Sequence record: OK254197.1 | Direction: 5' to 3' (one strand) | DNA: 64,000 bases | Source: Escherichia phage PNJ1902 | Part shown: one piece after another, positions 1 through 64,000 of the stretch | Layout: each line of letters opens with the position of its first letter | Position numbering within the stretch: position 1 is the first letter of the stretch | Notes under the pieces: generated by a model | The model's database searches: none | Told to the model about the DNA's origin: nothing | Seen by the model: only the letters and a program-made list of their open reading frames with translations | Translations under genes and position numbers: made by a program

Positions 1-197
1 TTGACCCAACTAATTGAGACAACATTGATATTCTACCTCTAATAGGATAGAGCTTGTATGGTAATTCTTTCCGTTTCTCAAATAGAATAAGTCTACGTTG
101 AGAAAACGTGCCAGGCAACTTCCTGTTATCTAGCACATATTTATTATACCTTGTTGTAATTACGGAATAATCACCTTCTTGCTCAATTGATACAAAC

Positions 198-218
198 GCC
201 CGTAAAGCATATACGGGC
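198..218 (-). terminator. Hairpin downstream of DNA polymerase gene (possible intrinsic terminator)
   Basis: GCCCGTA...TACGGGC 7-bp stem immediately 3' of the minus-strand pol stop; weak T-run. Confidence 0.3.
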
Positions 219-227
219 AATTTGAAA

Positions 228-2795
228 TCAAGCACCGAGAATCCTTCTCACGTTATCCAAATCTTTACATACAGCAATAAACTTATCATCCTTGTATTTG
301 CTATGATCTGGATGCTCTTTATCCATTGCAGCTAGTTTCTTATACTCGAACTCTGCATCAAGTAATACACCCTTGACATAACGAGTATATTCATCATCAT
401 CAATACAAGCGATTGATGGGTGCTGTTTCTTCATCTTACCACAAGAGTAGTCACGAGAACCTCCAGCTTCAGAATCTGAATCAATACCAATCGGACAGCC
501 AGGAATACTGATACCACGGTCTTTCTGAATATTACGAATCAGGATTTCATTGTATTGATCAATCAAGTCTTCACGAACAATAGCAACCACGGAGTCGTGA
601 ACCAGCATAACAATCTTCATCTCTTGTTCTAGGCCAAGAGAAATGATCTCATTATCTGCGTCTACAGCACCTAAAAGGAGACTATCAGAAGAAGCAGACT
701 GAATGATTGCGTTAAATCCAGAACGAATTTCTTCACCCTGAACACCACGGTCTTCGGAATGAATATTATGCAGACGACGCTTACGACCAAAGTGGCTATA
801 GATAAATCCATGATTCTTGATCTGATCGTGGCACTTATCAATCCAACGCTTAAGCTGTGGGAACTGACCGAAGTAAGTTTCAATGTACTCTTTAGCATCT
901 GCAACAGTACACTCTACAAACGGTTCGCCTGTCTTAGCAGCCTGCTCCAGAAGAGCTTCGTTAACAGAATGAGCTACTTTAGCTGGGCCAGAACCATATA
1001 GAATACCAAAGGTGATTGCTTTAGCTGCTTGACGCAGAGCTGGGAATAACTTTTTAACATCACGAGGCTCGCATTGGAGTTTAAATACCATGTGTGCGAT
1101 GTTAGAGTGGAAGTCAGGGTATTTATCAGGTTCATTTCTCATGTTGATAAATACTTGTTGCATATTTCTATCACCAGATAGAACAGCAGCATAATAAACT
1201 TCCGCAGTTGTTAAGTCCCATGCGATTACACGATACCCAGGAGGAGCTACTACACAACCCTTGATAATAGATTCATCACGAGGTAACTGTTGCAGGTTCA
1301 GTTTACCAGAAGAACTCAGACGACCAGAAGTAGTCATATGTTCGTGGAAACCAGTACGAATGCAACCATCAGCATCAATACTCAGAAGAATTTTCTCAAC
1401 GTAAGTAGAGATCAGCTTAGTCAGCTTACGAATCTCTAGTAGAGTCTTAGCAATTGGATGCTGCGTAGACAATTCGTTCAGAGCTTCTGCATCTGTAGAG
1501 TCTGCTCCAGTATCCGTCAATTTACCTGTTGGAGTTAAGCCAACATAGTCAAACAGAAGAACACGGAGTTGTTTAACAGAGTTTGGGTTAAACGCTTCGT
1601 TCTGATCCTTCTCTAGCTGAACGACTTCTGGATAAGTATACAGCTTCTCACGAGCTTTATTCAGATTATGGGTTAACTGGTACTGAGCTTCTTTTAAACG
1701 ATCAATAGAAATAGGTACACCACGATCCTCAACACGCTGGAGAAATACGCAACCAGGCATTAGAACATCATAATACAGACTGCAAAGTTTTTCATTCTTC
1801 TCAATTTTTGGTAAGAAGAAGTTGTGCAAACGTATAGTGGCATCGGTATCTTTTGCAGCGTAAGGCCACATAATATCAAACGGAATTAAATCATAGGTGA
1901 AATCTTCTTTCTTGATTTTATGTGTTTTGCAGTAATCATCCTTGAACTTATCTAGTTCAAAGTCATAGTCACCCATATCGGTATACTTCATTGCTAAAGA
2001 TTTCAAGCCATGAGTACCACGACGCTCATCTAGAACATAATGCTGCAACATGGTATCATGGAGCCTACGTTCTTTATGTGCTTTATCAAAAGTAAGTCCC
2101 AGATGGTACTTATAAAAGTGCATATCAAACTTCAAGTTGTGAAAAACAATAATGTGGTTTTCACTATCCAGAATTTTCTGGAGATAATATACTGCAACCT
2201 CTGTGAGACAATCAGAATCGATATATACACCCTGATACTCTTGGTGAGACATAGAAACACCAAGCAGATAACCATCTCGACAGTATAGTGCTGAGGTTTC
2301 GGAGTCGAATGCGACAGGTCCGATAACCATATTATACACCATCTTGATATATTCTTCCGCCTCATCGGGGTCAGTAATAGGACGGTAATCACCAGCTTTT
2401 GCAATCTTCTCACGACCATTGATAATATCGTGGATACTCTCTACTGTTGCATCAAAAACTGGTTTCATTTCAGGCTTAAAGTGTAACTGGGCTGGGCTGA
2501 TACTCGCAATCCAGTTAGCATATCCATTATACTCTACACGTTTACCAGTATAGTCACCGATACCTTTCTTACCTGCAAAATATAGGAAAGGTTCAGCACC
2601 TACTAGTATAACAAAATCATAATCATTCGGATCAAATGGGTTTTCTGGTGTTCCAATAGTAATATGTTTTTTAAGCAAACGACCAGATAACTTCTCGTTA
2701 CACATATGGAATACATCAACTTCCTCGCCATATAGCTGGAAATGTTTATCGTAACGAGTGTTATTTAGAGCTTTATCAACTACTGCGATTTTCAA
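228..2795 (-). CDS. DNA polymerase, family A (Pol I-like) with 3'-5' exonuclease domain
   Basis: 855 aa; position after primase/helicase as in T5; C-terminal palm region with conserved Pol A-type residues (…RRxAKxxxFGxxYG…, HDS/E motif). Confidence 0.85.
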   Translation of the reverse strand: MKIAVVDKALNNTRYDKHFQLYGEEVDVFHMCNEKLSGRLLKKHITIGTPENPFDPNDYDFVILVGAEPFLYFAGKKGIGDYTGKRVEYNGYANWIASISPAQLHFKPEMKPVFDATVESIHDIINGREKIAKAGDYRPITDPDEAEEYIKMVYNMVIGPVAFDSETSALYCRDGYLLGVSMSHQEYQGVYIDSDCLTEVAVYYLQKILDSENHIIVFHNLKFDMHFYKYHLGLTFDKAHKERRLHDTMLQHYVLDERRGTHGLKSLAMKYTDMGDYDFELDKFKDDYCKTHKIKKEDFTYDLIPFDIMWPYAAKDTDATIRLHNFFLPKIEKNEKLCSLYYDVLMPGCVFLQRVEDRGVPISIDRLKEAQYQLTHNLNKAREKLYTYPEVVQLEKDQNEAFNPNSVKQLRVLLFDYVGLTPTGKLTDTGADSTDAEALNELSTQHPIAKTLLEIRKLTKLISTYVEKILLSIDADGCIRTGFHEHMTTSGRLSSSGKLNLQQLPRDESIIKGCVVAPPGYRVIAWDLTTAEVYYAAVLSGDRNMQQVFINMRNEPDKYPDFHSNIAHMVFKLQCEPRDVKKLFPALRQAAKAITFGILYGSGPAKVAHSVNEALLEQAAKTGEPFVECTVADAKEYIETYFGQFPQLKRWIDKCHDQIKNHGFIYSHFGRKRRLHNIHSEDRGVQGEEIRSGFNAIIQSASSDSLLLGAVDADNEIISLGLEQEMKIVMLVHDSVVAIVREDLIDQYNEILIRNIQKDRGISIPGCPIGIDSDSEAGGSRDYSCGKMKKQHPSIACIDDDEYTRYVKGVLLDAEFEYKKLAAMDKEHPDHSKYKDDKFIAVCKDLDNVRRILGA

Positions 2796-2855
2796 ATTTA
2801 ATCTCCTCTTGGTAAGTAAGTATAACTTCAGTGTTTCTTCTCTAACTTACCAATA

Positions 2856-2886
2856 TATTATACCAAATCTTTAAGCGATTCAGCAA
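2856..2886 (-). promoter_or_regulatory. Putative sigma70 promoter for the polymerase gene
   Basis: RC gives TTGCTG-19 nt-TATAAT; lies in 3' end of primase ORF. Confidence 0.35.
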
Positions 2887-3748
2887 CTAAAATTTCAATA
2901 CGTTTTGCTAACATATCAATTTCATCTTTGTTTAAATCACCTGGATCTTTGCCTTCAGGCAGGAGAAAGTTAGCAACTACAGGTGTTAAACGCGTTTTTG
3001 TACGAATTAGCTTGGCCAACGCTTGTGCAGCTTTATTACCAGAAGCATCATTATCTAGTAAGATAACAACAACTTTTACACCAGCAATAATATAAGGACT
3101 GAACTTATCTGCAATGTTATCTGAAGTGAACTGATGTGTACCAAAGCAGCAAGAAGCATAGTCTATACCATTATCCTCTAGGTTCAGCATATCAAAGATA
3201 CCTTCAACTAGAATAAGAACTGGAGTATTATATCGTACAGGGAAAATCGGTGGTGAAACTTGTTTTGGTTTTACTAAGTATTTAGGAGGGGCAGAACTGT
3301 TTATAGAACGACCCAAAAATAGGATATTGCGTCCAACAGCATCTGTGATTGGGAATACAATTCTGCCTTCCCAGTCTGCTTGGTGTTGGAAAGCAAAATA
3401 TTTCTTCAAGGTCTTAGAACTTATACCTCGGAAATCACCTTCGAAAAGGTAAGCAGATTCAGGAATTGCAAGATTTGTAGATCCATTCCTAATCTCTGAA
3501 ATCTTTTTACGTACCTGCGATAGTCTTGGGGACTGTCGGTACTGAGTCTCATTAAAATAATGGTAAATGCTCGGTATACCTTTACCGAAGCCACAACTCA
3601 AGCAGTGCATAATACCTGTTTCAGGATCAATACGCAAACTTGGGTGTTTATCGTCATGATCTGGATTGAGACAACAGATGAGGATGTCCCCACCTGTGTC
3701 TTTATATTCAATGCCTTTCAGATCAAGTAGTTCTGTTATTCTACTCAT
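2858..3748 (-). CDS. DNA primase (zinc-finger + Toprim)
   Basis: 296 aa; CHC2-type Zn motif (HCLSCGFGKG), Toprim E...DxD (EGIFD ... DNDASG). Confidence 0.7.
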   Translation of the reverse strand: MSRITELLDLKGIEYKDTGGDILICCLNPDHDDKHPSLRIDPETGIMHCLSCGFGKGIPSIYHYFNETQYRQSPRLSQVRKKISEIRNGSTNLAIPESAYLFEGDFRGISSKTLKKYFAFQHQADWEGRIVFPITDAVGRNILFLGRSINSSAPPKYLVKPKQVSPPIFPVRYNTPVLILVEGIFDMLNLEDNGIDYASCCFGTHQFTSDNIADKFSPYIIAGVKVVVILLDNDASGNKAAQALAKLIRTKTRLTPVVANFLLPEGKDPGDLNKDEIDMLAKRIEILVAESLKDLV

Positions 3749-5268
3749 ATATCGCTGGCCTGTTCACCTGTTGAATTTTCAGTTTTGTCTTTCTTAGCAC
3801 GTTTAGGTTGAGCTGGCTTATCCTTCTCAATAGGGATAACGAACTCAGCTTCCATTTGAGATATATCTTCCATTGCTAGGTTGGTAGTGTTATCCATTCG
3901 CAGAGTTTCCCAGTTCATTTTAGGCATAAACTTCACGCTATCAGAAGAACGAGTCTTAACGAAGTCAAACATAATAGCACCTTGACCATTATCAGCTTTT
4001 GCAGCATTAAGATTAGCAGCCATGTCAGCGGAATCAAGAATCCCCTTTGACATACGTGTTCTACCGTCTTGATCGATCTGGTAAGGAGCTACACCAGCCA
4101 CGTTATGTTTCTGGCAGATAGATTTGAAAGACGAGCTAACAACCATCTGTTCTTTCCAGTCATACATATCAATGGTTTTAGAGTCTGGAAGTCGGGTTTG
4201 GTTAATATAGTCCAGTAAAGCTACTGTAACTTTATCTCCATATCTAGCAACTAATTTATTTAGTTCTACGTCAACTGTTGTAATAGACAGCTCAGGGTCA
4301 TAAACAATAATCATAGGAGTATGTAGTTCATATCCCTCTATTAGCTTACTCTCCATATCGTAGAAATCGCTCATCTTAGCCATTGTGTACTGTTTAACGA
4401 AGCTATCGAAAAGCTCTTCACCTCCATTAAACATTCTAGCTCTAGTTCTGGCCAATCTCAACAGAGCTGCACCTTCTAGAGTATTATTACGCATTGCTAA
4501 TGCTGATACACCAGCTAACATGGCTAGATTACGTCTAAATACTTCATGTTCTTTCATCTCAATTGAGAAGTATGGAGCAATATCTCCATTCAAATATTGC
4601 TGAACCTGTATGTTTGAACAGATAATGGATTTACCAGTACCACGCCAACCACCAAGCAGTAACGTTTCTGTGCGAGCTAAACCAATTTGAGCGTCGAACT
4701 CATTACAAATACCAAGAGCGATTAAGTTCAGTTTGGTATCTTCTTCTCTCTGGAAAATACGCATGTTATCTGCGTTGAATACTTTTCCAGTATTCGTTAC
4801 TTTCTCTTCTAATTTTAAGTGAAGGGAGGCAACTCGGTTGAGAATTTCTCCCTGATCCAGCATTGTTAAATCTTGAAGCACGTCTGTTTCTAGAAGCTTC
4901 AGGAATAAATCCTGCGTATATTCGGCTTCTAGGACTTCAAGTGCCTGTTCCATGCTCACTTCTGGAATTTGAGTGTTAGCTAAGACGACTAGAGCTTGAG
5001 AAAGGCGGGCGTTCCTATTAGCTTCAAGCATAAGTGCGTCAATGGACGGCATTGTGTTATATTTTTTATAATAATTCTGGACGGCTTGGTAAATTGAGGA
5101 GAAAGCGTCATTAAAATGATCTTTATGCAGTTTTGAGAATGTTTCCAATGCTATTTGCTTCTGTTCGGAAGCTAGAAGCATCTTCAACACTACAGCTTGC
5201 ACGTTAAACAAGGTCATTCTCCTTTGCACGCTTTCGTGCCTTCTAAATGCAAAAAGGGGAAGGAGCAT
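3745..5268 (-). CDS. DnaB-like replicative helicase
   Basis: 507 aa; Walker A GGWRGTGKS; overlaps primase by 4 nt; RBS GGAGG upstream. Confidence 0.65.
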   Translation of the reverse strand: MLLPLFAFRRHESVQRRMTLFNVQAVVLKMLLASEQKQIALETFSKLHKDHFNDAFSSIYQAVQNYYKKYNTMPSIDALMLEANRNARLSQALVVLANTQIPEVSMEQALEVLEAEYTQDLFLKLLETDVLQDLTMLDQGEILNRVASLHLKLEEKVTNTGKVFNADNMRIFQREEDTKLNLIALGICNEFDAQIGLARTETLLLGGWRGTGKSIICSNIQVQQYLNGDIAPYFSIEMKEHEVFRRNLAMLAGVSALAMRNNTLEGAALLRLARTRARMFNGGEELFDSFVKQYTMAKMSDFYDMESKLIEGYELHTPMIIVYDPELSITTVDVELNKLVARYGDKVTVALLDYINQTRLPDSKTIDMYDWKEQMVVSSSFKSICQKHNVAGVAPYQIDQDGRTRMSKGILDSADMAANLNAAKADNGQGAIMFDFVKTRSSDSVKFMPKMNWETLRMDNTTNLAMEDISQMEAEFVIPIEKDKPAQPKRAKKDKTENSTGEQASDI

Positions 5269-5299
5269 AGCCCCCTCCCCTTAGGTTTAATTTACCAGA

Positions 5300-6067
5300 T
5301 TATTCAGCAGCCGCAGCTTTTGCATCCAGTTTAGCACGCTTAGCGGCACCATCATAGTCCTTAGCAACCAGACCACGACGAGACAGCATAGATTTAACAC
5401 CGCGCTCAGACTTACCAGTTTTCTCAGCGATCTCAGCAACAGTCATGTTAACCAGATCCAGACCTTCTAACAGATCTTCACGAGTTTTAGCACTTGAAGT
5501 TTCCTGTACCGGCATAGCAGCGATACGACCTTCACGAAGCAGGCTCAGAGCTTTACCACGGATCTGCTTGATATTACGACCGAAGTGAGCAGCGATAGCT
5601 TCAATAGTAGCACCAGCAACAACCTGATTAACAAAATCAGTTTCTTCATCCGGAGTAAAGGAACGAACAGCGGCAGCTTTTTCGGTTGGCTTAACAGAAG
5701 CGGTCATTTCCAGACTCAGGATCTTACCCTGTACCTGTTTAGCACCGAACTGACCACCAGCTACAGCAGCAGCGATTTCAGCATAGGTATACTGACCAGC
5801 ATGAGCGTTCAGGAAATCAACCAGTTCAGCTTCCTGCTCAGGAGTCCACGGGGATTTCTGTACTTCGTTAGCTTTTTGTACTTCAAAACCTTCTTTACGC
5901 AGTTTAGAGCCAACAGAGCGAGCAGTAACATCTTTGCCAGTTTCAGCAGCCAGTTCAGCAGCGATAGCAGCTACTTGTTCTTGAGAGATTACAGCAACAC
6001 CCAGAGCAGTGGCTTTTGCTTTCAGAGACTCAGTTACACCTTCTACGTTCCAGTTCAGTTTAGACAT
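5300..6067 (-). CDS. Ala/Lys-rich DNA-binding protein (T5 D5-like)
   Basis: 255 aa, repetitive Ala-rich composition; position between ligase and helicase as in T5. Confidence 0.4.
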   Translation of the reverse strand: MSKLNWNVEGVTESLKAKATALGVAVISQEQVAAIAAELAAETGKDVTARSVGSKLRKEGFEVQKANEVQKSPWTPEQEAELVDFLNAHAGQYTYAEIAAAVAGGQFGAKQVQGKILSLEMTASVKPTEKAAAVRSFTPDEETDFVNQVVAGATIEAIAAHFGRNIKQIRGKALSLLREGRIAAMPVQETSSAKTREDLLEGLDLVNMTVAEIAEKTGKSERGVKSMLSRRGLVAKDYDGAAKRAKLDAKAAAAE

Positions 6068-6842
6068 TATTATTTTTCTCCAATAGTTCTTTAATCGACA
6101 GGATTTCTATCCCATTCGTTTCGGCTTTCTTATAAGATGAGGAAGAACGTTTTGATTCATCCTCACAGATTAGGTATTTGACGTCTTTAGTAACGGATTT
6201 CTTAACCGTATACCCTAGACTTTCTAAATAGTTTGTTGCATCCGTTCTATTTGCAAAATCTTGCAAAGATCCGGTAATACATACCGCGATTCCTTTTGGC
6301 TGGGCAACTAATTCATCTGTAATGATGATATTAGCTTTTGCACCTCTGATACCTGTTGAGAATTTCCACGGTAGTTCGATAACATCCTTGCCTTGTGGGG
6401 AATTTAGCCAGGCTTTATAGTTTTCTCCAGCCTTACCGTCAGCCTTCACATCGTGGAAGCTAGTGCAATTTTGGGATAATTTCTTTGCTGCAACCTCTCC
6501 AATTAGAGGGATTCCTAAAGAACCGAGAACTGAACCAAAGTCAATGTCTCCGCGAACTTTAGTATTTAATTCGCTAATTAACTTAGCGGCAACCTTGCTA
6601 CCCACGGCTCTAACCAAATCTTCTTCGGTTAGGTAAAATAGTTCTGAAATCTTCGTCAGCTCCAGCTTCTCAATAGTTTTTGGGCCAAAGCCCTTTAACT
6701 TCATTTTTGAACAGAAGTTCTCAATTAACTTACTTGATTGCGCTGGACAGTTGGACTTATTCCGACAGAATAATTGTCCGTTGACAAGATCTAGCTTAGA
6801 ACCACAAGAGGGACATTGTGTTGGAATTTCGATTTTCATCAA
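6060..6842 (-). CDS. NAD-dependent DNA ligase, C-terminal part (Zn finger, HhH, BRCT-like)
   Basis: 260 aa; CPSCGSKL...C Zn ribbon, HhH-like GFGPKTIEKL. Confidence 0.8.
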   Translation of the reverse strand: MMKIEIPTQCPSCGSKLDLVNGQLFCRNKSNCPAQSSKLIENFCSKMKLKGFGPKTIEKLELTKISELFYLTEEDLVRAVGSKVAAKLISELNTKVRGDIDFGSVLGSLGIPLIGEVAAKKLSQNCTSFHDVKADGKAGENYKAWLNSPQGKDVIELPWKFSTGIRGAKANIIITDELVAQPKGIAVCITGSLQDFANRTDATNYLESLGYTVKKSVTKDVKYLICEDESKRSSSSYKKAETNGIEILSIKELLEKNNNV

Positions 6843-6869
6843 ATTTCTTCCTTATCAATTTATATAAAT

Positions 6870-6898
6870 ATTATAGCAAGTATTTAAGCATTTAGCAA
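6870..6898 (-). promoter_or_regulatory. sigma70 promoter (T5 early type) for ligase C-part gene
   Basis: RC: TTGCTA-17-TATAAT followed by ATAAATTGA leader. Confidence 0.7.
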
Positions 6899-7041
6899 CT
6901 ACAATTTTAACTAACTTTGCTTACCCTCGCCATAACTTTCTATCCCTCAACTGAATGATAATAGTATATACCTAAGCGGCGAAAATGTCAATAACCACTT
7001 TATAATTCCGATATGGTAGATGGGTAGCAAAGGGTTATGTA

Positions 7042-8013
7042 TTAATCGTATACTCGCTCTACGATGCACGGGATTACACCACCAGCACGAATTACTCGAA
7101 TCTGGCAACCGATCTCTAGATCGAGAGAGTTAATATAATCAACGTTATTAAGAGTCGCTTTAACAATTGTAGCATCATCAATAATTACCGGTTCGAAATA
7201 ACCAACTGGAGTTACTTTACCAGAAGCCCCTACCTGCCATTCAACTTTAGTAAGAGTTGTAATCTCGCCTTCTTCATCCTCTTTAATAGCGAATGCTCCA
7301 CGAGGAAATTTATTAGTCCAGCCTTCACGGAAGAATTTGTTGTTGTCATTAATACGAACAACTTTACCATCCGTCGGAATCCATTTAAAGAAGGAACGCA
7401 CATTAACAACTGTTAAGAAGTCCTCATTCTCTAGCCAGAGCATATCTTTTAAATACGATTCTGTAATACCTACAGATTCAGCAGAACACTGGATACCGTA
7501 TGCAACGAAGATTAGACCACCTTCTCCGATACGTTGTACGAAATCATCACTATCTTTGAGGTTAATAGCACCAGAGGCAAAGTTACGTTTATTTTCTACT
7601 TCTTTTGTAATTAGAACTTCACCAGTGATTTGAGTAGGTACTTTTTGGGAAATCTTTTTAGGGATGTTCAGCAATCTTACGTTGCTTGTGACATCATTCC
7701 CTAGAATGCCATTACCACGAGTTAGTGCTTGAACAAATTCGCCATTAATATATAACAGAGAAATCGCACAACCATCTAACTTATCAGTTTCTACCTGACC
7801 TAATGGATTAAACGGAGGTTTATCTCCACGATTATAATAAACTTTCTGTAAAGAATACATACGATACAGATGTGGAATATCTCCCTTAGGCCCAATCTCT
7901 TCTTCTAACGGAAATCTTTTAATCAGACGATCATATTCTTCGTCAGAGATTAAAGACATGCCTTGATAATATGCTTCTTGACAGCGTTTAATAAATTCTT
8001 TTACATTAGTCAT
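7042..8013 (-). CDS. NAD-dependent DNA ligase, N-terminal part (adenylation + OB fold)
   Basis: 323 aa; adenylation motif KLDG (…TDKLDGCAISLLY…). Confidence 0.8.
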   Translation of the reverse strand: MTNVKEFIKRCQEAYYQGMSLISDEEYDRLIKRFPLEEEIGPKGDIPHLYRMYSLQKVYYNRGDKPPFNPLGQVETDKLDGCAISLLYINGEFVQALTRGNGILGNDVTSNVRLLNIPKKISQKVPTQITGEVLITKEVENKRNFASGAINLKDSDDFVQRIGEGGLIFVAYGIQCSAESVGITESYLKDMLWLENEDFLTVVNVRSFFKWIPTDGKVVRINDNNKFFREGWTNKFPRGAFAIKEDEEGEITTLTKVEWQVGASGKVTPVGYFEPVIIDDATIVKATLNNVDYINSLDLEIGCQIRVIRAGGVIPCIVERVYD

Positions 8014-8044
8014 TTATTTATATCTCTCATCAATTTATATAAAT

Positions 8045-8073
8045 ATTATATAATAAAACTGAGTTGAAAGCAA
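8045..8073 (-). promoter_or_regulatory. sigma70 promoter for ligase N-part gene
   Basis: RC: TTGCTT-17-TATAAT, conserved leader ATAAATTGATGAGAG. Confidence 0.7.
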
Positions 8074-8083
8074 ATACATTTAT

Positions 8084-8116
8084 AAAGAAAAAGCCAAGAA
8101 CTAGGCATTCTTGGCT
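8084..8116 (-). terminator. Intrinsic terminator (minus strand)
   Basis: GCCAAGAA...TTCTTGGC hairpin followed on minus strand by T-run. Confidence 0.55.
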
Positions 8117-8409
8117 TTGAGTTCTTCAGCTCGTTTCTGTACTTCATGTAAAACCTCAGATTCACTAAGAATCTGTGTAAACGCATAGAAAAGCTGTGAT
8201 GTTGTTTCTAGGGTGTAAGGAAAAGAGAAGCCAGATTTCGTTGGAAACCATTCATCATTAATATCAAGAAGCCAGTAACGAATACCCATGTATAGATTCC
8301 CACGAAATTCAGATACTGTTAATCTTACTTGTTCTCCCTCCTTCTCCCAGAGTATGATGGACTGGTCATCAACGTGTCCTTCATAGTTTTGATTTACCTG
8401 TTCGCTCAT
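8101..8409 (-). CDS. Hypothetical protein
   Basis: 102 aa ORF in minus-strand operon. Confidence 0.5.
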   Translation of the reverse strand: MSEQVNQNYEGHVDDQSIILWEKEGEQVRLTVSEFRGNLYMGIRYWLLDINDEWFPTKSGFSFPYTLETTSQLFYAFTQILSESEVLHEVQKRAEELKAKNA

Positions 8410-8459
8410 TTACATATCCCAAATACACAAAAAGCCCCATATAGGGGCTAATTGGTTTC

Positions 8460-8756
8460 TTATCGGCCTACTGGAGAAGCACGATCTAACTCTGATTGGA
8501 GGCTAGTCACACGACGGACTTTCTCGACAGGAATAAAACGGAAGCTATCATTAGTACGAGAGAAGACAAGGATCTCATCATCTTTCGCTTTACGAATACG
8601 TTCACGTTTAATACGCTCAGCCAGATATTTATCTTGGGCTGGATCAAATTCCATCGTACCCTGAAGGTACGTGGTTCCTTTCTGACGAAGTTTCTCGTAA
8701 TGAAGATAAAACTCACCAAATTTTTCACATTGTGCGATAATTTCAGCTTTGGTCAT
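8460..8756 (-). CDS. Hypothetical protein
   Basis: 98 aa ORF. Confidence 0.5.
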   Translation of the reverse strand: MTKAEIIAQCEKFGEFYLHYEKLRQKGTTYLQGTMEFDPAQDKYLAERIKRERIRKAKDDEILVFSRTNDSFRFIPVEKVRRVTSLQSELDRASPVGR

Positions 8757-8792
8757 AACTGTGTTCCTTTTGTTGGTGGATTTATCTAAAAA

Positions 8793-9203
8793 TTACTTAG
8801 TGATAGCTCGGATTGCTTCTGCCAGATGAGCGGCTGCTTTACCGGTCAGTTTGTCGATAATTGCATCATCCAGAAAATCTGGTGCTAGGCCAGCATCAGA
8901 GAATGCTGAACGAAGATCGGCATGAGCTTGGGCTTTGGAAGTACGAGAACCACCAGAAGCTTTTTCTCCAGTAGATGCGCTAGATTTAGAAGCAGAGCCA
9001 GCAGCTTTCTTGATATACAAACCTGCTTTAGTCAGCTTCATACGAAAACCGTTCGGAGTTACACCATTTTCCTGGGCAATTTCGCTAACAATTTCCATGC
9101 TAACACCCGGACGTTCATCCTCTGGGAATTGCTCCATACGAGCAACGTATTCGGAAGACATTTTTTCGAACAGTTCATCAGTCCACTGAGTTGGAGTAGT
9201 CAT
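8793..9203 (-). CDS. Hypothetical protein
   Basis: 136 aa ORF preceded by promoter at 9261-9289. Confidence 0.55.
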   Translation of the reverse strand: MTTPTQWTDELFEKMSSEYVARMEQFPEDERPGVSMEIVSEIAQENGVTPNGFRMKLTKAGLYIKKAAGSASKSSASTGEKASGGSRTSKAQAHADLRSAFSDAGLAPDFLDDAIIDKLTGKAAAHLAEAIRAITK

Positions 9204-9260
9204 ATTTTATATTTCCTTAATTAAGAATTAAACAGAATAGTTCTTTCAAACTATGAGAAT

Positions 9261-9289
9261 ATTATATCAAGAATTATAGGATTAAGCAA
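9261..9289 (-). promoter_or_regulatory. sigma70 promoter
   Basis: RC: TTGCTT-17-TATAAT. Confidence 0.65.
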
Positions 9290-9309
9290 CTGAAATTTTT
9301 CGGTAACTG

Positions 9310-9564
9310 CTACACATCTAGCTCAACAATCTCCCAATCATCCGCTAGAGCTTCTTCTAGAGTAAGGTTTACTTGACGGATAAGTGGGGATTCCATACCG
9401 TTCTCCCACACATGTTCAGTCACTGTACCCTGCTCTACGTTAAATTCTAAAACCACTGTAAAGTGTTTATTATTTTCCCAGCAATCTCGCTGGAGATATT
9501 TTACGTCCCCAGCTTTCAGCAAATCTGTTAGCTTACTCACGGCGTTTTCCTTTTTCTTTATCAA
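9310..9564 (-). CDS. Hypothetical protein
   Basis: 84 aa ORF. Confidence 0.45.
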   Translation of the reverse strand: MIKKKENAVSKLTDLLKAGDVKYLQRDCWENNKHFTVVLEFNVEQGTVTEHVWENGMESPLIRQVNLTLEEALADDWEIVELDV

Positions 9565-10237
9565 ATTTCAAGGCAGCCTTAACAGCTTCATTAATTAATG
9601 AAATTACTTCTTCACGAGTCCACTTGTACCCTAGAGATTTTACGTCAACCCCTAATTTTTCCAGATGTTTAACAGAAGCCAGCTCGTAATTCATATAATG
9701 GACGTTCTGTTGTTTGCCTTCTGATAGAAGCCATACACGATAGCAACCAACAGGATTATCCATTGCTTTTTTGATTTCACCAATACACTGGTATCCAGGA
9801 ACCCAAACAAGCTCACCAACTGCAAATTCTTCTGCTACAGCATCATCAGGAATAATTGGAGGATTCAATGGATCTACAATATCGTTCAAACGAAGTAGAG
9901 CACCATATCGTTCCAGAACAGATTTAACCATTGCTACAGAGCGGTAATTACGATCGGCAATTTCTTCGAAAGAATCACCAGATAAATACTGCTCAATAAC
10001 GTTAGCTAACTCAATGCCTTCAATGAGTGTGCCACGTTTCTTTTTCTTCATTTCGGCAACTTGAATCTGGCGGTCTTGCCATTCTTCAATCATCCTTTCC
10101 ATAGTTGGATTGGATGATACGCCGAGCATTTCACATGCTGCTTTCTTAGTACCACCGTTCTCCAGATGCTCTATAACCTTTTTAAAGACTTCATCCGGGA
10201 TTTCATGGATATGTTTCTTTCTACGAGAACCAGCCAT
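9533..10237 (-). CDS. HTH-containing hypothetical protein
   Basis: 234 aa; N-terminal helix-turn-helix-like segment; first gene after PN25-type promoter. Confidence 0.55.
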   Translation of the reverse strand: MAGSRRKKHIHEIPDEVFKKVIEHLENGGTKKAACEMLGVSSNPTMERMIEEWQDRQIQVAEMKKKKRGTLIEGIELANVIEQYLSGDSFEEIADRNYRSVAMVKSVLERYGALLRLNDIVDPLNPPIIPDDAVAEEFAVGELVWVPGYQCIGEIKKAMDNPVGCYRVWLLSEGKQQNVHYMNYELASVKHLEKLGVDVKSLGYKWTREEVISLINEAVKAALKFDKEKGKRRE

Positions 10238-10268
10238 ATTTAAACTCCTCTCTCAAATTTATGAATCT

Positions 10269-10297
10269 ATTATACAGAAAAATTTTCCTGAAAGCAA
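10269..10297 (-). promoter_or_regulatory. T5 PN25-type early promoter
   Basis: RC of 10243-10305 reads AAAATTTATTTGCTTTCAGGAAAATTTTTCTGTATAATAGATTCATAAATTTGAGAGAGGAG, matching the published T5 PN25 promoter/leader as I recall it. Confidence 0.85.
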
Positions 10298-10305
10298 ATA
10301 AATTT

Positions 10306-10548
10306 TTACGATTCCTTGAGCAAAGAAGCAAGTTCAGCATAGACTTTATCTAACTCAAAGCCGATGCGAAGAGACACGTTTGTTTTCCGTTGTTTAAGTA
10401 ACCACTCGGATATGTTAGGGATGCCAGCTAATCTATGTGGTACCACCCTACATAGCTTCTCCGAAGTGTCGTAAACAGGAACTTTACGCTCTTTTACTGG
10501 GAACTTCCTTGTTTCCCATTTTTTATTCTTCACTGTCATTTCTAGCAC
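10306..10548 (-). CDS. Hypothetical protein
   Basis: 80 aa ORF between PN25 region and helicase gene. Confidence 0.35.
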   Translation of the reverse strand: MLEMTVKNKKWETRKFPVKERKVPVYDTSEKLCRVVPHRLAGIPNISEWLLKQRKTNVSLRIGFELDKVYAELASLLKES

Positions 10549-13312
10549 CTAGCTCTGCCATTGCTTCATCATGCATATGTTTCTCCTCATCAGTCATAAA
10601 CTTATATGGGATTGGCATACACTCGATTTTACAATAGGTTCTGTACCAGTCTACAATATTCTCCGTGTTCATATCCTTACCAATACCCATCATACCAAGA
10701 TACATTCTCGCATATTTTGGGTTAGCACTCTGACCTGTTTTAAGGAAGAAATCTTTCTTCTTACCTTTCAGAGCTTCTATGAATGGTTTGATAGTGACAT
10801 TTGAACACTTCTTAATATCTTCCCAGAACATCTCGTGCATTTTATGGAAGAATGCCGCTCGATCATTCGGTTTATCTTTGATATATTGTTCAACGTGCTC
10901 AACTGTTACATCTTTAATAGACTCAAGATGATAGTAGCGAACAAGAAGTAGTTTAGCCTCATACGCATCTGCATGGCGTGGAGCACAATAATCAGGAGTT
11001 GAATACAAAATGGCTTTGATTCGCTCTTCCGTATACTCTTTTCCTGCACCTTCGATAGTTCCCCAGCTTTCACTGAAAATATCAATAGTTGCACCCTGAT
11101 CAAGCAAGTAATAACGTAAGGTACTAGTATAGTTTCTAGATTCCAGCTCTCTACGACGTGCGTATAATTGCTGTGCTAACTCCAGCCAACCTTCATCAAT
11201 GTTATATTGTTCAGAACCTGCGGAGAATCCACTCGTAGATTTATCAATAAAATAATAAATGTTCTGAGCGCCACGGTCGCGCCTGATTGCTTGGAAACGC
11301 ATGTTTGGCGCTTGGTTACTGGTTCTAGTAATAACGAATACGTTATCAAAGTAGTTGAAGTCAACGCCACTCGTTACGGATGGACTACATAATAAGCAAT
11401 CAATTTGTTGATCAATTAGCTCATTAGTTGTGTAATCCAGAATACGTCGAATATCTACATCAGACGTAGAATTTGAGTGGATTTCCTTAACTAGGGCACC
11501 TGTATTACGACGTAATGCCATACCCTTCTCATTCAGTTCATCCGGCCCACAGTCAGATACTAGGATAGATTTCTCACCCATCTCTAGAGAAGTCTGAAGT
11601 GCAACCCAAATACTGGATTCATCCGGGAACTCATAAGCATGAGCTTTTGACAGCATCTTACGGTGATGGTTGTAAAATGCAACCGGTTTATCAAAATCAA
11701 TTAGAGAACCGTAGGCTTCAATCGTCTCAGCACTAATATCACCATCAGATAAGATTACAGTTTTAGCTGTCATGAGGATGTCACGTAGAACTTGAATACA
11801 TTCGCGACGTTGTTTAACAACGGGGGCGAATAATAGATCATTCATTACAGCGTCACATTCATCAATAAAAATGGTGTCTATTTGACCAATAAAACTCTTG
11901 AACTTATGCAAAGAGTGAATAGTTGTGGACATACGGTCAATAGCGCCACGCTTAAAATTAAGCATATCTACAGACTTATCATATTGTCCTGCACTAAATT
12001 TCTTAGCATTTGAAGATACCAGCGCTCTAGTATTTGTAACTGCTAAAAAGTTGCCAGGAAGAACACCTGCGTCCAGCCATTTAGTTACTGCCGTAGTTTT
12101 ACCAGTACCAAGACTTGCCTTAACAAATGTTATATGGCCTTTTGGGGGCACAATGTTAATCTTCAGGTATGGAACTTCTGGTGGAGAATCCACTTCTAAT
12201 TTCTTGAGTGGAACACCTTTCAGATTTAATGGAATCTCACGTTTAGAATTATTAACAAACGCTTTGAGAGCCTGCTTGCGACCGTTATTAAAGTAATCTT
12301 GAATATTACGACTATTATCTTTAGTTGCAATATATTCAGATAAAGCGGGTTTAATCTCACGTTCTAGCCATGCGAAATCAACACCATCCTCTAATGCTCT
12401 ATGGTATAGTTTGGGGATAATACGCAAGTACACCCCATCCTCAGCTTCTTCCAATTCGCTGATGGTTTCTTCTACTTTATCAGACGCGATCTTTTTGCCT
12501 TTAATTTGGTCAAGTAAGGAATAGAATTCCTCTTTAAACTCTCCTCTAGTTGTTTCATAATCAACCAGATTATTGGGCAAATTTACCTTCGAACCTTTAA
12601 CATACACCAGACGTGGCTTACTCTCCGCTTTAAACGGATCTACAATACCATCGCTAAATAAAGGGTCGGCAAAATAGTGAAGCTGGACAGATGAATAATA
12701 AGCTAAGTCGGCAATGTCAAAACCGAATTTTTGCTTACTACTATCGTTGATGGATGTAAATAAGAACTTTAGCTGACCCTGAGTTACCTTGACGTTAGAT
12801 TCTAGCATTAAGTGCATTCGGATACCTGGTTTTAGGCCAGCCGAAGATGATGCATGAGCAATAAACCCTGCATCAAGAGGAAACATGTCCTCACTAATAC
12901 TATTCAACATCTTAATAATGTGGCGGGCCATGCCTACAAGATTAAACTTGTCGTACCCACCGGTATCTAGGATACCATCCACGTCCATAGCAATAATATT
13001 GCTGGGGTTGGATACATTAAAGTTACCTTTCTTACGCCGCACGTTATTTTTAGGTGCAAGACATCGACCTCGTACCGCAACGATATGAGGATCAGACGTT
13101 AAACGTCTCATAAGTGGTAACATTTCGGCAAGGCTTTGCGGGTCATGCTCTTCTATTACATCAAATTTGAAGGGCATAGAGGCTGGTTTACCTTCTGGAT
13201 GCTCTTTCGAGAATCGCTTGGCAAAGGTATAATCCTCCGCTTTGATTTCTCGCCAAATACCTGTTGCTAAATCACGAGAAAATCCGGCGTGACCTTGAAG
13301 AATAGAAAACAC
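10523..13312 (-). CDS. Large SF2-type helicase / putative replication-origin-binding protein
   Basis: 929 aa; Walker A GTGKTT, Walker B-like IFIDECD. Confidence 0.6.
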   Translation of the reverse strand: MFSILQGHAGFSRDLATGIWREIKAEDYTFAKRFSKEHPEGKPASMPFKFDVIEEHDPQSLAEMLPLMRRLTSDPHIVAVRGRCLAPKNNVRRKKGNFNVSNPSNIIAMDVDGILDTGGYDKFNLVGMARHIIKMLNSISEDMFPLDAGFIAHASSSAGLKPGIRMHLMLESNVKVTQGQLKFLFTSINDSSKQKFGFDIADLAYYSSVQLHYFADPLFSDGIVDPFKAESKPRLVYVKGSKVNLPNNLVDYETTRGEFKEEFYSLLDQIKGKKIASDKVEETISELEEAEDGVYLRIIPKLYHRALEDGVDFAWLEREIKPALSEYIATKDNSRNIQDYFNNGRKQALKAFVNNSKREIPLNLKGVPLKKLEVDSPPEVPYLKINIVPPKGHITFVKASLGTGKTTAVTKWLDAGVLPGNFLAVTNTRALVSSNAKKFSAGQYDKSVDMLNFKRGAIDRMSTTIHSLHKFKSFIGQIDTIFIDECDAVMNDLLFAPVVKQRRECIQVLRDILMTAKTVILSDGDISAETIEAYGSLIDFDKPVAFYNHHRKMLSKAHAYEFPDESSIWVALQTSLEMGEKSILVSDCGPDELNEKGMALRRNTGALVKEIHSNSTSDVDIRRILDYTTNELIDQQIDCLLCSPSVTSGVDFNYFDNVFVITRTSNQAPNMRFQAIRRDRGAQNIYYFIDKSTSGFSAGSEQYNIDEGWLELAQQLYARRRELESRNYTSTLRYYLLDQGATIDIFSESWGTIEGAGKEYTEERIKAILYSTPDYCAPRHADAYEAKLLLVRYYHLESIKDVTVEHVEQYIKDKPNDRAAFFHKMHEMFWEDIKKCSNVTIKPFIEALKGKKKDFFLKTGQSANPKYARMYLGMMGIGKDMNTENIVDWYRTYCKIECMPIPYKFMTDEEKHMHDEAMAELGARNDSEE

Positions 13313-13810
13313 AACAATACTCCTGTGTTGGTTAATCGAAAATCTTTTCTTTAGGACTATTCAGAAAGAATAGAACAACTATTACTACTGTTTACGTAAA
13401 CATCAATTATCATCAAGCAATATGAATAAGTTATCATATCTCAGTGCTGTGCTCTCTTCGCTCATATACAGAATAGAACCTAGGTCATTGGCCGCTAAGC
13501 CGATTCTATTTGTCCTCACTATCCTATTGGTAGGTGACTACTGTACGTGCCGCCATTCGCTGCTCTTTTCGTTCGCACCCCCATATAAAGCTCTGCCTAT
13601 ATAACGAGCTAAATATGCACGGTTTGGATTTACCTTTCCGAATTCAGGGTACACAGATCACTTAATTGAAGATTAACTAATGCAATATAAACACTAGTAA
13701 TAGTTAAAACAACCCTTAATGGGGCAGCCTAACTGTTCCGTATCGCGGATTGTAAACAAGAAAAATTAGCAAAATCAATTTTTACTAATGTCTCTCAATT
13801 CAATATAAAT

Positions 13811-13839
13811 ATTATATCAAGATTTTGGGCATCCGGCAA
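13811..13839 (-). promoter_or_regulatory. sigma70 promoter
   Basis: RC: TTGCCG-17-TATAAT; fires toward helicase gene across ~480 nt ORF-poor leader. Confidence 0.55.
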
Positions 13840-13933
13840 GTAAAATTTTCCGGATGGTGCTATCAGTGTCTTTGAGCATAGAGAAAACCGAGCCAAAATG
13901 ACTCGGTAATCAGAGTTCAGCTAATAAAAATCA

Positions 13934-14323
13934 TTAGTCATTTAATCCCGGAACATAGATCCCAACACGGCTTAACTGTTCTTTAGCTTCTGCGAGAATA
14001 TCTGGAGTGTACTCCCAAATATCATCTTCCACCTGTAAAAGATGGGGCGAACAACCGTCACCAGGCACACGACATATGGCCAAACCACGTGGATGGAATA
14101 TAGAGAAGTTTAGGGCAACAATTAAACCCATAGCGGACAATTCATTCCAGTCCATCTCCCACTCCCTGGCATATCCAGATAGGAAAACGCCAATGCATGG
14201 ATCATCTATTTGCTGCTCAGGAAAAGTGAAGGAGGCTTGTCTTACCCCCAACCAACGTTGTAGCAGCTTCTCCGCACGTTTCACCAAACTAGGGTCAATC
14301 TGACGCCAATATACTTGTTCCAT
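13934..14323 (-). CDS. Hypothetical protein (paralog of 14333-14761)
   Basis: 129 aa; shares PCIG ... MGLxxALN(F/Y) ... (Y/M)(V/I)PGL motifs with neighbour. Confidence 0.55.
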   Translation of the reverse strand: MEQVYWRQIDPSLVKRAEKLLQRWLGVRQASFTFPEQQIDDPCIGVFLSGYAREWEMDWNELSAMGLIVALNFSIFHPRGLAICRVPGDGCSPHLLQVEDDIWEYTPDILAEAKEQLSRVGIYVPGLND

Positions 14324-14332
14324 TCTGCCTCC

Positions 14333-14761
14333 TTAAGCAGTTAAACCTGGGATCATATACCCGAAACGGCGAAGTTTCTGAATCCCCTCATTTACTTCTT
14401 CCGGTGAGTAAGACCAACCATAACGTTCATTAACCTGAAAACCAGGAGATTCACTAGTTTTATAGTTAACAACGAGGCGATGCTTAACAGGCATAAACAG
14501 CTTATAATTTAACGCAAAAACTAAGCCCATTTCGTCTAACTCTTTCCAGCCGACAATCTCTTCAAGACCCTCCTCTACCTGAACAATTAAACCAATACAG
14601 GGAGCCTCATCAATATCATCTTTAAAAGCAAAGGAGATTTCGTTATTCTCACACCATATTTTCAAGGAATTAATAGCCTCATTATACAGGCTAGAGGGGA
14701 GAGTACGCCAAAAGTTAACTAAAATTGGGTTAACTTCTTTAGAGAAGACATTATTGAACAT
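14333..14761 (-). CDS. Hypothetical protein (paralog of 13934-14323)
   Basis: 142 aa; same motif set as neighbour. Confidence 0.55.
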   Translation of the reverse strand: MFNNVFSKEVNPILVNFWRTLPSSLYNEAINSLKIWCENNEISFAFKDDIDEAPCIGLIVQVEEGLEEIVGWKELDEMGLVFALNYKLFMPVKHRLVVNYKTSESPGFQVNERYGWSYSPEEVNEGIQKLRRFGYMIPGLTA

Positions 14762-14763
14762 AT

Positions 14764-15270
14764 TTACACCTTAAATTGTTGTAAGGATTTACACATTTCA
14801 AGATCTGGGCTAAATTCTAGCATATAGCTAACAGCTTTTAAATCTTGAAGATTTATCCCAGTCCTACCGTTGACTATAACCGTTGGATACTGATACATCA
14901 TAGCACCCGCATCATCAAGCACACACCAATGTTTGAGCTTATGATTTTCAACAAAGCGAAGAACAGAATTACCCCTAGATAATCCACCCCCAGTAAAATC
15001 CGTTGTACCAAGAAAACGATCGATAAGACCTAATCTGGTCATAATCTGAACGTTCTCCATTTCATTTCTGACAGAAAACCAAGATGATACTCCAACAATC
15101 ATTATCGGAGAAGGACGAATAAAGTCCTGAAAAGCCTTGAGAAGCGGTTTGAAAACCCAATCACTTCCAAAGAAAATCTTTTCATCATCAGGTGCATGAT
15201 GGTGGGAGATGCTCGAATTGAGCACCCCATCAATATCTAGAAAAATAATTGGAGTATTACTTATTTCCAT
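14764..15270 (-). CDS. HAD-superfamily phosphatase-like protein
   Basis: 168 aa; N-terminal FLDIDGVL (DxDG motif I) and VLDDAG (motif IV-like). Confidence 0.5.
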   Translation of the reverse strand: MEISNTPIIFLDIDGVLNSSISHHHAPDDEKIFFGSDWVFKPLLKAFQDFIRPSPIMIVGVSSWFSVRNEMENVQIMTRLGLIDRFLGTTDFTGGGLSRGNSVLRFVENHKLKHWCVLDDAGAMMYQYPTVIVNGRTGINLQDLKAVSYMLEFSPDLEMCKSLQQFKV

Positions 15271-15466
15271 TTTTGTTCCTTTCTAAGAACGTATCATACT
15301 CAACCGTATCAACATATATAACACCATAGTCATCGGATTTATAGTCCATTTCCCACAGCTCACAGCGATAGCACCAACTACCATCCGCCCACACAAATAT
15401 ATCATCGGGATGTGTATACACAGGTTTAACTATGGACATATCTGTTTCCCTTGCTTCTCGACACAT
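15257..15466 (-). CDS. Hypothetical protein
   Basis: 69 aa ORF. Confidence 0.4.
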   Translation of the reverse strand: MCREARETDMSIVKPVYTHPDDIFVWADGSWCYRCELWEMDYKSDDYGVIYVDTVEYDTFLERNKNGNK

Positions 15467-16262
15467 AAGGTCTACCCTCTAAATGAGCTTCTACACGAGC
15501 AATAAAATTAGGGTCACTAAAAGCATCTACCGCACCTTTACTCCAGTAGGGGATACCACGTTCTTCTAGCTGGTACATCTCACTACGAGTCATACCTTGA
15601 TAGCCCGGTTCCGCCGCTAGGGCACTATCATAGTAGTTAACAACCATAAGTTTCGCAGCAGTCAAATTAAGAACAGGAAATAATTCCCAGTAGAAGTTAA
15701 TTACTTGGTTAGAGCAACCAACCACAATGATCATATCTTGACTGGTAATACCATCAAAAACATTATACATTTCTGCGTATGCAGGAGCATGCTCCCCAAA
15801 GAAGATTACATTAGGTTTAACCCATTTATAATCATCTGGGTCAATAGAATTGTATCCTACATCAATAATCCGTTTATTGCTACTATTGTAGCTATCAGCT
15901 ACAACAACCTCTTTTAAATATCCGTGAATGTGCAGAATGTCACTATGTGGAACGCCAGCACGCTCAATAAGGTCATCAACGTTGGTAGTCAAGTTTACTA
16001 CTTGACCTGGATATTGTTTATACCATTCACCAATACGCAAATGCGCAAGATTGGGTTCAACAGTTTTTAGCTCTTCACGACGCTTGTTGTAAAACATATG
16101 GGTTTTATGGTAAAAATTACCACGAAAGGCATGAATATTACATACTTCTTCTAGGTCATAATCATCCCACAGTGCTTTACCACTAGCAGTATCAGTACGA
16201 AAAGCTCGTACACCACTTTCAACACTCAAACCTGCACCGCTAATAATAATTAATCTACGCAT
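15426..16262 (-). CDS. Sir2 (sirtuin)-family protein, apparently lacking Zn-binding cysteines
   Basis: 278 aa; GAGLSVESGVRAFR (sirtuin GAGISxxSGIPxFR), TNVDDL, catalytic-type HG; no CxxC pairs. Confidence 0.6.
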   Translation of the reverse strand: MRRLIIISGAGLSVESGVRAFRTDTASGKALWDDYDLEEVCNIHAFRGNFYHKTHMFYNKRREELKTVEPNLAHLRIGEWYKQYPGQVVNLTTNVDDLIERAGVPHSDILHIHGYLKEVVVADSYNSSNKRIIDVGYNSIDPDDYKWVKPNVIFFGEHAPAYAEMYNVFDGITSQDMIIVVGCSNQVINFYWELFPVLNLTAAKLMVVNYYDSALAAEPGYQGMTRSEMYQLEERGIPYWSKGAVDAFSDPNFIARVEAHLEGRPYVSRSKGNRYVHS

Positions 16263-16476
16263 TTTTCACCTGTTCTCTGAAGTTTTGCCCAATACTGTCT
16301 AATAGCTCAGCTAATTCTTTATTGCCTTTCTCCATGAAGGTATTGGCAATAACTTCTAGCATAGTAGCGCAGGATTCAACACCATCCTTATAGCCAGTCT
16401 CCCAGTGCTGCATTAATGCGTTTTCCAAAGCGGAGTTTAAACCCTTATCTGGCAGCATCAGCTTCGAGAATGCCAT
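16255..16476 (-). CDS. Hypothetical protein
   Basis: 73 aa ORF. Confidence 0.4.
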   Translation of the reverse strand: MAFSKLMLPDKGLNSALENALMQHWETGYKDGVESCATMLEVIANTFMEKGNKELAELLDSIGQNFREQVKNA

Positions 16477-16648
16477 AAAGTTTCTCCTCTAGTTCCATAA
16501 CACGATTTTCATAAGAGGCACGCAACTTTTCAATTGCCAGCGCACGCACTGTAACCTCATTAGAATTAATAGCTAACTGGGCCAGGTCTTCTGTTTCCAT
16601 ACGTCCGTTGTAAATTAAGCGATATTTAAGATGTTTTACGTTTTTCAT
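16445..16648 (-). CDS. Hypothetical protein
   Basis: 67 aa ORF. Confidence 0.4.
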   Translation of the reverse strand: MKNVKHLKYRLIYNGRMETEDLAQLAINSNEVTVRALAIEKLRASYENRVMELEEKLYGILEADAAR

Positions 16649-16657
16649 TCTTGTTCC

Positions 16658-16939
16658 TTAGTTCTGTACTGTAAACTCATTCTTATCACAGTGAGCATAA
16701 TAATACCCATACATACGATAAATTTTCACAGCCTTAGTAGACCCCTTCGATTCTTCATAATCAATCCAGAGCCACTTGTCTTTACCTACATAATGTACCC
16801 GAAACTTCTTAACTTTCTTATCATTCCATGTTGCAACAACACGACGATAATCAAATCCTCCCAACCAATCTAGAGCCTTACGTTCTTCGCTAGGCTCTCC
16901 AAAATGGGAGACATCTACTTTAGGAAGCAACTCACTCAT
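16658..16939 (-). CDS. Hypothetical protein
   Basis: 93 aa ORF, first gene after promoter 16968-16996. Confidence 0.5.
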   Translation of the reverse strand: MSELLPKVDVSHFGEPSEERKALDWLGGFDYRRVVATWNDKKVKKFRVHYVGKDKWLWIDYEESKGSTKAVKIYRMYGYYYAHCDKNEFTVQN

Positions 16940-16967
16940 AGCTTTCTCCTCTCAAATTTATAAATCT

Positions 16968-16996
16968 ATTATATATAAATTTTTGGCTGAAAGCAA
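16968..16996 (-). promoter_or_regulatory. sigma70 promoter (T5 early type)
   Basis: RC: TTGCTT-17-TATAAT + ATAAATTTGAGAGGAG leader. Confidence 0.7.
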
Positions 16997-17038
16997 ATAA
17001 AATAAAAGCCAGGTCGACTAGCAACCCGGCTGATTAGC

Positions 17039-18913
17039 TTATTTAGCTCGAATATCCTGATGTTTCACCCTGCCCATCACCTCGTGCTGTTTGCCGGGGT
17101 TAAATGGACGAGCACCCGGATTTCCAAGATACCCACAAACTCGACGAGTTACTTCAAGAGTTTCGGGGTCATGATTACCACAGATAGGGCACTTAAATCC
17201 ATCTTCGGATGCTATTGTTTCACCTAAGAATCCACATTTACCACAAGAATCCACTGGGGTATTAATACCGAAATAATGAACCTTACTAGCAGCATAATTA
17301 ATAACCCATTCCAGTGCATCTGGGAATCGTTTCATATCCGGTAGTTCTACATAGGAAATGCACCCACCAGAAGCAATAGGAGTAAAGTTAGATTCATAAT
17401 CAAATTTCACATTGGGAGCAACTTTACGTTCTACATCAAGGTGGTGCGAGTTAGTGTAGTATCCTTTGGACAGAATATCTTCATGCTCTGGGAAATATTC
17501 ACGGTCTAGACGACAAAAACGGTCACATAGGGATTCTGATGGTGTAGCATACAGGCTATAACCTAATTTAGTTTCTTCCTTCTTCTGATCGACTCTATCC
17601 CGCATGTATTGCAATACACGCTGAACAAACTTGATGCAGGTCTCGGACATTGTGTCTACCTCTTTGCCAAACATGAACTGTAGCATTTCATGGCAACCAA
17701 TATACCCTAGAGATACAGAAGCACGGTTATAGAAATGATCGAATACATATTCATCAGGCCCCAAGCGTAACCCAAAGGCTCCTGACATATAGAGGATAGG
17801 TGCAGCTTTAGCTTGAATGTATTTTAAGCGATCAACTCTCCATTCCAACGCTTTTAATGCTGTATCCACACGTAGCTCAAGCAAATCAAAGAATAGATCA
17901 ATATTTCCTTCAGCTTCGATAGCAATTCTAGGCAAGTTTACAGAAACAACACCTAAGTTATTACGACCGGCAGTTTCACCATCTTCTGTAGCAGCTAGGA
18001 ATGAACGGCAGCCCATAGAAACTTTGTAGTCTCCAGTAACCTCTACAACCTTGTCATAGCTGATATAATCTGGATACATACGTTCAGCAGTACATTTCAT
18101 AGCTAACTTCTTGATGTCATAATTAACATCTCCTGGTTTCATATTTACTCCATCACGAAGTACAAATACCAGTTTCGGGAAGATAGCTGTACGTTTATTG
18201 ATACCTAAACCATCCATGCGTACTTTCAGTATTGCTTTCTGTACTAGACGTGCTTCCCAAGAAGTTCCTAGACCAAAACCAAAGGTAATAAATGGACTCT
18301 GACCATTAGAGTTGAACATGGTATTGATTTCATATTCTAAACCCTGACAAGCGTCATAGACTTCTTTTTCAGTCATCTCCGTAGCCATTACGGATGCTTT
18401 GGCTTCATCCTTAGTCCAACGTTTTGCAAACGCATGATTTTTATCATAGGATTTACGTACATAAGGGGCTAATACTTCATCAAGGCGATCTACAGAAGTA
18501 CCACCATACTGATGGGAGCTAACCTGAGTGATAATCTGAGCAGTAATAGCCGCCGCAGTAGTGATAGAGTTTGGAGTGCTAATTTCAGCATTACCAACCT
18601 TCATACCATTCTTCAACATATCTTCCAGAGCTACCAGACAACAGTTAGTCATACCTAATGCAGCATAATCAGCATCATGGAAATGAATATCCCCAATCAT
18701 ATGAGCATTTCGAATCTGAATTGGCATTTCTTCTAGAATCAGATACTTACTCAATTCACCTGCAAGCATATCCCTTTGTGTAGGGAAACGTTCTGAGGGT
18801 TTATTAGCATTATTAAACAGCAGCTCTTCATCTGCTGACCCTTCGATAATCTCTTTGCAGTTTCTAATTAACGCCTGCATTTCTTTATACTTTAATTCTT
18901 CATTGCGATTCAT
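17039..18913 (-). CDS. nrdD: Anaerobic ribonucleoside-triphosphate reductase (class III)
   Basis: 624 aa; C-terminal glycyl-radical motif RVCGYLG and Zn-ribbon CGKCGF...CPICG. Confidence 0.8.
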   Translation of the reverse strand: MNRNEELKYKEMQALIRNCKEIIEGSADEELLFNNANKPSERFPTQRDMLAGELSKYLILEEMPIQIRNAHMIGDIHFHDADYAALGMTNCCLVALEDMLKNGMKVGNAEISTPNSITTAAAITAQIITQVSSHQYGGTSVDRLDEVLAPYVRKSYDKNHAFAKRWTKDEAKASVMATEMTEKEVYDACQGLEYEINTMFNSNGQSPFITFGFGLGTSWEARLVQKAILKVRMDGLGINKRTAIFPKLVFVLRDGVNMKPGDVNYDIKKLAMKCTAERMYPDYISYDKVVEVTGDYKVSMGCRSFLAATEDGETAGRNNLGVVSVNLPRIAIEAEGNIDLFFDLLELRVDTALKALEWRVDRLKYIQAKAAPILYMSGAFGLRLGPDEYVFDHFYNRASVSLGYIGCHEMLQFMFGKEVDTMSETCIKFVQRVLQYMRDRVDQKKEETKLGYSLYATPSESLCDRFCRLDREYFPEHEDILSKGYYTNSHHLDVERKVAPNVKFDYESNFTPIASGGCISYVELPDMKRFPDALEWVINYAASKVHYFGINTPVDSCGKCGFLGETIASEDGFKCPICGNHDPETLEVTRRVCGYLGNPGARPFNPGKQHEVMGRVKHQDIRAK

Positions 18914-18942
18914 TATACTCTCCTTCTCTAACTAAGACTACT

Positions 18943-18971
18943 ATTATAACTCATTCGAGGGCGGATGTCAA
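18943..18971 (-). promoter_or_regulatory. Consensus sigma70 promoter for nrdD
   Basis: RC: TTGACA-17-TATAAT. Confidence 0.7.
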
Positions 18972-19022
18972 CAATATTTTACTATAAAGTTCTGTAACAT
19001 GATCTGAGTCAAAAAATTTTAT

Positions 19023-19051
19023 TTGCCAATCTCTATTAAAAATTGTATAAT
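19023..19051 (+). promoter_or_regulatory. sigma70 promoter
   Basis: TTGCCA-17-TATAAT. Confidence 0.55.
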
Positions 19052-19163
19052 CACGCACTCGTGCACGCGATATAAAATGATTATCTAGTATCACACATCT
19101 CACGTTAAAAGCAAGCAAATTTTTTATTTAAATGCAATATCATAGGCTTATTTAAAATTGTAG

Positions 19164-19192
19164 TTGCTTTTTACTGTATATATTGGTATAAT
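19164..19192 (+). promoter_or_regulatory. sigma70 promoter for phoH operon
   Basis: TTGCTT-17-TATAAT. Confidence 0.65.
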
Positions 19193-19256
19193 ATATTTGT
19201 AAGTTGATAAACAAGATCTTTTTGTTGATCCTCTGTTAGCGAAGTACACTATAGGA

Positions 19257-20018
19257 GTGTTATTTATGGGAAAAGCACGTCAAAAAAGAGAGAACCGCAA
19301 TGGTTCAAGAAAGCGTGGCAACAAATATGAGAACAACGTAATTCAGGCTGATTTTTCTAATGATTACGCTAATCCAGTTGCTAAATCCCTAGTAGGTAAA
19401 AACCGCGAGCAAAAATCATATATCAATATGATCAAGAACAACACAGTGACTGTGGGTATCGGTGAGCCGGGTACTGGTAAAACCTTTATTCCGTCCGTTC
19501 TTGCAGCTCAGGAACTCGTAGACATTCACTCAGATATTGAGCAAGTGATCCTCGTACGTCCTAATGAACCTCTAGGTAAGTCTCTTGGTATGCTTCCTGG
19601 TGATCTAGCGGAAAAGCTAGAGCCTTGGTTGGAACCAATAGCTGATGGTATGAAATGGGCCATCGGCGATCATGCATATAAGGGATATGTCGAACGTCAG
19701 AAAATTAAATTTTTGGCTATCGAACATGCTCGTGGCAGAACTTTCAACAACTCCTATGTAATTGTCGATGAAGCTCAGAATATTTCCGTTGAGGCAATGA
19801 TTTGTCTCCTAACTCGTGTAGGACAAGACTGCCGTTTAATTATCTGCGGAGATATAGCTCAGAAAGACATTAAAGGTGACTCAGGTCTAGCACTCCTTAT
19901 GGAAGTCTATGAAAAATACGAAAATGCCCCATTCTCAATGATCGAATTGATTGATAACGTTCGTTCTGCTGAGTCTAAAGCATTCTATGACATTTTTAAA
20001 GACATGGGGAAGGTGTAA
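19257..20018 (+). CDS. phoH: PhoH-like ATPase
   Basis: 253 aa; Walker A GEPGTGKT; Walker B VIVDEAQN. Confidence 0.8.
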   Translation: MLFMGKARQKRENRNGSRKRGNKYENNVIQADFSNDYANPVAKSLVGKNREQKSYINMIKNNTVTVGIGEPGTGKTFIPSVLAAQELVDIHSDIEQVILVRPNEPLGKSLGMLPGDLAEKLEPWLEPIADGMKWAIGDHAYKGYVERQKIKFLAIEHARGRTFNNSYVIVDEAQNISVEAMICLLTRVGQDCRLIICGDIAQKDIKGDSGLALLMEVYEKYENAPFSMIELIDNVRSAESKAFYDIFKDMGKV

Positions 20019-20019
20019 T

Positions 20020-20262
20020 ATGGGAAACGTCGTTCATCTGAGCCGTAAAACTAAAATACATCGTACTTCACTGAGTGCTGCTAATATGATTACACGTAAG
20101 GAAGGGGAAGAAAGTCCTAAGACAACCCTAGCGTGGAAAATTGTAACCTCAAATCCAAATAAACCATTCAATTATAACGAGCTGAGCACCTCCATAGATA
20201 TTCTATTAAAAGAGGCAGCTAGAGCTAAAGTAATTGAACAAGCTAAAAAGCTAGACTGGTAA
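20020..20262 (+). CDS. Hypothetical protein
   Basis: ~80 aa; ATG overlapping phoH stop; table ORF 19951 has a longer, probably spurious N-terminus. Confidence 0.45.
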   Translation: MGNVVHLSRKTKIHRTSLSAANMITRKEGEESPKTTLAWKIVTSNPNKPFNYNELSTSIDILLKEAARAKVIEQAKKLDW

Positions 20263-20268
20263 TATACA

Positions 20269-20301
20269 GGGCCTGGGTATGAAAATACCCGGGCCTTTTC
20301 T
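20269..20301 (+). terminator. Intrinsic terminator
   Basis: GGGCCTGGGTAT...ATACCCGGGCC hairpin + TTTTCT. Confidence 0.65.
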
Positions 20302-20383
20302 ATCAGAAAATTTTATTTGCCTAATGACCGATAATAAAGTAGAATATTCCTTAAATCCTGATAACTATAAAAAGGAAAGCCAA

Positions 20384-22714
20384 ATGAGCCATCGCATTGA
20401 AAAAGTAATTAAACGTGACGGTACTGTAGAAGACTTTGCTCCCGAAAAAATCAATGGTTGGGCAGAGTATGGTTGCAAAACAGTTGATGTAAGTTGGTCA
20501 GCCATTACTATGGCTGCTCAAAAAACTCTGCCTAAAGGGGTTGTAGATTCCGACACTCTGATGGATGCATTAATTAAAGCTGCTGAAAGTCTTATTAAAG
20601 ATAATCCAGCATATGATGTGCCAGCAAAGGAATTACGTCTTGCGCAAATGCGTAAACGCCTTTATGATTCTTTCGAACCACCTTCTCTACGCTTCTTCCA
20701 TGATCACATGGTTAGCGTAGGTGCATGGGAAGACATGAGTGCATGGATTACCGATGAGCAATTTGAAGCTCTGAATCAAGTTATCGACCATGATCGTGAT
20801 CGTCTTTTTACTAGTGGTGGACTGAAACAGTTCTTTGATAAGTATTCCCGTCGTAACATAGCCACTGGTGAAATTTATGAAACTCCGCAGTTTGCCTACA
20901 TGGGTATGGCAATGGCGATGTTATCTCAACCTAACTGGACAATTCTAGATGCAATCGACCTCTACAACGCAATGTCACTCCACAAAATCAACGTTCCTAC
21001 GCCGCCACTGGTTGGTCTGCGCTCTAGTGACCGTGGATTTGCTAGTTGCTGTCTCGTGGATTCCACTGACACGTTGGATTCAATCGACACCGCCGAGCAC
21101 ATCGTCTTCAAAATGGTCGCAGCCAGAGCGGGAATCGGGTATCATCTTGAAAGCCGATCAATTGCTGATCCGGTGCGAAATGGGGCATTCCCGCATTCCG
21201 GAAAACTGCCATATTATCGACACATTGACCGCTCAGTAAAGGCCAATACTCAGCAAACTCGTGGTGGTTCTGCCACAGTGTCTTATCCGTACTTCGACCC
21301 TGAAATCATTCAATTGATGCAGGTTAAGCAACAACGTGCTACAGATGAGAATAAAATCGATAAGATGGATTATTCTCTGAGCTTTAACAATCTTTTGTTA
21401 AAACGTTATCTTAAAAACGAAGATATTACGCTAATGTCATACTTCTATGCTCCAGAAGTTCATGAAGCGTTTTATAGTGATGACGAGGCTAAATTTGAAG
21501 AAATCTACGTGGCAGCGGAGAAACGTGTGGCATCTCTTACAAAGATCGACCACGAAGGAAAAACAGTTCCTGCAGCTCCTAAAGTCTCTGCAAAAGAAAT
21601 CCTAGATACTTGGCTACGTATCCGAATGGAAACAGGACGTATGTATGCTCACCACATTGGGGAATCTAATCGTCACGGTAACTTCCTTGATCCGATCCGT
21701 ATGACAAACCTTTGTGTTGAAATTACTCAGCCTACACGCCCGTTCCATCACATTACAGAGCTGTACAAGACAAAAGAGCAGCTTGATCAAATGAAGCCGG
21801 AGGATATTGGTGAAGTATCTCTGTGTAACTTAGGTGGTGTTGTACTTGGACGCATGGAATCTCTGGCTGAGTGGGAAAAAACTTGCTACATCCTTCTGAA
21901 ATTCGTTGATACAATTATTGAAATTCAGGATTATCCGTTCCCAACTATGGAATATACGGCTAAGAAACGTCGTAATGTTGGTATTGGCCTGATGAACGCA
22001 GCAGGTGCAATGGCAGCAGAAGGTCTGGCTTACGAAGGTATTGAAGCTCGTAACTGGATTCACCGTGAGGCTGAAAAACTGTCTTACTTCCTGCATAAAG
22101 CCTCTGTACGCCTAGCTAAAGAACAGGGTGCATGTGAGTGGTTTGATCGTACTAAACCATCTAAAGGAATCCTGGTAATCGACACGTACAAGAAAACTGT
22201 TGATGAACTGGTATCCGTAGGTCTAGAAATGGATTGGGAGTCTCTGCGTGCAGATATTCTGAAATATGGTATGCGTAACTCTGTTCTGACTGCTCAGATG
22301 CCAGGAGAAAGTTCTTCTGTTCTGTTAGGTGTTACTAACTCTATCGAACCACCTCGTAAGATTGTATCTATCAAGGGTAGTGCAGTAAATAAAGTAATTG
22401 CAATTGCTCCAGGTGCAACCGATTGGGAAACGTTAATGAGCTATAAACTGGCTTATGATGTAGATCGTATCGAGTGGATCAAGTGGGTAGCAACTATGCA
22501 GAAATTCTTCAGTCAGTCTATCAGTACGAATATGTACTATGACTACACCAAGTTTGAGAATGAAATCATTCCTGGCCCAGTAGTAGTTCGTGATTTCATG
22601 ACTGCTGTTAAGTATGGATGGAAAACTTGGTATTATGCTAACTTCAATACCGCAAATGGTGGAGGTGCTGGAGAAGAAGCAGCCGGTTGTGCATCCGGTG
22701 GTTGTACTATTTAA
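20384..22714 (+). CDS. nrdA: Ribonucleoside-diphosphate reductase large subunit (class Ia)
   Basis: ~776 aa from ATG at 20384 (MSHRIEKVIKRDGT ATP-cone start) with RBS AAAGGAAAG; catalytic-site cysteines present. Confidence 0.85.
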   Translation: MSHRIEKVIKRDGTVEDFAPEKINGWAEYGCKTVDVSWSAITMAAQKTLPKGVVDSDTLMDALIKAAESLIKDNPAYDVPAKELRLAQMRKRLYDSFEPPSLRFFHDHMVSVGAWEDMSAWITDEQFEALNQVIDHDRDRLFTSGGLKQFFDKYSRRNIATGEIYETPQFAYMGMAMAMLSQPNWTILDAIDLYNAMSLHKINVPTPPLVGLRSSDRGFASCCLVDSTDTLDSIDTAEHIVFKMVAARAGIGYHLESRSIADPVRNGAFPHSGKLPYYRHIDRSVKANTQQTRGGSATVSYPYFDPEIIQLMQVKQQRATDENKIDKMDYSLSFNNLLLKRYLKNEDITLMSYFYAPEVHEAFYSDDEAKFEEIYVAAEKRVASLTKIDHEGKTVPAAPKVSAKEILDTWLRIRMETGRMYAHHIGESNRHGNFLDPIRMTNLCVEITQPTRPFHHITELYKTKEQLDQMKPEDIGEVSLCNLGGVVLGRMESLAEWEKTCYILLKFVDTIIEIQDYPFPTMEYTAKKRRNVGIGLMNAAGAMAAEGLAYEGIEARNWIHREAEKLSYFLHKASVRLAKEQGACEWFDRTKPSKGILVIDTYKKTVDELVSVGLEMDWESLRADILKYGMRNSVLTAQMPGESSSVLLGVTNSIEPPRKIVSIKGSAVNKVIAIAPGATDWETLMSYKLAYDVDRIEWIKWVATMQKFFSQSISTNMYYDYTKFENEIIPGPVVVRDFMTAVKYGWKTWYYANFNTANGGGAGEEAAGCASGGCTI

Positions 22715-22723
22715 TAAAAACAA

Positions 22724-22750
22724 GGAGATCTTCGGGTCTCCTTTTTCTTT
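22724..22750 (+). terminator. Intrinsic terminator
   Basis: GGAGATCTTCGGGTCTCC hairpin + TTTTTCTTT. Confidence 0.65.
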
Positions 22751-22820
22751 GAAATTTTACTTGCTAATCGCTACCAGATTTGCTATAATATTCCTGAAAT
22801 AGTGAGAAAGAGGAAAATCA

Positions 22821-23966
22821 ATGACTACTTTACTAAACCTGAATTGGGATCATACTAACGCTGACCTTTTCCTGGGAGATTCTCTCGGTATCGCAGATTA
22901 TGTACGTGTAGCACACCCAGAACTAGAACGTCTAGCACTTTTGCAACGCTCTCAATTTTGGACTGAAACTGAAATCAGTCTAGAAGCAGATAAGAAACAA
23001 TGGCCTAATCTCCCACGTGAAATTCAGGAAATTACACTCCTGAACTTAGCATGGCAGACTCAAACTGATTCCTTTATCAGTCGTGCTCCTGAAGCAGCTA
23101 TTATGCCGCTTGTAAGTCGTCCAGAATTGGAAGGTATGCTCAAACAGTGGAGCTATTTTGAAGACCTGCATAGTCGTGCTTATAGCAATATTATTCGTAA
23201 TGTGCTAACTGATCCAGCAGAATTTATTGATTCTGTAACCAAAAACCAAGAAGCATTCGCACGCATCGCTGATTCTGTTGAACTATTCGATGAACTGTAC
23301 CAGTTAGGTCAGTATTTCATCGCAGTACGCGATCATCGTGGTGACAATACATATCCAGAAACTGAGTTCCCTGAAGTTAAACGTGAAACTCAGGCTAAAC
23401 TATTAGACGCTTACTTTGCGATCTACGGTCTGGAAGCAATGCAGTTTTACGCATCCTTTGCATGTACCTTTGCATTAGCAGAAAACGATATTCTGCAAGG
23501 TATTGCTAAAAATCTGCAATTAATCGCTAAAGATGAAGCTCTGCACACTCAGATGTCCAAAGCAATCATCCAGATTATGTTTCAACAATTTGACAAAGAT
23601 CTGGTAGAGGAAGCAGTGGCTAAAGCACCAGCACAGCTCCTGAAAACTCTGAAAACTGAAATTGAATGGGGTCATTTCATTTTCAAAGGTCGTAGTCTGA
23701 TTGGCTTGAATGCAGAACTTCTAGAAGAATATCTGTACTTTGTGGGGCGTAATGCATTTATGCACATCGGTGTAGAATGGCCAAGTAACCTGCCGGTAAT
23801 CACCAAGAACCCTATTCCATGGATCATGAACTGGTTGGATACCACTTCTTTACAGCCTGCTCCACAAGAAATCCAGATTGGTGCAGCATATCGTGTAGGT
23901 CAGGTAACTGAGACCTCTACTGATACTCTGAAAGATCTGGGCAATGAATTTGGAGATTTCTTATGA
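22821..23966 (+). CDS. nrdB: Ribonucleoside-diphosphate reductase small subunit
   Basis: 381 aa; di-iron ligand pattern and position after nrdA. Confidence 0.8.
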   Translation: MTTLLNLNWDHTNADLFLGDSLGIADYVRVAHPELERLALLQRSQFWTETEISLEADKKQWPNLPREIQEITLLNLAWQTQTDSFISRAPEAAIMPLVSRPELEGMLKQWSYFEDLHSRAYSNIIRNVLTDPAEFIDSVTKNQEAFARIADSVELFDELYQLGQYFIAVRDHRGDNTYPETEFPEVKRETQAKLLDAYFAIYGLEAMQFYASFACTFALAENDILQGIAKNLQLIAKDEALHTQMSKAIIQIMFQQFDKDLVEEAVAKAPAQLLKTLKTEIEWGHFIFKGRSLIGLNAELLEEYLYFVGRNAFMHIGVEWPSNLPVITKNPIPWIMNWLDTTSLQPAPQEIQIGAAYRVGQVTETSTDTLKDLGNEFGDFL

Positions 23967-24496
23967 TAACGGCATTATATGCAGTTGGGCCGAATGGGGA
24001 GTTCGGCCTCCGAGGTAAACTCCCCTGGGGTTCCTTCAAAGAAGAACTAGATGCTTTCTACTCTCAACTGGACGTGTTGAACCCAGATAACATCATCATT
24101 GGTGCGGGCACTTATTTAGCACTTCCAGAAGTTGTTCGGCAACGTATGATTGGAGAATCTGACCTCTTTATTCGTGCGGATCGTCCTCTGCCTGATGATA
24201 TTAAACATGGTATTTACACTCCAATTTCTAAGATTGGGGATACATTACCTACATTCTTAAAAGATCAACAGACAGTGGTTTTAGGTGGCGCAACATTATT
24301 GTACGAAATGTATATTCATGGACATATTGAAAGTGCTTTTGTATCCACAATCTTTAGTAATCAAAAACTAGAGGCAGATGTACATCTGGATAATACGATT
24401 CTAGATTACAACTATGAATCTACTCGTTTAGTTTACGCAACTGGCGCAAACAGTGATAACAGCCTGCGATTTGTACAGGAATTGGTTACTTATTAA
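23963..24496 (+). CDS. Dihydrofolate reductase
   Basis: 177 aa; overlaps nrdB stop; sits between nrdB and thymidylate synthase. Confidence 0.65.
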
Positions 24497-25350
24497 TGGA
24501 TCAGTATATCGAAGTTGGAAAACGTATTCTATCAGAGGGTCAGTGGGTAACGAATCCTAGAACAGGGGTTCGTTGCCTAACTATTATTGACGCAGATTTT
24601 ACTTTTAACGTAGGTGCAGGTGAATTCCCCCTTATTACTACCCGTAAGGCGTTTGCAAAACAAGCAATAATGGAAATGATTGGGTATCTACGTGGATATG
24701 ACTCAGCAGCACAATTCCGCGCTATTGGTGTTAACACATGGAATGCTAATGCAAATGAAAACTTAGCTTGGCTAGACAATCCATACCGTAAAGGTGAGGA
24801 TGATATGGGGCGAGTCTATGGTGTTCAAGGACGTCAGTGGACTAATTCCGATGGTCTTATGTTTGACCAACTAGCCAAGATTTATCATAATCTGAAGAAG
24901 GGCATTGATGATCGTGGGGAAATTCTAACATTCTGGAATCCGGGAGAGTTCTCAAAGGGTTGCTTACGTCCATGTATGCACACTCATCAGTTCTCTATTT
25001 TGGGAGATACATTATACCTGAACTCTTTCCAGAGATCTAATGACTTCCTGTTAGGCCAAGTATTTAACATGGTTCAGTGCTATACGCTTCTAGCATTAAT
25101 GGCACAGATTACAGGCCTTAAACCAGGAATTGCACGCCAGAAGATTATCAATCTTCATATCTATGAGGATCAGTATAATGTTTTGATGGAGCATAAGCAA
25201 TTCGATCGTGAACCTTTTGCACATCCTACTCTAGAAATCAATCCAAATATCCGAACTCTGGAGGATGTATTGACCTGGGTAAGTAAGGATGATTTTACTG
25301 TCCGTGGTTACGAACACCACCCTGCTATTGCATATCCATTCACTGTGTAA
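24496..25350 (+). CDS. Thymidylate synthase
   Basis: 284 aa; active-site region CLRPCMHT... Confidence 0.75.
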
Positions 25351-25356
25351 TTTAAA

Positions 25357-25380
25357 TAGCCCTTCGGGGCTATTATATTT
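25357..25380 (+). terminator. Intrinsic terminator
   Basis: TAGCCCTTCGGGGCTA hairpin + T-rich tail. Confidence 0.55.
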
Positions 25381-25443
25381 AAATTTCATTTGCTTATTTA
25401 GTGAAATTTAAATATAATATATTTTATAAATTGGAGGCATATA

Positions 25444-25725
25444 ATGATCTCAGCCAAAGAAGCTCAAGAACTTGCAGGATTAACAGAAGTACCTGCATTT
25501 CTAAAGTTTATAGAAGAAAAGATCGTAGAAGCTGCTAAGTCTGGAAATACAGAAGTAATTATTCGAGATAATCCTTACGCTAGGTGGCTATATAATCCTA
25601 GAGAAATGCCAGGAGCAGCTAAATCGGTACTAAAAACCTTATCGGATAAGGGGTATCATATCTCTCAATACTACCGAGAAGCTGCCTTTGTAGACATGGG
25701 TCTTAAAATTAGTTGGGAGGTATAA
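25444..25725 (+). CDS. Hypothetical protein
   Basis: 93 aa ORF. Confidence 0.5.
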   Translation: MISAKEAQELAGLTEVPAFLKFIEEKIVEAAKSGNTEVIIRDNPYARWLYNPREMPGAAKSVLKTLSDKGYHISQYYREAAFVDMGLKISWEV

Positions 25726-26201
25726 TGTCGGTTTTCCACATTTACACAGATGGTGCTTGTAAGTCTAACCCAGGTCCAGGTGCTTGGGGTTTTATTGTCT
25801 ATAATGATAACGACGATCGTTTAGGTTCTAAATCTGGTTATAATCCTAAAACTACAAATAATGAGATGGAACTCACAGCTATTGTAGAGGCTTTACGTTG
25901 GTCTGTTAAAAAAGATAATAGACCAATTGCTATCTATACTGACTCTGCTTATTGCAAAAATGGCATGGAAAGTTGGATGTTTTCTTGGCAAAGGAAAGGC
26001 TGGAAGAAAGCAGATGGTGAAGCTCCTCTTAATCTAGAACTTTGGCAGGAAGCATTTAAATTAACACAGCAGTATATCAACTTTCATAATACTAACCCTA
26101 CCTTTATTAAGGTTAAAGGACACTCTGGTATTAGTGGTAATGAAGCTGTAGATGCATTGTGTAATACAGTTATTACTGAAGCTGAAATGGCTGAGATGTA
26201 A
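25725..26201 (+). CDS. Ribonuclease H
   Basis: ~158 aa from ATG 25725 (RBS GGGAGG); MSVFHIYTDGACKSNPGPGAWG... RNase HI N-terminus. Confidence 0.75.
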   Translation: MSVFHIYTDGACKSNPGPGAWGFIVYNDNDDRLGSKSGYNPKTTNNEMELTAIVEALRWSVKKDNRPIAIYTDSAYCKNGMESWMFSWQRKGWKKADGEAPLNLELWQEAFKLTQQYINFHNTNPTFIKVKGHSGISGNEAVDALCNTVITEAEMAEM

Positions 26202-26221
26202 TAAATAAATTAAAAATTCAC

Positions 26222-26250
26222 TTGCTTAAAGCCCTCTAATTTAGTATAAT
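26222..26250 (+). promoter_or_regulatory. sigma70 promoter (T5 early type)
   Basis: TTGCTT-17-TATAAT preceded by AAAAATTCA. Confidence 0.65.
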
Positions 26251-26277
26251 ATTCGTATTGAAAGTGAGGAGGGCTTT

Positions 26278-26562
26278 ATGCGGATTTATAACTCAAATTC
26301 ATTAGGATTTAAGCCATTGAGAAAACGTGCACAATCACCTCGTCAAATAAGAAAGGCTAATATTGGTGAGCCAGAAACACGTCTTCCACCTCCTCCAGAG
26401 CAACGTTTAGTTTATCTGGACGAAGAGTTAGCTGAACGCGAAAGAAAAGCTCAAGAAGAGATTGAGCGTAAGAAAATGTGTACTGCTCCAGCCTACTCCA
26501 AAGGAGCTTATCAGTATATCTATACAGCCGAGGAGGCTAAAGATGCGGGGCGTAAAAAATGA
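26278..26562 (+). CDS. Hypothetical protein
   Basis: 94 aa ORF. Confidence 0.5.
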   Translation: MRIYNSNSLGFKPLRKRAQSPRQIRKANIGEPETRLPPPPEQRLVYLDEELAERERKAQEEIERKKMCTAPAYSKGAYQYIYTAEEAKDAGRKK

Positions 26563-27008
26563 AGATTACCGAATTTAAAGGTACTTATAGTTTCTTATCT
26601 AACTTTTATTTATCACCAATTACTTTCGAATACCTAAACGAGATATGGCATGCTGATACTGTAGAACATGCTTTTCAGGCTATGAAATCCGACCAAAAAG
26701 ATGATGTAGCTCATGTACTGCGCTCCCTAAATGCAGGAGTTGCCAAACGTAGAGGACGTAAATTAACTCTACGCTCTGACTGGGATAAGGTAAAAGATGA
26801 TGTAATGCTAGAGCTTTTACGGTTAAAGTTTGCAATCCCTGATTTGAGAGACAAACTGTTAGCAACAAAAAATGCAACTTTGATCGAAGGAAATACCTGG
26901 GGAGATACATATTGGGGTGTTTGCCGAGGCATCGGGGATAATACTCTAGGTGTTCTTTTGATGCAGGTAAGGTCTGAAATTAAAAGAAGCTTACAGTTAA
27001 TAAATTAA
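26559..27008 (+). CDS. NADAR/YbiA-like domain protein
   Basis: 149 aa; LSNFY...HAFQAMK motifs typical of the YbiA/NADAR family. Confidence 0.5.
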   Translation: MKITEFKGTYSFLSNFYLSPITFEYLNEIWHADTVEHAFQAMKSDQKDDVAHVLRSLNAGVAKRRGRKLTLRSDWDKVKDDVMLELLRLKFAIPDLRDKLLATKNATLIEGNTWGDTYWGVCRGIGDNTLGVLLMQVRSEIKRSLQLIN

Positions 27009-27016
27009 AAATTCAT

Positions 27017-27045
27017 TTGCTAAATGCTTCAAATTCTCGTATAAT
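27017..27045 (+). promoter_or_regulatory. sigma70 promoter (T5 early type)
   Basis: TTGCTA-17-TATAAT. Confidence 0.7.
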
Positions 27046-27083
27046 ATACTTCATAAATTGATAAACAAAAAGGAAAACAAATA

Positions 27084-27599
27084 ATGGCTAAGCAGAAAAA
27101 CGCAAAAACTCAAGCAGCTCCGGCAGTTAAAACTTTCCCGCAGACCGAGGCTAATCGCAAAGCTCGCCTGGAACGTCACCTGCGTAAGCATCCTACCGAT
27201 ACCCAGGCTGCGCAAGCACTGAATAATCCGGCTCCGATTCGTCAGAAGCCTAAAGCTAAAAATGCCACCCGTAAATCCTACAAAATGGTTATGTATGTAG
27301 AAAATTACGGCCACAAATCTGTCCCAGTTTCCCTGAGCTTTAACGCTGGGGCTGAATTGTTCTCTCGTAATGGTATGTCTATGAAAGACTATGAGAAGGC
27401 AGTTAACCAGAAGCGTAAACCAACAGCAGATGTATTGCGCGATACTCGTGGACAGTTTGGTTCTGTTAAGCCAAATATCTTTGGCGTAGAGTATAGTAAA
27501 GATAATGTTCGTGCTCTGTGTTACGGTGTAGGCATTAAGTTCACGGGTGATTCTGCTTGTAAATCTGCTAAACCAGCTCGTAAGCGTAAAGCGAAGTAA
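27084..27599 (+). CDS. Basic hypothetical protein
   Basis: 171 aa, Lys/Arg-rich termini. Confidence 0.55.
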   Translation: MAKQKNAKTQAAPAVKTFPQTEANRKARLERHLRKHPTDTQAAQALNNPAPIRQKPKAKNATRKSYKMVMYVENYGHKSVPVSLSFNAGAELFSRNGMSMKDYEKAVNQKRKPTADVLRDTRGQFGSVKPNIFGVEYSKDNVRALCYGVGIKFTGDSACKSAKPARKRKAK

Positions 27600-27609
27600 T
27601 AGATAAATA

Positions 27610-27623
27610 GGGGCGAAAGCCCC
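27610..27623 (+). terminator. GC hairpin (weak terminator candidate)
   Basis: GGGGCGAAAGCCCC, no clear T-run. Confidence 0.3.
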
Positions 27624-27663
27624 TACAATCGATTAATTCTCTAACTAATCAAGGATATTTTTT

Positions 27664-27879
27664 ATGTTCTCTAAGAAACCACGTTCTGTTACTGAAATTG
27701 TTGCTTCCTTTACCACTATCACTGATGAGCTTCAAGCTCGTATTGAGGCTGATCAAAAAATCGCAGCTGATATTCAGAAACAGCAGGAAGAACTCGCTTT
27801 AAAGTTGGCTGAAACTAACAAGAGTGAAAAATCTGCCCAAACTATTATGGAAAATATCCTTAAACTGCTGGGCAAGTGA
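27664..27879 (+). CDS. Hypothetical protein
   Basis: 71 aa ORF. Confidence 0.45.
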   Translation: MFSKKPRSVTEIVASFTTITDELQARIEADQKIAADIQKQQEELALKLAETNKSEKSAQTIMENILKLLGK

Positions 27880-27887
27880 TTTAAATC

Positions 27888-27908
27888 AGGGGGCAAAAGC
27901 CCCTCTTA
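27888..27908 (+). terminator. Hairpin terminator candidate
   Basis: AGGGGGCAAAAGCCCCT + CTTATTT. Confidence 0.4.
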
Positions 27909-27920
27909 TTTGGAGAAACT

Positions 27921-28142
27921 ATGCGTAATTTTGTAGCAAAGAATGATTTTAACCGTGCTAGCACCCATAAGTCAGCTAGGGATTATACACGACTTTCTAG
28001 TCATGAGGTAATGGATTTAGCAGTGGATGAGTTAGACTTAGATGACCCCTATATGGAAGAGAACTGGGATGTCAGTGAGGATATGCTTCCTGGTTTTAAA
28101 GACCCCAAGAAGTGGGAGTCTATTAAAGAGACAGCTCTTTAA
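27921..28142 (+). CDS. Hypothetical protein
   Basis: 73 aa ORF. Confidence 0.45.
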   Translation: MRNFVAKNDFNRASTHKSARDYTRLSSHEVMDLAVDELDLDDPYMEENWDVSEDMLPGFKDPKKWESIKETAL

Positions 28143-28170
28143 TAGTTTTCTACACAATAAAGGATAAGTT

Positions 28171-28872
28171 ATGAAAGTAAAACCATTTGGTATGCTAGAT
28201 ATTGAATCTCTAGGAACTCCAGGAGATTGTGGTACTACTCATATCGCAATGCCTTCTTTCGCTTTTGTGGCTATGCATGGAATTGATAAAGACCCTGATC
28301 TAGTATTTGTTACTTTGGATGTGCAAGATCAACTTAATTCTGGTGCCAAAGTTACAGCATCTACTCTAGCATTCTGGATGGATCAAGCTAAAAATAGTCC
28401 GTCTGCTATCCACATTATGGAAGCTATGAAGGAACGTAATCCAAAACTGATTGCCTTCCAAAATGGTAAACATCATTGCACTAATAAATTAGGCTCAAAC
28501 TATGCTGCCTTCTCTATGGCTCAAAATATTATGGAGTTGGCTCTAGGCGAAAATGCTTTGTATTATGGCAATGGCCCAGAGTTTGATATGACTATCTACT
28601 CTGCAAATACGTTCCATGCTGGAACCAATGAAGAGGTAGTTCCGTGGAAATTCTGGAATTTGGGCAATGTTCGATCTCTTCGTAATCTCTGGATGCAAGC
28701 TGGATACAGTTATAAAGCTCTAGAGACCGAAGGTATTAGCTGGGCAATAGCTAAAATGGAGAAGATGGACACTATTCGTTATGGGATCTATCCGGTTAAG
28801 CACGACCCAGCATTCGATGCCTTAGTTGAGAGCTATTGTGTTGCAGCTATGATCGAAAAAATGAAAATTTGA
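28171..28872 (+). CDS. Putative DEDDh-type 3'-5' exonuclease
   Basis: 233 aa; Exo I-like LDIES and Exo III-like HDPAFDAL motifs. Confidence 0.45.
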   Translation: MKVKPFGMLDIESLGTPGDCGTTHIAMPSFAFVAMHGIDKDPDLVFVTLDVQDQLNSGAKVTASTLAFWMDQAKNSPSAIHIMEAMKERNPKLIAFQNGKHHCTNKLGSNYAAFSMAQNIMELALGENALYYGNGPEFDMTIYSANTFHAGTNEEVVPWKFWNLGNVRSLRNLWMQAGYSYKALETEGISWAIAKMEKMDTIRYGIYPVKHDPAFDALVESYCVAAMIEKMKI

Positions 28873-28873
28873 T

Positions 28874-28902
28874 TTGCTTCCGGCTCCAAAATTCTGTATA
28901 AT
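28874..28902 (+). promoter_or_regulatory. sigma70 promoter (T5 early type)
   Basis: TTGCTT-17-TATAAT. Confidence 0.65.
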
Positions 28903-28942
28903 ATATTCATAAATTTGAGAAAACAATAAAAGGAAAACAAAT

Positions 28943-29125
28943 ATGCCAGTATCTAAAAATGTTCGTAAAAATGGTAAGAAAGCTACTCGTGATCTGGGTA
29001 TCCGTCGTATGGCTGAACGTCAATCAGGTATCCAGAAAATCTTTAATCTACTAAATCGTGCTAATCCTAAAATTGATAACAGTAACGATACTGTTCTGCG
29101 CACTCTGCTGGCAATTGGTCTGTAA
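28943..29125 (+). CDS. Hypothetical protein
   Basis: 60 aa ORF. Confidence 0.4.
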   Translation: MPVSKNVRKNGKKATRDLGIRRMAERQSGIQKIFNLLNRANPKIDNSNDTVLRTLLAIGL

Positions 29126-29178
29126 TAGACCAAATTTAAACAAATTCAAATCTCAAACTTCATATAAGGAAGCAAATA

Positions 29179-29817
29179 ATGACTACTCGTATTTCTAAAA
29201 CTCGTGCTCTGGCAACTATCAAATCTCTGGAAGCTAAAATCCGTAAAGCTACTGAACAGCAGCTTCTGATCGCTGTTGGTGAAGGTAAGGATAAAAACCA
29301 GGTTGTAGTTGGCGCTGCAATCGAAGTAGCCGATCTGTCTACTCGTATTAAGACTGATTTCCAGTCTCTGCTGGATATGATGTCTAAGCGTGATAGTATC
29401 AAATCTGCTCTGATTAAGAGCAATGCAGAAACAATCGTTGAGATTGGTTCTCGTAAGATGACTGTTGCGGAAGCAATTGAAGCTAAGCGTTCTATGGAGC
29501 TTAAAGCTCAGCTGCTGGCTAACATGCGTAAGCAGTTCCATGCCGCTACGGTTAAGTTTAATACGCAGAAAGCACAGTTTGACGCTAAATATGAGCGTTT
29601 GCAGGATAGCATGGCTACCCGCGATAAGAAAACTTCCGAAGATGAAGTTAAAATGCAGCTCAACCTGCTGGAACTCAAGAATACTCCATTCTTGATTGAT
29701 CCGCTGGAACTGGAGAAGCTGATTAAGCAGCATGACGAGGAATACCAGGACTTTGCAACAAATGTTGACTTTGTTCTGTCCGAGTCTAACGCCTCTACCT
29801 TCATTGAAGTAGAGTAA
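29179..29817 (+). CDS. Coiled-coil hypothetical protein
   Basis: 212 aa; overlapping reverse-strand ORFs judged spurious. Confidence 0.55.
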   Translation: MTTRISKTRALATIKSLEAKIRKATEQQLLIAVGEGKDKNQVVVGAAIEVADLSTRIKTDFQSLLDMMSKRDSIKSALIKSNAETIVEIGSRKMTVAEAIEAKRSMELKAQLLANMRKQFHAATVKFNTQKAQFDAKYERLQDSMATRDKKTSEDEVKMQLNLLELKNTPFLIDPLELEKLIKQHDEEYQDFATNVDFVLSESNASTFIEVE

Positions 29818-30200
29818 TAATTTAAAAGCTAGTAAATCGGTAGACGAAAGCCTAAGCATCTTACCTCGCAGCAGCGGTTGAAATACGAGGTTAAATAAGA
29901 CCGCTGACCATACTATAAAGTATAATCTATTGGAGATTATGTTTATTACACCAGCCTTTTAAGCTGACACGTAAGAACAAAGCGTCGTTGATATTACCGA
30001 CACAACTTCAAAGATCAACATTTAAGTATGAAAGCTGAAAAGTTTAAAGAACTCAAACTTCTAAACTTCTAAAGCTAAAAGATGCAAAGTATTCGTTGAT
30101 GATTCAAACCCTAGATCAAAGGTACATGGCTCATAAGATATGGCCTGTGGCGCCTCTAGGCTGTTTATCGGTTTACTAGTTTCACAATTTAAAAATGTAT

Positions 30201-30229
30201 TTGCTAATCTACTAAATTATATGTATAAT
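30201..30229 (+). promoter_or_regulatory. sigma70 promoter (T5 early type)
   Basis: TTGCTA-17-TATAAT. Confidence 0.65.
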
Positions 30230-30259
30230 ATATTTTTAAATTGATGAAACGAGGCTATT

Positions 30260-30577
30260 ATGACTTTTCATATTTTGATTGATGATGTGCGTAATCTTCA
30301 CGGAATGGACATTATCATTCGAACCCCAGAAGCCGCTGTAGAGTTTCTGAATAAAACTGATACCACAGGCCATTTTGTTTATATGGATAATGACTTGGCT
30401 GTAGATGGTATGGAAGGTTATCAAATTCTTCGTTTACTCTTAGAATTTGGGCAGAGACCAAAGAAAGTGGTACTAGTAACCTCGAACCCAGTAGCTAAGC
30501 AAAATATGCGTAATGATTTGCTTGACTTAGGGTATAAAGAAAATCCCAATCGTGTTGAATATGATTGGCAGGAGTAA
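30260..30577 (+). CDS. Stand-alone receiver (CheY-like) domain protein
   Basis: 105 aa; DD near N-terminus, central Asp, VVLVTS and downstream Lys consistent with receiver fold. Confidence 0.4.
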   Translation: MTFHILIDDVRNLHGMDIIIRTPEAAVEFLNKTDTTGHFVYMDNDLAVDGMEGYQILRLLLEFGQRPKKVVLVTSNPVAKQNMRNDLLDLGYKENPNRVEYDWQE

Positions 30578-30582
30578 AAAGA

Positions 30583-31032
30583 ATGAAGGCAGCTTTGCTT
30601 TTAGTAGCTGCCCTTACCTTCAGCTTTAGTAGTCAGGCATCGCACGATGCAAAAGAAATAGATTGCATTGCTAAAAATATCTATTTCGAGAGTCGTGGTG
30701 AGGGCATAAAGGGAATGACGGCGATTGCACATGTTACTAAAAACCGTGTAAACTCCGGTAAATTCCCAGATTCCTACTGTAAAGTAGTATATCAGTCTAA
30801 CCAGTTCTCTTGGGTATCTAAGAGACCAAAAGTTGATAAAACCGATGAGGCTTGGCAAACAGCCAAGAATTTAGCTAGAGTGATATACTACGTTGATTTA
30901 CCACAAGATCCTACACATGGAGCACTATACTTCCATAGTGGTAAAGATAAACCTTATTGGACAAAGAAGTTTAAGAAAACAACTAAGATTAAGGGACATA
31001 CGTTTTATAAACCTGTTGTCACTAAAACTTAA
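30583..31032 (+). CDS. Secreted SleB-like cell-wall hydrolase
   Basis: ~149 aa from ATG 30583; signal peptide then NIYFESRGEG...AHV..NR motif. Confidence 0.6.
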   Translation: MKAALLLVAALTFSFSSQASHDAKEIDCIAKNIYFESRGEGIKGMTAIAHVTKNRVNSGKFPDSYCKVVYQSNQFSWVSKRPKVDKTDEAWQTAKNLARVIYYVDLPQDPTHGALYFHSGKDKPYWTKKFKKTTKIKGHTFYKPVVTKT

Positions 31033-31040
31033 AAATTTAC

Positions 31041-31069
31041 TTGCTTAAATACTTAAATTTCTGTATAAT
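31041..31069 (+). promoter_or_regulatory. sigma70 promoter (T5 early type)
   Basis: TTGCTT-17-TATAAT. Confidence 0.65.
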
Positions 31070-31100
31070 ACTTCCATAAACTAATGAGAGGAAGCGAAAT

Positions 31101-31271
31101 ATGAAATCAGTTGTAATTATTGGTGTTAACACTCGCGGTATTCGTACTACGAAAACTGTTAAAACATCTAACGTGGCTGAAATTACTACTAACCCTAAAA
31201 AGTTTGATTTCGCCAAAGTCTCGGCAGTTATGACAGAACAATCTTTTAACCAAGCGTTAGGAATGAAATAA
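31101..31271 (+). CDS. Small hypothetical protein
   Basis: 56 aa ORF with RBS GAGGAAG, below 60-aa table cutoff. Confidence 0.4.
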   Translation: MKSVVIIGVNTRGIRTTKTVKTSNVAEITTNPKKFDFAKVSAVMTEQSFNQALGMK

Positions 31272-31714
31272 TGGAAGAGAATATTTTAGATGTTTTGCGT
31301 AGAGCTTTGCAGGATTCTAAGTTTAATGGTTCTGATAAAGAAGTCGCTAAAAGCTACCAGACCATAATCGGGGATCTTCAGCGTATTGATAAAGATTTCA
31401 TCACTTCTGAACAATTTGTGTCTTATCTCAAAGCTCAACTAAAAAGCATTAACCAGATGAAAGCTAAACTTCATGGTCAAGATCTTGATAGTTATAGCTT
31501 GCAGTCTGCTCAGTATGAGTACATTCTAAATAAATGGTTGCAGGAGTATCTGCCTCCTCAGTTATCTGATACTGAGATTCGTAAATACTTTGCAGAATTA
31601 GTTAAGCTAAACCCTGGAATTACAAAGGGTATGCTGATGAAAGCGATTAAGGAAGAATTTCCTGGGCGTTATGATGGCGGTACTGCTGCTCAGATTGCTG
31701 GCGAATTTAATTAA
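31271..31714 (+). CDS. GatB/YqeY-domain protein
   Basis: 147 aa; C-terminal ...MLMKAIKEEFPGRYDGGTAAQIAGEF typical of YqeY family. Confidence 0.5.
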   Translation: MEENILDVLRRALQDSKFNGSDKEVAKSYQTIIGDLQRIDKDFITSEQFVSYLKAQLKSINQMKAKLHGQDLDSYSLQSAQYEYILNKWLQEYLPPQLSDTEIRKYFAELVKLNPGITKGMLMKAIKEEFPGRYDGGTAAQIAGEFN

Positions 31715-31722
31715 AAATTTAT

Positions 31723-31751
31723 TTGCTAAATGCCTTTAAATTCTGTATAAT
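31723..31751 (+). promoter_or_regulatory. sigma70 promoter (T5 early type)
   Basis: TTGCTA-17-TATAAT; fires into ~800-bp ORF-free segment. Confidence 0.7.
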
Positions 31752-31973
31752 ATATTCATAAATTAGGGAACAGCGAGCCGATTACGCTGAGTGCAGAATC
31801 CCAACCGGAGCGCATTGAATAGAGTCGGTGGGTTAGTTGTAAAACTAGTACACAGGGGGCGGCAATCCCGGTTAGTGGCTAGAACGTGTAAAATGAGGCG
31901 TCTGAAACCTCTCCCCTAAACTCTTCTCTAATTTATAAATAGTGGGGTGTGGAAATCACTTATGTAGTAACAC

Positions 31974-32047
31974 TGCCGTCCTAGTATAATTGGTATTATC
32001 AAGCCGTAACTGGTGGAAGATGTAGGTTCGAATCCTACGGTCGGTAA
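31974..32047 (+). ncRNA. tRNA-like element (degenerate)
   Basis: GTAGGTTCGAATCCTAC T-arm and 6/7 bp acceptor pairing, tRNA-sized, but no clean D or anticodon arm. Confidence 0.25.
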
Positions 32048-32548
32048 GAACTGGATAACTGGTGCTTTTAATGTAAAAGCTTCCGAGGTTAGTTGCGCAC
32101 TGCCTAAACCACGCGGTAGTTGGTTCCAGACTAGCCAACCAGTCTGCTGAATAGTTTTATTACGATTTAACTATGTCCAGACTAAAGAAGAACTTTAGAA
32201 GGTATTCTAGGATAGTGAAGTTCTTTCTCCATATCGGAGTAGTTTTTCAAGCTATCCACAAAGTGGGAAATGCTGACATGAGAGATGTCACTAATGGTGC
32301 ACAATAGCACAGGTAATTCGCGATAATTCCTGTTGAGTAGCAGCAAAAGGCGGGAAGTCATGACCCCAAGCCTAACCGAGTCCTCAATATACCGCAGGAC
32401 ATAACCACTAAGTCACCCTGACTTAAACTGGAAAATAATAGACGTTACCGTATTTTGTCTTGAAATACTTAATGAGTGAGACTTATGACTCTCCCGGTAT
32501 CGTCTGTATTTTTAAGAGTTTTTACGAGAGTTCTTAAAAATACTTAAA

Positions 32549-32623
32549 CGGGGTGTAGTCTAAGGGAGAGGCAGGAGTCTTCTAAATTCCTTTATGCAGG
32601 TTCGAATCCTGTCACCTCGGCCA
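32549..32623 (+). tRNA. tRNA-Arg (anticodon UCU), tentative
   Basis: Hand fold: acceptor CGGGGTG/CACCTCG, anticodon stem GGAGT/ATTCC loop CTTCTAA, T-arm GCAGG-TTCGAAT-CCTGT, encoded CCA. Confidence 0.45.
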
Positions 32624-32657
32624 ATTTTATTAACTGTAACTAAAACAAAGGAAATAT

Positions 32658-33605
32658 ATGTTTGCTACTAAAAACACTAAAGAACTGACTTATGAGCAAA
32701 AATTAATGCGTAATATCAAACGTTGGGGTATTGGGGCTGCAGTTGGTTTGGTAGGTTTAGTTCTGGCTCTTAACTCTTACACTGTTGTTCAAGACGGTAC
32801 TGTTAAAACCCAGACTTTCCTGGGTAAAGTTGACCCTAGCCCAGTATTACCCGGCTTTCATATTGTAAATCCTTTTGCTTCTTTCGATACTTTTAGTACT
32901 AAAGATATTGCTCTAAAATTAGATAAACTTCAGGTTCCTAGTCAGGATAAGTTTAAATCCACTGTTGACCTGACTGTTATGTTGCAGTTTGATGGTTCTA
33001 AGGCACCGATTAACCGTATTAATGCAGGTACTCAGGATCAAGCATTAGACAAATATGTAACTGAAAAATTACTGTCTACTATTCGTGAGTTTGGTAAGTC
33101 TGTACCTAAAGCACAAGATTTATTTGATGCTAAAATTCAGGCTCAATTGCAAACCGCAATTCAACAGGAAGTTGAAGAGTATGCACGCCCATATGGTTAC
33201 ACAGTTAAGCAGGTGTTTCTTCAGGATATTACTTTGCCACCGGTAATCATGGAACAGGTACAGAATACCAAAGTTCGTGAAGAGCAAGTTAACGCTGCGA
33301 AAGCTGAACTTGCCCGCGTTGAACAGGAAGCACAGCAAAAAGTTAAACAAGCAGAAGCAGATCGTGAAGCTCGCAACAACCAAGCTATTGCTAATGAACG
33401 TGACGCAGATGCTAAACTGTACGCAGCTAAGAAAGAAGCTGAAGCTAACGCCGCACTGCAACGTACCATTACTCCTGAGATGATTCGTTGGAAACAACTG
33501 GAAGTTGAAATGATTCGTGCTCAGAAGTATCAAGGTGGTGTACCTCAGACTGTAGTTGGCACTGGCTATGATGGTCAAATGATTATGGATATGCGTAACA
33601 AGTAA
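32658..33605 (+). CDS. SPFH/band-7 (prohibitin-like) membrane protein
   Basis: 315 aa; N-terminal TM helix, SPFH-like core, C-terminal Ala/Gln/Glu coiled coil. Confidence 0.55.
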   Translation: MFATKNTKELTYEQKLMRNIKRWGIGAAVGLVGLVLALNSYTVVQDGTVKTQTFLGKVDPSPVLPGFHIVNPFASFDTFSTKDIALKLDKLQVPSQDKFKSTVDLTVMLQFDGSKAPINRINAGTQDQALDKYVTEKLLSTIREFGKSVPKAQDLFDAKIQAQLQTAIQQEVEEYARPYGYTVKQVFLQDITLPPVIMEQVQNTKVREEQVNAAKAELARVEQEAQQKVKQAEADREARNNQAIANERDADAKLYAAKKEAEANAALQRTITPEMIRWKQLEVEMIRAQKYQGGVPQTVVGTGYDGQMIMDMRNK

Positions 33606-33630
33606 TAGTTACACGTAATCTTCGAACTAA

Positions 33631-33662
33631 GCCCGCGTTTTCTCCGAGAGCGCGGGCTTTTC
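33631..33662 (+). terminator. Intrinsic terminator
   Basis: GCCCGCG...CGCGGGC hairpin + TTTT. Confidence 0.7.
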
Positions 33663-33683
33663 TGTATTTAAGGCAAAAGAAAA

Positions 33684-33712
33684 AGCCCCTAAGTCTTTCG
33701 ACTAGGGGCTTT
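33684..33712. terminator. Bidirectional hairpin terminator candidate
   Basis: AGCCCCTAAG...CTAGGGGCT flanked by A-run upstream and T downstream; lies between convergent genes. Confidence 0.5.
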
Positions 33713-33929
33713 ACTGTTTGGTTCTTTAGAACCATATACTCTTGTTACAGCAACCACCCATACGGGAGGCCAATCTTGACTGAAAATCTACTCTAGGGGG
33801 CAGGATAAGAGTAGGCTTAAAGGCAAACGGATTGAACGCCGGTATTTGCGTAAACATTGCTGGAGAGCAACAACGTGCTACAGGCATTGGGCAGCACGAA
33901 ACAGATTTTCTGCAACACATAATTCCTCC

Positions 33930-34346
33930 TTAGGAGTTATTACCACCATTTTGAGCTTTTGCAACTTGGCTTTGGCAGAAGCTATTAAACTTACCCATAA
34001 GTGATACAAGCTGCTTCCCATCCTCTGTCTTTGCGAAGTCTTCGAAAAGGGCTAGTACTGCCTGTCCTTCCGCAGAAACCTGCGGTTGTTGGGTTTGTTG
34101 CTGAACTTGCTGCTGCGGCATCTGTTGCTGCATTTGTTGGGGCATTTGCGACTGCCCGCTCATTTGCTGCATCATTTGCATAGGACTCACACTTCCAGGG
34201 TTTTGCTGGAGTTGTTGCTGCATCTGTTGCGCTTCTGCTAAACGCTGTTGCAATTGTTGTAAGTAGGGGTTATCCAGACCCGGAATGGGCTGCTGGGAGC
34301 CCATACTTTGATTAAGTCCGTTATTTACAAAACCATATTTACTCAT
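33930..34346 (-). CDS. Gln-rich low-complexity protein
   Basis: 138 aa; long Q/M-rich repeats. Confidence 0.45.
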   Translation of the reverse strand: MSKYGFVNNGLNQSMGSQQPIPGLDNPYLQQLQQRLAEAQQMQQQLQQNPGSVSPMQMMQQMSGQSQMPQQMQQQMPQQQVQQQTQQPQVSAEGQAVLALFEDFAKTEDGKQLVSLMGKFNSFCQSQVAKAQNGGNNS

Positions 34347-34367
34347 AATGGGCTCCTCCCCTTAATA

Positions 34368-35354
34368 TTAAGCCGGCAGTTTAGCCTGCAGACCAGCCAG
34401 AGTCTGAGTGATAGCACCAAGACTTAAAGCGATTTGATTAATTACCTGACCGTTAGCACCACTACCCGCAGCGATTGCTTCACGTAGGCGACATGCGTCT
34501 AACTCGTCCTGGATACGTGCAGTAGTTACACCAGCGATCGCAGTCTGAAGTTCACAGCAACATTCAGCGATCTGACGTTCCAGAGAGTTCTGGTTAGCAC
34601 ACATCTGAGCCTGAACAGCGGCAAACTGGTTATTAGTTTGTAAAGTCTGCTGGAAAGCGATCTGTGCAGAATCAAACTTATCTTGTGCACGAGCTATCTG
34701 GTTAGCTGCGAAAGATTGATCAATCTGGCGAGAAAGATCGAACTGACCCTGAATAACGTTGCGAGTTTCCTGGCAGATCTGATTAGACAGATTAGCACCT
34801 GTACCATAGATCGTAGTTAGTACAGACTGAGTATCACGGCTCTGGTTTTGGGATGTCTGGCTAAAACCATTGTTAACTGCGCTTAAAACAGCCCCAGTAC
34901 CCTGGTTAGCTTCTGTACGAGTAGTGTTAATAGCTGCTAGAATACTAGCGGTATCTTGATTCTGAAGTACTGCATCAACTGCGCTACCATCACCAACTAC
35001 ACCACGTCCACCGAATCCACCGAAACCACCGAATCCGCCTGTTAATAGAGCACCGATTAGGATAGCTCCGAATAGTCCCATACCTTCACCACCGAAAGCA
35101 CCTGCGTTTGCTGGGTAACCACCTAGTAGGCCAGGGAAGCCACTAGTGAATACGTTTACTGGTTCTTGCATTTTATGTTTTCCATGTTTATGACAATGTT
35201 CATCATCGTCATCTTCTTCATCATCATGTTCACGATGTTTTTCTTCGTAGGCTCTGACCTTCTCCCACTTTTTCTTATCTGATTCCTCGTGACGGTGCAG
35301 TTCTGCTGCAACGCTAGCGACGGTCTCAGGACTCTTAGCTACTTCTTCTGTCAT
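34368..35354 (-). CDS. Gly-rich membrane-associated hypothetical protein
   Basis: 328 aa; acidic/His-rich N-terminus, GGFGGFGGFGG glycine-zipper segment, Q/A-rich coiled region. Confidence 0.5.
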   Translation of the reverse strand: MTEEVAKSPETVASVAAELHRHEESDKKKWEKVRAYEEKHREHDDEEDDDDEHCHKHGKHKMQEPVNVFTSGFPGLLGGYPANAGAFGGEGMGLFGAILIGALLTGGFGGFGGFGGRGVVGDGSAVDAVLQNQDTASILAAINTTRTEANQGTGAVLSAVNNGFSQTSQNQSRDTQSVLTTIYGTGANLSNQICQETRNVIQGQFDLSRQIDQSFAANQIARAQDKFDSAQIAFQQTLQTNNQFAAVQAQMCANQNSLERQIAECCCELQTAIAGVTTARIQDELDACRLREAIAAGSGANGQVINQIALSLGAITQTLAGLQAKLPA

Positions 35355-35419
35355 TTTTTAACACCTCCTAGTATATAGAAAATGTGTGTCTCTTTGATCA
35401 CTCATCCATAACATATACT

Positions 35420-35447
35420 TTACACTACCCCAACAAAAATGTCAAGG
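35420..35447 (-). promoter_or_regulatory. Putative sigma70 promoter
   Basis: RC: TTGACA-17-TAAAGT. Confidence 0.35.
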
Positions 35448-35561
35448 GGTCTTTAAAAATTGCCCCCGGATTTTTAGTGGGGTCACAAATTTTGGTCCTC
35501 ACCACTTATCTGCTACCCTTAAGTGCCCTATGATTTTCCTCTAAAAAGTTAAAAATTTTGA

Positions 35562-35590
35562 TTGCTTGAATGCTAAATTCTCTGTATAAT
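35562..35590 (+). promoter_or_regulatory. sigma70 promoter (T5 early type)
   Basis: TTGCTT-17-TATAAT + ATAAATTTGAGAGAGG leader. Confidence 0.7.
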
Positions 35591-35620
35591 ATATCTATAA
35601 ATTTGAGAGAGGAATAAGAT

Positions 35621-36139
35621 ATGAATGTTGATGAGCTAACACAGCACCTCTTATCTAGAGGATTTGATACAGATAAATATCATTGCTGGTTAAGCCCGGA
35701 AGGGTGGCTAACAGTCCCATTGTATGACTTCTCTGGGATGTTGCGGGGCTATCAGACGTATAATCCTTCTGCTCCAAAAGGGCATGGTAAGTGCCCCTTT
35801 GAGGCTAAATATTTTACCTACTCCACTACACAGTGTGTATGGGGACTAGAAACTCTCAATGGAGATGAAAAAGTAGTATTGATTGCTGAATCTGTATTTA
35901 AGGCAGTTGCATTACATAATGCTGGTTATCCAGCCCTAGCAATGTTGGGTTCTACCCCAGGAAAAGCGTTATTAAAGCAACTGAAATTACTACCTTTTAA
36001 ATTGGTAGCTGTCGGGGATAATGATCCTGCGGGTGAAAAATTTGCTAGAAAATTGAACGGCTTTGTTTCTCCTGTAGATGTGGATGAGATGTCTACCGAA
36101 AACTTGAAAAATTTTCTTGCTATGAAGCTAAATTTCTAA
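35621..36139 (+). CDS. Toprim-domain protein
   Basis: 172 aa; conserved Glu (LIAES) and DxD (GDNDPAG). Confidence 0.5.
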   Translation: MNVDELTQHLLSRGFDTDKYHCWLSPEGWLTVPLYDFSGMLRGYQTYNPSAPKGHGKCPFEAKYFTYSTTQCVWGLETLNGDEKVVLIAESVFKAVALHNAGYPALAMLGSTPGKALLKQLKLLPFKLVAVGDNDPAGEKFARKLNGFVSPVDVDEMSTENLKNFLAMKLNF

Positions 36140-36160
36140 TATAATATATCTTATAAATTC

Positions 36161-36249
36161 GGAAGAATAGCATAACGGTATTGCAGCAGATTGCTAATCT
36201 GTCGGTTTGAAATATAGCCTTGTGGGTTCGATTCCCACTTCTTCCGCCA
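36161..36249 (+). tRNA. tRNA-Ser (anticodon GCU), class II
   Basis: Hand fold: acceptor GGAAGAA/TTCTTCC, loop TTGCTAA, long variable arm, T-arm GTGGG-TTCGATT-CCCAC, CCA encoded. Confidence 0.55.
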
Positions 36250-36255
36250 GATTTT

Positions 36256-36333
36256 GGTTCTCAAGCTCATATGGTATGAGCACCCGGCTCATAACCGGAA
36301 GGTACGTAGGTTCGAATCCTCGGGGAGCCACCA
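36256..36333 (+). tRNA. tRNA with CAU anticodon (Met/Ile2), tentative
   Basis: Acceptor GGTTCTC/GGGAGCC (2 GU), loop CTCATAA, TTCGAAT T-loop with weak 3-bp T-stem. Confidence 0.45.
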
Positions 36334-36351
36334 ATTAAATAGAGGTCACAA

Positions 36352-36540
36352 ATGGATCTATATATAGTTTATGTTGTGTTTATTCAAGATAGAGAATACC
36401 CGGATGAATATAAAAAAGGATATAGGCTAGCCAGAGCTACCTCTGAAGCCCAAGCTATGGATAAAGTGGCAGATTATATGATTACGGTAGAAAACGTACA
36501 CTATATAGACTACCTCGAAGCCTCAAAAGTAATTGACTAA
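36352..36540 (+). CDS. Hypothetical protein
   Basis: 62 aa ORF. Confidence 0.45.
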   Translation: MDLYIVYVVFIQDREYPDEYKKGYRLARATSEAQAMDKVADYMITVENVHYIDYLEASKVID

Positions 36541-36549
36541 GGAGACTAT

Positions 36550-36735
36550 ATGTCCAAGTTTCAAGAACTCAAGCAAGAGCTAGAAGAATGTGCCTGCCCT
36601 GAGTGTAGGGGAATTGGTGAAAGTTCTGATGCAGAAGCAGGAGATACTTTTTGCAATATCTGGGTTTGCCCAAATTGCAGTGGTACAGGTATTAATCCTA
36701 ACTGTGGTATTTCCCTAGATATTGAACGAGGATAA
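36550..36735 (+). CDS. Cys-rich small protein
   Basis: 61 aa; CxxC...CxxC pattern. Confidence 0.45.
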   Translation: MSKFQELKQELEECACPECRGIGESSDAEAGDTFCNIWVCPNCSGTGINPNCGISLDIERG

Positions 36736-36836
36736 TACCTATGAAACTAAAAGATTATTATATTGGTTGGTTTGTGGGACTAGTAGTAGGATTTTCACTA
36801 GGCTATAATATGTATCAACTAATAAACTGATTACAC

Positions 36837-36913
36837 GGGGGTGTAATCGAATTGGCATAGGTACTGGACTTAAAATTCAGGTTTTGTGGGTTCGAATCCC
36901 ACCACCCCTACCA
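36837..36913 (+). tRNA. tRNA with apparent UAA anticodon but class I (short variable arm) architecture
   Basis: Acceptor GGGGGTG/CACCCCT, anticodon stem CTGGA/TTCAG loop CTTAAAA, 5-nt variable loop, T-arm GTGGG-TTCGAAT-CCCAC, CCA encoded. Confidence 0.45.
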
Positions 36914-37088
36914 AATTAAGGAAATAAGATGTATAGACATCCACCTCCGCCAACACGTCGTTCTAGGGAAGTTATCCTCATGGAATTGACTAAAAACTTC
37001 AAGGCAACTCTTGAAGACAGAGATCTAGGCACGGATGAAGACATTGATTTTATTTGTAGACTATTAAAGATGAAACTGGAGAAAAAAC

Positions 37089-37295
37089 ATGGCTAATCCT
37101 GAAATTACAGCACAACGTTTCATGCTTAAAGGCATGATTGCTGAGGCAGGTATAACTCAAGAGGTTGCAGATTTTCATAAGCAATTTCTTGACATTATAA
37201 CTCTAGCTAAAGAGACTGGAGAAAAAGAGCATGGAGCGGCAATTATGGCTATATCTCTTATTAGTCTAGACTTGGCTGAAGAATCTGGAATTTAG
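37089..37295 (+). CDS. Hypothetical protein
   Basis: 68 aa ORF. Confidence 0.45.
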   Translation: MANPEITAQRFMLKGMIAEAGITQEVADFHKQFLDIITLAKETGEKEHGAAIMAISLISLDLAEESGI

Positions 37296-37325
37296 CTCCT
37301 CCAAACAGAATTTTTAAAAATGTAC

Positions 37326-37355
37326 TTGCCTTTTGCTTTAAATTTCTGATATAAT
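37326..37355 (+). promoter_or_regulatory. sigma70 promoter
   Basis: TTGCCT-18-TATAAT. Confidence 0.6.
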
Positions 37356-37385
37356 AGTTATATAAATTGATGAAGGAGTTAATGA

Positions 37386-37661
37386 ATGCAAAATCGTGTT
37401 ATAGCAGCTGGTATTGAAAGTGCAATCTGTAAATCCTGGGAAGGCTGGGAAGGTGAGATTGAATGGCTTTATTTCTACGATGTAGAACTTCTGCCGGAAA
37501 TTAAAGCTAAATGTATTGAAGCTGGCATGGCTCCAGATGCAAAAGCTGATATTGATATTTCAATGTCTGAACTTAAAGGTCGTGTAATTACTGTTAGTGA
37601 TGAGGGCGAAGAAGTTTTCGAACTTCCGTTCTCCTTAACTGTCGCTCCTAAGTTCGACTAA
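37386..37661 (+). CDS. Hypothetical protein
   Basis: 91 aa ORF with RBS AAGGAG. Confidence 0.5.
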   Translation: MQNRVIAAGIESAICKSWEGWEGEIEWLYFYDVELLPEIKAKCIEAGMAPDAKADIDISMSELKGRVITVSDEGEEVFELPFSLTVAPKFD

Positions 37662-37692
37662 CTAATACAGCACTGAGCAAGTTCTTTAAAAT

Positions 37693-37726
37693 TTGACTTG
37701 CTCAGTGCCTTAAAACTTGGTATAAT
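37693..37726 (+). promoter_or_regulatory. sigma70 promoter driving tRNA cluster
   Basis: TTGACT/TTGCTC-17-TATAAT. Confidence 0.65.
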
Positions 37727-37793
37727 AGTTATCTAATTTGGAAACATATTTAAAAGTGTTTAAATTAGAATTTTTTTGAATACTTCTAAATAT

Positions 37794-37881
37794 GGGGAAA
37801 TATTCTGTAAGTGGTAGCAGAGCTGACTGTAAATCAGTTGTCATTGCGACTCGGGTGGTTCGACTCCATCTTTCCCCACCA
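37794..37881 (+). tRNA. tRNA-Tyr (anticodon GUA), class II
   Basis: Acceptor GGGGAAA/TTTCCCC, loop CTGTAAA, ~15-nt variable arm, T-loop TTCGACT, CCA. Confidence 0.6.
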
Positions 37882-37887
37882 ATTTAA

Positions 37888-37964
37888 GTCCTGTTAGACA
37901 AACTGGTAAAGTCACTACCCTTTCAAGGTAGGATTTGCGGGTTCGATCCCCGCACAGGACGCCA
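37888..37964 (+). tRNA. tRNA-Glu (anticodon UUC)
   Basis: Acceptor GTCCTGT/ACAGGAC, anticodon stem CTACC/GGTAG loop CTTTCAA, T-arm GCGGG-TTCGATC-CCCGC, CCA. Confidence 0.65.
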
Positions 37965-37972
37965 ATTCCTGC

Positions 37973-38049
37973 ATTCCTAGAGTGTTACTGGACAGCATGT
38001 CGGTCTCCAAAACCGTACGGTCTAGGTTCGAGTCCTAGTAGGTTTGCCA
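37973..38049 (+). tRNA. tRNA-Trp (anticodon CCA), acceptor stem with two U-U mismatches
   Basis: Anticodon arm CGGTCTCCAAAACCG as in E. coli tRNA-Trp; T-arm CTAGG-TTCGAGT-CCTAG; acceptor ATTCCTA/TAGGTTT. Confidence 0.5.
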
Positions 38050-38055
38050 AAATTT

Positions 38056-38130
38056 GCACCTTTAGCTGAGATGGATTAGCGCTTGCCTGAAGAGCTTGAG
38101 AGGTTCGTTCGATACGAACAGGGTGCACCA
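38056..38130 (+). tRNA. tRNA-Phe (anticodon GAA), tentative
   Basis: Acceptor GCACCTT/AGGGTGC, loop CTGAAGA at canonical position, anticodon stem with two U-U mismatches, T-arm GTTCG-TTCGATA-CGAAC. Confidence 0.45.
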
Positions 38131-38147
38131 ATTTGAAGGAGCTGCTT

Positions 38148-38420
38148 ATGCATCCTGAAAACTTCTTTATTTACTGCGCGGATAAGTCGCTGAAACGTAG
38201 AATTAACAAAGTCTATCATTATCGTGCTAGTCAACAGCCTTATGTATACGCTTTTGACGGTGATCACATTCCATTAGAACAATTATCTTGTGATTACATG
38301 ATATTGAAGAACTTTGACGAGACAAAGATCTCAAGCGTTCACAATCGACAGAATCCATTAACGTGGAAATATAAGAAGAAAAAGAAAGGCATCAAATTCT
38401 TAAAAAATGTAGTTGCTTAG
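38148..38420 (+). CDS. Hypothetical protein
   Basis: ~90 aa from ATG 38148 with RBS AAGGAG (table start 38133 is TTG). Confidence 0.5.
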   Translation: MHPENFFIYCADKSLKRRINKVYHYRASQQPYVYAFDGDHIPLEQLSCDYMILKNFDETKISSVHNRQNPLTWKYKKKKKGIKFLKNVVA

Positions 38421-38441
38421 TTTCCAAAAGTTCTGTATAAT
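38413..38441 (+). promoter_or_regulatory. sigma70 promoter
   Basis: TTGCTT-17-TATAAT. Confidence 0.65.
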
Positions 38442-38489
38442 AATTACATAAATTGAACTGGAGAAGCAACATGATAGAATAAGATAAAT

Positions 38490-38565
38490 CGACCGTTGGC
38501 TGAATGGCTTAGGCGAAGGATTGCAAATCCTTTTTATGTGAGTTCAAATCTCATGCGGTCGTCCA
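38490..38565 (+). tRNA. tRNA-Cys (anticodon GCA)
   Basis: Acceptor CGACCGT/GCGGTCG, anticodon stem AAGGA/TCCTT loop TTGCAAA, T-loop TTCAAAT, CCA. Confidence 0.6.
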
Positions 38566-38717
38566 ATTTGCTGAAAGAATTGTTTTAACAATTCAGGCAC
38601 GCGTAGGAACACTGTCTCCGTAATTGAAAGATGAGGCACGGTTTGGAGAGGTATGCCGCTACACGCTACGGTGCTAACTCCGTCTAGGTGAAAATCCTAG
38701 TCAGCAATATAAATTTA

Positions 38718-38800
38718 GGGTCGTTAGCCAAGCGGTTTGGCGGTGGACTGTTAATCCATGTCGAAAGACAACGTAGGTTCGAATCCTACACGGCCCGCCA
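38718..38800 (+). tRNA. tRNA with class II architecture (13-nt variable arm, G73) but apparent GUU anticodon
   Basis: Acceptor GGGTCGT/ACGGCCC, 3-bp D stem, anticodon stem GTGGA/TCCAT loop CTGTTAA, variable hairpin GTC-GAAA-GAC, T-arm GTAGG-TTCGAAT-CCTAC. Confidence 0.4.
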
Positions 38801-38902
38801 AATTCTGTGTAGAGTTAAGTAAACCGGTAGCCAACCAGCTATCATTGCTGACATCGAATTCAGCCACAGATACCATTTTCATTAATAACTGAGGAAACAA
38901 GC

Positions 38903-39088
38903 ATGTCCAAGAATGTAATTGCGCAGCTAGAAGTTCATCGTGATAGCACTATCAACAATATTGAAGTTGAGAAGAAATACATCGAAGAACTTAAACATGA
39001 TATACTAGTAAGTCTTAATCGTCTTAATGTACGAAAAGAGTTTCTTAAGGAACTTAATGCAGCTATTGAAAAACTCAAAGCTGAGTAA
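38903..39088 (+). CDS. Hypothetical protein
   Basis: 61 aa ORF with RBS GAGGAAACAAGC. Confidence 0.45.
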   Translation: MSKNVIAQLEVHRDSTINNIEVEKKYIEELKHDILVSLNRLNVRKEFLKELNAAIEKLKAE

Positions 39089-39097
39089 ATGAATTAT

Positions 39098-39174
39098 GCG
39101 ACAGGGGCTGGCTTGGTAATGGTACTCCCCTGTCACGGGAGAGAATGTGGGTTCGAATCCCATCGGTCGCGCCA
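39098..39174 (+). tRNA. tRNA-Asp (anticodon GUC)
   Basis: Anticodon stem CTCCC/GGGAG loop CTGTCAC, T-arm GTGGG-TTCGAAT-CCCAT, CCA. Confidence 0.6.
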
Positions 39175-39200
39175 AATTAAACTAGCACGAGAAATATGCT

Positions 39201-39548
39201 ATGATTAATGCTAAAGAAGAGTTGTTACTTGCCCTAAAGAATACTAATTCTGAAGTTAAGTGTATTAAGATAGAATTCGGTTATTATGGAGACAAAGAAG
39301 TTTGGGTATTGCCCGTAGGTTATACAGAAAAAGATATTGAAGATTTTCTAAATAATCTAGACTTTAAATATGACTCGGGTTTCGGTGGACAATTGCTTTA
39401 TGGTAACGTATGGTTTACTGATGGAACTTGGTTAGAACGTGGTGAATATGATGGTTCTGAATGGTGGGAGTATAAGACTACACCAGCAATCCCTGAGGAA
39501 TGCCGAACAATTAATGGTGAAGTAGATAATACTTTACGGTTAAACTAA
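39201..39548 (+). CDS. Hypothetical protein
   Basis: 115 aa ORF. Confidence 0.55.
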   Translation: MINAKEELLLALKNTNSEVKCIKIEFGYYGDKEVWVLPVGYTEKDIEDFLNNLDFKYDSGFGGQLLYGNVWFTDGTWLERGEYDGSEWWEYKTTPAIPEECRTINGEVDNTLRLN

Positions 39549-39553
39549 TAAAA

Positions 39554-39660
39554 TTTCAGTGCAGAACACGGAGCTAGCAATTCGGAAGTGCTGACTCATG
39601 ATAAGCTGCCTATGTACTTGCGAAGCGGTCGTGTCCAAGACTCGGACTCTTGCACTGAAA
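39554..39660 (+). ncRNA. Hairpin-closed structured element (candidate small RNA)
   Basis: 10-bp terminal inverted repeat TTTCAGTGCA/TGCACTGAAA enclosing ~87 nt, no ORF. Confidence 0.3.
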
Positions 39661-39670
39661 ACAATCAAAC

Positions 39671-39791
39671 ATTCTAGCGTGGTTGATGGGGAAACCAGCT
39701 TGGCTAGGGCAGAAGCTCGTTCGATTCGAGTGAAAGAATGGTTCTCGTAAGTCCGCACAAGTGATAACAGGTTCGAGTCCTGTCTAGAATG
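39671..39791 (+). ncRNA. tRNA-like cloverleaf with ~48-nt insertion in the anticodon loop
   Basis: Perfect 7-bp acceptor ATTCTAG/CTAGAAT, D stem TGGT/ACCA, anticodon stem GCTTG/CAAGT enclosing 55 nt, T-arm ACAGG-TTCGAGT-CCTGT. Confidence 0.4.
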
Positions 39792-39806
39792 ACACTATAA
39801 AGTTTA

Positions 39807-39920
39807 CTTATTATGTAGGTTCCGATAGATCGGCGGGTCTATTCTGGCATTTAAGAGAGGTCTCGCAAACTTCTTTGTCAGCCGTGGGGTTGGTAGCCTC
39901 CAGGTGGCCTACACAATAAG
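39807..39920 (+). ncRNA. Hairpin-closed structured element (candidate small RNA)
   Basis: 13-bp inverted repeat CTTATTATGTAGG/CCTACACAATAAG (12/13 match) enclosing ~88 nt with internal CCGATAGATCGG hairpin. Confidence 0.3.
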
Positions 39921-39940
39921 TAAATTTATTAAAAATTCAT

Positions 39941-39969
39941 TTGCTATTCTGCTTAATTCTCTGTATAAT
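39941..39969 (+). promoter_or_regulatory. sigma70 promoter (T5 early type)
   Basis: TTGCTA-17-TATAAT. Confidence 0.7.
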
Positions 39970-40001
39970 ATATTTTATAAAGTGAAGAGAAGGAAAGCAA
40001 A

Positions 40002-40160
40002 ATGAAACACAAGATAGCTCAAGTTTTTATGGCATTATGGTGTATGCCAGTAGCTATAACAGCATTTAATCTAGATACTTTTACTATAGAAGAAAAATGT
40101 ATCGGGTTAGTTAGCGGCTTTAGTATGCTGGGCTTATCCTTGTTGTGGTTGAAGAAATAA
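40002..40160 (+). CDS. Small hydrophobic protein
   Basis: 52 aa ORF with RBS AGGAAAG, hydrophobic core; below table cutoff. Confidence 0.4.
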   Translation: MKHKIAQVFMALWCMPVAITAFNLDTFTIEEKCIGLVSGFSMLGLSLLWLKK

Positions 40161-40164
40161 TATT

Positions 40165-40242
40165 CTCCGTGTAGCTCAGTTTGGCCAGAGCGTTTCGTTT
40201 GGGGCGATAGGGTCGGGGGTTCAAATCCTCCCACGGAGACCA
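40165..40242 (+). tRNA. tRNA-Pro (anticodon UGG)
   Basis: Acceptor CTCCGTG/CACGGAG, D arm GCTC...GAGC, loop TTTGGGG, T-loop TTCAAAT, CCA. Confidence 0.55.
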
Positions 40243-40248
40243 AACAAT

Positions 40249-40326
40249 TGCGGGTTAGATCTCTGGTAGAGATCGCTAGTCTCATAAGCTAGAAAGAGGT
40301 AGGTTCGATTCCTGCACCCGCTTCCA
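40249..40326 (+). tRNA. tRNA with CAU anticodon and unpaired 1:72 (initiator-like), tentative
   Basis: Acceptor TGCGGGT/ACCCGCT with U1-U72 mismatch, D stem GATC/GATC, anticodon stem CTAGT/GCTAG loop CTCATAA, CCA. Confidence 0.5.
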
Positions 40327-40346
40327 TTTTAATAGAGGATTTCGAA

Positions 40347-40514
40347 ATGAAAGTATTTCGATTAGTAGTAAGTGACAAACGTTTAGGTAAGAATACATCA
40401 AAATCCTTAATCGCTCATTACGGTAAAAATTGGGATGAAGTAATGGCAGAGTTTAATACTAATCACCCTTACTTGAAAGTTCACTCTATTAAAGAAGTAT
40501 ACAATGGTTACTAA
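40347..40514 (+). CDS. Small hypothetical protein
   Basis: 55 aa ORF with RBS GAGGA; below table cutoff. Confidence 0.35.
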   Translation: MKVFRLVVSDKRLGKNTSKSLIAHYGKNWDEVMAEFNTNHPYLKVHSIKEVYNGY

Positions 40515-40515
40515 T

Positions 40516-40594
40516 AGATCGCTAGCTCAATAGGTTTAGTAGCATCCGACTTTTAATCGGAAGGTTCTGGGTTCGAGTCCCAGGCGATCTACCA
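40516..40594 (+). tRNA. tRNA-Lys (anticodon UUU)
   Basis: Acceptor AGATCGC/GCGATCT, anticodon stem TCCGA/TCGGA loop CTTTTAA, T-arm CTGGG-TTCGAGT-CCCAG, CCA. Confidence 0.6.
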
Positions 40595-40612
40595 ATTTCA
40601 AGAAAAACGCAG

Positions 40613-40641
40613 TTGCTTGATGCTTAATTTCTTGTTATAAT
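40613..40641 (+). promoter_or_regulatory. sigma70 promoter
   Basis: TTGCTT-17-TATAAT; followed by ~230 nt ORF-free transcribed spacer. Confidence 0.65.
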
Positions 40642-40879
40642 ATTTATATAAATTGATGAGGAGAGATCCTCATCATAGTTCACTAAGGTATTAGCTCGAC
40701 CTAGGACTGGCTGCCAAAAAGCACGATCCCTTCTACTTGGGAGAAGTTCTAGATTAGTCCACTAGATTCAGCGGCAACTGAATAGTGTATCGGGTTTGCG
40801 AGATGACGCAGTTCCTTCCGCTCGAAGCGAAGGTGCTGTAGTTACGCCGAGCTAATAGCCTTAGTAAACTAAAGATTTT

Positions 40880-40954
40880 GGGCGGTTAGTTTATCTGGGA
40901 AAATACCTGACTTGCACTCAGGAGTGAGGAGTTCGACTCTCCTACTGTCCACCA
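40880..40954 (+). tRNA. tRNA-Ala (anticodon UGC)
   Basis: Anticodon stem CCTGA/TCAGG loop CTTGCAC, T-arm AGGAG-TTCGACT-CTCCT, CCA. Confidence 0.6.
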
Positions 40955-40972
40955 AATTAAAGGGTATGTAGT

Positions 40973-41473
40973 ATGAAGGTAGCTAAAAATGGGAGAAAAG
41001 ATAACTTAAATGAGTTAGAAATATTCCTCCACAATAACAAACTAGACGTAACCGCTAGTAATTACATGCAAATAGCTCTATGGTATAATGGGTATATAGT
41101 TAGGAAGGCCAATCCTAGTAAGGATAAGAAGTCAAATACATACCAAAAGAGACTAGAGCATAGCTATCAAAGATCCCTAAGAGTAGTACAGCTTTATTGT
41201 TATATCAATAATATAAATAATAAGCTGGGATATATTTATATAATATCTAATCCAGCTTTTCCAGGCTGGTTTAAAGTAGGAGCAGCCAAAGATGCTGAGA
41301 CTAGATTAAATACCTATCAAACATACTCCCCTTTTCGGGACTATGTATTAGAGTATTATAAACTAGTAGATAATTATGAACTCAAAGAAAAAGAAATCCT
41401 AAGTTCTTTTTCATCTAGAAATAATGAGTGGGTTCATGCTCCACTTGAAGAAATAATTGCTTGCGTGGCGTAA
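40973..41473 (+). CDS. T5orf172-domain (GIY-YIG-like) protein
   Basis: 166 aa; GYIYIISNP...KVGAA...RLNTYQT motif; 3' end overlaps tRNA-Leu start by ~15 nt. Confidence 0.55.
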   Translation: MKVAKNGRKDNLNELEIFLHNNKLDVTASNYMQIALWYNGYIVRKANPSKDKKSNTYQKRLEHSYQRSLRVVQLYCYINNINNKLGYIYIISNPAFPGWFKVGAAKDAETRLNTYQTYSPFRDYVLEYYKLVDNYELKEKEILSSFSSRNNEWVHAPLEEIIACVA

Positions 41474-41541
41474 TTGGTAGACGCGCGATCCTTAGGAGTT
41501 CGTGTTAATTCGTGTGGGTTCGAGTCCCTCCGCAAGCACCA
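41459..41541 (+). tRNA. tRNA-Leu (anticodon UAG), class II
   Basis: Perfect acceptor GCTTGCG/CGCAAGC, Leu-type D arm, loop CTTAGGA, long variable arm, A73, CCA. Confidence 0.55.
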
Positions 41542-41653
41542 AATTTGATGGTCAGAGTAAATTAAACCTACTATCTCGGTTGAGCTGTTTTAATGGGTTC
41601 GAATCCCAGCGAGGCGTAACTGCCTGGTGTGATAGGGGCATCATCTTATTATT

Positions 41654-41744
41654 GGAAGAGCAAATCGAATTGGCGACGAAAACCGCTTGGAAAGTGGCTG
41701 ACTGGTAAAACGGCTTGAGAGTTCAAATCTCTCCTCTTCCGCCA
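41654..41744 (+). tRNA. tRNA-Ser (anticodon GGA), class II
   Basis: Acceptor GGAAGAG/CTCTTCC, loop TTGGAAA, ~18-nt variable arm, T-arm GAGAG-TTCAAAT-CTCTC, G73, CCA. Confidence 0.5.
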
Positions 41745-41757
41745 AACAATTTATATG

Positions 41758-41851
41758 GTAGGTCAATCCAACGGCTGGCGCTGGACTCCGACTTGAAATC
41801 GGTTGATCGTAGTGATACGGTGTAAGGGTTCGATCCCCTTACCTACCTCCA
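41758..41851 (+). tRNA. tRNA-Ser (anticodon UGA), class II
   Basis: Perfect acceptor GGTAGGT/ACCTACC, loop CTTGAAA, long variable arm, T-loop TTCGATC, CCA. Confidence 0.5.
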
Positions 41852-41856
41852 AATCT

Positions 41857-41988
41857 TGAAGTATGCCGGAATTGGTAGACGGGGCTGCCTAAAAGGTTTA
41901 TAGAGAACATCCACTCTCTACAACATACCTCATAAAGCGGCTGAGATAAATGGTCTATCTCGTGAAGGTTCAAGTCCTTCTGCTTCTT
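41857..41988 (+). ncRNA. Class II tRNA-like cloverleaf with ~41-nt insertion in the anticodon loop
   Basis: Acceptor TGAAGTA/TGCTTCT (6/7, U1-U72), U8-G9, Leu-type D arm, anticodon stem GCTGC/GCGGC enclosing 48 nt, variable hairpin GAGATA...TATCTC, T-arm GAAGG-TTCAAGT-CCTTC; no encoded CCA. Confidence 0.4.
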
Positions 41989-42102
41989 GATACATCTATG
42001 GCTCAAAGTGTAACGGTGCTATTTGATGCTCTTAGTAAGACTTCCCCGACATGCGTTCGGGAGTAAGCTGCTAAGGCTAGGGTAGAAGAGTTTCGGAGAG
42101 CC

Positions 42103-42222
42103 GCCACAATTGAAAATTCGTACTCGTCTTGAGCTGCGTGCAATAGGAGATAACTTGATTAGTATTCTAGAACATGCTAATTGAGGAAGGTTTCGCTAAC
42201 CCTGCGAGTTTTCAATTGTGGC
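42103..42222 (+). ncRNA. Hairpin-closed structured element abutting tRNA-His
   Basis: 14-bp perfect inverted repeat GCCACAATTGAAAA/TTTTCAATTGTGGC enclosing ~92 nt; right arm overlaps tRNA-His 5' end. Confidence 0.3.
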
Positions 42223-42294
42223 TATATCATAATTGGTTAATGATCCTGATTGTGAATCAGGCCTATGTGGATTCGAATTCCACTAGCCACCCCA
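42218..42294 (+). tRNA. tRNA-His (anticodon GUG)
   Basis: Perfect acceptor GTGGCTA/TAGCCAC, anticodon stem CCTGA/TCAGG loop TTGTGAA, T-arm GTGGA-TTCGAAT-TCCAC, C73, CCA. Confidence 0.6.
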
Positions 42295-42319
42295 AATTAA
42301 CTTAAATAGGAAATAAAAT

Positions 42320-42514
42320 ATGGCTGATTTCTGCAAACAATGCTCCATTGATATGTGGGGCAGAGATACTGGTGATCTTTCTGGTTTGATTACAGAAGCT
42401 GAAGTTAAAGAAGGCTACGGTGCTGTTGTGATTTGCGAGGGATGCGGAGTTATTCGAGTAGATCATGAAGGCAAACGTTTGGAAGAATCTGAGCCAACAA
42501 CAATTTTTCCGTAG
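42320..42514 (+). CDS. Cys-rich small protein
   Basis: 64 aa; CxxC...CxxC; RBS GGAAATAAAATATG. Confidence 0.5.
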   Translation: MADFCKQCSIDMWGRDTGDLSGLITEAEVKEGYGAVVICEGCGVIRVDHEGKRLEESEPTTIFP

Positions 42515-42526
42515 AATAAAAATTAT

Positions 42527-42602
42527 TGGGATGTAGATCAATTGGCAGATCGTCGGCCTCTGACTCCGAAGGTTCCACGTTCGATCCGTGGCATCCCAGC
42601 CA
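42527..42602 (+). tRNA. tRNA-Gln (anticodon CUG)
   Basis: Perfect acceptor TGGGATG/CATCCCA, D stem GATC/GATC, loop CTCTGAC, T-arm CCACG-TTCGATC-CGTGG, CCA. Confidence 0.6.
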
Positions 42603-42608
42603 AATAAT

Positions 42609-42684
42609 TGGAGAGTAGTGTAACGGTTAGCACAACGGCCTTTGACTCCGTTAATGGTAGGTTCGATTCCTCCTTCTCCAGCCA
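42609..42684 (+). tRNA. tRNA-Gln (anticodon UUG)
   Basis: Acceptor TGGAGAG/TTCTCCA, anticodon stem ACGGC/TCCGT loop CTTTGAC, T-loop TTCGATT, CCA. Confidence 0.55.
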
Positions 42685-42692
42685 AACAATAA

Positions 42693-42768
42693 GCGGTTAA
42701 GCACACGGGTTGTGCCGCAGGCCTTCCAAGCCTCGCTGAGTAGGGTTCGATTCCCTCTAGCCGCTCCA
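42693..42768 (+). tRNA. tRNA-Gly (anticodon UCC)
   Basis: Anticodon arm GGCCTTCCAAGCC as in E. coli tRNA-Gly(UCC), 3' end GCTCCA. Confidence 0.6.
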
Positions 42769-42784
42769 ACTTTAAGGAAACGTT

Positions 42785-43039
42785 ATGCACGTTTTTGAAT
42801 TTCGTAATAAAAGTACCGATAAACGAGTTATTGTTATTGGGGAAACATACCGAGCATACGAACAAACTGACGGCTCTGTTATCCTGAATGATGAGAAAGG
42901 AGGTTTTAGCTTTTATCCAGAAGAACCTTATGAAGAGTTTCGAAAACAATTTAACCTAGACTGGAGAAAGCATTTAAACACTGTTGCTTCATCTGTAATA
43001 CTGCCAACTACCAGTACTGAGTCCTCTAATGGCCGATAA
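42785..43039 (+). CDS. Hypothetical protein
   Basis: 84 aa ORF with RBS AAGGAAACG. Confidence 0.5.
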   Translation: MHVFEFRNKSTDKRVIVIGETYRAYEQTDGSVILNDEKGGFSFYPEEPYEEFRKQFNLDWRKHLNTVASSVILPTTSTESSNGR

Positions 43040-43193
43040 CCTAAAAGTAAAGATCGATAAACAAAAGAAACGTGTAGAAGTAGAGATTGGTGAAGAACGT
43101 GTAGCCTTCACCTTTGAATTTCTACAACAAATGGCAATGACAGTTATGACTGACAAGTCTCCTATTATTGAAAAAGAAATCCCGTTGGAATAA
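43029..43193 (+). CDS. Small hypothetical protein
   Basis: 54 aa ORF overlapping previous stop; below table cutoff. Confidence 0.35.
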   Translation: MADNLKVKIDKQKKRVEVEIGEERVAFTFEFLQQMAMTVMTDKSPIIEKEIPLE

Positions 43194-43201
43194 CGGGTTC
43201 T

Positions 43202-43288
43202 GCTGGGTTGGCAGAATGGTTGAATGCACCTGATTTGTAATCAGGAGGAGTAATCCCGTTGCAGGTTCGAATCCTGTGCCCAGCACCA
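43202..43288 (+). tRNA. tRNA with class II architecture (15-nt variable arm, A73) but apparent UGU anticodon
   Basis: Acceptor GCTGGGT/GCCCAGC, 3-bp D stem with 11-nt loop, anticodon stem CCTGA/TCAGG loop TTTGTAA, T-arm GCAGG-TTCGAAT-CCTGT, CCA. Confidence 0.4.
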
Positions 43289-43302
43289 ATTTAAGGATTA
43301 GT

Positions 43303-43470
43303 ATGTTTAAACTCCTAGTAGTTATCTGGTATAGCCAATCAAACAGAGCTAATACCTCTCACGTTATAGACTTTAATACTAAAAATGAAGCTGAAGAAGC
43401 ATATGCTAATTTAATACAACGTAATAAAGAATCTCGTAGTATAGTTTATGAAGTGACTAAACTTTATTAA
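43303..43470 (+). CDS. Hypothetical protein
   Basis: 55 aa from ATG 43303 with RBS AAGGA. Confidence 0.4.
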   Translation: MFKLLVVIWYSQSNRANTSHVIDFNTKNEAEEAYANLIQRNKESRSIVYEVTKLY

Positions 43471-43478
43471 AAATTCAT

Positions 43479-43507
43479 TTGCCTTCTCTCTTATTTCTTG
43501 TTATAAT
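43479..43507 (+). promoter_or_regulatory. sigma70 promoter (T5 early type)
   Basis: TTGCCT-17-TATAAT + ATAAATTAATGAGAGG leader. Confidence 0.65.
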
Positions 43508-43537
43508 ATTTATATAAATTAATGAGAGGGAAACCAA

Positions 43538-43831
43538 ATGAAACGTTATCTTTCTGTTATGTTCCAAACTGGTGGTCAACGCTATACTTATGAATTTCCT
43601 AGCTCTTGGAAGATCAAAGAAGGTGATCAAGTAGTAGTGTTAACACCGCGCGAGGGTTTCAAGGTAGTAACGGTTAAGCAAGTATTTCCAAAAGATCGTG
43701 AACCAGCTAAAGGCATTCGCTATAAGATGATTCATGGTGTAGTTCGTCAAGTACCACGAGCGGAAGTCGAAATCAAAGTAGATAAAGATGGTAAACTTAA
43801 ATATACCTCTTGCTTAGACGAGTTGCTATAA
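43538..43831 (+). CDS. Hypothetical protein
   Basis: 97 aa ORF. Confidence 0.55.
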   Translation: MKRYLSVMFQTGGQRYTYEFPSSWKIKEGDQVVVLTPREGFKVVTVKQVFPKDREPAKGIRYKMIHGVVRQVPRAEVEIKVDKDGKLKYTSCLDELL

Positions 43832-44037
43832 TGAGAATTACTTTCACAGAAAAGATTATGGGTAATGGTGTTATGATCATTACCGCATGGGATGGTAATC
43901 AGTGGTGTAGTGTTTCAGGTATTAAGCCTGAAGAACAAACACTAGAAAATATCTCAAAGATTAAGCGAAGAATGGCAGAACGTGCACGACTTCCAGGTGC
44001 GCCTAGAAATGGTAAACGTTCTGCAATTAAATATTAA
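43831..44037 (+). CDS. Hypothetical protein
   Basis: 68 aa from ATG 43831 (TAATG overlap). Confidence 0.45.
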   Translation: MRITFTEKIMGNGVMIITAWDGNQWCSVSGIKPEEQTLENISKIKRRMAERARLPGAPRNGKRSAIKY

Positions 44038-44038
44038 T

Positions 44039-44115
44039 GCTTCGGTAGCTTAGCGATCTAAAGCACTCGGCTGATAACCGAGAGATCGGGGGTTTAAATC
44101 CCTCCCGGAGTACCA
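44039..44115 (+). tRNA. tRNA-Ile (anticodon GAU)
   Basis: Acceptor GCTTCGG/CCGGAGT, anticodon stem CTCGG/CCGAG loop CTGATAA, unusual T-loop TTTAAAT, CCA. Confidence 0.55.
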
Positions 44116-44211
44116 AATTTAGGAATTAAGACTATGCGTCCAGGAAAGTTTAAAAAAGCTAATTGGTCTAAAGAGTATAAAGAATACTTACTTAGTCTAG
44201 TAAAACATAAC

Positions 44212-44287
44212 AGTTAGTTGGCAGAGTGGTTATGCACCTCCTTCATACGGAGCGACTACAGTGGTTCAAATCCACTACTAACTACCA
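44212..44287 (+). tRNA. tRNA with CAU anticodon (Met or Ile2)
   Basis: Perfect acceptor AGTTAGT/ACTAACT, loop TTCATAC, T-arm AGTGG-TTCAAAT-CCACT, CCA. Confidence 0.55.
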
Positions 44288-44324
44288 TTAAAATAGCTAG
44301 AGATAGCTAAATTTAGGAGCAGCT

Positions 44325-44519
44325 ATGTTAACAATTAAAATAATGTCAGCCAAGAATGGTGAACATATCCATACGGGCAAAAGCGTAAGCTTTAATCCTA
44401 GAAATAAGAGATTGGCTATAGTTGGAGTAGATCAAGCCATCTTTTTAAAAGAAGATGAAGTAGCATACGTCATGAACCAAACTGGTAAGACAGTTTCCGT
44501 ATACTATGGAAAAGTATAA
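44325..44519 (+). CDS. Hypothetical protein
   Basis: 64 aa ORF with RBS AGGAGC. Confidence 0.5.
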   Translation: MLTIKIMSAKNGEHIHTGKSVSFNPRNKRLAIVGVDQAIFLKEDEVAYVMNQTGKTVSVYYGKV

Positions 44520-44561
44520 AGAATAAAGAGCTGAGCCAAATTCTAACATCGGGGAGATCTA

Positions 44562-44930
44562 ATGAAAGCATATCAAAATCTTAAATCTGGCGTAATTAAC
44601 CTTGTTCATGAAAATCAGATTATTCAGCTATACTCCGACAATGGTGAACTTAAACAGAAAGTTCTAGTTGAAGATCTAGAAGGTATCACACCACAATTCG
44701 ATCCCGAAGCCTTCCGTGAAGTCAAAGTGGAAGTCGCCCCTCAAATCGAAGGTGGTCAGCACCTAAATGTCAATGTGTTAAGCCGTGATCAGCTTTTGGA
44801 TGCGCAGAAACATCCTGAAAAATATCCTCAGTTGACCATCCGTGTTTCCGGGTACGCTGTACGTTTTAATGCACTGACTCGTGAACAGCAGAACGACGTT
44901 ATTAGTCGTACATTTACTCAGGCGATGTAA
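44562..44930 (+). CDS. Hypothetical protein
   Basis: 122 aa ORF with RBS GGGGAG. Confidence 0.55.
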
Positions 44931-45011
44931 TGGGGTTTGGATACGATTTCTACCAGCTACGCAAGGTAGTCGAGCAAACTCCATTTATCTCCCAAGTTTT
45001 AGGAGAAATGT

Positions 45012-45317
45012 GTGGATCGAGCATTAAGACGCCATCACCGGCAACGTGTGAAGAACAACCGCAAGAAGTATTGGACAGTCTTTCCACATGAAGAAAGCCC
45101 TAAGCGGTTAGGTATTGTCACTACTACTCCTTGCATCTGTTCTTGTTGGATGTGTGGGAACCCTCGCAAATACTATAAGAATAGTAAAGCAGGCATGAAA
45201 ACCTCGGAGATCCGGAAAATGGAAGCGATGATTGCTGACATCACCTATACTGGTGGTATTTCAAATGATGAATTTGATGGCTTCGTGGCGTTCGAAGATG
45301 AACGCCCCGATCTGTAA
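45012..45317 (+). CDS. Cys-containing hypothetical protein
   Basis: 101 aa; probable GTG start 6 nt after AGGAG. Confidence 0.5.
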   Translation: MDRALRRHHRQRVKNNRKKYWTVFPHEESPKRLGIVTTTPCICSCWMCGNPRKYYKNSKAGMKTSEIRKMEAMIADITYTGGISNDEFDGFVAFEDERPDL

Positions 45318-45326
45318 TTAATAACA

Positions 45327-45362
45327 AACCCCAGCTATTGAATAAGTAGTCTGGGGTTTTTC
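45327..45362 (+). terminator. Intrinsic terminator
   Basis: AACCCCAG...CTGGGGTT hairpin + TTTTCT. Confidence 0.65.
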
Positions 45363-45438
45363 TGTATAAAGGTACATAATATATGTATAATAAAATTCAT
45401 CCACATTAGGTTAATTTAAAAGACTTAATGGAGGTAAT

Positions 45439-45786
45439 ATGAGCCGTACTTACCGTAAACAATCTGGTGATCAGTGGTGGAAGTCTAAAGAACAATTCTC
45501 TCAAGAATATTCTTTCCTCAAAGAAAATGGCTACTGGATTCGTGTTATTTATGCCAAATCTTGGGATGACATCAAGAAAGAAATGAAGGAAGCAACCATT
45601 CGTAATGAGAAAAAGGATGGTTATAACTGGAATTCTATTAGTAAGAATGTTAAGTGGCATTCTAATAAAATGGTTCGTCAAGGGAATCGTCAAGAACTCC
45701 ACCGCGTGATGAAAGATCCAGAAAATTATGACTATAATCGCGATCATGACATGCGTAAGCGTGGATTATGGTGGTGCTATGACTAA
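45439..45786 (+). CDS. Hypothetical protein
   Basis: 115 aa ORF with RBS GGAGGT. Confidence 0.55.
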   Translation: MSRTYRKQSGDQWWKSKEQFSQEYSFLKENGYWIRVIYAKSWDDIKKEMKEATIRNEKKDGYNWNSISKNVKWHSNKMVRQGNRQELHRVMKDPENYDYNRDHDMRKRGLWWCYD

Positions 45787-45803
45787 ATTCTGAAATAATT
45801 CAT

Positions 45804-45832
45804 TTGCTAAACCTCTCTTTTCTTGCTATAAT
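45804..45832 (+). promoter_or_regulatory. sigma70 promoter (T5 early type)
   Basis: TTGCTA-17-TATAAT. Confidence 0.7.
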
Positions 45833-45862
45833 ATGTTTATAAATTGATGAGAGAGGTTTGAA

Positions 45863-46144
45863 ATGAAAACTCGTCTAGACTGTGCTGTTCATGTTCTTGA
45901 ACATGATGTTGCAGGAACCTGTATGTCTTACCACGAAGCAGGTCGTTTAATTAAAGAACGTGTGGCAGATGTGTGCGGATTGAAGATTACTGCTGAGGAA
46001 GCTGATGATCTTTTAGGCCAAGCACTGGAGAAAACCGAAATGTTTCTCTGCGATTCTTGTTCTTGGTGGTGTGAAGCTCACGAACGTTCTTTCAACGATT
46101 ATGATGTATGTCGTGACTGTAGTGGGGAGGATGAAGATGAATAA
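45863..46144 (+). CDS. Cys-rich (Zn-binding-like) small protein
   Basis: 93 aa; CDSCSWWC ... CRDC. Confidence 0.5.
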   Translation: MKTRLDCAVHVLEHDVAGTCMSYHEAGRLIKERVADVCGLKITAEEADDLLGQALEKTEMFLCDSCSWWCEAHERSFNDYDVCRDCSGEDEDE

Positions 46145-46436
46145 GTTTATTATTGCACTGGTGATCTCCGCAGTTAGTTTAGGTTCTCTAGCGTCTACCA
46201 AAGTTTCTATGAAAAATGGCAGTGTTAAAGTCCAACAGAACGGCATTATTACCGAGTATGGTAAAGTTCGTGATGTTAAGGAACGTAATGGTAAAGTAGA
46301 AATCTATACTAATAAAAACTTCTCTACTCCAGCCGTTACTATTAGCAAACGCGGTGAAATAACCACTCAACGTACTAATAGCTCCAGTTCTTTTACTTGT
46401 CGTTATGATTGCGACTTTGAAGGTGAAGATGAATAA
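46137..46436 (+). CDS. Secreted/lipoprotein-like small protein
   Basis: ~99 aa from ATG 46137; N-terminal signal peptide. Confidence 0.5.
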   Translation: MNKFIIALVISAVSLGSLASTKVSMKNGSVKVQQNGIITEYGKVRDVKERNGKVEIYTNKNFSTPAVTISKRGEITTQRTNSSSSFTCRYDCDFEGEDE

Positions 46437-46824
46437 TTTAGACCCTAGAATTAAATTTGCAATTACAGAAATCCAAGATCAAATTGATGAGGATTTCACT
46501 GTTTGGTCAAGGTCTGGTAATGGAGAATATTGCCAGCTTTATAGTATGAAAATGGGTATCTCAATTGAGCTTAATATCAACTCTGAAGGTAGAGTAGAAG
46601 CCCGACCCATGTTCAGTGTTCCAGGCTTCTCTGGATTTGTTGCAGGTATAAAATTGTGTCTACCAAATAACCATCTTCATCGAGTTATTTGTCAGCTAGA
46701 GACTATTAAGCATTTCTTACCAGAAGGTAACATTAATGACTACTACCATGAAGTTGTAGCAGCTCATATGATGAAAGAAACTAAACGTAGGAGAGAAGAA
46801 CGTGAAAAGACTAAACATCAATAG
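46429..46824 (+). CDS. Hypothetical protein
   Basis: 131 aa from ATG 46429 overlapping previous stop. Confidence 0.5.
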   Translation: MNNLDPRIKFAITEIQDQIDEDFTVWSRSGNGEYCQLYSMKMGISIELNINSEGRVEARPMFSVPGFSGFVAGIKLCLPNNHLHRVICQLETIKHFLPEGNINDYYHEVVAAHMMKETKRRREEREKTKHQ

Positions 46825-47098
46825 CACGGTGCAGATTCCAGCAACTAAGGATGTTTTAACATTCCTACGTAGTGAGAATACCCAGTTTTGGCATGACTAT
46901 ATTCAGGAAAATAAAAATAATCCAGATGTAGTTGCCTTTGCCAAAAAACGTATCGAAGAATATAAAGATCCAGAGATTAAAGATGGGATGATTACTATGC
47001 AATTGTGGGTAGCCATGAATACGTTTGGACCCACTATGAGTCTAGGAGTTACTCCACTGTTTACTAATATTCTAATTAATGAAAAGGATCTGAAATGA
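46802..47098 (+). CDS. Hypothetical protein
   Basis: 98 aa ORF (possible GTG start). Confidence 0.45.
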   Translation: MKRLNINSTVQIPATKDVLTFLRSENTQFWHDYIQENKNNPDVVAFAKKRIEEYKDPEIKDGMITMQLWVAMNTFGPTMSLGVTPLFTNILINEKDLK

Positions 47099-47379
47099 TT
47101 ATCTCTCCATTTGCTCTTTGGTTCGTCATTGGATCTATAGTAGCTATTTACAGCTTGGTTGATGATCTGTATATTTCTAAGAATAAAGATGTAATATTAT
47201 ACGTTATACATAAAACTCGACCGTTAGATCTGTCTCCTCTTGATGATAAAACATTACTCAGATGTGCTAGATCTATGATATTTATTGTGGATATTCTTCT
47301 AGGCCCAACATCTGTGTTTTTCTTTTATAGAAAAACTCGTAATATGAAAAAATTTAAAGCTGAAATGCAGAATACCTAA
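47095..47379 (+). CDS. Small membrane protein
   Basis: 94 aa with two hydrophobic segments. Confidence 0.5.
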   Translation: MIISPFALWFVIGSIVAIYSLVDDLYISKNKDVILYVIHKTRPLDLSPLDDKTLLRCARSMIFIVDILLGPTSVFFFYRKTRNMKKFKAEMQNT

Positions 47380-47489
47380 AGAACTCGCGTAGGACCGAGT
47401 TGCGTCACCTGCAACTGTTACGGATAAGGGAGTCGTGCCCCTTAGTGCGGTAAGTGGTGAGGTGGCTGCTAGCCCTAACTGGAGATAAT

Positions 47490-47834
47490 ATGACTATATT
47501 ACTAATTCTTGTTACAACCTGGTTTTTAATCAGTGCTGGATATGCGATAGCTATTATTAGACATTTGGATGAATATTCTGCTGAATGGTTTGTTAAGTAT
47601 CTACGTATTGATGATCAAGAACAGAAGTTTAAAGATGAAAAGCAGAAAAAAGCAGTAAATAATATGACAGCCAAAGAATACTTGTTCTACATGCGTATTG
47701 TAGGGTTCTTTGGACTATTAGTTGCTGGCCCAATTGGTTCCACCATTGCTCCATATAAGGAAACAGTTGCTGACATCAAATTGTGGAGAAATGCAGGGGT
47801 ACTGCACAAAGCTAGAAAAACTAATATTACATAA
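47490..47834 (+). CDS. Membrane protein
   Basis: ~114 aa from ATG 47490 (RBS GGAGATAAT); hydrophobic helices. Confidence 0.5.
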   Translation: MTILLILVTTWFLISAGYAIAIIRHLDEYSAEWFVKYLRIDDQEQKFKDEKQKKAVNNMTAKEYLFYMRIVGFFGLLVAGPIGSTIAPYKETVADIKLWRNAGVLHKARKTNIT

Positions 47835-47877
47835 GATTGACACTAAGTCAACTTACTAGCAAAAGCAAATAATGACA

Positions 47878-47915
47878 AAGCCCAGCCTGCACTTTTGCGA
47901 CTGGGCTATTTTTAT
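47878..47915 (+). terminator. Intrinsic terminator
   Basis: AGCCCAGC...GACTGGGCT hairpin + ATTTTTAT. Confidence 0.65.
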
Positions 47916-47928
47916 AATAAAATTTTAG

Positions 47929-47957
47929 TTGCTTAGATGCCCAAACTTTTGTATAAT
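47929..47957 (+). promoter_or_regulatory. sigma70 promoter (T5 early type)
   Basis: TTGCTT-17-TATAAT. Confidence 0.7.
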
Positions 47958-47988
47958 ATGTTTATAGATTGAGGCAAGAGGATTAAAT

Positions 47989-48687
47989 ATGAGGATTATT
48001 TCTAAGTTCGCCGATGTGTATGATTTGCAGAACAGTTTGTTCGACCCAGATCGTGTGTGGGAACGTAAAACTGAGGAGTTACTGGTTAAAGTAACTGATG
48101 ATGCAGAAAAGAACATTGTGCATACTCGCCAGGTATTTCGTGATGGTTCGCTATCTTTCCATGGTGATTTCGAATATTTTGTAAACCCACTATTTGTTGC
48201 AGGTGAAGTTTACTGGTTACACGAGCTGTACTGCTGGCATCCAGCATTTAGCTTCAAAACGTTTAATCTCGACACTATGTTCGATAAAATGGAAGAGATG
48301 GGATTGCATGCTCGCTCTTACTTAATGGATAAGAGTCGTGGAGATGTTCGTGAAACAATGCGTGATTTGCTCGCTGAAGCAAAACCTAAAGCAGAACGTA
48401 TCTTATCCGAACTGCGTGTACCGATTGCATATGTGAAAGGTATTAAAAAGAACGATAACGATGATGTTCGTAACTTCGTGATTCAGACTAACATTCGTTT
48501 CCATCAGTCAGGTATTCCGTGGCAGGAAATTGAAAGTAACTTATACCGTTTACACCAAGTTCTCGAACAGTATATCTTCGGTGTACTAGGAACTGGTGAG
48601 CCTGATATGATTAAAGTATCAGATAAAGACAGGTTAGCAGCGCATGGATTTGATACAAAAACTTCTTTCAGGAATATGGCACGGTAA
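47989..48687 (+). CDS. Hypothetical protein
   Basis: 232 aa ORF with RBS AAGAGGA. Confidence 0.6.
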   Translation: MRIISKFADVYDLQNSLFDPDRVWERKTEELLVKVTDDAEKNIVHTRQVFRDGSLSFHGDFEYFVNPLFVAGEVYWLHELYCWHPAFSFKTFNLDTMFDKMEEMGLHARSYLMDKSRGDVRETMRDLLAEAKPKAERILSELRVPIAYVKGIKKNDNDDVRNFVIQTNIRFHQSGIPWQEIESNLYRLHQVLEQYIFGVLGTGEPDMIKVSDKDRLAAHGFDTKTSFRNMAR

Positions 48688-49093
48688 GTGGTATATCCTG
48701 GGAGCAGGTCTAGCGATAGGCATCGGGTTCGGTGCTTATCACTTAGTAGATAGAGTGGAGACTTTAGCGGGAGATCTTGCAGTAGCTACTAAAAAGATCT
48801 CTTCTCTAGAGACTTCCCTTAATAAGGTGAAAGCTGAAAGCGAACTTCGTGAGACTAGAATGAATCAGTATTTCACAATGAATAATATTTCGCAAGCAGA
48901 TCTAGACAAAAAGATTAAGCAGCTAGATAAAGCTCTTAGTCGTCAAGATGTTATCGCTGCAAAGCCTGGATTGGTAACATTAATTGCTAAAAAGCAGAAT
49001 AAAGAGTTCGAGGAAAGATTAGCATGTTTAACTGGAAACTTGGAGTACTGCTCGCAGCCACAATCACAATCACAGGCTGTGCAGAAGAAATAA
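48644..49093 (+). CDS. Membrane-anchored coiled-coil protein
   Basis: 149 aa; N-terminal TM helix. Confidence 0.45.
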   Translation: MDLIQKLLSGIWHGKWYILGAGLAIGIGFGAYHLVDRVETLAGDLAVATKKISSLETSLNKVKAESELRETRMNQYFTMNNISQADLDKKIKQLDKALSRQDVIAAKPGLVTLIAKKQNKEFEERLACLTGNLEYCSQPQSQSQAVQKK

Positions 49094-49377
49094 AACCAGA
49101 GCCATCTCATGAGTTAAAGCAAGCTCATGTAGACTGGCCTAAAGGACTTCAACCTTGTAGCTTTGACTTTAAGTTTGAAAAGAAATTAGCTACAAATGGA
49201 GAAGATGGCGTAGTAGTTGTTATACCATACAAAGATTGGAATGCAAAAGCAAAATGTGAGGAAGCAGTTTACTCTTACATTTCACGACTGACTGGTATGG
49301 TCTGCTTCTATCGTCAAGATTTACAAGAAAAACGTTGCTTAGTTTACTATCCACCCATTACAAATAGGAAAGATTAA
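49024..49377 (+). CDS. Putative lipoprotein
   Basis: 117 aa; signal peptide with lipobox ITGC. Confidence 0.5.
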   Translation: MFNWKLGVLLAATITITGCAEEIKPEPSHELKQAHVDWPKGLQPCSFDFKFEKKLATNGEDGVVVVIPYKDWNAKAKCEEAVYSYISRLTGMVCFYRQDLQEKRCLVYYPPITNRKD

Positions 49378-50129
49378 TGTCAGTATTAGTCGGTTTACAT
49401 GGTGAAGCTGGTTCGGGAAAAGATACCGTTGCAAAATTAATTATCGATTGGTGTAATGACACATATCCAACGTGTTTATCACGTCGTTACAGTTTTGCTA
49501 AGCCCGTTTATGAACTTGCATCTGTAATCCTCGGTGTAACTCCAGAGTTTCTAGGAGAGCGCAAGGGAAAAGAGATTGACCAATGGTTTACGGTCACACA
49601 ATCTCAATTGGAGCGAGCCAGAGATGTGTGGTTTAAGTACGGTATCGATAAGTTTGAAGATTTCTCGTACGTTTGGCCTATTTTTGAGGAAAAATATCTT
49701 AATCCTCAACAACTTATCTCAGAGAGTAAAGAAGACGGACTTTATAGTTTATTTATTTCTCCGAGAAAAATGTTACAGCTCGTAGGGACAGAGCTAGGAA
49801 GGCAGCTGGTGCATGAACGCATTTGGCTCATAATTCTGGAGCAATCCATCGCTAAAGACGACCCAGATGTCGCCGTAATAACAGATGTTAGATTCCCCAA
49901 TGAAGGAGAGTTACTCAGAGAAACAAACCATTTAGATATGGATTCTTTGATAGTAAATGTAGTGCCCGCTGAGCAGAAGTTCACTATTAAATCAGATCAT
50001 CCATCTGAAAGTGGTATTCCTGCAAAATATATTACTCACGAATTAGTTAATAAATTCGATGGTATCAATAACCTTAAACTAGAAGTTTATAACTTCTGTG
50101 ACTTAGAGCTAGAACCACTAGTTGGATAA
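49377..50129 (+). CDS. Deoxynucleoside monophosphate kinase-like P-loop protein
   Basis: 250 aa; Walker A GEAGSGKDT at N-terminus. Confidence 0.55.
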   Translation: MSVLVGLHGEAGSGKDTVAKLIIDWCNDTYPTCLSRRYSFAKPVYELASVILGVTPEFLGERKGKEIDQWFTVTQSQLERARDVWFKYGIDKFEDFSYVWPIFEEKYLNPQQLISESKEDGLYSLFISPRKMLQLVGTELGRQLVHERIWLIILEQSIAKDDPDVAVITDVRFPNEGELLRETNHLDMDSLIVNVVPAEQKFTIKSDHPSESGIPAKYITHELVNKFDGINNLKLEVYNFCDLELEPLVG

Positions 50130-50141
50130 TCAAGGATCGCT

Positions 50142-50741
50142 ATGACTAATAAAAAAGAAGAAAAGACTAACCTGTTTCACTCCATTCGCCAATCTAATGA
50201 GTATACCTTTTTCTTTGATGAAGAATTAGGCCCGCCGGATGAATACCGTGATTTATCAATGGTACTTATGCAGGCACATGAGGACGACGAAATTAATCTG
50301 ATGATTAATGGCCCGGGTGGTTATGTTGATACTGCTGCACAGTTATCTAACTTAATTGCTAATTGCCGTGGAACAGTTATAGGACATCTGGTTGGTCCTA
50401 GTGCTTCTGCTTACTGCACAATTTTCCTATCCTGTCATGGATGGGTAGTACATCCACATGCTACGCTAATGGGACACACGTTCTCTGGCGGATTCTGTGA
50501 GAAGGGTCAAGAAATCAAGAAAGCCTATGAATCTTACAACAAGTTCGTAGAAGATATGATGTTAGATGTCTACTATCCGTTCTTCTCAATAGACGAAATC
50601 GACGAGATGGTAAAAGACAACAAAAATATCTATCTAGATAGCAAAGAAATCCATAAGCGTATTGAAATCTTGGCAAAATATCGATCTGAGCAATATAATA
50701 AAGCCCAGTTACCTCAACCAGAAGAGCATAACGAAGGGTAA
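50142..50741 (+). CDS. ClpP-like serine protease
   Basis: 199 aa; INGPGGYV (ClpP INSPGG-like), downstream Ser and His. Confidence 0.55.
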   Translation: MTNKKEEKTNLFHSIRQSNEYTFFFDEELGPPDEYRDLSMVLMQAHEDDEINLMINGPGGYVDTAAQLSNLIANCRGTVIGHLVGPSASAYCTIFLSCHGWVVHPHATLMGHTFSGGFCEKGQEIKKAYESYNKFVEDMMLDVYYPFFSIDEIDEMVKDNKNIYLDSKEIHKRIEILAKYRSEQYNKAQLPQPEEHNEG

Positions 50742-50750
50742 GTAATTTTA

Positions 50751-50784
50751 AGCCAGGGTTTAACGACCCTGGCTTTTCTTTTAT
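50751..50784 (+). terminator. Intrinsic terminator
   Basis: AGCCAGGG...CCCTGGCT hairpin + TTTTCTTTT. Confidence 0.7.
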
Positions 50785-50897
50785 CTAAAATTCTTCTTGA
50801 CAACGACAAAATTTTATGCTCCAGAAGTGATCTTTAAAAACACATTGTAATTTTCCTCCAAAATTAGTATAATGGTACTGGTTAGAGGAGGTTACAA

Positions 50898-51554
50898 TTG
50901 GAAAAGTTCTTACAATTATTAACGGTACTGCTCCAAGAAGCGAAAGATCCAGCATCGCTTCTTAAACGTCTGCTAACTATCTTAGTTGCTGTCATTATTT
51001 TCTTATTTGTTAGTAATACTAGTGAGGTGATGTCATTCTTAAAGACTTTCTCCACGTCTGCGGTTCTACAGGATGTTCAAACTCAAAGGATAGATAACTT
51101 TCCTAATGTAGCTAGAGAAAAGAGCATGGTACTCTTTTCTCAAACGGGTGCGGATGCTGTTTTTGTCGTCAAGTATAAACCCGATGCCATTAATGATTAT
51201 TCTAACATTATTGCATGGGAAAGCAATGCGCAATTAGATAGGGCTGACTTGGCCGATAAAGCGGTAAATAAAACGTCTGAGCTATATAGACGTCACTTGG
51301 AAGGCTTTAACTACGCATCGGATTTAAGTGTAAAAGTAAATAAATACATGGGGTTAAATATACCTGCGTTTAAGAACGTTACTTTTAATTACATATACAC
51401 TTGTCCGTATTTCAATCTAAACAATATCTATGCTGGATATATTGGTATTGCTTGGAAAGATAATCCTGTAGATGCAGCCGATTCTGAGAAATTTAACGAG
51501 TATTTAACAAAGCTCTGTTCCCCACAACAGAGATCTTTAGGTAGATCAATATGA
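50898..51554 (+). CDS. Putative holin
   Basis: 218 aa; N-terminal TM segment; immediately upstream of and overlapping endolysin gene. Confidence 0.55.
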   Translation: MEKFLQLLTVLLQEAKDPASLLKRLLTILVAVIIFLFVSNTSEVMSFLKTFSTSAVLQDVQTQRIDNFPNVAREKSMVLFSQTGADAVFVVKYKPDAINDYSNIIAWESNAQLDRADLADKAVNKTSELYRRHLEGFNYASDLSVKVNKYMGLNIPAFKNVTFNYIYTCPYFNLNNIYAGYIGIAWKDNPVDAADSEKFNEYLTKLCSPQQRSLGRSI

Positions 51555-51964
51555 GTTTTAAATTTGGTAAAAATAGCGAAAAACAATTAGCTACCGTTAA
51601 GCCAGAGCTACAAAAAGTAGCTCGTAGAGCTTTAGAATTATCTCCGTATGATTTCACGATCGTACAGGGTATTCGTACAGTAGCACAAAGTGCCCAGAAT
51701 ATCGCTAATGGTACTTCATTTTTAAAAGATCCTAGTAAAAGCAAGCATATTACTGGGGATGCACTTGATTTTGCTCCATACATTAATGGCAAAATTGATT
51801 GGAATGATTTAGAAGCATTTTGGGCAGTTAAAAAGGCTTTTGAACAAGCTGGTAAAGAACTAGGCATTAAACTTCGCTTTGGTGCTGATTGGAATGCTTC
51901 GGGAGATTATCATGATGAAATAAAACGTGGTACCTATGATGGCGGTCATGTCGAACTAGTTTAA
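51551..51964 (+). CDS. Endolysin, L-alanyl-D-glutamate peptidase (M15 family)
   Basis: 137 aa; Zn-ligand pattern H-x6-D (HITGDALD) and C-terminal GGH. Confidence 0.75.
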   Translation: MSFKFGKNSEKQLATVKPELQKVARRALELSPYDFTIVQGIRTVAQSAQNIANGTSFLKDPSKSKHITGDALDFAPYINGKIDWNDLEAFWAVKKAFEQAGKELGIKLRFGADWNASGDYHDEIKRGTYDGGHVELV

Positions 51965-51975
51965 TTAATAACTTA

Positions 51976-51998
51976 GGCGGGAATATTCCCGCCTTTTT
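51976..51998 (+). terminator. Intrinsic terminator
   Basis: GGCGGGAATATTCCCGCC + TTTTT. Confidence 0.75.
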
Positions 51999-52041
51999 AG
52001 GCAAAGGGGGCTTTAATAATTTTTGAAGATAGGAGAAAGCC

Positions 52042-52458
52042 ATGTTTGCAGAACTATTCACTATGATGCTGCTAGGTATCTGGAAAATAAGTCTAGTAGT
52101 ATTCGTTTTAATGATAGTCTTTACTATCCTTGCATTAACTACCCGAAATAGCTTATTAATAAAGGTTATTCACGGACTAGAGTATATAATTATGGGTTCA
52201 TTCGGCGTTTGTAAATGCAATTGCCATAGAGATACGAAATATTGTTGGTTATGGATGGAACTAGAGAATCCTATATCCATAGCTTTGGCTGTTTCATTCG
52301 GCATGATTCTTATGGCCCTTACTCTAGCATTAATACCTTTGATGTTAGCTGGGGGAGTTACAGCGTATTTCACCCTTTTCTCCCCGATACTTATGTACTC
52401 AATTTACCCAATAACTATGTATCTAGTTAGGAAAAGATTTATACATACAGTAGATTAA
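52042..52458 (+). CDS. Multi-pass membrane protein
   Basis: 138 aa; several hydrophobic helices. Confidence 0.5.
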   Translation: MFAELFTMMLLGIWKISLVVFVLMIVFTILALTTRNSLLIKVIHGLEYIIMGSFGVCKCNCHRDTKYCWLWMELENPISIALAVSFGMILMALTLALIPLMLAGGVTAYFTLFSPILMYSIYPITMYLVRKRFIHTVD

Positions 52459-52471
52459 GATAAAAAAGTAG

Positions 52472-52500
52472 TTGACTTTTAGCCCTAGTTATTATATAAT
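52472..52500 (+). promoter_or_regulatory. sigma70 promoter
   Basis: TTGACT-17-TATAAT. Confidence 0.7.
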
Positions 52501-52533
52501 ATATACATAAATTAGTTAAGAGAGGTATATATT

Positions 52534-52965
52534 ATGTCTGATCGTTTCTATACTCAAATGGCGGAACATTTTCGTATACCACATTACGAGCTAAACATTG
52601 CACTCCGTGATCATGACTCTCCTGAGTACAAAAAGCTCGAAAAGAAAGCGGAAAAATCTATTGATACAAAGGTAGGTGCATCTATGTCTAAGGGCAAAAA
52701 GTTAACTCGTCTTGATCTTAATAAAATTTTAACTGAACTTTTGGGTACTGATATTGAAGGTGCTAAATTACCGCTTCTTGTACTAGAGACTATGATTAAA
52801 AAGGTCAAAAATAAAGAGTATAAAAAGGTAGAAGTCCCAGAAGGCAGATTGAAGGCTCCTTATCAGGAAGCATTAACCGAGTGTTTGGGTGTAAATCTTG
52901 ATCTAAGCACCGCAACCGTAAAAACTATGAAAAACTTCTTAGAGGCCATTAATAACTATGAGTAA
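52534..52965 (+). CDS. Hypothetical protein
   Basis: 143 aa ORF with RBS AGAGAGG. Confidence 0.55.
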   Translation: MSDRFYTQMAEHFRIPHYELNIALRDHDSPEYKKLEKKAEKSIDTKVGASMSKGKKLTRLDLNKILTELLGTDIEGAKLPLLVLETMIKKVKNKEYKKVEVPEGRLKAPYQEALTECLGVNLDLSTATVKTMKNFLEAINNYE

Positions 52966-53248
52966 ATTAGTATATCTATTGAAAGGTTCCACTTGCAATC
53001 CTTGCAAAATGTTTGAGCCAGTATTTGATAAAGTAGTCAATGACTATAATTTGGAAATCCATAAAGAGACTGATAATACAGAATTAATGCAGAAATTTGG
53101 TGTGCGCCAAGTTCCTGTAGTAGTTCTGGCAGATCGCTTACCTAATGGTCGAGTAGAAGCTAATCATATTCTGATTGGACGTCAGCTTCGTAAAGAAACT
53201 ATGCACGAAGCTATTAAAAATTTCCTGGATGATAATCCAGAGGACTAA
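52958..53248 (+). CDS. Thioredoxin/glutaredoxin-like protein
   Basis: 96 aa; CNPC redox motif near N-terminus. Confidence 0.5.
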   Translation: MSKLVYLLKGSTCNPCKMFEPVFDKVVNDYNLEIHKETDNTELMQKFGVRQVPVVVLADRLPNGRVEANHILIGRQLRKETMHEAIKNFLDDNPED

Positions 53249-53255
53249 TAAACAA

Positions 53256-53286
53256 AGCCTGATCTTAGCTGATCAGGCTTTTATTT
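53256..53286 (+). terminator. Intrinsic terminator
   Basis: AGCCTGATC...GATCAGGCT hairpin + TTTATTTT. Confidence 0.65.
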
Positions 53287-53289
53287 TAC

Positions 53290-53318
53290 TTGCTTTTTGC
53301 TAAAAATTTTGGTATAAT
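53290..53318 (+). promoter_or_regulatory. sigma70 promoter
   Basis: TTGCTT-17-TATAAT. Confidence 0.6.
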
Positions 53319-53345
53319 AATTATATAAATTGATTGGAGGATTAA

Positions 53346-53591
53346 ATGTTAGCGGAACAAGCAAAACGTTTAGCCAGGATAAATAGAGCTACACTCCTTA
53401 AGAGCAGAAAGAAACCATATAAATACGTTAAAAAGAGAATAGTTTCTTCTGTGGAGATTGGGGGTTCTTTTGTACAGTTTAATCGTGATGAAATTAGTTA
53501 TGAAGCTATAAAAGCCCTATATAAAGAGGGTTATAATCTCCAACTATCTAATGATTATGGCACAACTATTTTAACTGTTATTTGGGAATAA
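53346..53591 (+). CDS. Hypothetical protein
   Basis: 81 aa ORF with RBS GGAGGA. Confidence 0.5.
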   Translation: MLAEQAKRLARINRATLLKSRKKPYKYVKKRIVSSVEIGGSFVQFNRDEISYEAIKALYKEGYNLQLSNDYGTTILTVIWE

Positions 53592-54457
53592 TTATGAAAA
53601 AAGAATTTAATGTACATAAAACTCTAGTAGTGCCGGATGACGCCAACTTGTTTTTCGTTGGTGATATTCATGGATGCAACGATTTACTAGAAGATGCGTT
53701 GAAATTAGCTGGGTATAATAGCAAAAAAGATTATGTAGTATGTGTTGGTGACTTAATTGACCGAGGCACACAAAACTTACAAGTTTTAGCCAAATTCCTG
53801 TATAATCCACGTTTTATTAGTGTCCGTGGTAATCATGACCAATTTATGATTGTAGGAGATTGGGCTAATTGGATGTATAATGGTGGTATGTGGGCCATGA
53901 ATGAACTAGATGCAGACACCATTAAAAATATTGCCGAAGATATGGCTGAAAAAATGCCAGTATTCCTAACTGTTAGACATCGTGGTAAGAAATTTGGTGT
54001 TGTTCACGGTGGTGTACCTTTTACATACAAAGAATGTGGTAATGAAGTAGAAACCCCAGTATGGGATAATCTTATTGCACAAGTAGAAGCAGCTAAGGAA
54101 GACCCACATGACCATCCTGGATACCATATTGAACCATATTTATGGGATCGAGATGTAATCCAAGAAATAGGCTTCTACTTGTCCAAAAATAGTGAGGAAC
54201 ACCCGTATTTCCAGCGTTATGCAGGATTTAAAGAAAAATACATGGTAGAAGTGCCAGAAGTTAAAGGTGTAGATTTCGTGTTTCACGGACATACTGGAGT
54301 TCCTTACCCACTTCTTTATAAGAACCGTGTTTATCTTGATACTGGCGGTGTTTTCAACGGGCAGTTGACGGTTGCGCAAGTTAACGATGAAACTGGCAAA
54401 ATCACCACATTTACCACACTCCGGGAAGATAGCTGTGGTGTACAGAGGGTTCTTTAA
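53582..54457 (+). CDS. Ser/Thr protein phosphatase (calcineurin-like metallophosphoesterase)
   Basis: 291 aa; GDIHG, GDLIDRG, GNHD motifs. Confidence 0.75.
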   Translation: MGIIMKKEFNVHKTLVVPDDANLFFVGDIHGCNDLLEDALKLAGYNSKKDYVVCVGDLIDRGTQNLQVLAKFLYNPRFISVRGNHDQFMIVGDWANWMYNGGMWAMNELDADTIKNIAEDMAEKMPVFLTVRHRGKKFGVVHGGVPFTYKECGNEVETPVWDNLIAQVEAAKEDPHDHPGYHIEPYLWDRDVIQEIGFYLSKNSEEHPYFQRYAGFKEKYMVEVPEVKGVDFVFHGHTGVPYPLLYKNRVYLDTGGVFNGQLTVAQVNDETGKITTFTTLREDSCGVQRVL

Positions 54458-54978
54458 TGAAAGTTTGTTTTTGGAGTGATCTCCACTTGGGGCATGCAAA
54501 TATTACTAAATTCAGACCAATCTTCTCTACTATGGAAGAGCATGACGAATTTATTATGGATACTATTACATCCGTGAAAGATAAGCGTACAGTATTCTAT
54601 ATTTTAGGAGACGCATTTGTATCTAGAAATGGTTTGGAAAAGTTCGAAAAACTCTTTGGCAATGTTAGAACTACGTTAGTTTTGGGAAACCACGACTTAG
54701 AACGAGAAGGATTATCTTTCAAAGACTTAATAGGGGTTGTAGATAACGTACAATCACTAGTTAAGTATAAAAACTTCTGGCTTTCCCATGCTCCAATACA
54801 CCATGGGGAGCTGAGGGGTAAGAAGAACTTACATGGGCATACTCACTTTGAGCTAATGGGGGATCCTCGTTATATTAACGTTTGTGTCGAGTATGCAAAA
54901 TCACCAGTACGTCTGGAAGACATCATGAGTGGTAAGTATACCTCACATGATAAAACTAGCTGGATGTTAAATGTCTAA
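54457..54978 (+). CDS. Calcineurin-like metallophosphoesterase
   Basis: 173 aa; GDAFVSRNG, GNHD, HGHTH motifs. Confidence 0.6.
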   Translation: MKVCFWSDLHLGHANITKFRPIFSTMEEHDEFIMDTITSVKDKRTVFYILGDAFVSRNGLEKFEKLFGNVRTTLVLGNHDLEREGLSFKDLIGVVDNVQSLVKYKNFWLSHAPIHHGELRGKKNLHGHTHFELMGDPRYINVCVEYAKSPVRLEDIMSGKYTSHDKTSWMLNV

Positions 54979-55086
54979 GTATATAGCTGAGGCTATTATT
55001 AAACGAATCATACAAGCGATAGCAATACTTATAATCATTTGTATTGCTATTGGTACAGGATTAGGCATTTTAATTAAAAGTTTTAT

Positions 55087-55115
55087 TTGCTAAAATGCTT
55101 AAGTTTCTGTATAAT
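55087..55115 (+). promoter_or_regulatory. sigma70 promoter (T5 early type)
   Basis: TTGCTA-17-TATAAT. Confidence 0.7.
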
Positions 55116-55145
55116 TACTTTATAAATTGATGAGAAGGAATCAAA

Positions 55146-55577
55146 ATGAACAAAGTTGATAAAGCTCTAGTTTTCGCAGCAGCAGATAAGTTTGAACAAG
55201 TTAAGGCAACTTTCCGAACCTTGTTCCAGTCTTACGTTCAGGATAAGTCTAATCCTATCTCTGAACGTTTGATGGTCTGGGAATGTCATGCTTGCAATGC
55301 CCTATTAATTGCGGATTATCGTAGCGATATAGATAAAGATCTGTGCGAAATTCTTATCGCTGAGGAGGCAGAACGTTATCAGTTAATCTCTTTCCAAGAT
55401 TTGGCGGAGCATATCATTCCTGATGATCTTTGGGATAAATACTATGGGGATCCTGAAGATGAAGGAATGACTCCAGAAGCCTGTATTGAGCTAATCTGCA
55501 AAAATCATCCTGAAATTGCAGAGAAATTTGAAAAAGTTTTTGCTTCTGAGTTCTCCGGCGTTGTTAACGATTGGTAA
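55146..55577 (+). CDS. Hypothetical protein
   Basis: 143 aa ORF with RBS GAAGGAA. Confidence 0.55.
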   Translation: MNKVDKALVFAAADKFEQVKATFRTLFQSYVQDKSNPISERLMVWECHACNALLIADYRSDIDKDLCEILIAEEAERYQLISFQDLAEHIIPDDLWDKYYGDPEDEGMTPEACIELICKNHPEIAEKFEKVFASEFSGVVNDW

Positions 55578-55594
55578 GTAATTAAAAAATTCAG

Positions 55595-55623
55595 TTGCTT
55601 TAAGCCTTAAAATTCTGTATAAT
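55595..55623 (+). promoter_or_regulatory. sigma70 promoter (T5 early type)
   Basis: TTGCTT-17-TATAAT. Confidence 0.7.
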
Positions 55624-55655
55624 AAGTTCATAAATTAATGAGAGAGGAAATTCTA

Positions 55656-55907
55656 ATGGAAAACATGACTAAAAACGAAATGGCTAACGTTCTGGCAATT
55701 CTCCTCGACATGCAGGGTTTTGAGGGTCAGCTCATGAAGATGTCTATTCCGGCAATGAAAAAGATGTATGATTCTCTAAATAAGAATGCTATGGCATTCA
55801 ACCTCGCAAAACAGGAAGCACGTTTTGCGAAAGAACATCAGGCTACTGCTGAACGCCGTGCAGCATCTTTTGAGCGTGAAGTTAAGCAACTGAAAGGTAA
55901 GAAATAA
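55656..55907 (+). CDS. Hypothetical protein
   Basis: 83 aa from ATG 55656. Confidence 0.5.
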   Translation: MENMTKNEMANVLAILLDMQGFEGQLMKMSIPAMKKMYDSLNKNAMAFNLAKQEARFAKEHQATAERRAASFEREVKQLKGKK

Positions 55908-56070
55908 TGGAAAGAGTATCAATCTCAATACTGTCATTCCTTATAGGAATACTAATATATAATATAGTTGCTCTTAATGTACACTTAACTGAGGTAGACA
56001 AATCTCTCCATGAGTTAAATGTAGAAATGTGTAAATTAGTCCCGGATAACGAAAAATGTAGGGGTACTTA

Positions 56071-56352
56071 ATGTTAATTGAAATTCTTATTGGATTGCTA
56101 GTGCTTATGACACTAGTAGCTATAGGTGGGATTATTGGTATTGTAAGCATACGAAAAAATATGGAGAGTATGCTTATTACTAATAGTGGACTTCATTGCC
56201 GCTTAATAGAACAAGAACAAGATATTGAACTAGCGCAAAGACGCTCAGATATTCTAAAAGAAAAACTAAACAATATTGAAGCAATAGCTGGGAATACAAA
56301 ATTACCTAATAAAGTAATGCGTGCACAGATAATTACGGAGATTAAAAAATGA
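56071..56352 (+). CDS. Small membrane protein
   Basis: 93 aa; N-terminal TM helix. Confidence 0.45.
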   Translation: MLIEILIGLLVLMTLVAIGGIIGIVSIRKNMESMLITNSGLHCRLIEQEQDIELAQRRSDILKEKLNNIEAIAGNTKLPNKVMRAQIITEIKK

Positions 56353-56594
56353 TGATGTTTATTCTAGCGTTTTATCTAATTGTGGTTGGTGTACTGGTTA
56401 CTAAGTATCACACATGGGCACCAAAGAATGTTGTTAAGGTAGCTTTATTTGTTATTCCAGTTCCACTTATTATCTTTTCTATGCTACTGGTAATGTTAGT
56501 TGGTAAAGTAACAAAAACCGATATTAAACGAATTGCGGATGAATTGCAACAGTCTTGTGATATGGTAGAGGACATTCTTAAAGATGAAGCTTAA
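56349..56594 (+). CDS. Small membrane protein
   Basis: 81 aa; two hydrophobic segments. Confidence 0.45.
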   Translation: MMMFILAFYLIVVGVLVTKYHTWAPKNVVKVALFVIPVPLIIFSMLLVMLVGKVTKTDIKRIADELQQSCDMVEDILKDEA

Positions 56595-56910
56595 TTTTAA
56601 TGAATTAAATACCTTACATGAGATATTACAGTTTGTGAATAATAATATTAGTATTCCAGATAATACATTAGAAGTTCTCATGTTAATCGAGAAAAAGGTA
56701 GGGATTGAAATTGAGGACTCTTGGAAACCACTTTCTGTATTAACACCTCTTAATATGAAAGTGATAGTTAAAAATATCGATACTGGTGAAGAATGTAAGA
56801 TGATTCGTAAAGAGCTAGCTGATAGTTATTCACCAAAGTCTGTAGTAATGTATCATGATGACACACCTAAGGTTCTACAGACAGCTAATTACGTATGGCG
56901 TCTCCCATGA
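56584..56910 (+). CDS. Hypothetical protein
   Basis: 108 aa ORF. Confidence 0.5.
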   Translation: MKLNFNELNTLHEILQFVNNNISIPDNTLEVLMLIEKKVGIEIEDSWKPLSVLTPLNMKVIVKNIDTGEECKMIRKELADSYSPKSVVMYHDDTPKVLQTANYVWRLP

Positions 56911-57009
56911 TTGATTTAGTACCAATTACTGCGGGGCTATTAGCACTATTAGTGCTTGCAGTTTTTATTATAGTGGAGCAGGCCAAAGTAATAAGGAGAC
57001 TTAAAAACA

Positions 57010-57210
57010 ATGATAAAACGTCTTGTTTATCAGGCACCAAAGATTGTAACTGAGTATTTTGTATTACTGCCTCAGATTGTATTTCTAACAGCATTATTTA
57101 ATATACTTTTTCGACATCTAGGAATAACAGAAAATATCTTCTACACTTCTGGACTACTTCCTTTTATGTACGAAGGCATCATCGTGGCAATTAACGGAGT
57201 TCGTAAATGA
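57010..57210 (+). CDS. Small membrane protein
   Basis: 66 aa ORF. Confidence 0.4.
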   Translation: MIKRLVYQAPKIVTEYFVLLPQIVFLTALFNILFRHLGITENIFYTSGLLPFMYEGIIVAINGVRK

Positions 57211-57668
57211 CAGCACTACAACAACTACAGAATTACTGGTTTGATAACCAATTTAACGATCTCTTCATCCAGTTGTTTGTCGAAACGAACGGACGCTTCA
57301 ACTACCGATTCTTTAATAAGTTTCACGAAACAAAATTCTCGCATACAGAAATTAATACAGCGATCCAAGACCTAACTGGTTCTAAAGTAGTTCAATATCG
57401 TGAAGTAGACTTTACACCAGATTGTTTTGGGTTTGAATTGTTTAAGAAAGCATATAAATTTGGTAAGTTTGAGGATGCTCGTCAATGGGTTCATGATTTC
57501 TGGTACAACACTGATATTGTTCCTAGTCGTGTACTGATTCTTAACTGGATTGCTAAACAACATCCGCCTAAAGCTCAATCGTCCTTCTTACCAACTGACA
57601 CAGGAAACCTCTACCATGACAGAAAAGAAAAATCCATTGCTGGAGCAGATGAAGGAATGGGAGAGTAA
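57207..57668 (+). CDS. Hypothetical protein
   Basis: 153 aa ORF. Confidence 0.55.
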   Translation: MTALQQLQNYWFDNQFNDLFIQLFVETNGRFNYRFFNKFHETKFSHTEINTAIQDLTGSKVVQYREVDFTPDCFGFELFKKAYKFGKFEDARQWVHDFWYNTDIVPSRVLILNWIAKQHPPKAQSSFLPTDTGNLYHDRKEKSIAGADEGMGE

Positions 57669-57987
57669 TATTGAATCTGGTCTAGTAGACGGAGAAGATA
57701 TTGTTAACTCCATGTTAGAAGTAACAATAGATAATATTGATCCTATTTTGGCCAGTGAAACTTCAGATCTTATAGGACTTTCTATTGCATTTGATTCTTT
57801 GGGTCGGTTAGCCTTAGATGACGAAGAGATAACTAAAGAAGATCTTGCGAAGGCCATGGATATGGCTATTGTAGCTTACATTAGTAAACGCACTGATGAA
57901 CTCGGCAAACAGATCAAAAAGCGTGATACAACATTAAATCTTATGGAAACGGCCACTATTTTAAGAAGTGGTAAACAACTTCATTAA
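57616..57987 (+). CDS. Hypothetical protein
   Basis: ~123 aa from ATG 57616. Confidence 0.45.
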   Translation: MTEKKNPLLEQMKEWESNIESGLVDGEDIVNSMLEVTIDNIDPILASETSDLIGLSIAFDSLGRLALDDEEITKEDLAKAMDMAIVAYISKRTDELGKQIKKRDTTLNLMETATILRSGKQLH

Positions 57988-57994
57988 TTCTAGA

Positions 57995-58026
57995 GGCCAG
58001 GACTTAATTGTTCTGGCCTTTTGTGT
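57995..58026 (+). terminator. Intrinsic terminator
   Basis: GGCCAG...CTGGCC hairpin + TTTTGTGTTT. Confidence 0.6.
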
Positions 58027-58041
58027 TTCAAGGAACTTCAG

Positions 58042-58245
58042 ATGCAAGTATATGTACTTACTAGAGATATAAATGAGTATAATCAGGATGGTGAATATTT
58101 TGTAAAGGTATTCGCTGAAAAGCCAAGTAAACAACAATTATTAGATGCTGGAGTACCAGAAGACCAGGCTAAGTGTATACTACAAGATAAAGAATTTACT
58201 GGTGATGCTTACGAATGTTTCTACCTTAGCTGTGAGAATATCTAA
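58042..58245 (+). CDS. Hypothetical protein
   Basis: 67 aa from ATG 58042. Confidence 0.45.
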   Translation: MQVYVLTRDINEYNQDGEYFVKVFAEKPSKQQLLDAGVPEDQAKCILQDKEFTGDAYECFYLSCENI

Positions 58246-58246
58246 T

Positions 58247-58693
58247 ATGAGAGAAAAAGTAAATGAATTACTAATCGAGGAAGCTAACAACTTTCCAATA
58301 AACAGGTTTATCAAATCGGATGGATCTATTAATAGAACTAAGATTAAGCAGCTACATCCTGACTTTCAACAAGAAGCACTAAACCTTATATTTATCAAGA
58401 AAGCTATTGCAGTTCATGGAGCTTTCTTTGGATATGAGCGTGTAAATTACAAAACAATGCAACAGCAAGTCGAGATCTATTGTCCAGATCATGATGGTTA
58501 TTACTGGCAAACTGCTAGATCTCATTTAGAAGGGCATGGTTGTCGACTGTGTGCACACAAGGTTGTGCAGCGTGTCACAGATTATGGAACCTATACCGTA
58601 CCAGCATGTTATCATAAATTTGTAGTTGACGATAATCATATAGTTTGGTATAATAAGTTTTCAAAGTTAAGAATGGAGATAAATAGTGAGTAG
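58247..58693 (+). CDS. Hypothetical protein, paralog of N-terminal half of 60714-61442
   Basis: ~148 aa; shared stretch KQLHPDFQQEALNLIFI...GYERVNYKT...QTARSHLEGHGC. Confidence 0.55.
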   Translation: MREKVNELLIEEANNFPINRFIKSDGSINRTKIKQLHPDFQQEALNLIFIKKAIAVHGAFFGYERVNYKTMQQQVEIYCPDHDGYYWQTARSHLEGHGCRLCAHKVVQRVTDYGTYTVPACYHKFVVDDNHIVWYNKFSKLRMEINSE

Positions 58694-58976
58694 CTATATT
58701 ATATGGTCAAATCCATTAGCAGCACTTAGTAACAAACTATTTAAAACAACATGGGGCTATAATGAAATAGACTTAAGCAGTCGCCCCATACCAAATACAT
58801 GCTCTCTAGTCCCAGATCTGTATAAAGTAGTAATAAATAACGTAGAATATTTGGTTGACGAATTTGACAGAAGGTATATACTAGAGTGCATTTATGATAA
58901 CAATACATCAATGAATGAACTAATAGATCATGCCCAAATGTGTGATAAAAGCTGGATGTTAATATGGAAATCATAG
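58686..58976 (+). CDS. Hypothetical protein
   Basis: 96 aa ORF. Confidence 0.45.
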   Translation: MSSYIIWSNPLAALSNKLFKTTWGYNEIDLSSRPIPNTCSLVPDLYKVVINNVEYLVDEFDRRYILECIYDNNTSMNELIDHAQMCDKSWMLIWKS

Positions 58977-59197
58977 CAATTATTTTAGTAGTTATGTTAT
59001 TCATCGTAGTACTTGTATCTTTTGCTATTATGCGTAGAGCTAGAGAACTAGCAGAAGATCTAATAAAATTACGTGGTGAGGTAGCGGGTCTAAAACTACA
59101 ACGTGAAGCTCTCAAGCTATTCGTAGCTCAAGGTAGTGTAGAGCATACAGCAGAAGACTTCATCATATATCTCAAACGTTACATGGGAGTTAAATAA
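58964..59197 (+). CDS. Small membrane protein
   Basis: 77 aa; N-terminal TM helix. Confidence 0.45.
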   Translation: MEIIAIILVVMLFIVVLVSFAIMRRARELAEDLIKLRGEVAGLKLQREALKLFVAQGSVEHTAEDFIIYLKRYMGVK

Positions 59198-59382
59198 TGG
59201 AAACTCTTTTTCTTTTAATGCTCGTAGGTTCTCTGTTACTAATACTAGCACTTCTACTAATCTGCAACATTCTTAACAACAAGAATCTAGAATTAAAGTG
59301 TGAGAACCAAATCCTTAATCGTGAACTTAAACAATATAACATCGCAGCCCATAAACTATTAGACAAACTGGAGAATAAATAA
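59197..59382 (+). CDS. Small membrane protein
   Basis: 61 aa; hydrophobic N-terminus. Confidence 0.4.
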   Translation: METLFLLMLVGSLLLILALLLICNILNNKNLELKCENQILNRELKQYNIAAHKLLDKLENK

Positions 59383-59996
59383 TGTTTACACAACAACCTA
59401 TTCAAGTAGTACCAGACCATGAACTGAACACATGGGATTATAGCTTTAAAGATTTAATTGCTACTGTACAATTCAAATCTATGAAGCTAACATTTGCACA
59501 CAATGACCTTAGAGCCTGTAAAGATCTTGAAAGTAAGCTCGAAGATGCTCGTAAGATTTTTGGCAAGGCTCGCATCCCAGCTGATAATCTAATTAACGCA
59601 TTAATCGATGCAGGGTACAAACTTGTGAAGACTGAGGTGAACCGCCCTAGTACTCCAGTGACTATTAGAGATCCGTGGCAGTCAGGGACAATCTCAATGC
59701 TGAATAACTCCGATAAAAGATTAATGTCGGATTTGCACAATGTTCCTTGTGGGGGTGTGGTAAGTAGTACGCAGTCATATAAGTTTGCGGAAGATTACGG
59801 CCCTTCTGTACAGTTGAAACATACTCAAGAAGCTTTTGAATCTGATATGCAAAGCGTAGCACCTGCGGATGCTGGAGTTTCTAGGAGTTCTGTTTGTACT
59901 ATTCATTTTAATAATCCTAGTAAACATGGAAGTTTAGAGGATGCTATTATGGAGGCGTTGGGAGCTGCTCTTAATGAAGATAAGAGAGGTAATTAA
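59382..59996 (+). CDS. Hypothetical protein
   Basis: 204 aa ORF. Confidence 0.55.
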   Translation: MFTQQPIQVVPDHELNTWDYSFKDLIATVQFKSMKLTFAHNDLRACKDLESKLEDARKIFGKARIPADNLINALIDAGYKLVKTEVNRPSTPVTIRDPWQSGTISMLNNSDKRLMSDLHNVPCGGVVSSTQSYKFAEDYGPSVQLKHTQEAFESDMQSVAPADAGVSRSSVCTIHFNNPSKHGSLEDAIMEALGAALNEDKRGN

Positions 59997-60721
59997 TGAG
60001 TATAAAAAAGAATTTAGCAGAGATTATTAAGTTAGCTAGAGCTTGTAATGGGAAATATGTTTCTCAGCTTAATGAACTAGAGGCACATGCAGTAGCATTT
60101 TGTGCAGAGTTTTATCCTGCATACCTTAATGCTAGTGGACAGCCCAAATATAATAAAGATGCAGGAGAAGTTACGTTAGCTCCTTCATATATTAGCTTGC
60201 GTCGTCTAATCCAAACTGTTGATCCTACTATTAAAGGATTCTCAGCAGATTCATTCCACGTCTTTGCAGATAAAGAACTCCCGTATTTTAAAGAAGGAAA
60301 TGCAAAGTCATGTTTAGAATGTTATCCAAATATTCTGATGATTCCTCAAAAGCAATGTAAATACGATCATCTTCCTAGACTTACAAAGAAAGTAGAACCA
60401 CCTTATTCTTCTCTATCTGAATTAAAGCTAGGAATTGTATCTACACTTGCGCAGGTTCATCTAAGTATAGTTGACGACTCAACAACATCTAATCCTATTC
60501 TAGATGCTGCACACTTTGAAATTTTACGTGATCCTGAACAAGCTAGAAAAGTTGCAAAGTCTGTTAAGTTTGATATATCAACAATTCTTGACACTAAACA
60601 AGAAACTAGACCTAGAGGAAGTGTAGATTATTCTGCACTAAATTCCGAGTCATCTTATTTAGCAACATTCCTTTTCATGGCGTCAAAAGGGGTTATTCTA
60701 AAGGTTAATAAAGATGGATGA
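59996..60721 (+). CDS. Hypothetical protein
   Basis: 241 aa ORF. Confidence 0.55.
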   Translation: MSIKKNLAEIIKLARACNGKYVSQLNELEAHAVAFCAEFYPAYLNASGQPKYNKDAGEVTLAPSYISLRRLIQTVDPTIKGFSADSFHVFADKELPYFKEGNAKSCLECYPNILMIPQKQCKYDHLPRLTKKVEPPYSSLSELKLGIVSTLAQVHLSIVDDSTTSNPILDAAHFEILRDPEQARKVAKSVKFDISTILDTKQETRPRGSVDYSALNSESSYLATFLFMASKGVILKVNKDG

Positions 60722-61442
60722 TTTACGTGCTGAAATTAATAAAAAGCTACGCGAGGAAGCCAGGAGGTTTCCTCTTAAAAACTTTTTGAAGTCAAATGGC
60801 TCTACTAATATAACGAAGATTAGGCAACTTCACCCTGACTTCCAACAAGAGGCCTTAAACCTTATCTTTATTAGGAAAGCTTTAAAAGTCCAGAAAGAAG
60901 AGTATGGGTATGAAAGAGTTAATTATAAGACAGCCAATCAGTTAGTAGAGATATGGTGCTATAAACACAAAGGATACTTTATGCAAACTGCTAGATCTCA
61001 CCTAGATGGGCACGGTTGTTTACAATGTGCTAGAGAAAGCAACCTCAATACACCTATCGAGAAACCGGAAGTAGAAGAAGATGTTCAGTTCCCCACATAT
61101 CTCTATATCTTCTCTAATAAAGATCAGTCTAGGAAGAAATTAAAGACAAAGATTGGGGTTTCTAGAGAGCCACATCAAAGGTTTAAGAATCTAGAGTATG
61201 ATAAATTACGTGTGCCGGGTTTTGAAGATATGGAAGTATTTGGTATCTACCAATATAAGAAAGGATCGAAAGAACTCGCTTACAAAATAGAACACCAAGC
61301 ACATAAATTTTTCGAGAATAAATTTGCTAATCATTATAAATTCGATGGAGCAAAAGAGATATTCAACATTAAAGCTGTAGAGGCAGAAGAATATCTATTA
61401 AGTCAAGGTTGCATAAAAATTTACCCAACTCCAAACTCATGA
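60714..61442 (+). CDS. Two-domain protein: N-terminal domain paralogous to 58247-58693 plus C-terminal T5orf172 (GIY-YIG-like) domain
   Basis: 242 aa; C-terminal YLYIFSN...KIGVSREP...RFKNL motif. Confidence 0.55.
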   Translation: MDDLRAEINKKLREEARRFPLKNFLKSNGSTNITKIRQLHPDFQQEALNLIFIRKALKVQKEEYGYERVNYKTANQLVEIWCYKHKGYFMQTARSHLDGHGCLQCARESNLNTPIEKPEVEEDVQFPTYLYIFSNKDQSRKKLKTKIGVSREPHQRFKNLEYDKLRVPGFEDMEVFGIYQYKKGSKELAYKIEHQAHKFFENKFANHYKFDGAKEIFNIKAVEAEEYLLSQGCIKIYPTPNS

Positions 61443-61469
61443 CAAAAATTTAAAAGTAACGAAATTTGC

Positions 61470-61499
61470 TTGACATTCGTGAGAATAATGTGTTATAAT
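61470..61499 (+). promoter_or_regulatory. Consensus sigma70 promoter firing into the repeat locus
   Basis: TTGACA-18-TATAAT, no ORF downstream. Confidence 0.55.
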
Positions 61500-61851
61500 A
61501 ATCTCATAGATTAAAAACATCAACTTGTTTTTACCTCTAGGCCGTAGATTTACATCATTCCTCGTAGGAAAACACTTGATGACGGTTCTGCTCGCAGGTT
61601 CTCGTCAATTGTTCTTCCACACCGAGACTTAGGAGGATGTATCAAATCGCACGCGCCTAGAGGGGCTAACTCTCATGAAATGGGGGTATATTTACTTTTA
61701 AATAACTAAAAATATTTAAAGGCAATATCTGTGTTCAAGATGATACACCGGTTGCCTCTCATCTGCTAGGATGGCACAACACTTTCTCCTAGACTCCTAA
61801 GTTTCTAGGAATAGTTGAACACTACCTCTAGCGTTTACACTAAACTTTAAA

Positions 61852-62587
61852 TCGGATTTGCACATGTTCTAGGGCAGTTTTTCACCTACTATAAATATCC
61901 TAGGCCGGTTTTCCTATACAGGGCGGTTATGGGGAGGGCGGTTATTTCTAGACAACATTTTTTGAAAACACATTTCTGGATTTTACTGTCGGATTTGCAC
62001 ATTGTGTTTCTAGAAATTTATGGTCGGATTTGCACAATTGCCTAAGTTTTTAGGAACATATAATCTCCTGAAAATGGCAGCATTATTTCGGGCCGAAGGC
62101 CCATGTTTGCCTGAGTTTTTGGAGCCACAGAAATTTTCACTTGTCAAACTATTTTGCCCCATTTTGCTAATAAAATTTTACTTTATCTCCTCTAATCTCA
62201 AATTAACCTAAATCTTCTCAACTCTTCCCCAAAATCCCCGCAAATCGGGTGCCCCGCACCAAACATGCGCCCCTCCAGTTTCTCCTCTTATTTTCTCTCG
62301 CTCTCTCATCTTCTCCCCAAACCCACACAATCACACACCCTCCAATCGAAGTCACAAAAATCTTGTCGGATTCGCACATCTTAATCCTAGAAAAACCATG
62401 TCGGATTTGCACATACCCCACAGGATTCGAACGCAGTTCGTGATTGCTGGAGTTTTTGGGAAAATTCATTGTCGGATTTGCACACTATAAAAATTTTTCG
62501 GGTCGGATTTGCACACTACCAAAAATTGTCGGATTCGCACATACACGCCCGCACGTAACACCCGTGGAGCAATGTCGGATTTGCACA
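61852..62587 (+). repeat. Array of 9 direct repeats GTCGGATT(T/C)GCACA
   Basis: Copies at 61852, 61988, 62023, 62365, 62400, 62471, 62502, 62528, 62574, all same orientation. Confidence 0.8.
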
Positions 62588-62616
62588 AAAGCGCAGGGCA
62601 ATTGCCCTGCGCTAAA

Positions 62617-62830
62617 ATACGAATGATAATAAGAATCATTCTCATTTAAAAAGCGGAATGAGAATGATAATAATTCGCATTTAGAAAGTGAAATGATAAT
62701 CATTATCATTTAAAAAGCGGAATGATTCTCATTTAAGAAGTGAAACGATTCTCATTTAAGAAGTGAAACGATTCTCATTTAGAAAGTGAAATGCAAATGA
62801 TAATGATTCTCATTTAAGAATGGAAGTGAG
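62617..62830 (+). repeat. Tandem ~22-bp repeats (GATTCTCATTTAAGAAGTGAAAC-like)
   Basis: At least 8 imperfect copies; two identical adjacent units around 62727-62772. Confidence 0.7.
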
Positions 62831-62847
62831 AAACACTATTATTTAAG

Positions 62848-62929
62848 TTATCCACAGACTTATCAACAGCACGATTTGACTTGACAAAATTCTAGCCGTT
62901 TTGAAGCGTTATCAACAGACTTATCCACA
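62848..62929 (+). promoter_or_regulatory. Cluster of four DnaA-box-like 9-mers
   Basis: TTATCCACA at 62848 and 62921; TTATCAACA at 62860 and 62909; same orientation. Confidence 0.55.
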
Positions 62930-63150
62930 GCTTATCCTACTGTATAAATATACAGTATTCCTACGCAGCGAATAATTCTAATATACCGCTAAAACGCTCT
63001 CAAACGCATTCTAACGCGTTTAATTTTGTTGGGGATACTAAAACAAGGGCAAAATTGGAGGAGGCTTGAAAATTAGTTAGCCCGCTAACGATCACACAAG
63101 GCGACACGTAACACCCTAACCATTAGCAGGCTAACCATCGCGGGCGCGGT

Positions 63151-63173
63151 CAAATGAGAATGATTCTCATTTG
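63151..63173. repeat. Perfect 23-bp palindrome
   Basis: CAAATGAGAAT-G-ATTCTCATTTG. Confidence 0.7.
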
Positions 63174-63213
63174 AGAATTGGGGGCACTTCCAGATAGTTG
63201 CGCCCCGTGATTA

Positions 63214-63408
63214 TTAGTCGGGTAGTCGATGCGTGATTTTTTCCTCCTCCCCATAGGAATCTACCAAATACTGATAATAACCATCGTGATCATAAATCAC
63301 TTTATCATAATCGCCACGCTCGACCGCTTGTCGGTTTTCCGGCGTATCGGGCACGTAAAAAATATCAACCATTGTACTAGTTTTGGTTACAACAATTTTA
63401 TTGCTCAT
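63214..63408 (-). CDS. Hypothetical protein
   Basis: 64 aa ORF beyond the repeat locus. Confidence 0.4.
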   Translation of the reverse strand: MSNKIVVTKTSTMVDIFYVPDTPENRQAVERGDYDKVIYDHDGYYQYLVDSYGEEEKITHRLPD

Positions 63409-63681
63409 AATAACGCCCTAGTAAATATATTTTTGCCAATAGTGGCGAACGTTATCGCCACCAGCGGAATCATTAGCGGCCTTACTATTACCAACGAAAG
63501 TATATAATCTCATTAGTATTATTTTCCTTGCATTAATTTATATATAACGAACATCCCGCAAAACTGCCCTAATATAGTGCAGACAACAAGGGATAACACA
63601 ATATTGCCGATCATGTTATAAGTAACCATACCAGTAATAAGGGATAGCGCATACCCTAGCAAAGCAATATAAACAGCCATA

Positions 63682-63978
63682 TTATTTACCTATTTTTCGA
63701 AACGCTGTTTCAATACTATCAGCCGTGGATTGAATATATGCGCCTTTCATTATCAGGCGCTCAGTGCATACTTTACGGAAAATATTAATAAAATCATCTT
63801 CATTTTCTGCGATTAATGCCTCACCCATAACCTGAACGTCGCAAGATGCAAAGGTCAAAAATTGAAACGCTAGTTCACGGGCAACGACCGCATTGATTTT
63901 ATAATGCGCCTTTCCCTCGTAAATATTAATAACGCCCTTATATGCTGGCGAAAGCTGGTTTAAATAGTTTGCTAACAA
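63682..63978 (-). CDS. Hypothetical protein
   Basis: 98 aa ORF. Confidence 0.45.
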   Translation of the reverse strand: MLANYLNQLSPAYKGVINIYEGKAHYKINAVVARELAFQFLTFASCDVQVMGEALIAENEDDFINIFRKVCTERLIMKGAYIQSTADSIETAFRKIGK

Positions 63979-64000
63979 TGCCGGGCGGCAGTTAGCAACA

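Follow-up and report, generated by a model that had tools for sequence, protein, structure and literature searches.

The two-gene NAD-dependent DNA ligase of the T5-like Escherichia phage PNJ1902: LigA divided between its OB fold and its zinc finger

[quoted passage not shown] Is this a single gene that has been broken, a gene whose products are joined again after transcription or translation, a pair of proteins with separate jobs, or one ligase made of two subunits? The stretch of DNA analysed here, which we call the window (64,000 nucleotides, record OK254197.1), belongs to a T5-like phage of the genus Tequintavirus, family Demerecviridae. A sequence-only reading of the window had proposed a natural two-subunit LigA. 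Our analysis supports that interpretation as correct, though not as new, since a publication of 2005 already gave it and annotation follows it as standard: the locus is confirmed as the known two-gene (ligA/ligB) NAD-dependent DNA ligase of phage T5 and its relatives, and is real and ordinary. Its features, all on the minus strand, are as follows.

8090..8118, minus strand: terminator-like hairpin with a T-run, after the PC4-like gene (8101-8409), where the ligA transcription unit begins
8029..8073, minus strand: ligA promoter of the T5 early class, read from the sequence, with -35 TTGCTT (8073-8068), a 17-nt spacer, -10 TATAAT (8050-8045) and then the conserved leader ATTTATATAAATTGAT
7042..8013, minus strand: ligA, subunit A, 323 aa, with domain Ia, the nucleotidyltransferase domain (motif I, K78-L-D-G) and the OB fold; last residue D323
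6840-7041, minus strand: spacer between the halves, 202 bp when measured between the A stop codon and the B start ATG, identical to that of T5
6937..7011, minus strand: P-K28b-equivalent promoter, mapped from the T5 annotation through alignment, with TTGACA (6991-6986) and TATACT (6968-6963) spaced by 17 (11/12)
6844..6918, minus strand: P-K28a-equivalent promoter, with TTGCTA (6898-6893) and TATAAT (6875-6870) spaced by 17, an extended TG (10/12) and the conserved leader
6853-6847, minus strand: ligB RBS, AAGGAAG
6060..6839, minus strand: ligB, subunit B, 259 aa, with a zinc finger (C9, C12, C25, C31), HhH, a linker (164-178) and BRCT
5300..6067, minus strand: gene for a D5-like DNA-binding protein, whose first 8 nt, beginning with its ATG (6067-6065), are also the last of ligB
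5254..5282, minus strand: strong terminator-like hairpin (13 pairs, 8 of them G-C), which closes the ligA-ligB-D5 unit

The adenylation/OB-fold half with its KLDG motif had been assigned a gene of its own at 7042-8013, and the minus-strand ORF and its Pfam matches bear this out. Subunit A matches DNA_ligase_aden (PF01653, E 2e-23) and, over residues 252-321, DNA_ligase_OB (PF03120, E 3.6e-22); residues 213-320 were aligned by phmmer with the OB regions of solved LigAs, and in PHROGs the protein matches phrog_3359 end to end (1-325/325, E 5e-176). Its K78-L-D-G aligns with K115-L-D-G of E. coli LigA and is invariant in all eight aligned sequences. The E. coli residues K115, D117, G118, R136, E173, R200, D285 and K314 are all retained, the last five as R99, E132, R143, D215 and K244. 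Two others are replaced, R208 by N151 and K290 by R220, with the alignment weak across the stretch 148-212; all Demerecviridae A subunits have R for K290 and N or Q for R208. Mutational studies found both K290 and R208 essential in E. coli LigA. In the E. coli enzyme Y22, H23, D32, Y35 and D36 bind NMN and mark the use of NAD+ rather than ATP; domain Ia of subunit A has Y15, D24, Y27 and D28 in the places of Y22, D32, Y35 and D36, and Y16 in that of H23.

The zinc-finger/HhH half, earlier placed at 6060-6842, is likewise a separate gene, but two details of that assignment did not hold. The start is the ATG at 6839 and not the TTG at 6842, as it lies 7 nt from the RBS and agrees with the MKIQIPT start of PDB chain 9hu3_B, and a BRCT domain had been overlooked (Pfam BRCT, E 5e-8, plus HhH_2). 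Subunit B matches phrog_3498 end to end (1-255/256, E 7e-137, PHROGs), and its C9, C12, C25 and C31, which align with E. coli C408, C411, C426 and C432, are invariant across 26 homologues. An AF2 model of B resembles the C-terminal parts of LigA and BRCT domains, and has low confidence in the linker 164-178. The best 120 of 628 B homologues, down to 49% identity, are all free-standing; 118 of these are 247-263 aa long and two are truncated entries.

Alignment to bacterial LigA, which the sequence-only reading had suggested as a way to define the split point, places the break between Ser393 and Glu394 of the E. coli enzyme: D323 of A aligns with the former and M1 of B with the latter, in the linker from OB fold to zinc finger. 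Subunit A ends exactly at the OB fold and B begins exactly at the zinc finger. Along NCBIfam TIGR00575 (652 positions) A spans 63-378 and B 388-651, and along the full-length phage LigA family phrog_3869 (656 positions) they span 9-381 and 388-654. The TIGR00575 scores, 175.8 bits for A and 109.7 bits for B, are below the 444-bit equivalog cut-off each and in sum; this, with the two ORFs, marks the locus as a divergent split branch and not a canonical LigA equivalog. E. coli LigA (PDB 2OWO; TIGR00575) and the window share the domain order Ia-NTase-OB-Zn-HhH-BRCT, the catalytic Lys, most active-site residues and the four zinc cysteines. In contrast to the E. coli enzyme, the phage ligase consists of two polypeptides, is about 90 aa shorter overall through deletions in the Ia-NTase linker, the NTase domain and the HhH region, and carries the K290 and R208 replacements. 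The one-chain phage LigAs of phrog_3869, from jumbo and other phages, are homologous over both halves, but they are fused and only about 25-30% identical to A, and that of Yersinia phage YerA41 (637 aa) lacks the zinc-finger cysteines. The locus is a clean textbook example of gene fission at a domain linker.

A single-chain LigA, in bacteria and in other phages such as YerA41, is what would lead one to see in the two ORFs a ligA broken by a frameshift or nonsense mutation, or an error of sequencing or assembly. The comparative data rule this out, and we put its probability close to nil. The halves are separated by 202 bp of non-coding spacer and not by a point lesion, B starts from an ATG, an RBS and promoters of its own, and both halves are well conserved as proteins. 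The 2.3-kb ligase region is matched by 515 phage records, 430 of which cover at least 80% of it, with about 98% identity in the best and subunit A and B labels on many; these 430 and more independent genomes have the same layout. The position of the split does not shift by a residue among the seven Demerecviridae genera or lineages sampled; it was found in Tequintavirus, Sugarlandvirus, Priunavirus, Novosibvirus, Thalassavirus and an unclassified Vibrio phage. The termini of both proteins agree in the alignment across six genera, and A of about 320-335 aa with B of about 250-260 aa is the T5-type pattern. Across the sampled lineages the gap between A and B ranges from 192 to 1359 bp, with 0-3 extra genes; distant genera have whole genes between the halves, one to three unrelated ones in some Vibrio and Proteus phages. 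Since the split is conserved and unrelated genes lie between the halves in some phages, frameshift, intron and sequencing error are excluded, as the sequence-only reading had held for the first two. The neighbourhood of PC4-like gene, ligA, ligB, D5 and DnaB-like helicase is kept in the records of T5, SSP1, VAC51, Proteus phage 2, D239, River4 and PR1. The best BLAST matches differ in length (2301 versus about 2480 or 2573 bp) by an optional small ORF upstream of ligA, present in some relatives and absent from the window and T5, and not by spacer insertions.

Introns and inteins occur in phages, as does bypassing in T4 gene 60, and the halves might on such precedents be joined into a one-chain LigA by a group I or II intron, by bypassing or by trans-splicing of a split intein. 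We consider this very improbable. A search of 5900-8300 against Rfam (E<=1) returned no intron or other family, its one match being a chance miRNA outside the spacer, and the RNA fold of the spacer is no better than that of shuffled sequences (z = -0.59). The spacer is itself variable and able to hold three protein genes, and the ORFs that Proteus and Vibrio phages have between A and B comprise families of unknown function and a DprA-like protein; a scan of them for homing endonucleases, which might have caused the split, found none. Inteins and bypassing were rejected because the A/B junction has no spare residues, for intein fragments in particular, and the chains of a solved homologue are separate, at 339 and 248 aa.

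With two genes in place of one, the question becomes how each is expressed. The earlier claim of a spacer of about 200 bp with a full promoter and an RBS was right in all but the number of promoters, which is two, both with sites of sigma-70 type: the GenBank record of T5 names P-K28b and P-K28a inside the ligA-ligB spacer, and has a further promoter feature, between the PC4-like gene and ligA, at the place equivalent to the ligA promoter of the window. No terminator is annotated in T5 at the equivalent of 8090..8118. A 22-nt motif of -10 element and leader occurs nine times in the window against none expected, and is common to eight other gene starts. In the 72% identical Klebsiella phage VAC51 the promoter blocks of the spacer, P-K28b included, are kept while the remaining spacer drifts. 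As a scan for the sigma-70 consensus overall gave seven sites, with 8.2 expected from shuffled sequence, it is the T5 annotation and the recurrent motif that carry the promoter call. A literature search for the names K28a and K28b turned up nothing of use. A tiny ORF, MARVSKVS (6933-6907, with GAGGGA upstream), was considered and rejected as a gene; in VAC51 its ATG is lost and there is a 2-nt indel, and we treat it as belonging to the P-K28b leader.

These promoters are in keeping with separate promotion of the halves, and co-transcription of ligB from the ligA promoter is also likely, as a scan of the spacer found no terminator-like site between the two genes. By its 8-nt overlap with the end of ligB, the D5 gene probably shares an operon with ligB and is translationally coupled to it. 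The promoter motifs are seen in the sequence; how much each promoter is used is inferred.

In T5 the two genes are T5.116 (ligA) and T5.117 (ligB; AAS77162/AAS77163, AAU05253/AAU05254); they were first described by Wang et al. (2005, Virology 332:45), and the A and B subunits are listed in PMC3632103 and PMC4319617. Subunit A is 99.1% identical between T5 and the window, the neighbours (PC4-like gene, D5, DnaB-like D6) are the same, and there is no difference of substance, the window being a close relative of T5. The ligase of Providencia phage PR1 (PDB 9HU3/9I5I) has the same two-chain architecture and split point, although PR1 belongs to another genus, Priunavirus, with roughly 55-60% identity, and its record has an annotated terminator right after ligA, where the window has no terminator-like site. 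Chain A of these entries matches subunit A at E 8.6e-104 and chain B matches subunit B at E 6e-81; Foldseek paired the AF2 model of B with 9hu3_B (E 8e-26, 54% identity), and the sequence of chain B, taken from a HMMER alignment, is 100% identical over 244 aa to ligB of Providencia phages PR1 and PSTCR5. The title of 9HU3, released 2026-01-14, reads 'PR1 phage heterodimeric DNA ligase in complex with 21-mer nicked DNA containing phage nick sequence'. The solved homologue, the T5 annotation and the conserved split together uphold the claim of a natural two-subunit LigA, and from this title the window's own A-B pair would be expected to assemble and to be active. A biochemical reconstitution of the T5 LigA and LigB pair was not found in the literature searched.

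It could be argued that the two proteins are not an obligate ligase: A might need no partner to work as a minimal ligase or adenylyl-transferase, and B, expressed with D5, might serve in DNA binding or recruitment through its HhH and BRCT domains. Consistent with such a division, B has promoters of its own and is coupled in translation to D5 rather than to A, the two genes lie 1.4 kb apart in some Vibrio phages, and truncated LigA-type enzymes still self-adenylylate. Against it stand the PDB entry, with its heterodimer on nicked DNA, and the co-occurrence of A and B in every family member sampled. E. coli LigA without its Zn/HhH part, moreover, is not known to seal nicks. We regard separate functions as improbable, and are highly confident in the joint reading of a natural two-subunit LigA, split at the linker between OB fold and zinc finger, whose ligB has added promoters in the spacer.

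For this two-subunit LigA we propose that a single cut divided the one-chain LigA of an ancestor of the Demerecviridae, in the short stretch that links OB fold and zinc finger. Host sigma-70 RNA polymerase would transcribe the genes from the T5 early promoter upstream of ligA, with probable read-through, and P-K28b and P-K28a in the spacer would serve as further starts that additionally drive ligB and the overlapping D5. Subunit A may self-adenylylate with NAD+ in the manner of C-terminally truncated LigA-type enzymes, in which this activity is known from the literature to persist. Subunit B would be the DNA clamp half, and the two may come together around a nick by non-covalent contacts, sealing it when the phage DNA is replicated or repaired.

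The locus is only a small addition to what is known of T5-like phages. GenBank and the literature have contained the split ligase of T5 since 2004-2005, T5-like genomes are routinely annotated with it by the hundred, and January 2026 saw the release of a structure, from crystallography or cryo-EM, of a relative's heterodimer on nicked DNA. The locus does offer a natural template for split-ligase engineering. That the split is functional and not a neutral accident, placing B under separate control of dosage or timing or giving it a second, HhH/BRCT-based recruitment role at the replisome, seems to us rather unlikely. If it were so, the two extra promoters and the coupling to D5 would be the basis of separate control over the dosage and timing of B, and ligase activity could be tunable, for example with the site-specific nicks of T5-type genomes left unsealed late in infection. 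The 'phage nick sequence' in the PDB title suggests that others are already examining the connection with nicks. The interest that remains lies in why the family has for so long left its ligase divided, with separate promoters for the parts, and in whether this relates to its nicked genomes.

The NAD-dependent DNA ligase of Escherichia phage PNJ1902 is encoded by two open reading frames, subunit A (ligA) and subunit B (ligB).

7042-8013, minus strand: ligA, 323 aa
6060-6842, minus strand: ligB, 260 aa from TTG, or 259 aa from the ATG at 6839

Subunit A matches the NAD-dependent ligase adenylation domain (Pfam, E 2e-23) and the OB-fold domain (E 3.6e-22), while subunit B matches BRCT (E 5e-8) and HhH and begins with a four-cysteine zinc finger (MKIEIPTQCPSCGS...FCRNKSNCPAQ). 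Each aligns end to end with a PHROGs family of its own (A, phrog_3359, 1-325/325, E 5e-176; B, phrog_3498, 1-255/256, E 7e-137). A and B occupy 9-381 and 388-654 of the 656 positions of the one-chain phage LigA profile phrog_3869, and 63-378 and 388-651 of the 652 positions of NCBIfam TIGR00575. Based on these reading frames and matches, the split is real and far beyond chance, and the sequence-only reading, which had assigned an adenylation/OB-fold half and a Zn-finger/HhH half to separate ORFs, is borne out.

To the A and B chains of six Demerecviridae we aligned E. coli LigA and a fused phage LigA, from Yersinia phage YerA41. Alignment to bacterial LigA, proposed earlier as a way of defining the split point, places it at E. 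coli S393/E394: D323 of A corresponds to S393 and M1 of B to E394. The break falls in the short linker between OB fold and zinc finger, six residues of which are missing in the phage. Subunit A conserves E. coli K115 (A K78, in KLDG), D117, G118, R136, E173, R200, D285 and K314; in domain Ia it also keeps the NMN-binding residues, save for H23, which is Y. In subunit B, C9, C12, C25 and C31 correspond to the E. coli zinc ligands C408, C411, C426 and C432 (HMMER alignment), and none of the four varies among 26 homologues. K290 is replaced by Arg (A R220) and R208 by Asn or Gln (A N151) in every aligned A subunit of the Demerecviridae; both residues are essential in E. coli LigA, and their replacement, in an alignment that is weak over the 148-212 stretch, appears to be a family-wide change around the active site.

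Modelled with AlphaFold2 (pLDDT 87.8), B has a zinc ribbon followed by a helical HhH region, and its BRCT fold comes after a low-confidence linker (164-178). The stretch at about 133-160, partly conserved as GKAGEN..W..S..G.....LPW.F in enterobacterial, Proteus and Providencia phages, retains only K136, W144 and G150 as near-invariant across all 26 homologues. It occupies the place of the last HhH repeats of E. coli LigA, ahead of the variable linker and BRCT, and may be an A-binding or a DNA-contact surface.

The distance between the two genes differs among family members.

Spacing of ligA and ligB in Demerecviridae (gap; genes between)
T5 (Tequintavirus): 202 bp; none
Klebsiella phage VAC51 (Sugarlandvirus): 199 bp; none
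Providencia phage PR1 (Priunavirus): 192 bp; none
Proteus phage 2 (Novosibvirus): 344 bp; one 55-aa ORF (locus L006, 3492-3659)
Vibrio phage D239 (unclassified): 443 bp; one 98-aa ORF (locus L007, 3457-3753)
Vibrio phage River4 (Thalassavirus): 1359 bp; three genes, one DprA-like (locus L008, 3469-4672)

The gap behaves as an insertion site. Vibrio and Proteus members carry one to three unrelated genes there, including the DprA-like recombination mediator of River4.

With B as query against 5.8 billion proteins, the 120 best homologues, which reach down to 49% identity, are all free-standing; 118 of them are 247-263 aa long and two are truncated entries, and most lie on contigs of about 110 kb. 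The nearest one-chain relatives, from YerA41 and jumbo phages, share only 25-30% identity. Together with the same split in all sampled family members, these comparisons indicate that the fission of LigA is probably old, occurred once and has been stably maintained. A frameshift or sequencing error is ruled out by the identical split residue in every family member sampled, and an intron joining the halves by the spacer (6840-7041), which has no Rfam match even at E<=1 and folds no better than shuffled sequence (z = -0.59); that neither a frameshift nor an intron accounts for the split had been the original claim. Intein fragments were likewise rejected, as the A/B junction has no spare residues.

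The T5 record AY543070 annotates ligA (T5.116) and ligB (T5.117), promoters "P-K 28b" and "P-K 28a" between them, and another promoter upstream of ligA. The spacer is identical in PNJ1902 and T5, and the promoter coordinates are the T5 annotation carried over through alignment A1.

7011-6937, minus strand: P-K28b equivalent, TTGACA 6991-6986, 17 nt, TATACT 6968-6963 (consensus scan 11/12)
6918-6844, minus strand: P-K28a equivalent, TTGCTA 6898-6893, 17 nt, TG-extended TATAAT 6875-6870 (consensus scan 10/12)
6854-6875 and 8029-8050, minus strand: copies of TATAATATTTATATAAATTGAT
30224, 37350, 38436, 40636, 43502, 45827 and 53313, plus strand: copies of TATAATATTTATATAAATTGAT

The -10 hexamer and leader of P-K28a, TATAATATTTATATAAATTGAT (6875-6854), recur as the same sequence upstream of ligA (8050-8029), and this 22-nt motif has nine matches in the window at up to three mismatches, against 0 expected. 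A TTGCT-type -35 hexamer precedes every copy by 17 nt, and in most cases a Shine-Dalgarno sequence and an ATG follow within about 20 nt; neither is present in the 45 nt after the copy at 40636. These are promoters of the T5 early class. The 40636 copy lies within a cluster of 21 tRNA genes (32549-44287, plus strand), a cluster typical of T5-like phages; the replication genes are on the other strand. VAC51, a Klebsiella Sugarlandvirus with just 72% identity in subunit A, keeps both promoter blocks, while the remaining spacer has drifted. An 8-codon ORF between the two promoters (MARVSKVS, 6907-6933, minus strand, preceded by GAGGGA) is not conserved in VAC51 and is probably just P-K28b leader.

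No terminator-like site was found between ligA and ligB in a scan of the window, the nearest being at 8118-8090, upstream of ligA, and 5282-5254, after the D5-like DNA-binding protein gene. The ATG of D5 and the stop codon of ligB lie in an 8-nt overlap of the two genes (6060-6067, ATGTCTAA), which suggests that subunit B is translationally coupled to D5 rather than to subunit A. With the spacer promoters, this arrangement suggests a single unit of ligA, ligB and D5 that is boosted by internal promoters. The description of the halves as separately promoted is thus right as regards the spacer promoters, by T5 annotation and motif, but probably incomplete.

Among phage records, 515 match the 2.3-kb region, 430 of them at >=80% coverage; the best, about 98% identical, include Shigella phage SSP1 and Salmonella phage L6jm, and all are Tequintavirus or other T5-like phages. 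Subunit A of T5 itself is 99.1% identical. A small optional ORF lies between the PC4-like gene and ligA in many close relatives; it has 62 aa in SSP1 (phrog_8267; locus L001, 1686-1874) and 90 aa in HK6 (phrog_35018; locus L002, 1687-1959). It is absent from the window (8014-8100) and from T5, which makes the stretch directly before ligA a hot spot for indels.

By analogy, subunit A would self-adenylylate with NAD+, and subunit B would contribute the clamp half (Zn/HhH) together with BRCT. One-chain LigA closes around the nick (2OWO); A and B would do so together, sealing nicks during T5 replication and repair. Published work shows another LigA-type enzyme, truncated to Ia-NTase-OB, to be still capable of self-adenylylation. 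Homologues of both chains have been solved as a heterodimer bound to nicked DNA (PDB 9HU3/9I5I, released 2026-01-14), listed by Foldseek as [quoted passage not shown]: its chain A (339 aa) matches our A at E 8.6e-104, and its chain B (248 aa) matches our B at E 6e-81. Over 244 aa, the chain B sequence taken from the HMMER alignment shows 100% identity with ligB from two Providencia phages, PR1 and PSTCR5. The domain split, catalytic and zinc residues, promoters and this homology support a natural two-subunit LigA. It is an already known and routinely annotated feature, and both subunits are listed in PMC3632103 and PMC4319617. The one angle left concerns function, namely whether dosing B apart from A has consequences, for example for the site-specific nicks of T5-type genomes.

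Follow-up and report, generated by a model that had tools for sequence, protein, structure and literature searches.

Why do T5-like phages keep some 600 nt free of any obvious gene directly in front of the gene for their proposed replication initiator? We addressed this question in a 64,000-nt stretch of the genome of Escherichia phage PNJ1902 (hereafter the window), for which a sequence-only reading had described an ORF-poor gap of about 600 bp before a 929-aa helicase gene, a minus-strand promoter at 13811-13839 and, as possible explanations, a long structured 5' UTR, a regulatory RNA or an origin-associated region. The gap (13313-13933) is 621 nt long and holds no minus-strand ORF of more than 38 aa. 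Its low end adjoins the GTG start of the helicase ORF and its high end adjoins the stop of a 129-aa upstream ORF (13934..14323); two DUF7415 paralogues and one HAD_SAK_2 protein are encoded upstream. The 801 nt around the gap are 96-98% identical to Tequintavirus (T5-type) phages, with a match in 526 phage records, and GC content at 13600-13900 shows a modest dip (33-35% vs ~40% for the region). The following features frame the gap.

13887..13907, minus strand: terminator-like hairpin with a 9-bp stem and a U-rich tail, which ends the upstream DUF7415 gene unit and is conserved in relatives
13811..13839, minus strand: sigma-70 early promoter, TTGCCG-17-TATAAT, TG-extended, 10/12 matches (-35 box TTGCCG at 13839-13834, 17-nt spacer, -10 box TATAAT at 13816-13811)
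13310..13324, minus strand: D2 ribosome-binding site AGGAG (13324-13320) with the GTG start (13312-13310), also annotated in phage Shivani
10523..13312, minus strand: D2 gene, encoding a 929-aa SF2 UL9-like bipolar helicase (Pfam Herpes_ori_bp, PHROG 3712)

The helicase carries the Herpes_ori_bp domain (PF02399) at residues 389-533 and belongs to PHROG 3712, 'replication origin binding'. D2 of T5 is described as a bipolar SF2 helicase with a UL9-like domain at residues 392-532 and has been put forward as the replication initiator (PMC3632103), and the agreement in domain position identifies the 929-aa ORF, by sequence, as the T5 D2 protein. The N-terminal domain of D2 gave no Pfam or PDB sequence match; in some records D2 is labelled a 'primase', a label for which this domain has no sequence match in either database. 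The GTG start of D2 lies eight nt past AGGAG.

We then asked whether the gap might conceal a protein gene. The longest minus-strand ORFs are those of 38 aa, while the plus strand has one 60-aa ATG ORF (13422..13604); in type B, one of the sequence types into which the locus falls among relatives, a 60-aa ORF with a TTG start lies on the minus strand instead. Epseptimavirus copies have no ORF of at least 45 aa on either strand. Among 98 small ORFs from 10 types, cross-type matches were confined to stretches of 14-33 aa in the nucleotide-conserved 5' part of the leader, where they fall between the promoter and the hairpin that we call H2 or, for phages DU_PP_V and My1, at the base of the helix P1. 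The matched ORFs are 21-60 aa long, start with TTG and have no ribosome-binding site. In the H2 hairpin of the Klebsiella type, the changes are non-synonymous in that small-ORF frame and the base pairs are kept. A PHROG comparison of the three longest of these short frames in the gap gave no family match. The conserved small protein gene whose discovery in relatives was to count against a structured leader was thus not found among these ORFs, and the comparison indicates that the gap holds no conserved protein gene. In the GenBank records of T5_ev219, S114 and Shivani, the gap is left free of CDS annotation. As a separate matter of annotation, many other GenBank records mis-annotate the interval with a spurious 'tail tube protein' and several hypothetical proteins.

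The promoter sequence named in the sequence-only reading was confirmed, with 10 of 12 consensus positions matched. Its -10 hexamer ends 499 nt before the D2 GTG, close to the ~480 nt first estimated, and a predicted start near 13804 gives a leader of ~492 nt. Promoter-like matches are not enriched in the region (2 found vs 4.2 expected from shuffles), but the promoter at 13839-13811 is credible because it is conserved in relatives: it is present in sequence types A, B and C, and together with the initial transcribed sequence TTGAGAG it is common to E. coli/Salmonella phages and the Pectobacterium phages DU_PP_V and My1, while Klebsiella, Providencia (PR1) and Proteus phages keep the promoter without TTGAGAG, Proteus phage Stubb with 12/12 matches. 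In addition, the record of phage S114 marks a putative promoter in the gap.

The gap itself is a lasting feature of the family. A search with the helicase N-terminus yielded 32 IMG/VR relatives, and every one of them has the gap: it spans 601-622 nt from the DUF7415 gene to the helicase, and the only longer copies contain an HNH endonuclease gene or a 97-nt insert. Gaps of similar size occur in Pectobacterium phages My1 (590 nt) and DU_PP_V (597 nt) and in the Klebsiella type (601 nt), and longer ones in Providencia phage PR1 (715 nt), Proteus phage Stubb (823 nt), Vibrio phages IW18 (710 nt) and JSF10 (1100 nt) and Aeromonas phage TS3, whose 1590-nt gap contains no credible CDS.

Conservation within the leader is uneven. 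Identities were taken as column counts on a MAFFT alignment with comparison phages that match the window at 83-85% identity in their helicase DNA, and in these phages the first 98 nt of the leader (H1-H2, 13804-13707) are 98-100% identical, showing that selection on the leader is stronger than on the adjoining helicase gene. The last 63 nt, at the 3' end, are 84-86% identical in the same phages. Between them lies a core that is 93% identical in Epseptimavirus (type A') and only ~40% identical, to the point of being unalignable, in type B Tequintaviruses. With two core classes set between near-invariant flanks, the centre thus acts like a cassette that can be exchanged.

In support of a structured leader, folding of the minus strand gave a minimum free energy of -133.3 kcal/mol (z = -3.1; 0/100 shuffles as low), compared with -106.7 (z = -2.4) for the plus strand. 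In transcript order, the predicted RNA comprises H1, H2, P1, a core of ~11 helices, a 3' hairpin and the ribosome-binding site, as follows (all on the minus strand).

13758..13796, minus strand: H1, AU-rich hairpin GAGAGA-C-AUUAGUAAAA / UUUUGCUAAU-U-UUUCUU running into a U tract (from the fold)
13709..13753, minus strand: H2, conserved stem-loop with ACGGAACAGUUAGGCUGCCCC (16 pairs, 33 distinct sequences)
13666..13706, minus strand: 5' strand of P1, the long closing helix (inverted repeats I1 and I2; 35 pairs)
13419..13662, minus strand: core domain P2-P6, 244 nt (RNAalifold and pair counts, cross-type alignment)
13662-13651 / 13452-13443, minus strand: P2
13649-13646 / 13581-13578, minus strand: P3
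13611-13588, minus strand: P3b hairpin (P3b/c)
13576-13562, minus strand: P4
13546-13541 / 13471-13466, minus strand: P5
13538-13512, minus strand: P5a
13510-13502 / 13480-13472, minus strand: P5b
13493..13498, minus strand: invariant UUAGCG hexaloop on a 3-bp mini-stem, GGC/GCC, inside P5b
13440-13434 / 13425-13419, minus strand: P6
13376..13416, minus strand: 3' strand of P1, the long closing helix (inverted repeats, pair counts, flank pairing per type)
13357..13373, minus strand: 3' hairpin CUAUUC-UUUCU-GAAUAG directly after P1 (a helix in the type A and type B alignments)

At the 5' end, the H1 stem differs in sequence yet pairs in DU_PP_V, My1, Klebsiella and PR1, and UUUUUCUUGUUU follows it. 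The stem is AU-rich and falls below the G-C criterion of the terminator scan, which missed H1 because it has too few G-C pairs; its position is annotated 'terminator' in phage Shivani, and H1 is possibly an attenuator or operator. All 16 pairs of H2 are invariant or G-U-compatible in 33 distinct sequences, with the GG/CC of other types replaced by AG/CU in the Klebsiella type, and the H2 motif GAACAGUnnGGCUGC is present in 34/36 loci. At the other end of the leader, the Klebsiella, DU_PP_V and L216 types have a hairpin of other sequence in place of the 3' hairpin.

To score the helices within types, we used unambiguous MAFFT alignments and RNAalifold structures. For type A (18 distinct sequences), 99.9% of the cells of 142 pairs were paired and six pairs were compensatory, and in 14 further pairs with one-sided changes all but two cells stayed paired via G-U. 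Type B (15 distinct sequences) likewise had 99.9% of cells paired over 136 pairs, with five compensatory pairs, located in P2, P3, P4 and P6. Slid controls within types A and B yielded 0-1 compensatory pairs each.

The same core, 238-246 nt long, recurs in all of seven sequence types, and at least seven types are known in total; they are ~40% identical to one another and keep the same helices. Across types, nine sequences (types A, A', B, L216, DU_PP_V, My1 and Klebsiella) were aligned by hand, each row being checked as contiguous real sequence, as MAFFT displaces the UUAGCG anchor of three types by a single column, staggers the P5b strands and re-gaps N-padded hand alignments. This alignment gave 61 pairs and 486 cells, of which 95.3% are standard pairs, with compensatory changes in 50/61 pairs. 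Slid controls were 33-45% paired with 11-15 compensatory pairs, and shuffles, a control that carries no phylogeny correction, were 67% paired with 29 +/- 3 compensatory pairs, 0/500 reaching the observed values. Since the alignment is manual and the sequences are phylogenetically related, the cross-type counts overstate the number of independent events. The changes are evident by eye in P2, which reads CUGUG/CACAG in type A, CUGCG/CGCAG in type B, CUACAC/GUGUAG in Pectobacterium and CUAGAA/UUCUAG in Klebsiella phages, and in P3, which reads CCCG/CGGG, GCCG/CGGC, UUCG/CGAA or GCGG/CCGC.

Selection for the fold is also strand-specific. Among the cross-type cells, G-U pairs outnumber A-C pairs by 48 to 11, and P1 contains 3-10 G-U pairs in each type. 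The excess of G-U over A-C therefore places the helicase-sense strand under structural selection, as expected of an RNA and not of a duplex DNA element. Pairs kept on one strand by compensatory and G-U-compatible changes indicate that the interval encodes a structured non-coding RNA. The long structured 5' UTR of the sequence-only reading is hence strongly supported, by a covariation-backed multi-helix fold on the transcribed strand downstream of a conserved promoter, and comparison with relatives reveals a fold that is larger and more conserved than that reading implied.

While the helices change in sequence, a small set of unpaired nucleotides does not. Invariant across types are a 2-nt bulge in P2, the GAGAAGUG junction, the UUAGCG hexaloop and the P6 loop GUUGCCA, with type A deviating from this set in the junction and in P6. 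The mini-stem under the hexaloop is 2-3 bp long across types and its supporting stems covary, and GCTTAGCGGC is exact in 36/36 loci, including those of Providencia phages with helicases only 55-59% identical. Counted from the sequences, and so independent of the alignment, GAGAAGUG and CUUAGCGG are 61-64 nt apart, and CUUAGCGG and GUUGCCAYCCC 53-56 nt.

We next examined whether the RNA belongs to a catalogued family. At gathering thresholds, Rfam 15, whose families include RNase P RNA, group I/II introns, tmRNA, Y RNA/YrlA, GOLLD, ROOL and riboswitches, found nothing in the interval; at E up to 10, positions 13100-14100 returned three junk matches only (12-16 bits), and at E up to 1 the loci of ten relatives returned a single unrelated sub-threshold match. 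Neither ARAGORN nor the Rfam tRNA model placed a tRNA or tmRNA in the interval, the 21-23 tRNAs of the window all lying at 31.9-44.3 kb. A resemblance to RNase P RNA, in strings such as ACAGAAC..CGGCU, GGUAAGAG and a GUGAAAG-like string, was discarded, as the motifs are ordered differently and RNase P models give no score up to E = 10. A descriptor of the P5b/UUAGCG hairpin recovered its known site in each of eight types, T5 through Providencia, and no second site within the 64-kb window; its background, measured on random contigs from a first, unspecific IMG/VR pattern, was 12 sites in unrelated phage DNA totalling 1.94 Mb, or ~0.004 expected per leader. A regulon of UUAGCG sites was also considered and rejected, the further CTTAGCGG sites at 5339 and 6582 (plus strand) having no hairpin context and their number fitting chance. 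A strict three-motif pattern matched seven contigs in the whole of IMG/VR, 7/7 of them T5-like; bacterial genomes (596 Gb) gave six matches, none with the hairpin architecture, and these are attributed to chance. A metagenome scan added only 11 loci and one new sequence type (L216). The literature searched contains no description of an RNA or of a mapped origin at this locus. By these searches, the predicted RNA is large, family-specific, uncatalogued and undescribed in that literature.

Wherever the RNA is present, it lies just upstream of D2 in the same orientation, and it occupies the same locus in phages with helicases only 59-74% identical. Its flanks form P1 in every type, with 31-47 pairs despite differing sequence; near-continuous stretches of ~19-23 bp are found in most types, while P1 of the Klebsiella type is interrupted, with a longest run of 8 bp. 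E. coli RNase III cleaves duplexes of such size in T7 early mRNA, the lambda N leader and rRNA processing stems. The number of pairs in P1 and the length of its stretches therefore make it a plausible RNase III substrate.

From a conserved promoter and a fold kept on one strand throughout the family, in an interval with no conserved ORF and no known RNA family, we arrive at a tentative model to which we give slightly less than an even chance. It holds that the D2 early transcript contains a new functional RNA module, probably excised by RNase III at P1 and linked either to D2 expression or to the initiation of replication. Transcription would begin at the conserved early promoter near 13804, and the nascent RNA would fold H1 and H2 at its 5' end, followed by an independent domain, the 244-nt core of ~11 helices closed by the 35-40-bp imperfect P1 duplex, and then by the small 3' hairpin and the D2 ribosome-binding site. 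In T5 the RNA, which lies between promoter and ribosome-binding site, thus makes up the 5' leader of the D2 mRNA in physical terms. Host RNase III may then cut the P1 duplex, which would free the compact core and give the D2 mRNA a new 5' end, with the small hairpin as its cap. The unpaired invariant UUAGCG hexaloop, the GAGAAGUG-type junction and the P6 loop may form a binding surface, for which an early phage factor, possibly D2 itself, or a ligand would be candidate partners, and the contact could set the amount of D2 or the timing of replication initiation. The T4 gp32, gp43 and RegA operators served as the model for this putative contact of a protein with the UUAGCG loop.

Three observations weaken the case for a purely cis-regulatory function. 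The UUAGCG loop lies anywhere from 172 to more than 1000 nt before the D2 start: the T5-like, Klebsiella and Pectobacterium phages have ~172-181 nt, and larger values of 287 nt, 410 nt and 870-1110 nt apply to the Providencia, Proteus and Aeromonas phages, respectively. In Proteus phage Stubb, a perfect 12/12 consensus promoter is placed between the RNA and D2. Finally, the exact UUAGCG motif is absent from Vibrio T5-like phages that do carry the helicase, and from a metagenomic group with 45% helicase identity. A riboswitch-type expression platform was not found either: the scan of T5 predicted no terminator from the core to the D2 start, no conserved pairing hides the ribosome-binding site, and each type folds its 3' region in its own way. 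A switch involving the start of the ORF, in which GAAUAG would pair either with the upstream CUAUUC or with a CUAUUC in D2 codons 3-5, was rejected because neither Epseptimavirus nor type B retains the copy in the ORF at the DNA level. The variable distance, the Stubb promoter and the lack of a conserved platform speak against a simple translational leader and therefore led us to give comparable weight to a stand-alone processed RNA and to an origin-linked transcript. A bolder version of the excised-module model, which we consider somewhat unlikely, would make the RNA a member of an unrecognised large class (~330-450 nt) that is excised from the early transcript and acts as a replication-initiation partner, for example an origin-specifying or priming RNA for D2, or as a new ribozyme or RNP, and is not a mere mRNA leader.

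An unlikely but serious alternative is that the structured RNA acts in trans on its own account, as an RNP scaffold, decoy or ribozyme merely co-transcribed with D2, its target being something other than D2 expression. Some ~11 helices with invariant loop and junction nucleotides exceed typical translational operators, P1 resembles a processing stem, and the spacing to D2 is variable and can be long. In Stubb, moreover, D2 has its own perfect promoter downstream of the RNA, and in Aeromonas phage TS3 a hairpin followed by U6 lies ~85 nt before the start of the OBP gene (read by eye, a scan not having picked it up). Against this, no terminator separates the RNA from D2 in T5, the RNA keeps its place and orientation beside D2 throughout, the UUAGCG hairpin is single-copy in the window, and no partner or target is known.

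Origin function of the locus, with the folded transcript priming or activating initiation or with the DNA serving as a D2 loading site, strikes us as unlikely. ColE1 RNA II preprimer and the origin transcripts of T4 and T7 prime or activate initiation in this way. The locus directly adjoins the gene of a UL9-like helicase, the proposed T5 initiator; it lies near the middle of the T5 genome (at ~49% of 121,750 bp) behind a strong conserved promoter; the first 98 nt are conserved at every base, which is more than the fold alone needs; and HNH endonuclease genes, the 97-nt insert and the exchange of core cassettes mark a hot spot of recombination and insertion. Yet covariation and the excess of G-U over A-C reflect selection on a single-stranded sense fold that a duplex origin would not need. 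No iterons were found, the sole repeat being the 10-nt AGAATAGAA(A/C) in three copies, one of them inside the ORF, and the locus has neither a marked AT-rich unwinding element nor a GC-skew switch. Origins of T5 are not known to have been mapped to sequence; multiple origins were reported from electron microscopy, as cited in PMC3632103.

A non-functional remnant of a mobile element, in which P1 would represent terminal inverted repeats and types A and B different elements at one site, is highly improbable: the 18-nt inverted repeats 293 nt apart and a central cassette that differs between close phages with identical flanks would suit it, but the internal helices covary, core length and motif spacing are fixed across types, the flanks of P1 show no target-site duplication, the locus is shared by phages with helicases of 59-74% identity, and each genome has one copy among the matches listed (near-full-length). 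A small protein gene or leader peptide missed by gene callers, for which the 60-aa ORFs on opposite strands in T5-type and type B phages and the small CDS of some GenBank records might speak, has scarcely any probability, given that Epseptimavirus has no ORF of at least 45 aa in a core 93% identical, that the cross-type ORF matches vary in length and coincide with nucleotide-conserved leader, that the Klebsiella changes in H2 keep pairing at the expense of the peptide, and that no PHROG matches the longest small ORFs.

Taken together, our results favour, with the reservation expressed above, an excisable RNA module in the D2 transcript. T5 is a classical model phage in which the origin and the control of the initiator helicase are still undefined, and a folded RNA of ~450 nt before the initiator gene would offer a mutable target for studying the start of T5 replication or the timing of D2. 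In addition, the interval should carry an RNA-feature annotation in place of spurious proteins.

The putative module shares features with several known systems. As in the T4 gp32, gp43 and RegA operators, a hairpin loop of invariant sequence lies upstream of a replication gene; those operators span 20-40 nt and overlap the ribosome-binding site, whereas the UUAGCG loop lies at least 172 nt upstream within a large domain. Riboswitch and T-box leaders also place a complex conserved fold 5' of a gene, but here no terminator/anti-terminator follows the core, sequestering of the ribosome-binding site is not conserved, the distance to the start codon varies and the gene context suggests no ligand. 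Herpesvirus origins are palindromes able to form hairpins, and D2 shares the helicase domain of UL9 (PF02399), which acts at HSV-1 oriS and oriL. At those origins UL9 binds duplex boxes flanking an AT-rich centre, in contrast to the T5 arms, which are 250 nt apart and show RNA-like conservation; Box I of HSV-1 has a 9-nt match in type A only, probably by chance.

Like ColE1 RNA II preprimer, the T5 RNA would be a transcript of ~500 nt with a strong promoter and a conserved fold beside replication functions, although it has no sequence or structure match to RNA II, and neither a G-rich/C-rich hybrid segment nor an RNase H site nor an equivalent of antisense RNA I was identified in it. The phage leaders and stems processed by RNase III (lambda N, T7 early mRNA, rRNA) resemble it in that a long imperfect duplex flanks a folded domain within an early phage RNA that host RNA polymerase transcribes, and a hairpin would cap the downstream message; unlike those sites, which are simple hairpins, the T5 P1 stem encloses a conserved 244-nt multi-helix domain, and its cleavage is a prediction. 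Finally, GOLLD, ROOL, OLE and raiA differ from the T5 RNA in that it has no Rfam model and forms the 5' leader of one gene in one phage family. They resemble it in length (300-450 nt or more), in their many covarying helices and invariant junction and loop nucleotides, in their occurrence in phages, and in that their biochemistry was not known when they were discovered. The T5 RNA would also join the few large and complex RNAs of bacteria and phages, a group in which unusual functions have come to light time and again.

The leader, the structured RNA encoded upstream of the gene for the UL9-like origin-binding helicase (D2), lies at a hot spot for insertion. In several relatives, inserted HNH homing-endonuclease genes of 150-168 aa separate the leader promoter from the DUF7415 gene. 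In addition, a 97-nt insert bounded by the 8-nt direct repeat TTTTTCTT was found between the leader hairpins H1 and H2. This shorter insert is seen with two sequence types of the leader core, type A (DT571/2), to which the window belongs, and type B (SP3 and others), and contains a hairpin of its own (UUUACGG...CCGUAAA). It could represent a small mobile element or an extra RNA module. Positions are local to each relative's locus:

L010, L014, L018 and L027, intergenic positions 89-595, and Shivani (L004), 2270-2722: HNH gene inserts
L015, about 2000-2100, also L020 and L035: 97-nt insert; the equivalent point lies between 13763 and 13762 of the window

Further variation was found in Aeromonas phage TS3 and Proteus phage Stubb. 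In TS3, 1.6 kb without an annotated CDS (L041 719-2308) lies upstream of the origin-binding helicase gene and includes two hairpins with the UUAGCG hexaloop, one near 1197 and the other near 1441. A further hairpin, with U6 directly after it, is located approximately 85 nt upstream of the helicase start codon. This stretch may hold a duplicated or expanded form of the leader RNA. Stubb has two sigma-70 promoters, each a perfect 12/12 match:

L072 2205-2233: promoter 1, at the start of the 823-nt gap
L072 2935-2964: promoter 2, approximately 40 nt before the helicase start

The GenBank records of HMD-P3, DU_PP_V, vB_SenS-3, Stubb and D302 annotate CDSs within the leader, labelled 'tail tube protein' or hypothetical proteins of 29-55 aa, which are apparently spurious.

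We also considered two short sequence matches. The type-A core, adjoining the gene for the UL9-like helicase, carries CGTTCGCAC (window 13570-13578, plus strand), which matches 9 of the 11 nt of Box I, a UL9 site of HSV-1 with the sequence CGTTCGCACTT. This likeness is probably due to chance, since it is missing from type B. The second is a 10-mer, AGAATAGAA(A/C), or GUUCUAUUCU in the transcript, with three copies at this locus:

13299-13308, plus strand: copy 1, D2 codons 2-5
13367-13376, plus strand: copy 2, leader 3' hairpin
13470-13479, plus strand: copy 3, 3' strand of core helix P5b

Because no conservation of the copy within the ORF was found in types A' (Epseptimavirus) and B, the repeat is unlikely to represent a site common to these types.

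For D2 residues 1-380 (window 12173-13312, minus strand), no Pfam family or PDB sequence match was found. Within this N-terminal part, D110, D112, S155, S157, G159 and H167 are invariant across eight distant homologues. Some records label D2 'DNA primase', a putative assignment.

Upstream of the gap lie two DUF7415 paralogues of 129 and 142 aa, which are 31% identical, and, further upstream, a 168-aa protein with HAD_SAK_2, a HAD domain known from RNA-repair proteins of the 'Swiss army knife' type. Elsewhere, the window holds a tRNA gene cluster, including two weak Rfam matches (31975-32046 and 36256-36330) without an ARAGORN call:

13934-15270, minus strand: DUF7415 pair and HAD_SAK_2 protein
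31975-44287, plus strand: tRNA gene cluster (21 by ARAGORN, 23 by Rfam)

Such a tRNA gene cluster is typical of T5.

Follow-up and report, generated by a model that had tools for sequence, protein, structure and literature searches.

An early operon of T5-like phages encoding a sirtuin without zinc-ribbon cysteines, a HAD phosphatase and DUF7415 paralogs, with a possible role in NAD-dependent RNA repair

Organization of the operon

In the T5-like Escherichia phage PNJ1902 (sequence record OK254197.1), of which a stretch of 64,000 nucleotides was analyzed (hereafter, the window), eight minus-strand genes lie between a promoter and two flanking terminators (Table 1). The intergenic gaps are all 10 nt or shorter, four junctions are overlapping, and the region from the promoter to the closing terminator is a single early transcription unit. 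The promoter proposed in the original prediction is present: it sits between the nrdD terminator and the first ribosome-binding site, its -10 element is perfect, and an early promoter is predicted at the equivalent position in phage Bf23. It is not listed by a consensus scan because the -35 element matches at only three of the six positions. All the ORFs named in that prediction are found as well, but it counted seven, overlooking the 69-aa gene.

Table 1. Features of the operon and its boundaries in the window, in the direction of transcription
Feature	Coordinates	Strand	Evidence or remark
Intrinsic terminator of upstream nrdD	17007..17031	-	10-bp stem, 6 GC pairs, then T-run
Sigma-70-type promoter	16968..16996	-	TTGCTT, 17 nt, TATAAT; read straight from the sequence
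Gene 1, 93 aa, phrog_7953	16658..16939	-	Family match
Gene 2, 67 aa, phrog_5236	16445..16648	-	Family match
Gene 3, 73 aa, phrog_5827	16255..16476	-	Overlaps gene 2 and the start of the sirtuin gene
Sirtuin (Sir2), 278 aa, CobB/SIRT5-like	15426..16262	-	Pfam SIR2, 8e-25
69-aa gene (60 aa from the second ATG), phrog_5116	15257..15466	-	Family match, 8e-30
HAD-superfamily phosphatase, 168 aa, Pfam HAD_SAK_2	14764..15270	-	Pfam, 2e-20; motif FLDIDGV
DUF7415 paralog A, 142 aa	14333..14761	-	Pfam DUF7415, 4e-36
DUF7415 paralog B, 129 aa	13934..14323	-	Pfam DUF7415
Intrinsic terminator closing the operon	13887..13907	-	9-bp stem, 5 GC pairs, then T-run

The nrdD terminator marks the 5' boundary of the operon; the Bf23 annotation has a terminator at the equivalent site and another at the site of the closing terminator.

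Each of the ORFs matches a conserved phage protein family (E-values from 1e-30 to 1e-121) and the locus is common to 531 phage records, so that these are not chance reading frames. Gene 2 was found in all 23 close T5-like loci; in some T5-like phages, the slot of gene 1 is occupied instead by an unrelated gene of about 118 aa. The 69-aa gene overlaps the 3' end of the sirtuin gene by 41 nt and the start of the HAD gene by 14 nt, and its homologs occupy the same overlapping slot after the sirtuin in loci L072, L073, L096 and L107. These chained overlaps suggest that the sirtuin, the 60-69-aa ORF and the phosphatase may be translationally coupled. A search of positions 13000-17200, including the 574-bp gap, against Rfam (E up to 1) yielded no match, and none of the eight proteins matched a PADLOC model.

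The locus had been presented as unexplored, which is not the case: the sirtuin gene is annotated in hundreds of GenBank phage records and the neighborhood is in print. The pairing of a sirtuin with a 'Swiss-army-knife' (SAK) HAD protein in T5-like phages, with Escherichia phage SP15 as the type phage, is described by Iyer, Burroughs, Anantharaman and Aravind (2022), who predict a KptA/Tpt1-like, NAD-dependent RNA-repair function for the pair (PMC9503650). The operon in the window is the same locus: a member of the phage sirtuin clade adjoins a SAK-type HAD, as in their type 3 neighborhood, and a DUF7415 protein of SP15 is 90% identical to one in the window. The functional assignment by Iyer et al. 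is a prediction, and in the passages used here, the DUF7415 pair, the coupled 69-aa ORF and the loss of the zinc ligands go unmentioned. Literature searches retrieved no experimental test of a phage sirtuin.

The sirtuin and its active site

The sirtuin scores 88 bits against Pfam SIR2 (cut-off of 24), and its best match in a sequence search of the PDB is E. coli CobB (1s5p, 1.8e-17). The AF2 model (pLDDT of 88) matches CobB in Foldseek with E of 1e-17 and TM of 0.70/0.85, and the top fold matches are exclusively CobB, archaeal Sir2 and SIRT5. The active-site residues are G9AG11, F21 and R22, Y58-x-x-R61, N94, D96 and H113. The GAG motif, F21/R22, N94, D96 and H113 are invariant across 121 aligned relatives, and so is the Tyr-x-x-Arg pair of class III, with FYNKRR of the phage protein aligned to FYNARR of CobB. 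By profile score, invariant residues and fold, the protein belongs to the sirtuin superfamily, and the original assignment survives the test of whether the catalytic residues are missing or the fold is unrelated. Judging by the residues and the model, this is an intact and probably catalytically competent sirtuin of the CobB/SIRT5 type.

Compared with CobB and human SIRT5, the phage sirtuin has the same fold, NAD-binding and catalytic residues and Tyr-x-x-Arg pair, but is only about 24% identical, extends some 70 aa further at its C terminus and belongs to a clade found in phages only. The Cys4 zinc ribbon of the canonical classes I-IV/U is missing: there is no cysteine in residues 114-150, and the quartet is absent in all 121 aligned relatives, as had been predicted for this protein. 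The epithet 'cysteine-less' was nevertheless mistaken, given that C41 and C183 are present and conserved in the clade. In the model, a three-stranded sheet persists in the zinc-ribbon region (E114-122, E131-134 and E147-152).

A strong rival to any role in RNA repair is the function implied by the existing annotation, that of a conventional sirtuin that uses NAD to remove acyl groups from protein lysines (a deacetylase or desuccinylase). Such an enzyme, made early in infection, would relieve proteins of the host or the phage of inhibitory acylation, and its neighbors would be unrelated or loosely related. The best sequence and fold matches fit this prediction, as do the invariance of the catalytic histidine, unlike in SirTM-type ADP-ribosyltransferases, and that of Y58/R61, the pair that binds succinyl and malonyl carboxylates. 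The positions of the acyl-lysine pocket of CobB are kept or conservatively substituted (A76 to C41, Y92 to Y58, R95 to R61 and I131 to V95, along with the FGE loop). However, the whole clade has lost the zinc-ribbon cysteines that characterize the described classes of deacylases, the score of 90-100 bits against the NCBIfam CobB equivalog models (NF040867/PRK00481) is far under their cut-offs of 243-320, and a deacylase gives no account of why RNA-ligase, kinase, phosphoesterase and HAD_SAK genes recur as neighbors in two phage lineages (see below). All told, a deacylase is less likely than not, but only a little less probable than RNA repair.

Like the phage sirtuin, the effectors of several defense systems (ThsA, DSR1/DSR2, SIR2-HerA and SIR2-APAZ) belong to the Sir2 superfamily and use NAD as the substrate. 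The zinc module is not known from defense Sir2 domains either, and this shared absence, with the family name, is what would speak for an NADase serving host shut-off or superinfection exclusion through the depletion of host NAD. In contrast to these NADases, the phage sirtuin is closest to deacylases, matches no PADLOC family at E of 0.01 or better and has no defense Sir2 among its top 50 Foldseek matches; sensor and partner domains are lacking, and none of the defense-type ones (SLOG, HerA, APAZ/pAgo or the DSR C-terminal domain) occurs among its neighbors. Furthermore, the phages in which the gene is conserved are strictly lytic, and the window encodes a split NAD-dependent DNA ligase (6060-8013), so that the phage itself depends on NAD. 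A defense-type NADase is, accordingly, rejected on the Foldseek and PADLOC results, and NAD depletion in general appears extremely improbable.

The related proposal that the locus counters NAD-depleting defenses also finds no support, in view of the CobB/SIRT5-like character of the protein, the lack of PADLOC matches and the lack of NAD-reconstitution genes in the window. The broader suggestion of a link to NAD or ADP-ribose chemistry is reasonable, the catalytic residues being retained, although its specific versions are unsupported.

Sirtuin chemistry would also permit a SirTM- or DarT-like ADP-ribosylation of a protein or nucleic acid of the host, for cell takeover or protection, and Iyer et al. 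assign an ADP-ribosyltransferase role to other phage sirtuins (PMC9503650). In SirTM, the catalytic histidine is replaced by glutamine and a Macro-domain gene is adjacent (PMC4518038). By contrast, H113 is invariant in the phage clade, and no reversal enzyme, whether Macro, NADAR or another, adjoins the sirtuin in the T5-type operon. A SirTM-like enzyme is rejected on account of the retained histidine, and ADP-ribosyltransferase activity of any kind is judged quite improbable.

The phosphatase and the DUF7415 proteins

The next large gene encodes a protein that scores 74 bits against Pfam HAD_SAK_2 (gathering cut-off of 27.5) and has all four HAD motifs (I, D12-x-D14; II, S62/S63; III, R99; IV, D119-D120), which are invariant in 14 divergent homologs. 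On this basis, it can be assigned to the HAD phosphatase superfamily and to HAD_SAK_2, bearing out the prediction made from the DIDGV motif. The HAD domains of T4 Pnkp (the 3'-phosphatase) and of the 'Swiss Army Knife' proteins are likewise of the DxDxT type with four motifs, but the phage protein is standalone, unfused to a kinase or ligase. A search of solved structures detected no sequence relative, even with E up to 10, and a literature search for HAD_SAK_2 returned no papers. The label 'Sir2' that this gene carries in existing annotations is unsupported.

The two distal proteins, correctly recognized as paralogs in the original prediction, are 32% identical to each other and score 108 and 123 bits against Pfam DUF7415 (gathering cut-off of 27). 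Paralog B retains the family consensus W-N-E-L-S..G-L..L-N..F-H-P-x-G-L-A..R; paralog A is the more diverged copy, with FHP changed to FMP. The Pfam model matches each half of the protein above the cut-off, but an internal duplication is not borne out by a half-against-half profile comparison, in which hhalign gave a non-significant probability of 3.5%. The DUF7415 family is confined to phages and has a confidently predicted fold with no solved relative; a literature search for it returned no papers. The label 'exonuclease (ACLAME 70)' attached to these proteins is an unsupported annotation.

Genomic neighborhoods

The sirtuin and HAD genes are adjacent in 28 of the 31 T5-like loci, and the pair is kept, in the reversed order, in Erwinia phage KEY and a Logan contig. 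The HAD and DUF7415 genes are each absent from some relatives of the locus and hence neither is an obligate partner of the sirtuin. In phages of the Klebsiella/Raoultella type (~145 kb), sirtuin orthologs with about 60% identity lie inside an RNA-ligase cluster with overlapping gene ends (Metallophos, T4-type RNA ligase 1, cREC, AAA_33 kinase, a 74-aa gene, Sir2 and DNA ligase). More distant HAD_SAK_2 genes are separated by 1.6 kb from Metallophos-Rnl1-kinase clusters, including at loci that lack Sir2. In about 12 loci, genes for the regeneration of NAD out of ADP-ribose (Prs-like and NAPRT-like, resembling NARP1) and NADAR genes lie within 8 kb of Sir2.

These last neighbors raise the alternative that the module is a counter-defense acting on soluble NAD or ADP-ribose metabolites. 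The HAD would then be a putative phosphatase of ADPR-1''-phosphate, or of a related compound, and a non-homologous analog of Adpp, with the sirtuin processing or exchanging an NAD-derived molecule. Adpp is a Macro-domain protein that allows NARP1 phages to defeat RES-type NAD phosphorolysis, so that a phosphatase within NARP1 operons has a published precedent (10.64898/2026.01.28.702374). In Serratia phage ChuuTotoro, the HAD_SAK_2 gene overlaps the start of a Prs-like gene that is followed by a NAPRT-like gene; this is the operon slot that Adpp (ADPR-1''P to ADPR) occupies in NARP1-AP beside the Adps/Namat-like genes. NAPRT-like genes are also found near the HAD gene in L135 and L142 and next to Sir2 in L099 and L101. 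Nevertheless, the phosphatase has the HAD fold rather than that of the characterized Adpp, most HAD_SAK_2 loci have no NAD-salvage neighbor, and T5-like phages, including the one in the window, have no NARP1-like genes with which to use ADPR. This alternative also implies no role for the sirtuin. We consider it unlikely.

A possible NAD-dependent RNA-repair module

The reading that we favor, tentatively and as somewhat short of an even chance, is the one proposed by Iyer et al., in which the transcription unit is an NAD-dependent RNA-repair module and the sirtuin performs an end-healing step. The sirtuin would be the NAD-consuming component of a module that heals polynucleotide ends, most likely those of tRNA or other RNA. 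The attack on C1'' of NAD would come from a phosphate-monoester oxygen of the 2'-phosphate of damaged RNA, with nicotinamide as the leaving group, after which activation of the ribose 2''-hydroxyl by the conserved His113 would resolve the adduct into clean RNA and ADP-ribose cyclic phosphate. This would be the reaction of the RNA 2'-phosphotransferase Tpt1/KptA (NAD + RNA 2'-PO4 to nicotinamide + ADP-ribose cyclic phosphate) on a sirtuin scaffold. Tpt1/KptA has analogous genomic company (RNA ligase, kinase and phosphoesterase) but an unrelated fold (PTS_2-RNA) and no sequence similarity, Pfam finding SIR2 alone in the phage protein; the likeness is a functional analogy, not family membership. 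No sirtuin is known to have RNA 2'-phosphotransferase activity. The HAD protein may remove the terminal 2'- or 3'-phosphate of the RNA or else dephosphorylate the ADP-ribose-phosphate by-product. The yeast pathway for this by-product consists of Tpt1, Cpd1 and Poa1. Poa1p is an ADPR-1''P phosphatase (10.64898/2026.01.28.702374). Accessory roles, with substrate binding or regulation as guesses, would fall to the small ORFs and the DUF7415 proteins.

RNA repair is favored by the CobB-like fold and invariant catalytic residues of the sirtuin. Two independent lineages of phages also provide concordant neighborhoods: in T5-like phages, the sirtuin adjoins HAD_SAK_2, a family defined from RNA-repair proteins, and keeps this neighbor where the order is reversed; in the ~145-kb phages, the ~60% identical orthologs are embedded in RNA-ligase/kinase/phosphoesterase clusters near NAD-reconstitution genes. 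Distant HAD_SAK_2 genes keep similar company even in the absence of Sir2. The recurrent Prs-like, NAPRT-like and NADAR neighbors would suit a reaction in which NAD is spent and ADPR-phosphate formed, the 21 tRNA genes carried by the phage are possible substrates, and the prediction was published independently (PMC9503650). Several observations point the other way. Neither an RNA ligase nor a polynucleotide kinase or cyclic phosphodiesterase is annotated in T5-like phages, so that a 2'-phosphate would have no evident source there; the acyl-lysine pocket looks like that of a protein deacylase; neither the HAD nor DUF7415 is obligate; and proximity within an early region rich in nucleotide metabolism could be partly coincidental.

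A more specific version of the RNA-repair prediction, which we regard as doubtful in its full detail, is that the sirtuin replaces Tpt1/KptA non-homologously and strips 2'-phosphates from damaged tRNA with the consumption of NAD, HAD_SAK_2 clears the by-product, feeding NAD reconstitution where NARP1 is present, and DUF7415 is a recognition or regulatory subunit. If this is true, sirtuins that act on a nucleic-acid phosphate would have their first example in this zinc-less phage protein.

Among bacterial defenses, many act by cleaving tRNAs or by targeting the NAD pool. The question is directly testable, since the proteins are small and genetics is feasible in T5 as well as in its BASEL relatives. 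Should the published prediction be right, sirtuins would gain a new class of substrates, RNA phosphate ends, and T5-like phages would possess a compact NAD-dependent tool for RNA repair or counter-defense.

Operon organization and genomic setting

The Sir2 gene of Escherichia phage PNJ1902 belongs to a minus-strand operon of eight genes. All ORFs listed in the original prediction are present at the expected positions, so that seven genes are borne out, whereas the eighth, a 69-aa ORF sharing 41 nt with the 3' end of Sir2 and 14 nt with the start of the HAD phosphatase gene, had been overlooked. The proposed promoter can also be read in the sequence: it lies exactly between the nrdD terminator and the RBS of gene 1, and an early promoter is predicted at the equivalent place in Bf23, an annotated T5-like relative. 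Its absence from a consensus scan is explained by the partial -35 match. Neighbouring genes either overlap or lie no more than 10 nt apart, and are thus most naturally read as one transcription unit.

A similarity search with the 3.7 kb around the operon matches 531 phage records, the best being Salmonella and Escherichia T5-like phages (Demerecviridae, Markadamsvirinae) at ~96% identity; the locus is also present in an IMG/VR genome of 121,750 bp (L053). In Bf23 and another annotated relative, NBEco001, it is flanked by nrdD (anaerobic ribonucleotide reductase) and the gene for a replication-origin-binding protein, within the early region of nucleotide metabolism and replication. Gene 1 comes in two unrelated alternatives across T5-like phages, and the one not found in the window occurs in 11 of 23 close relatives as well as in L053, Erwinia phage KEY and Serratia phage Slocum. 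The stretch that separates the operon terminator from the origin-binding-protein gene contains no ORF longer than 60 aa and has no match in Rfam. It includes a strong promoter-like site and could be a long leader or a small RNA missing from the annotations.

Elsewhere in the window, the sign of the GC skew flips at ~19000-20000, where transcription switches from the minus to the plus strand (divergent nrdD/phoH region). The phage encodes its own NAD-dependent DNA ligase, and its replication therefore relies on NAD; the ligase is split into two genes, one with the adenylation and OB domains, the other with HhH and BRCT. The tRNA genes cover 18 amino acids and include tRNA-Lys(UUU), tRNA-Tyr and tRNA-Glu, kinds of tRNA commonly attacked by host anticodon nucleases.

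Features of the Sir2 operon, its surroundings and related loci (window coordinates unless a fetched phage locus, L-number, is named)
Feature	Location	Strand	Remarks
nrdD terminator	17007-17031	-	upstream of operon promoter
Operon promoter	16968-16996	-	TTGCTT-17 nt-TATAAT; -35 agrees at 3/6
Gene 1	16658-16939	-	93 aa
Sir2 (sirtuin)	15426-16262	-	278 aa
69-aa ORF, phrog_5116	15257-15466	-	60 aa if started at second ATG
HAD	14764-15270	-	168 aa
DUF7415 paralog A	14333-14761	-	
DUF7415 paralog B	13934-14323	-	
Second terminator	13887-13907	-	after last operon gene
Stretch between terminator and origin-binding-protein gene	13313-13886		574 bp
Promoter-like site in this stretch	13811-13839	-	TTGCCG-17 nt-TATAAT, extended TG
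Split DNA ligase	6060-6842, 7042-8013	-	two genes
tRNA genes	32549-44287	+	21 genes
Other gene 1 alternative	L041 7239-7619		~118 aa
HAD in a RefSeq record	L036 21365-21871		labelled Sir2
HAD_SAK_2, Prs-like, NAPRT-like	L037 5001-8217		Serratia phage vB_SmaM-ChuuTotoro
Acb2/Tad1 hairpin-domain gene	L032 1940-2215		Escherichia phage ECO340P2

A phage-specific sirtuin without the Zn-ribbon cysteines

The protein matches Pfam SIR2 (8e-25), and among proteins of solved structure its sequence is closest to E. coli CobB (1.8e-17), archaeal Sir2 and SIRT5. Across an alignment of 121 family members, G9-A-G11, S13, F21-R22, Y58, R61, N94, D96 and H113-G114 are invariant, H113 being the catalytic residue, and Y58 and R61 line up with the Tyr-x-x-Arg pair of class III (FYNARR in CobB, FYNKRR in the phage). 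The earlier description of the sirtuin as cysteine-less is incorrect, given that C41 and C183 are present and conserved, but the Zn-ribbon quartet is indeed missing: none of the 121 aligned members has conserved cysteines in the region of the CobB Zn ribbon, so that the loss extends throughout the clade. In the AlphaFold2 model (51 sequences, pLDDT 88), a three-stranded sheet is retained at this place. Foldseek with the model again finds CobB on top (E 1e-17, TM 0.70/0.85), with archaeal Sir2 and SIRT5 next, and the scores on the CobB equivalog models fall far under the cut-offs. Judged by sequence and model, the protein represents a divergent branch of the CobB/SIRT5 type that is specific to phages and has a catalytic site predicted to be intact.

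The top 50 Foldseek matches include no defence-type Sir2, and the PADLOC defence models do not match the sirtuin. The original interpretation is thus supported only in part: a link to NAD chemistry is reasonable, but there is no evidence of an NADase or anti-NAD-depletion role, and NADase activity is highly unlikely. In the ADP-ribosylating sirtuins of the SirTM type, the Zn domain is kept and the catalytic His is replaced by Gln (PMC4518038), whereas the phage clade is reversed, with the Zn ligands lost and the His kept; an ADP-ribosyltransferase is unlikely.

The HAD phosphatase and the DUF7415 paralogs

The HAD protein belongs to Pfam HAD_SAK_2, 'HAD domain in Swiss Army Knife RNA repair proteins' (2e-20), and its four motifs (D12-x-D14, S62/S63, R99, D119-D120) are all invariant in 14 homologues with identities as low as 36%; no solved structure was found among its sequence relatives. 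PHROG family phrog_18062 is named 'Sir2', yet it corresponds to the C-terminal half of HAD. Because of this wrong name, RefSeq records label the HAD gene 'Sir2 (NAD-dependent deacetylase)', a mislabel that has propagated, and many T5-like genomes show two Sir2 genes.

The paralogs A and B, both in Pfam DUF7415, are 32% identical. Only 54 relatives emerge when 1.8 billion representatives are searched exhaustively with a profile, and the full-length proteins, where placeable, are all inside T5-like Sir2 operons. The ~60-aa core (W-N-E-L-S..G-L..L-N..F-H-P-x-G-L-A..R) also stands alone in other phages or is fused to a thymidylate-kinase-like or a DUF3850/ASCH domain. The Pfam model (53 residues) matches both halves separately, and direct comparison of the halves detects no significant similarity. 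The legacy label 'exonuclease (ACLAME 70)' is without support.

Conserved gene neighbourhoods

The neighbours of Sir2 homologues were scored with our own profiles in 63 viral loci. In T5-like loci, DUF7415 adjoins Sir2 in 31 of 31 (two copies in 29) and HAD is present in 28 of 31. DUF7415 is missing in Erwinia phage KEY and a Logan contig, where HAD lies upstream of Sir2; HAD is missing in Serratia phage Slocum and others, which retain Sir2 and DUF7415. Sir2 is thus the invariant member, and either partner can be absent. In ~145-kb phages of the KpS8/Ro1 type (~14 loci), Sir2 orthologs of ~60% identity occupy clusters with overlapping gene ends, in the order Metallophos, T4-type RNA ligase 1, cREC, AAA_33 kinase, a 74-aa gene, Sir2 and DNA ligase; Prs-like and NAPRT-like genes, which resemble the NAD-reconstitution genes of NARP1, and NADAR are usually within 8 kb. 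In phage ECO340P2, the Sir2 ortholog has a gene of the Acb2/Tad1 family of anti-CBASS/anti-Thoeris sponges 4 kb upstream, and no recognisable RNA-repair neighbours were found at this locus.

A search begun from HAD adds 46 more distant HAD_SAK_2 loci, all lacking Sir2; a Metallophos-Rnl1-kinase cluster lies 1.6 kb away in three of them, and a NAPRT-like gene is nearby in two. In ChuuTotoro, HAD_SAK_2 overlaps the start of the PRPP-synthetase-like (Prs-like) gene, which is followed by the NAPRTase-like one. This arrangement mirrors published NARP1 operons, where a Macro-domain phosphatase converts ADPR-1''P to ADPR (10.64898/2026.01.28.702374); that work, like the report of NARP3 in a BASEL phage (PMC13464706), has another subject than this sirtuin. 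By analogy, the ChuuTotoro HAD may be a non-homologous phosphatase in the Macro slot. A HAD-centred counter-defence acting on soluble metabolites is possible if rather improbable, its support being thin. Approached from the Sir2 and HAD sides, the neighbourhoods thus share two themes, RNA end-healing/sealing and NAD regeneration.

Predicted function

Both the locus and a prediction of its function are already in print. Iyer, Burroughs, Anantharaman and Aravind (Viruses 2022, PMC9503650) delineate a distinct phage sirtuin clade with three conserved neighbourhoods and propose that these sirtuins remove RNA 2'-phosphates in a KptA-like manner. The present survey independently recovers their neighbourhood types 2 and 3. 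The DUF7415 protein of SP15 is 90% identical to that of the window, so SP15 carries the same locus. A literature search found no experimental test of a phage sirtuin.

RNA repair is the favoured, though tentatively held, role of the sirtuin module. In both sirtuin and Tpt1 reactions (the steps of the latter as given in PMC11417386), a substrate oxygen attacks C1' of the nicotinamide ribose, and the neighbouring ribose hydroxyl then resolves the adduct, a step that the retained His would fit. Tpt1-like chemistry is therefore plausible by analogy and would explain the recurrence of NAD-regenerating and ADPR-processing genes nearby. The main weakness of the RNA-repair reading is that T5-like phages, according to their annotations, lack an RNA ligase, kinase and cyclic phosphodiesterase of their own. 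The second is that the acyl-lysine pocket appears intact, so that an ordinary protein deacylase, while somewhat doubtful, is a strong rival.

New here are the clade-wide loss of the Zn ligands with the class III active site fully retained, the conserved small ORF overlapping Sir2 and HAD, the tight linkage of Sir2 with DUF7415, a fold without a solved relative, the location of HAD beside NARP1-like genes in another phage, and two exposed annotation errors. The locus itself would not surprise a specialist.
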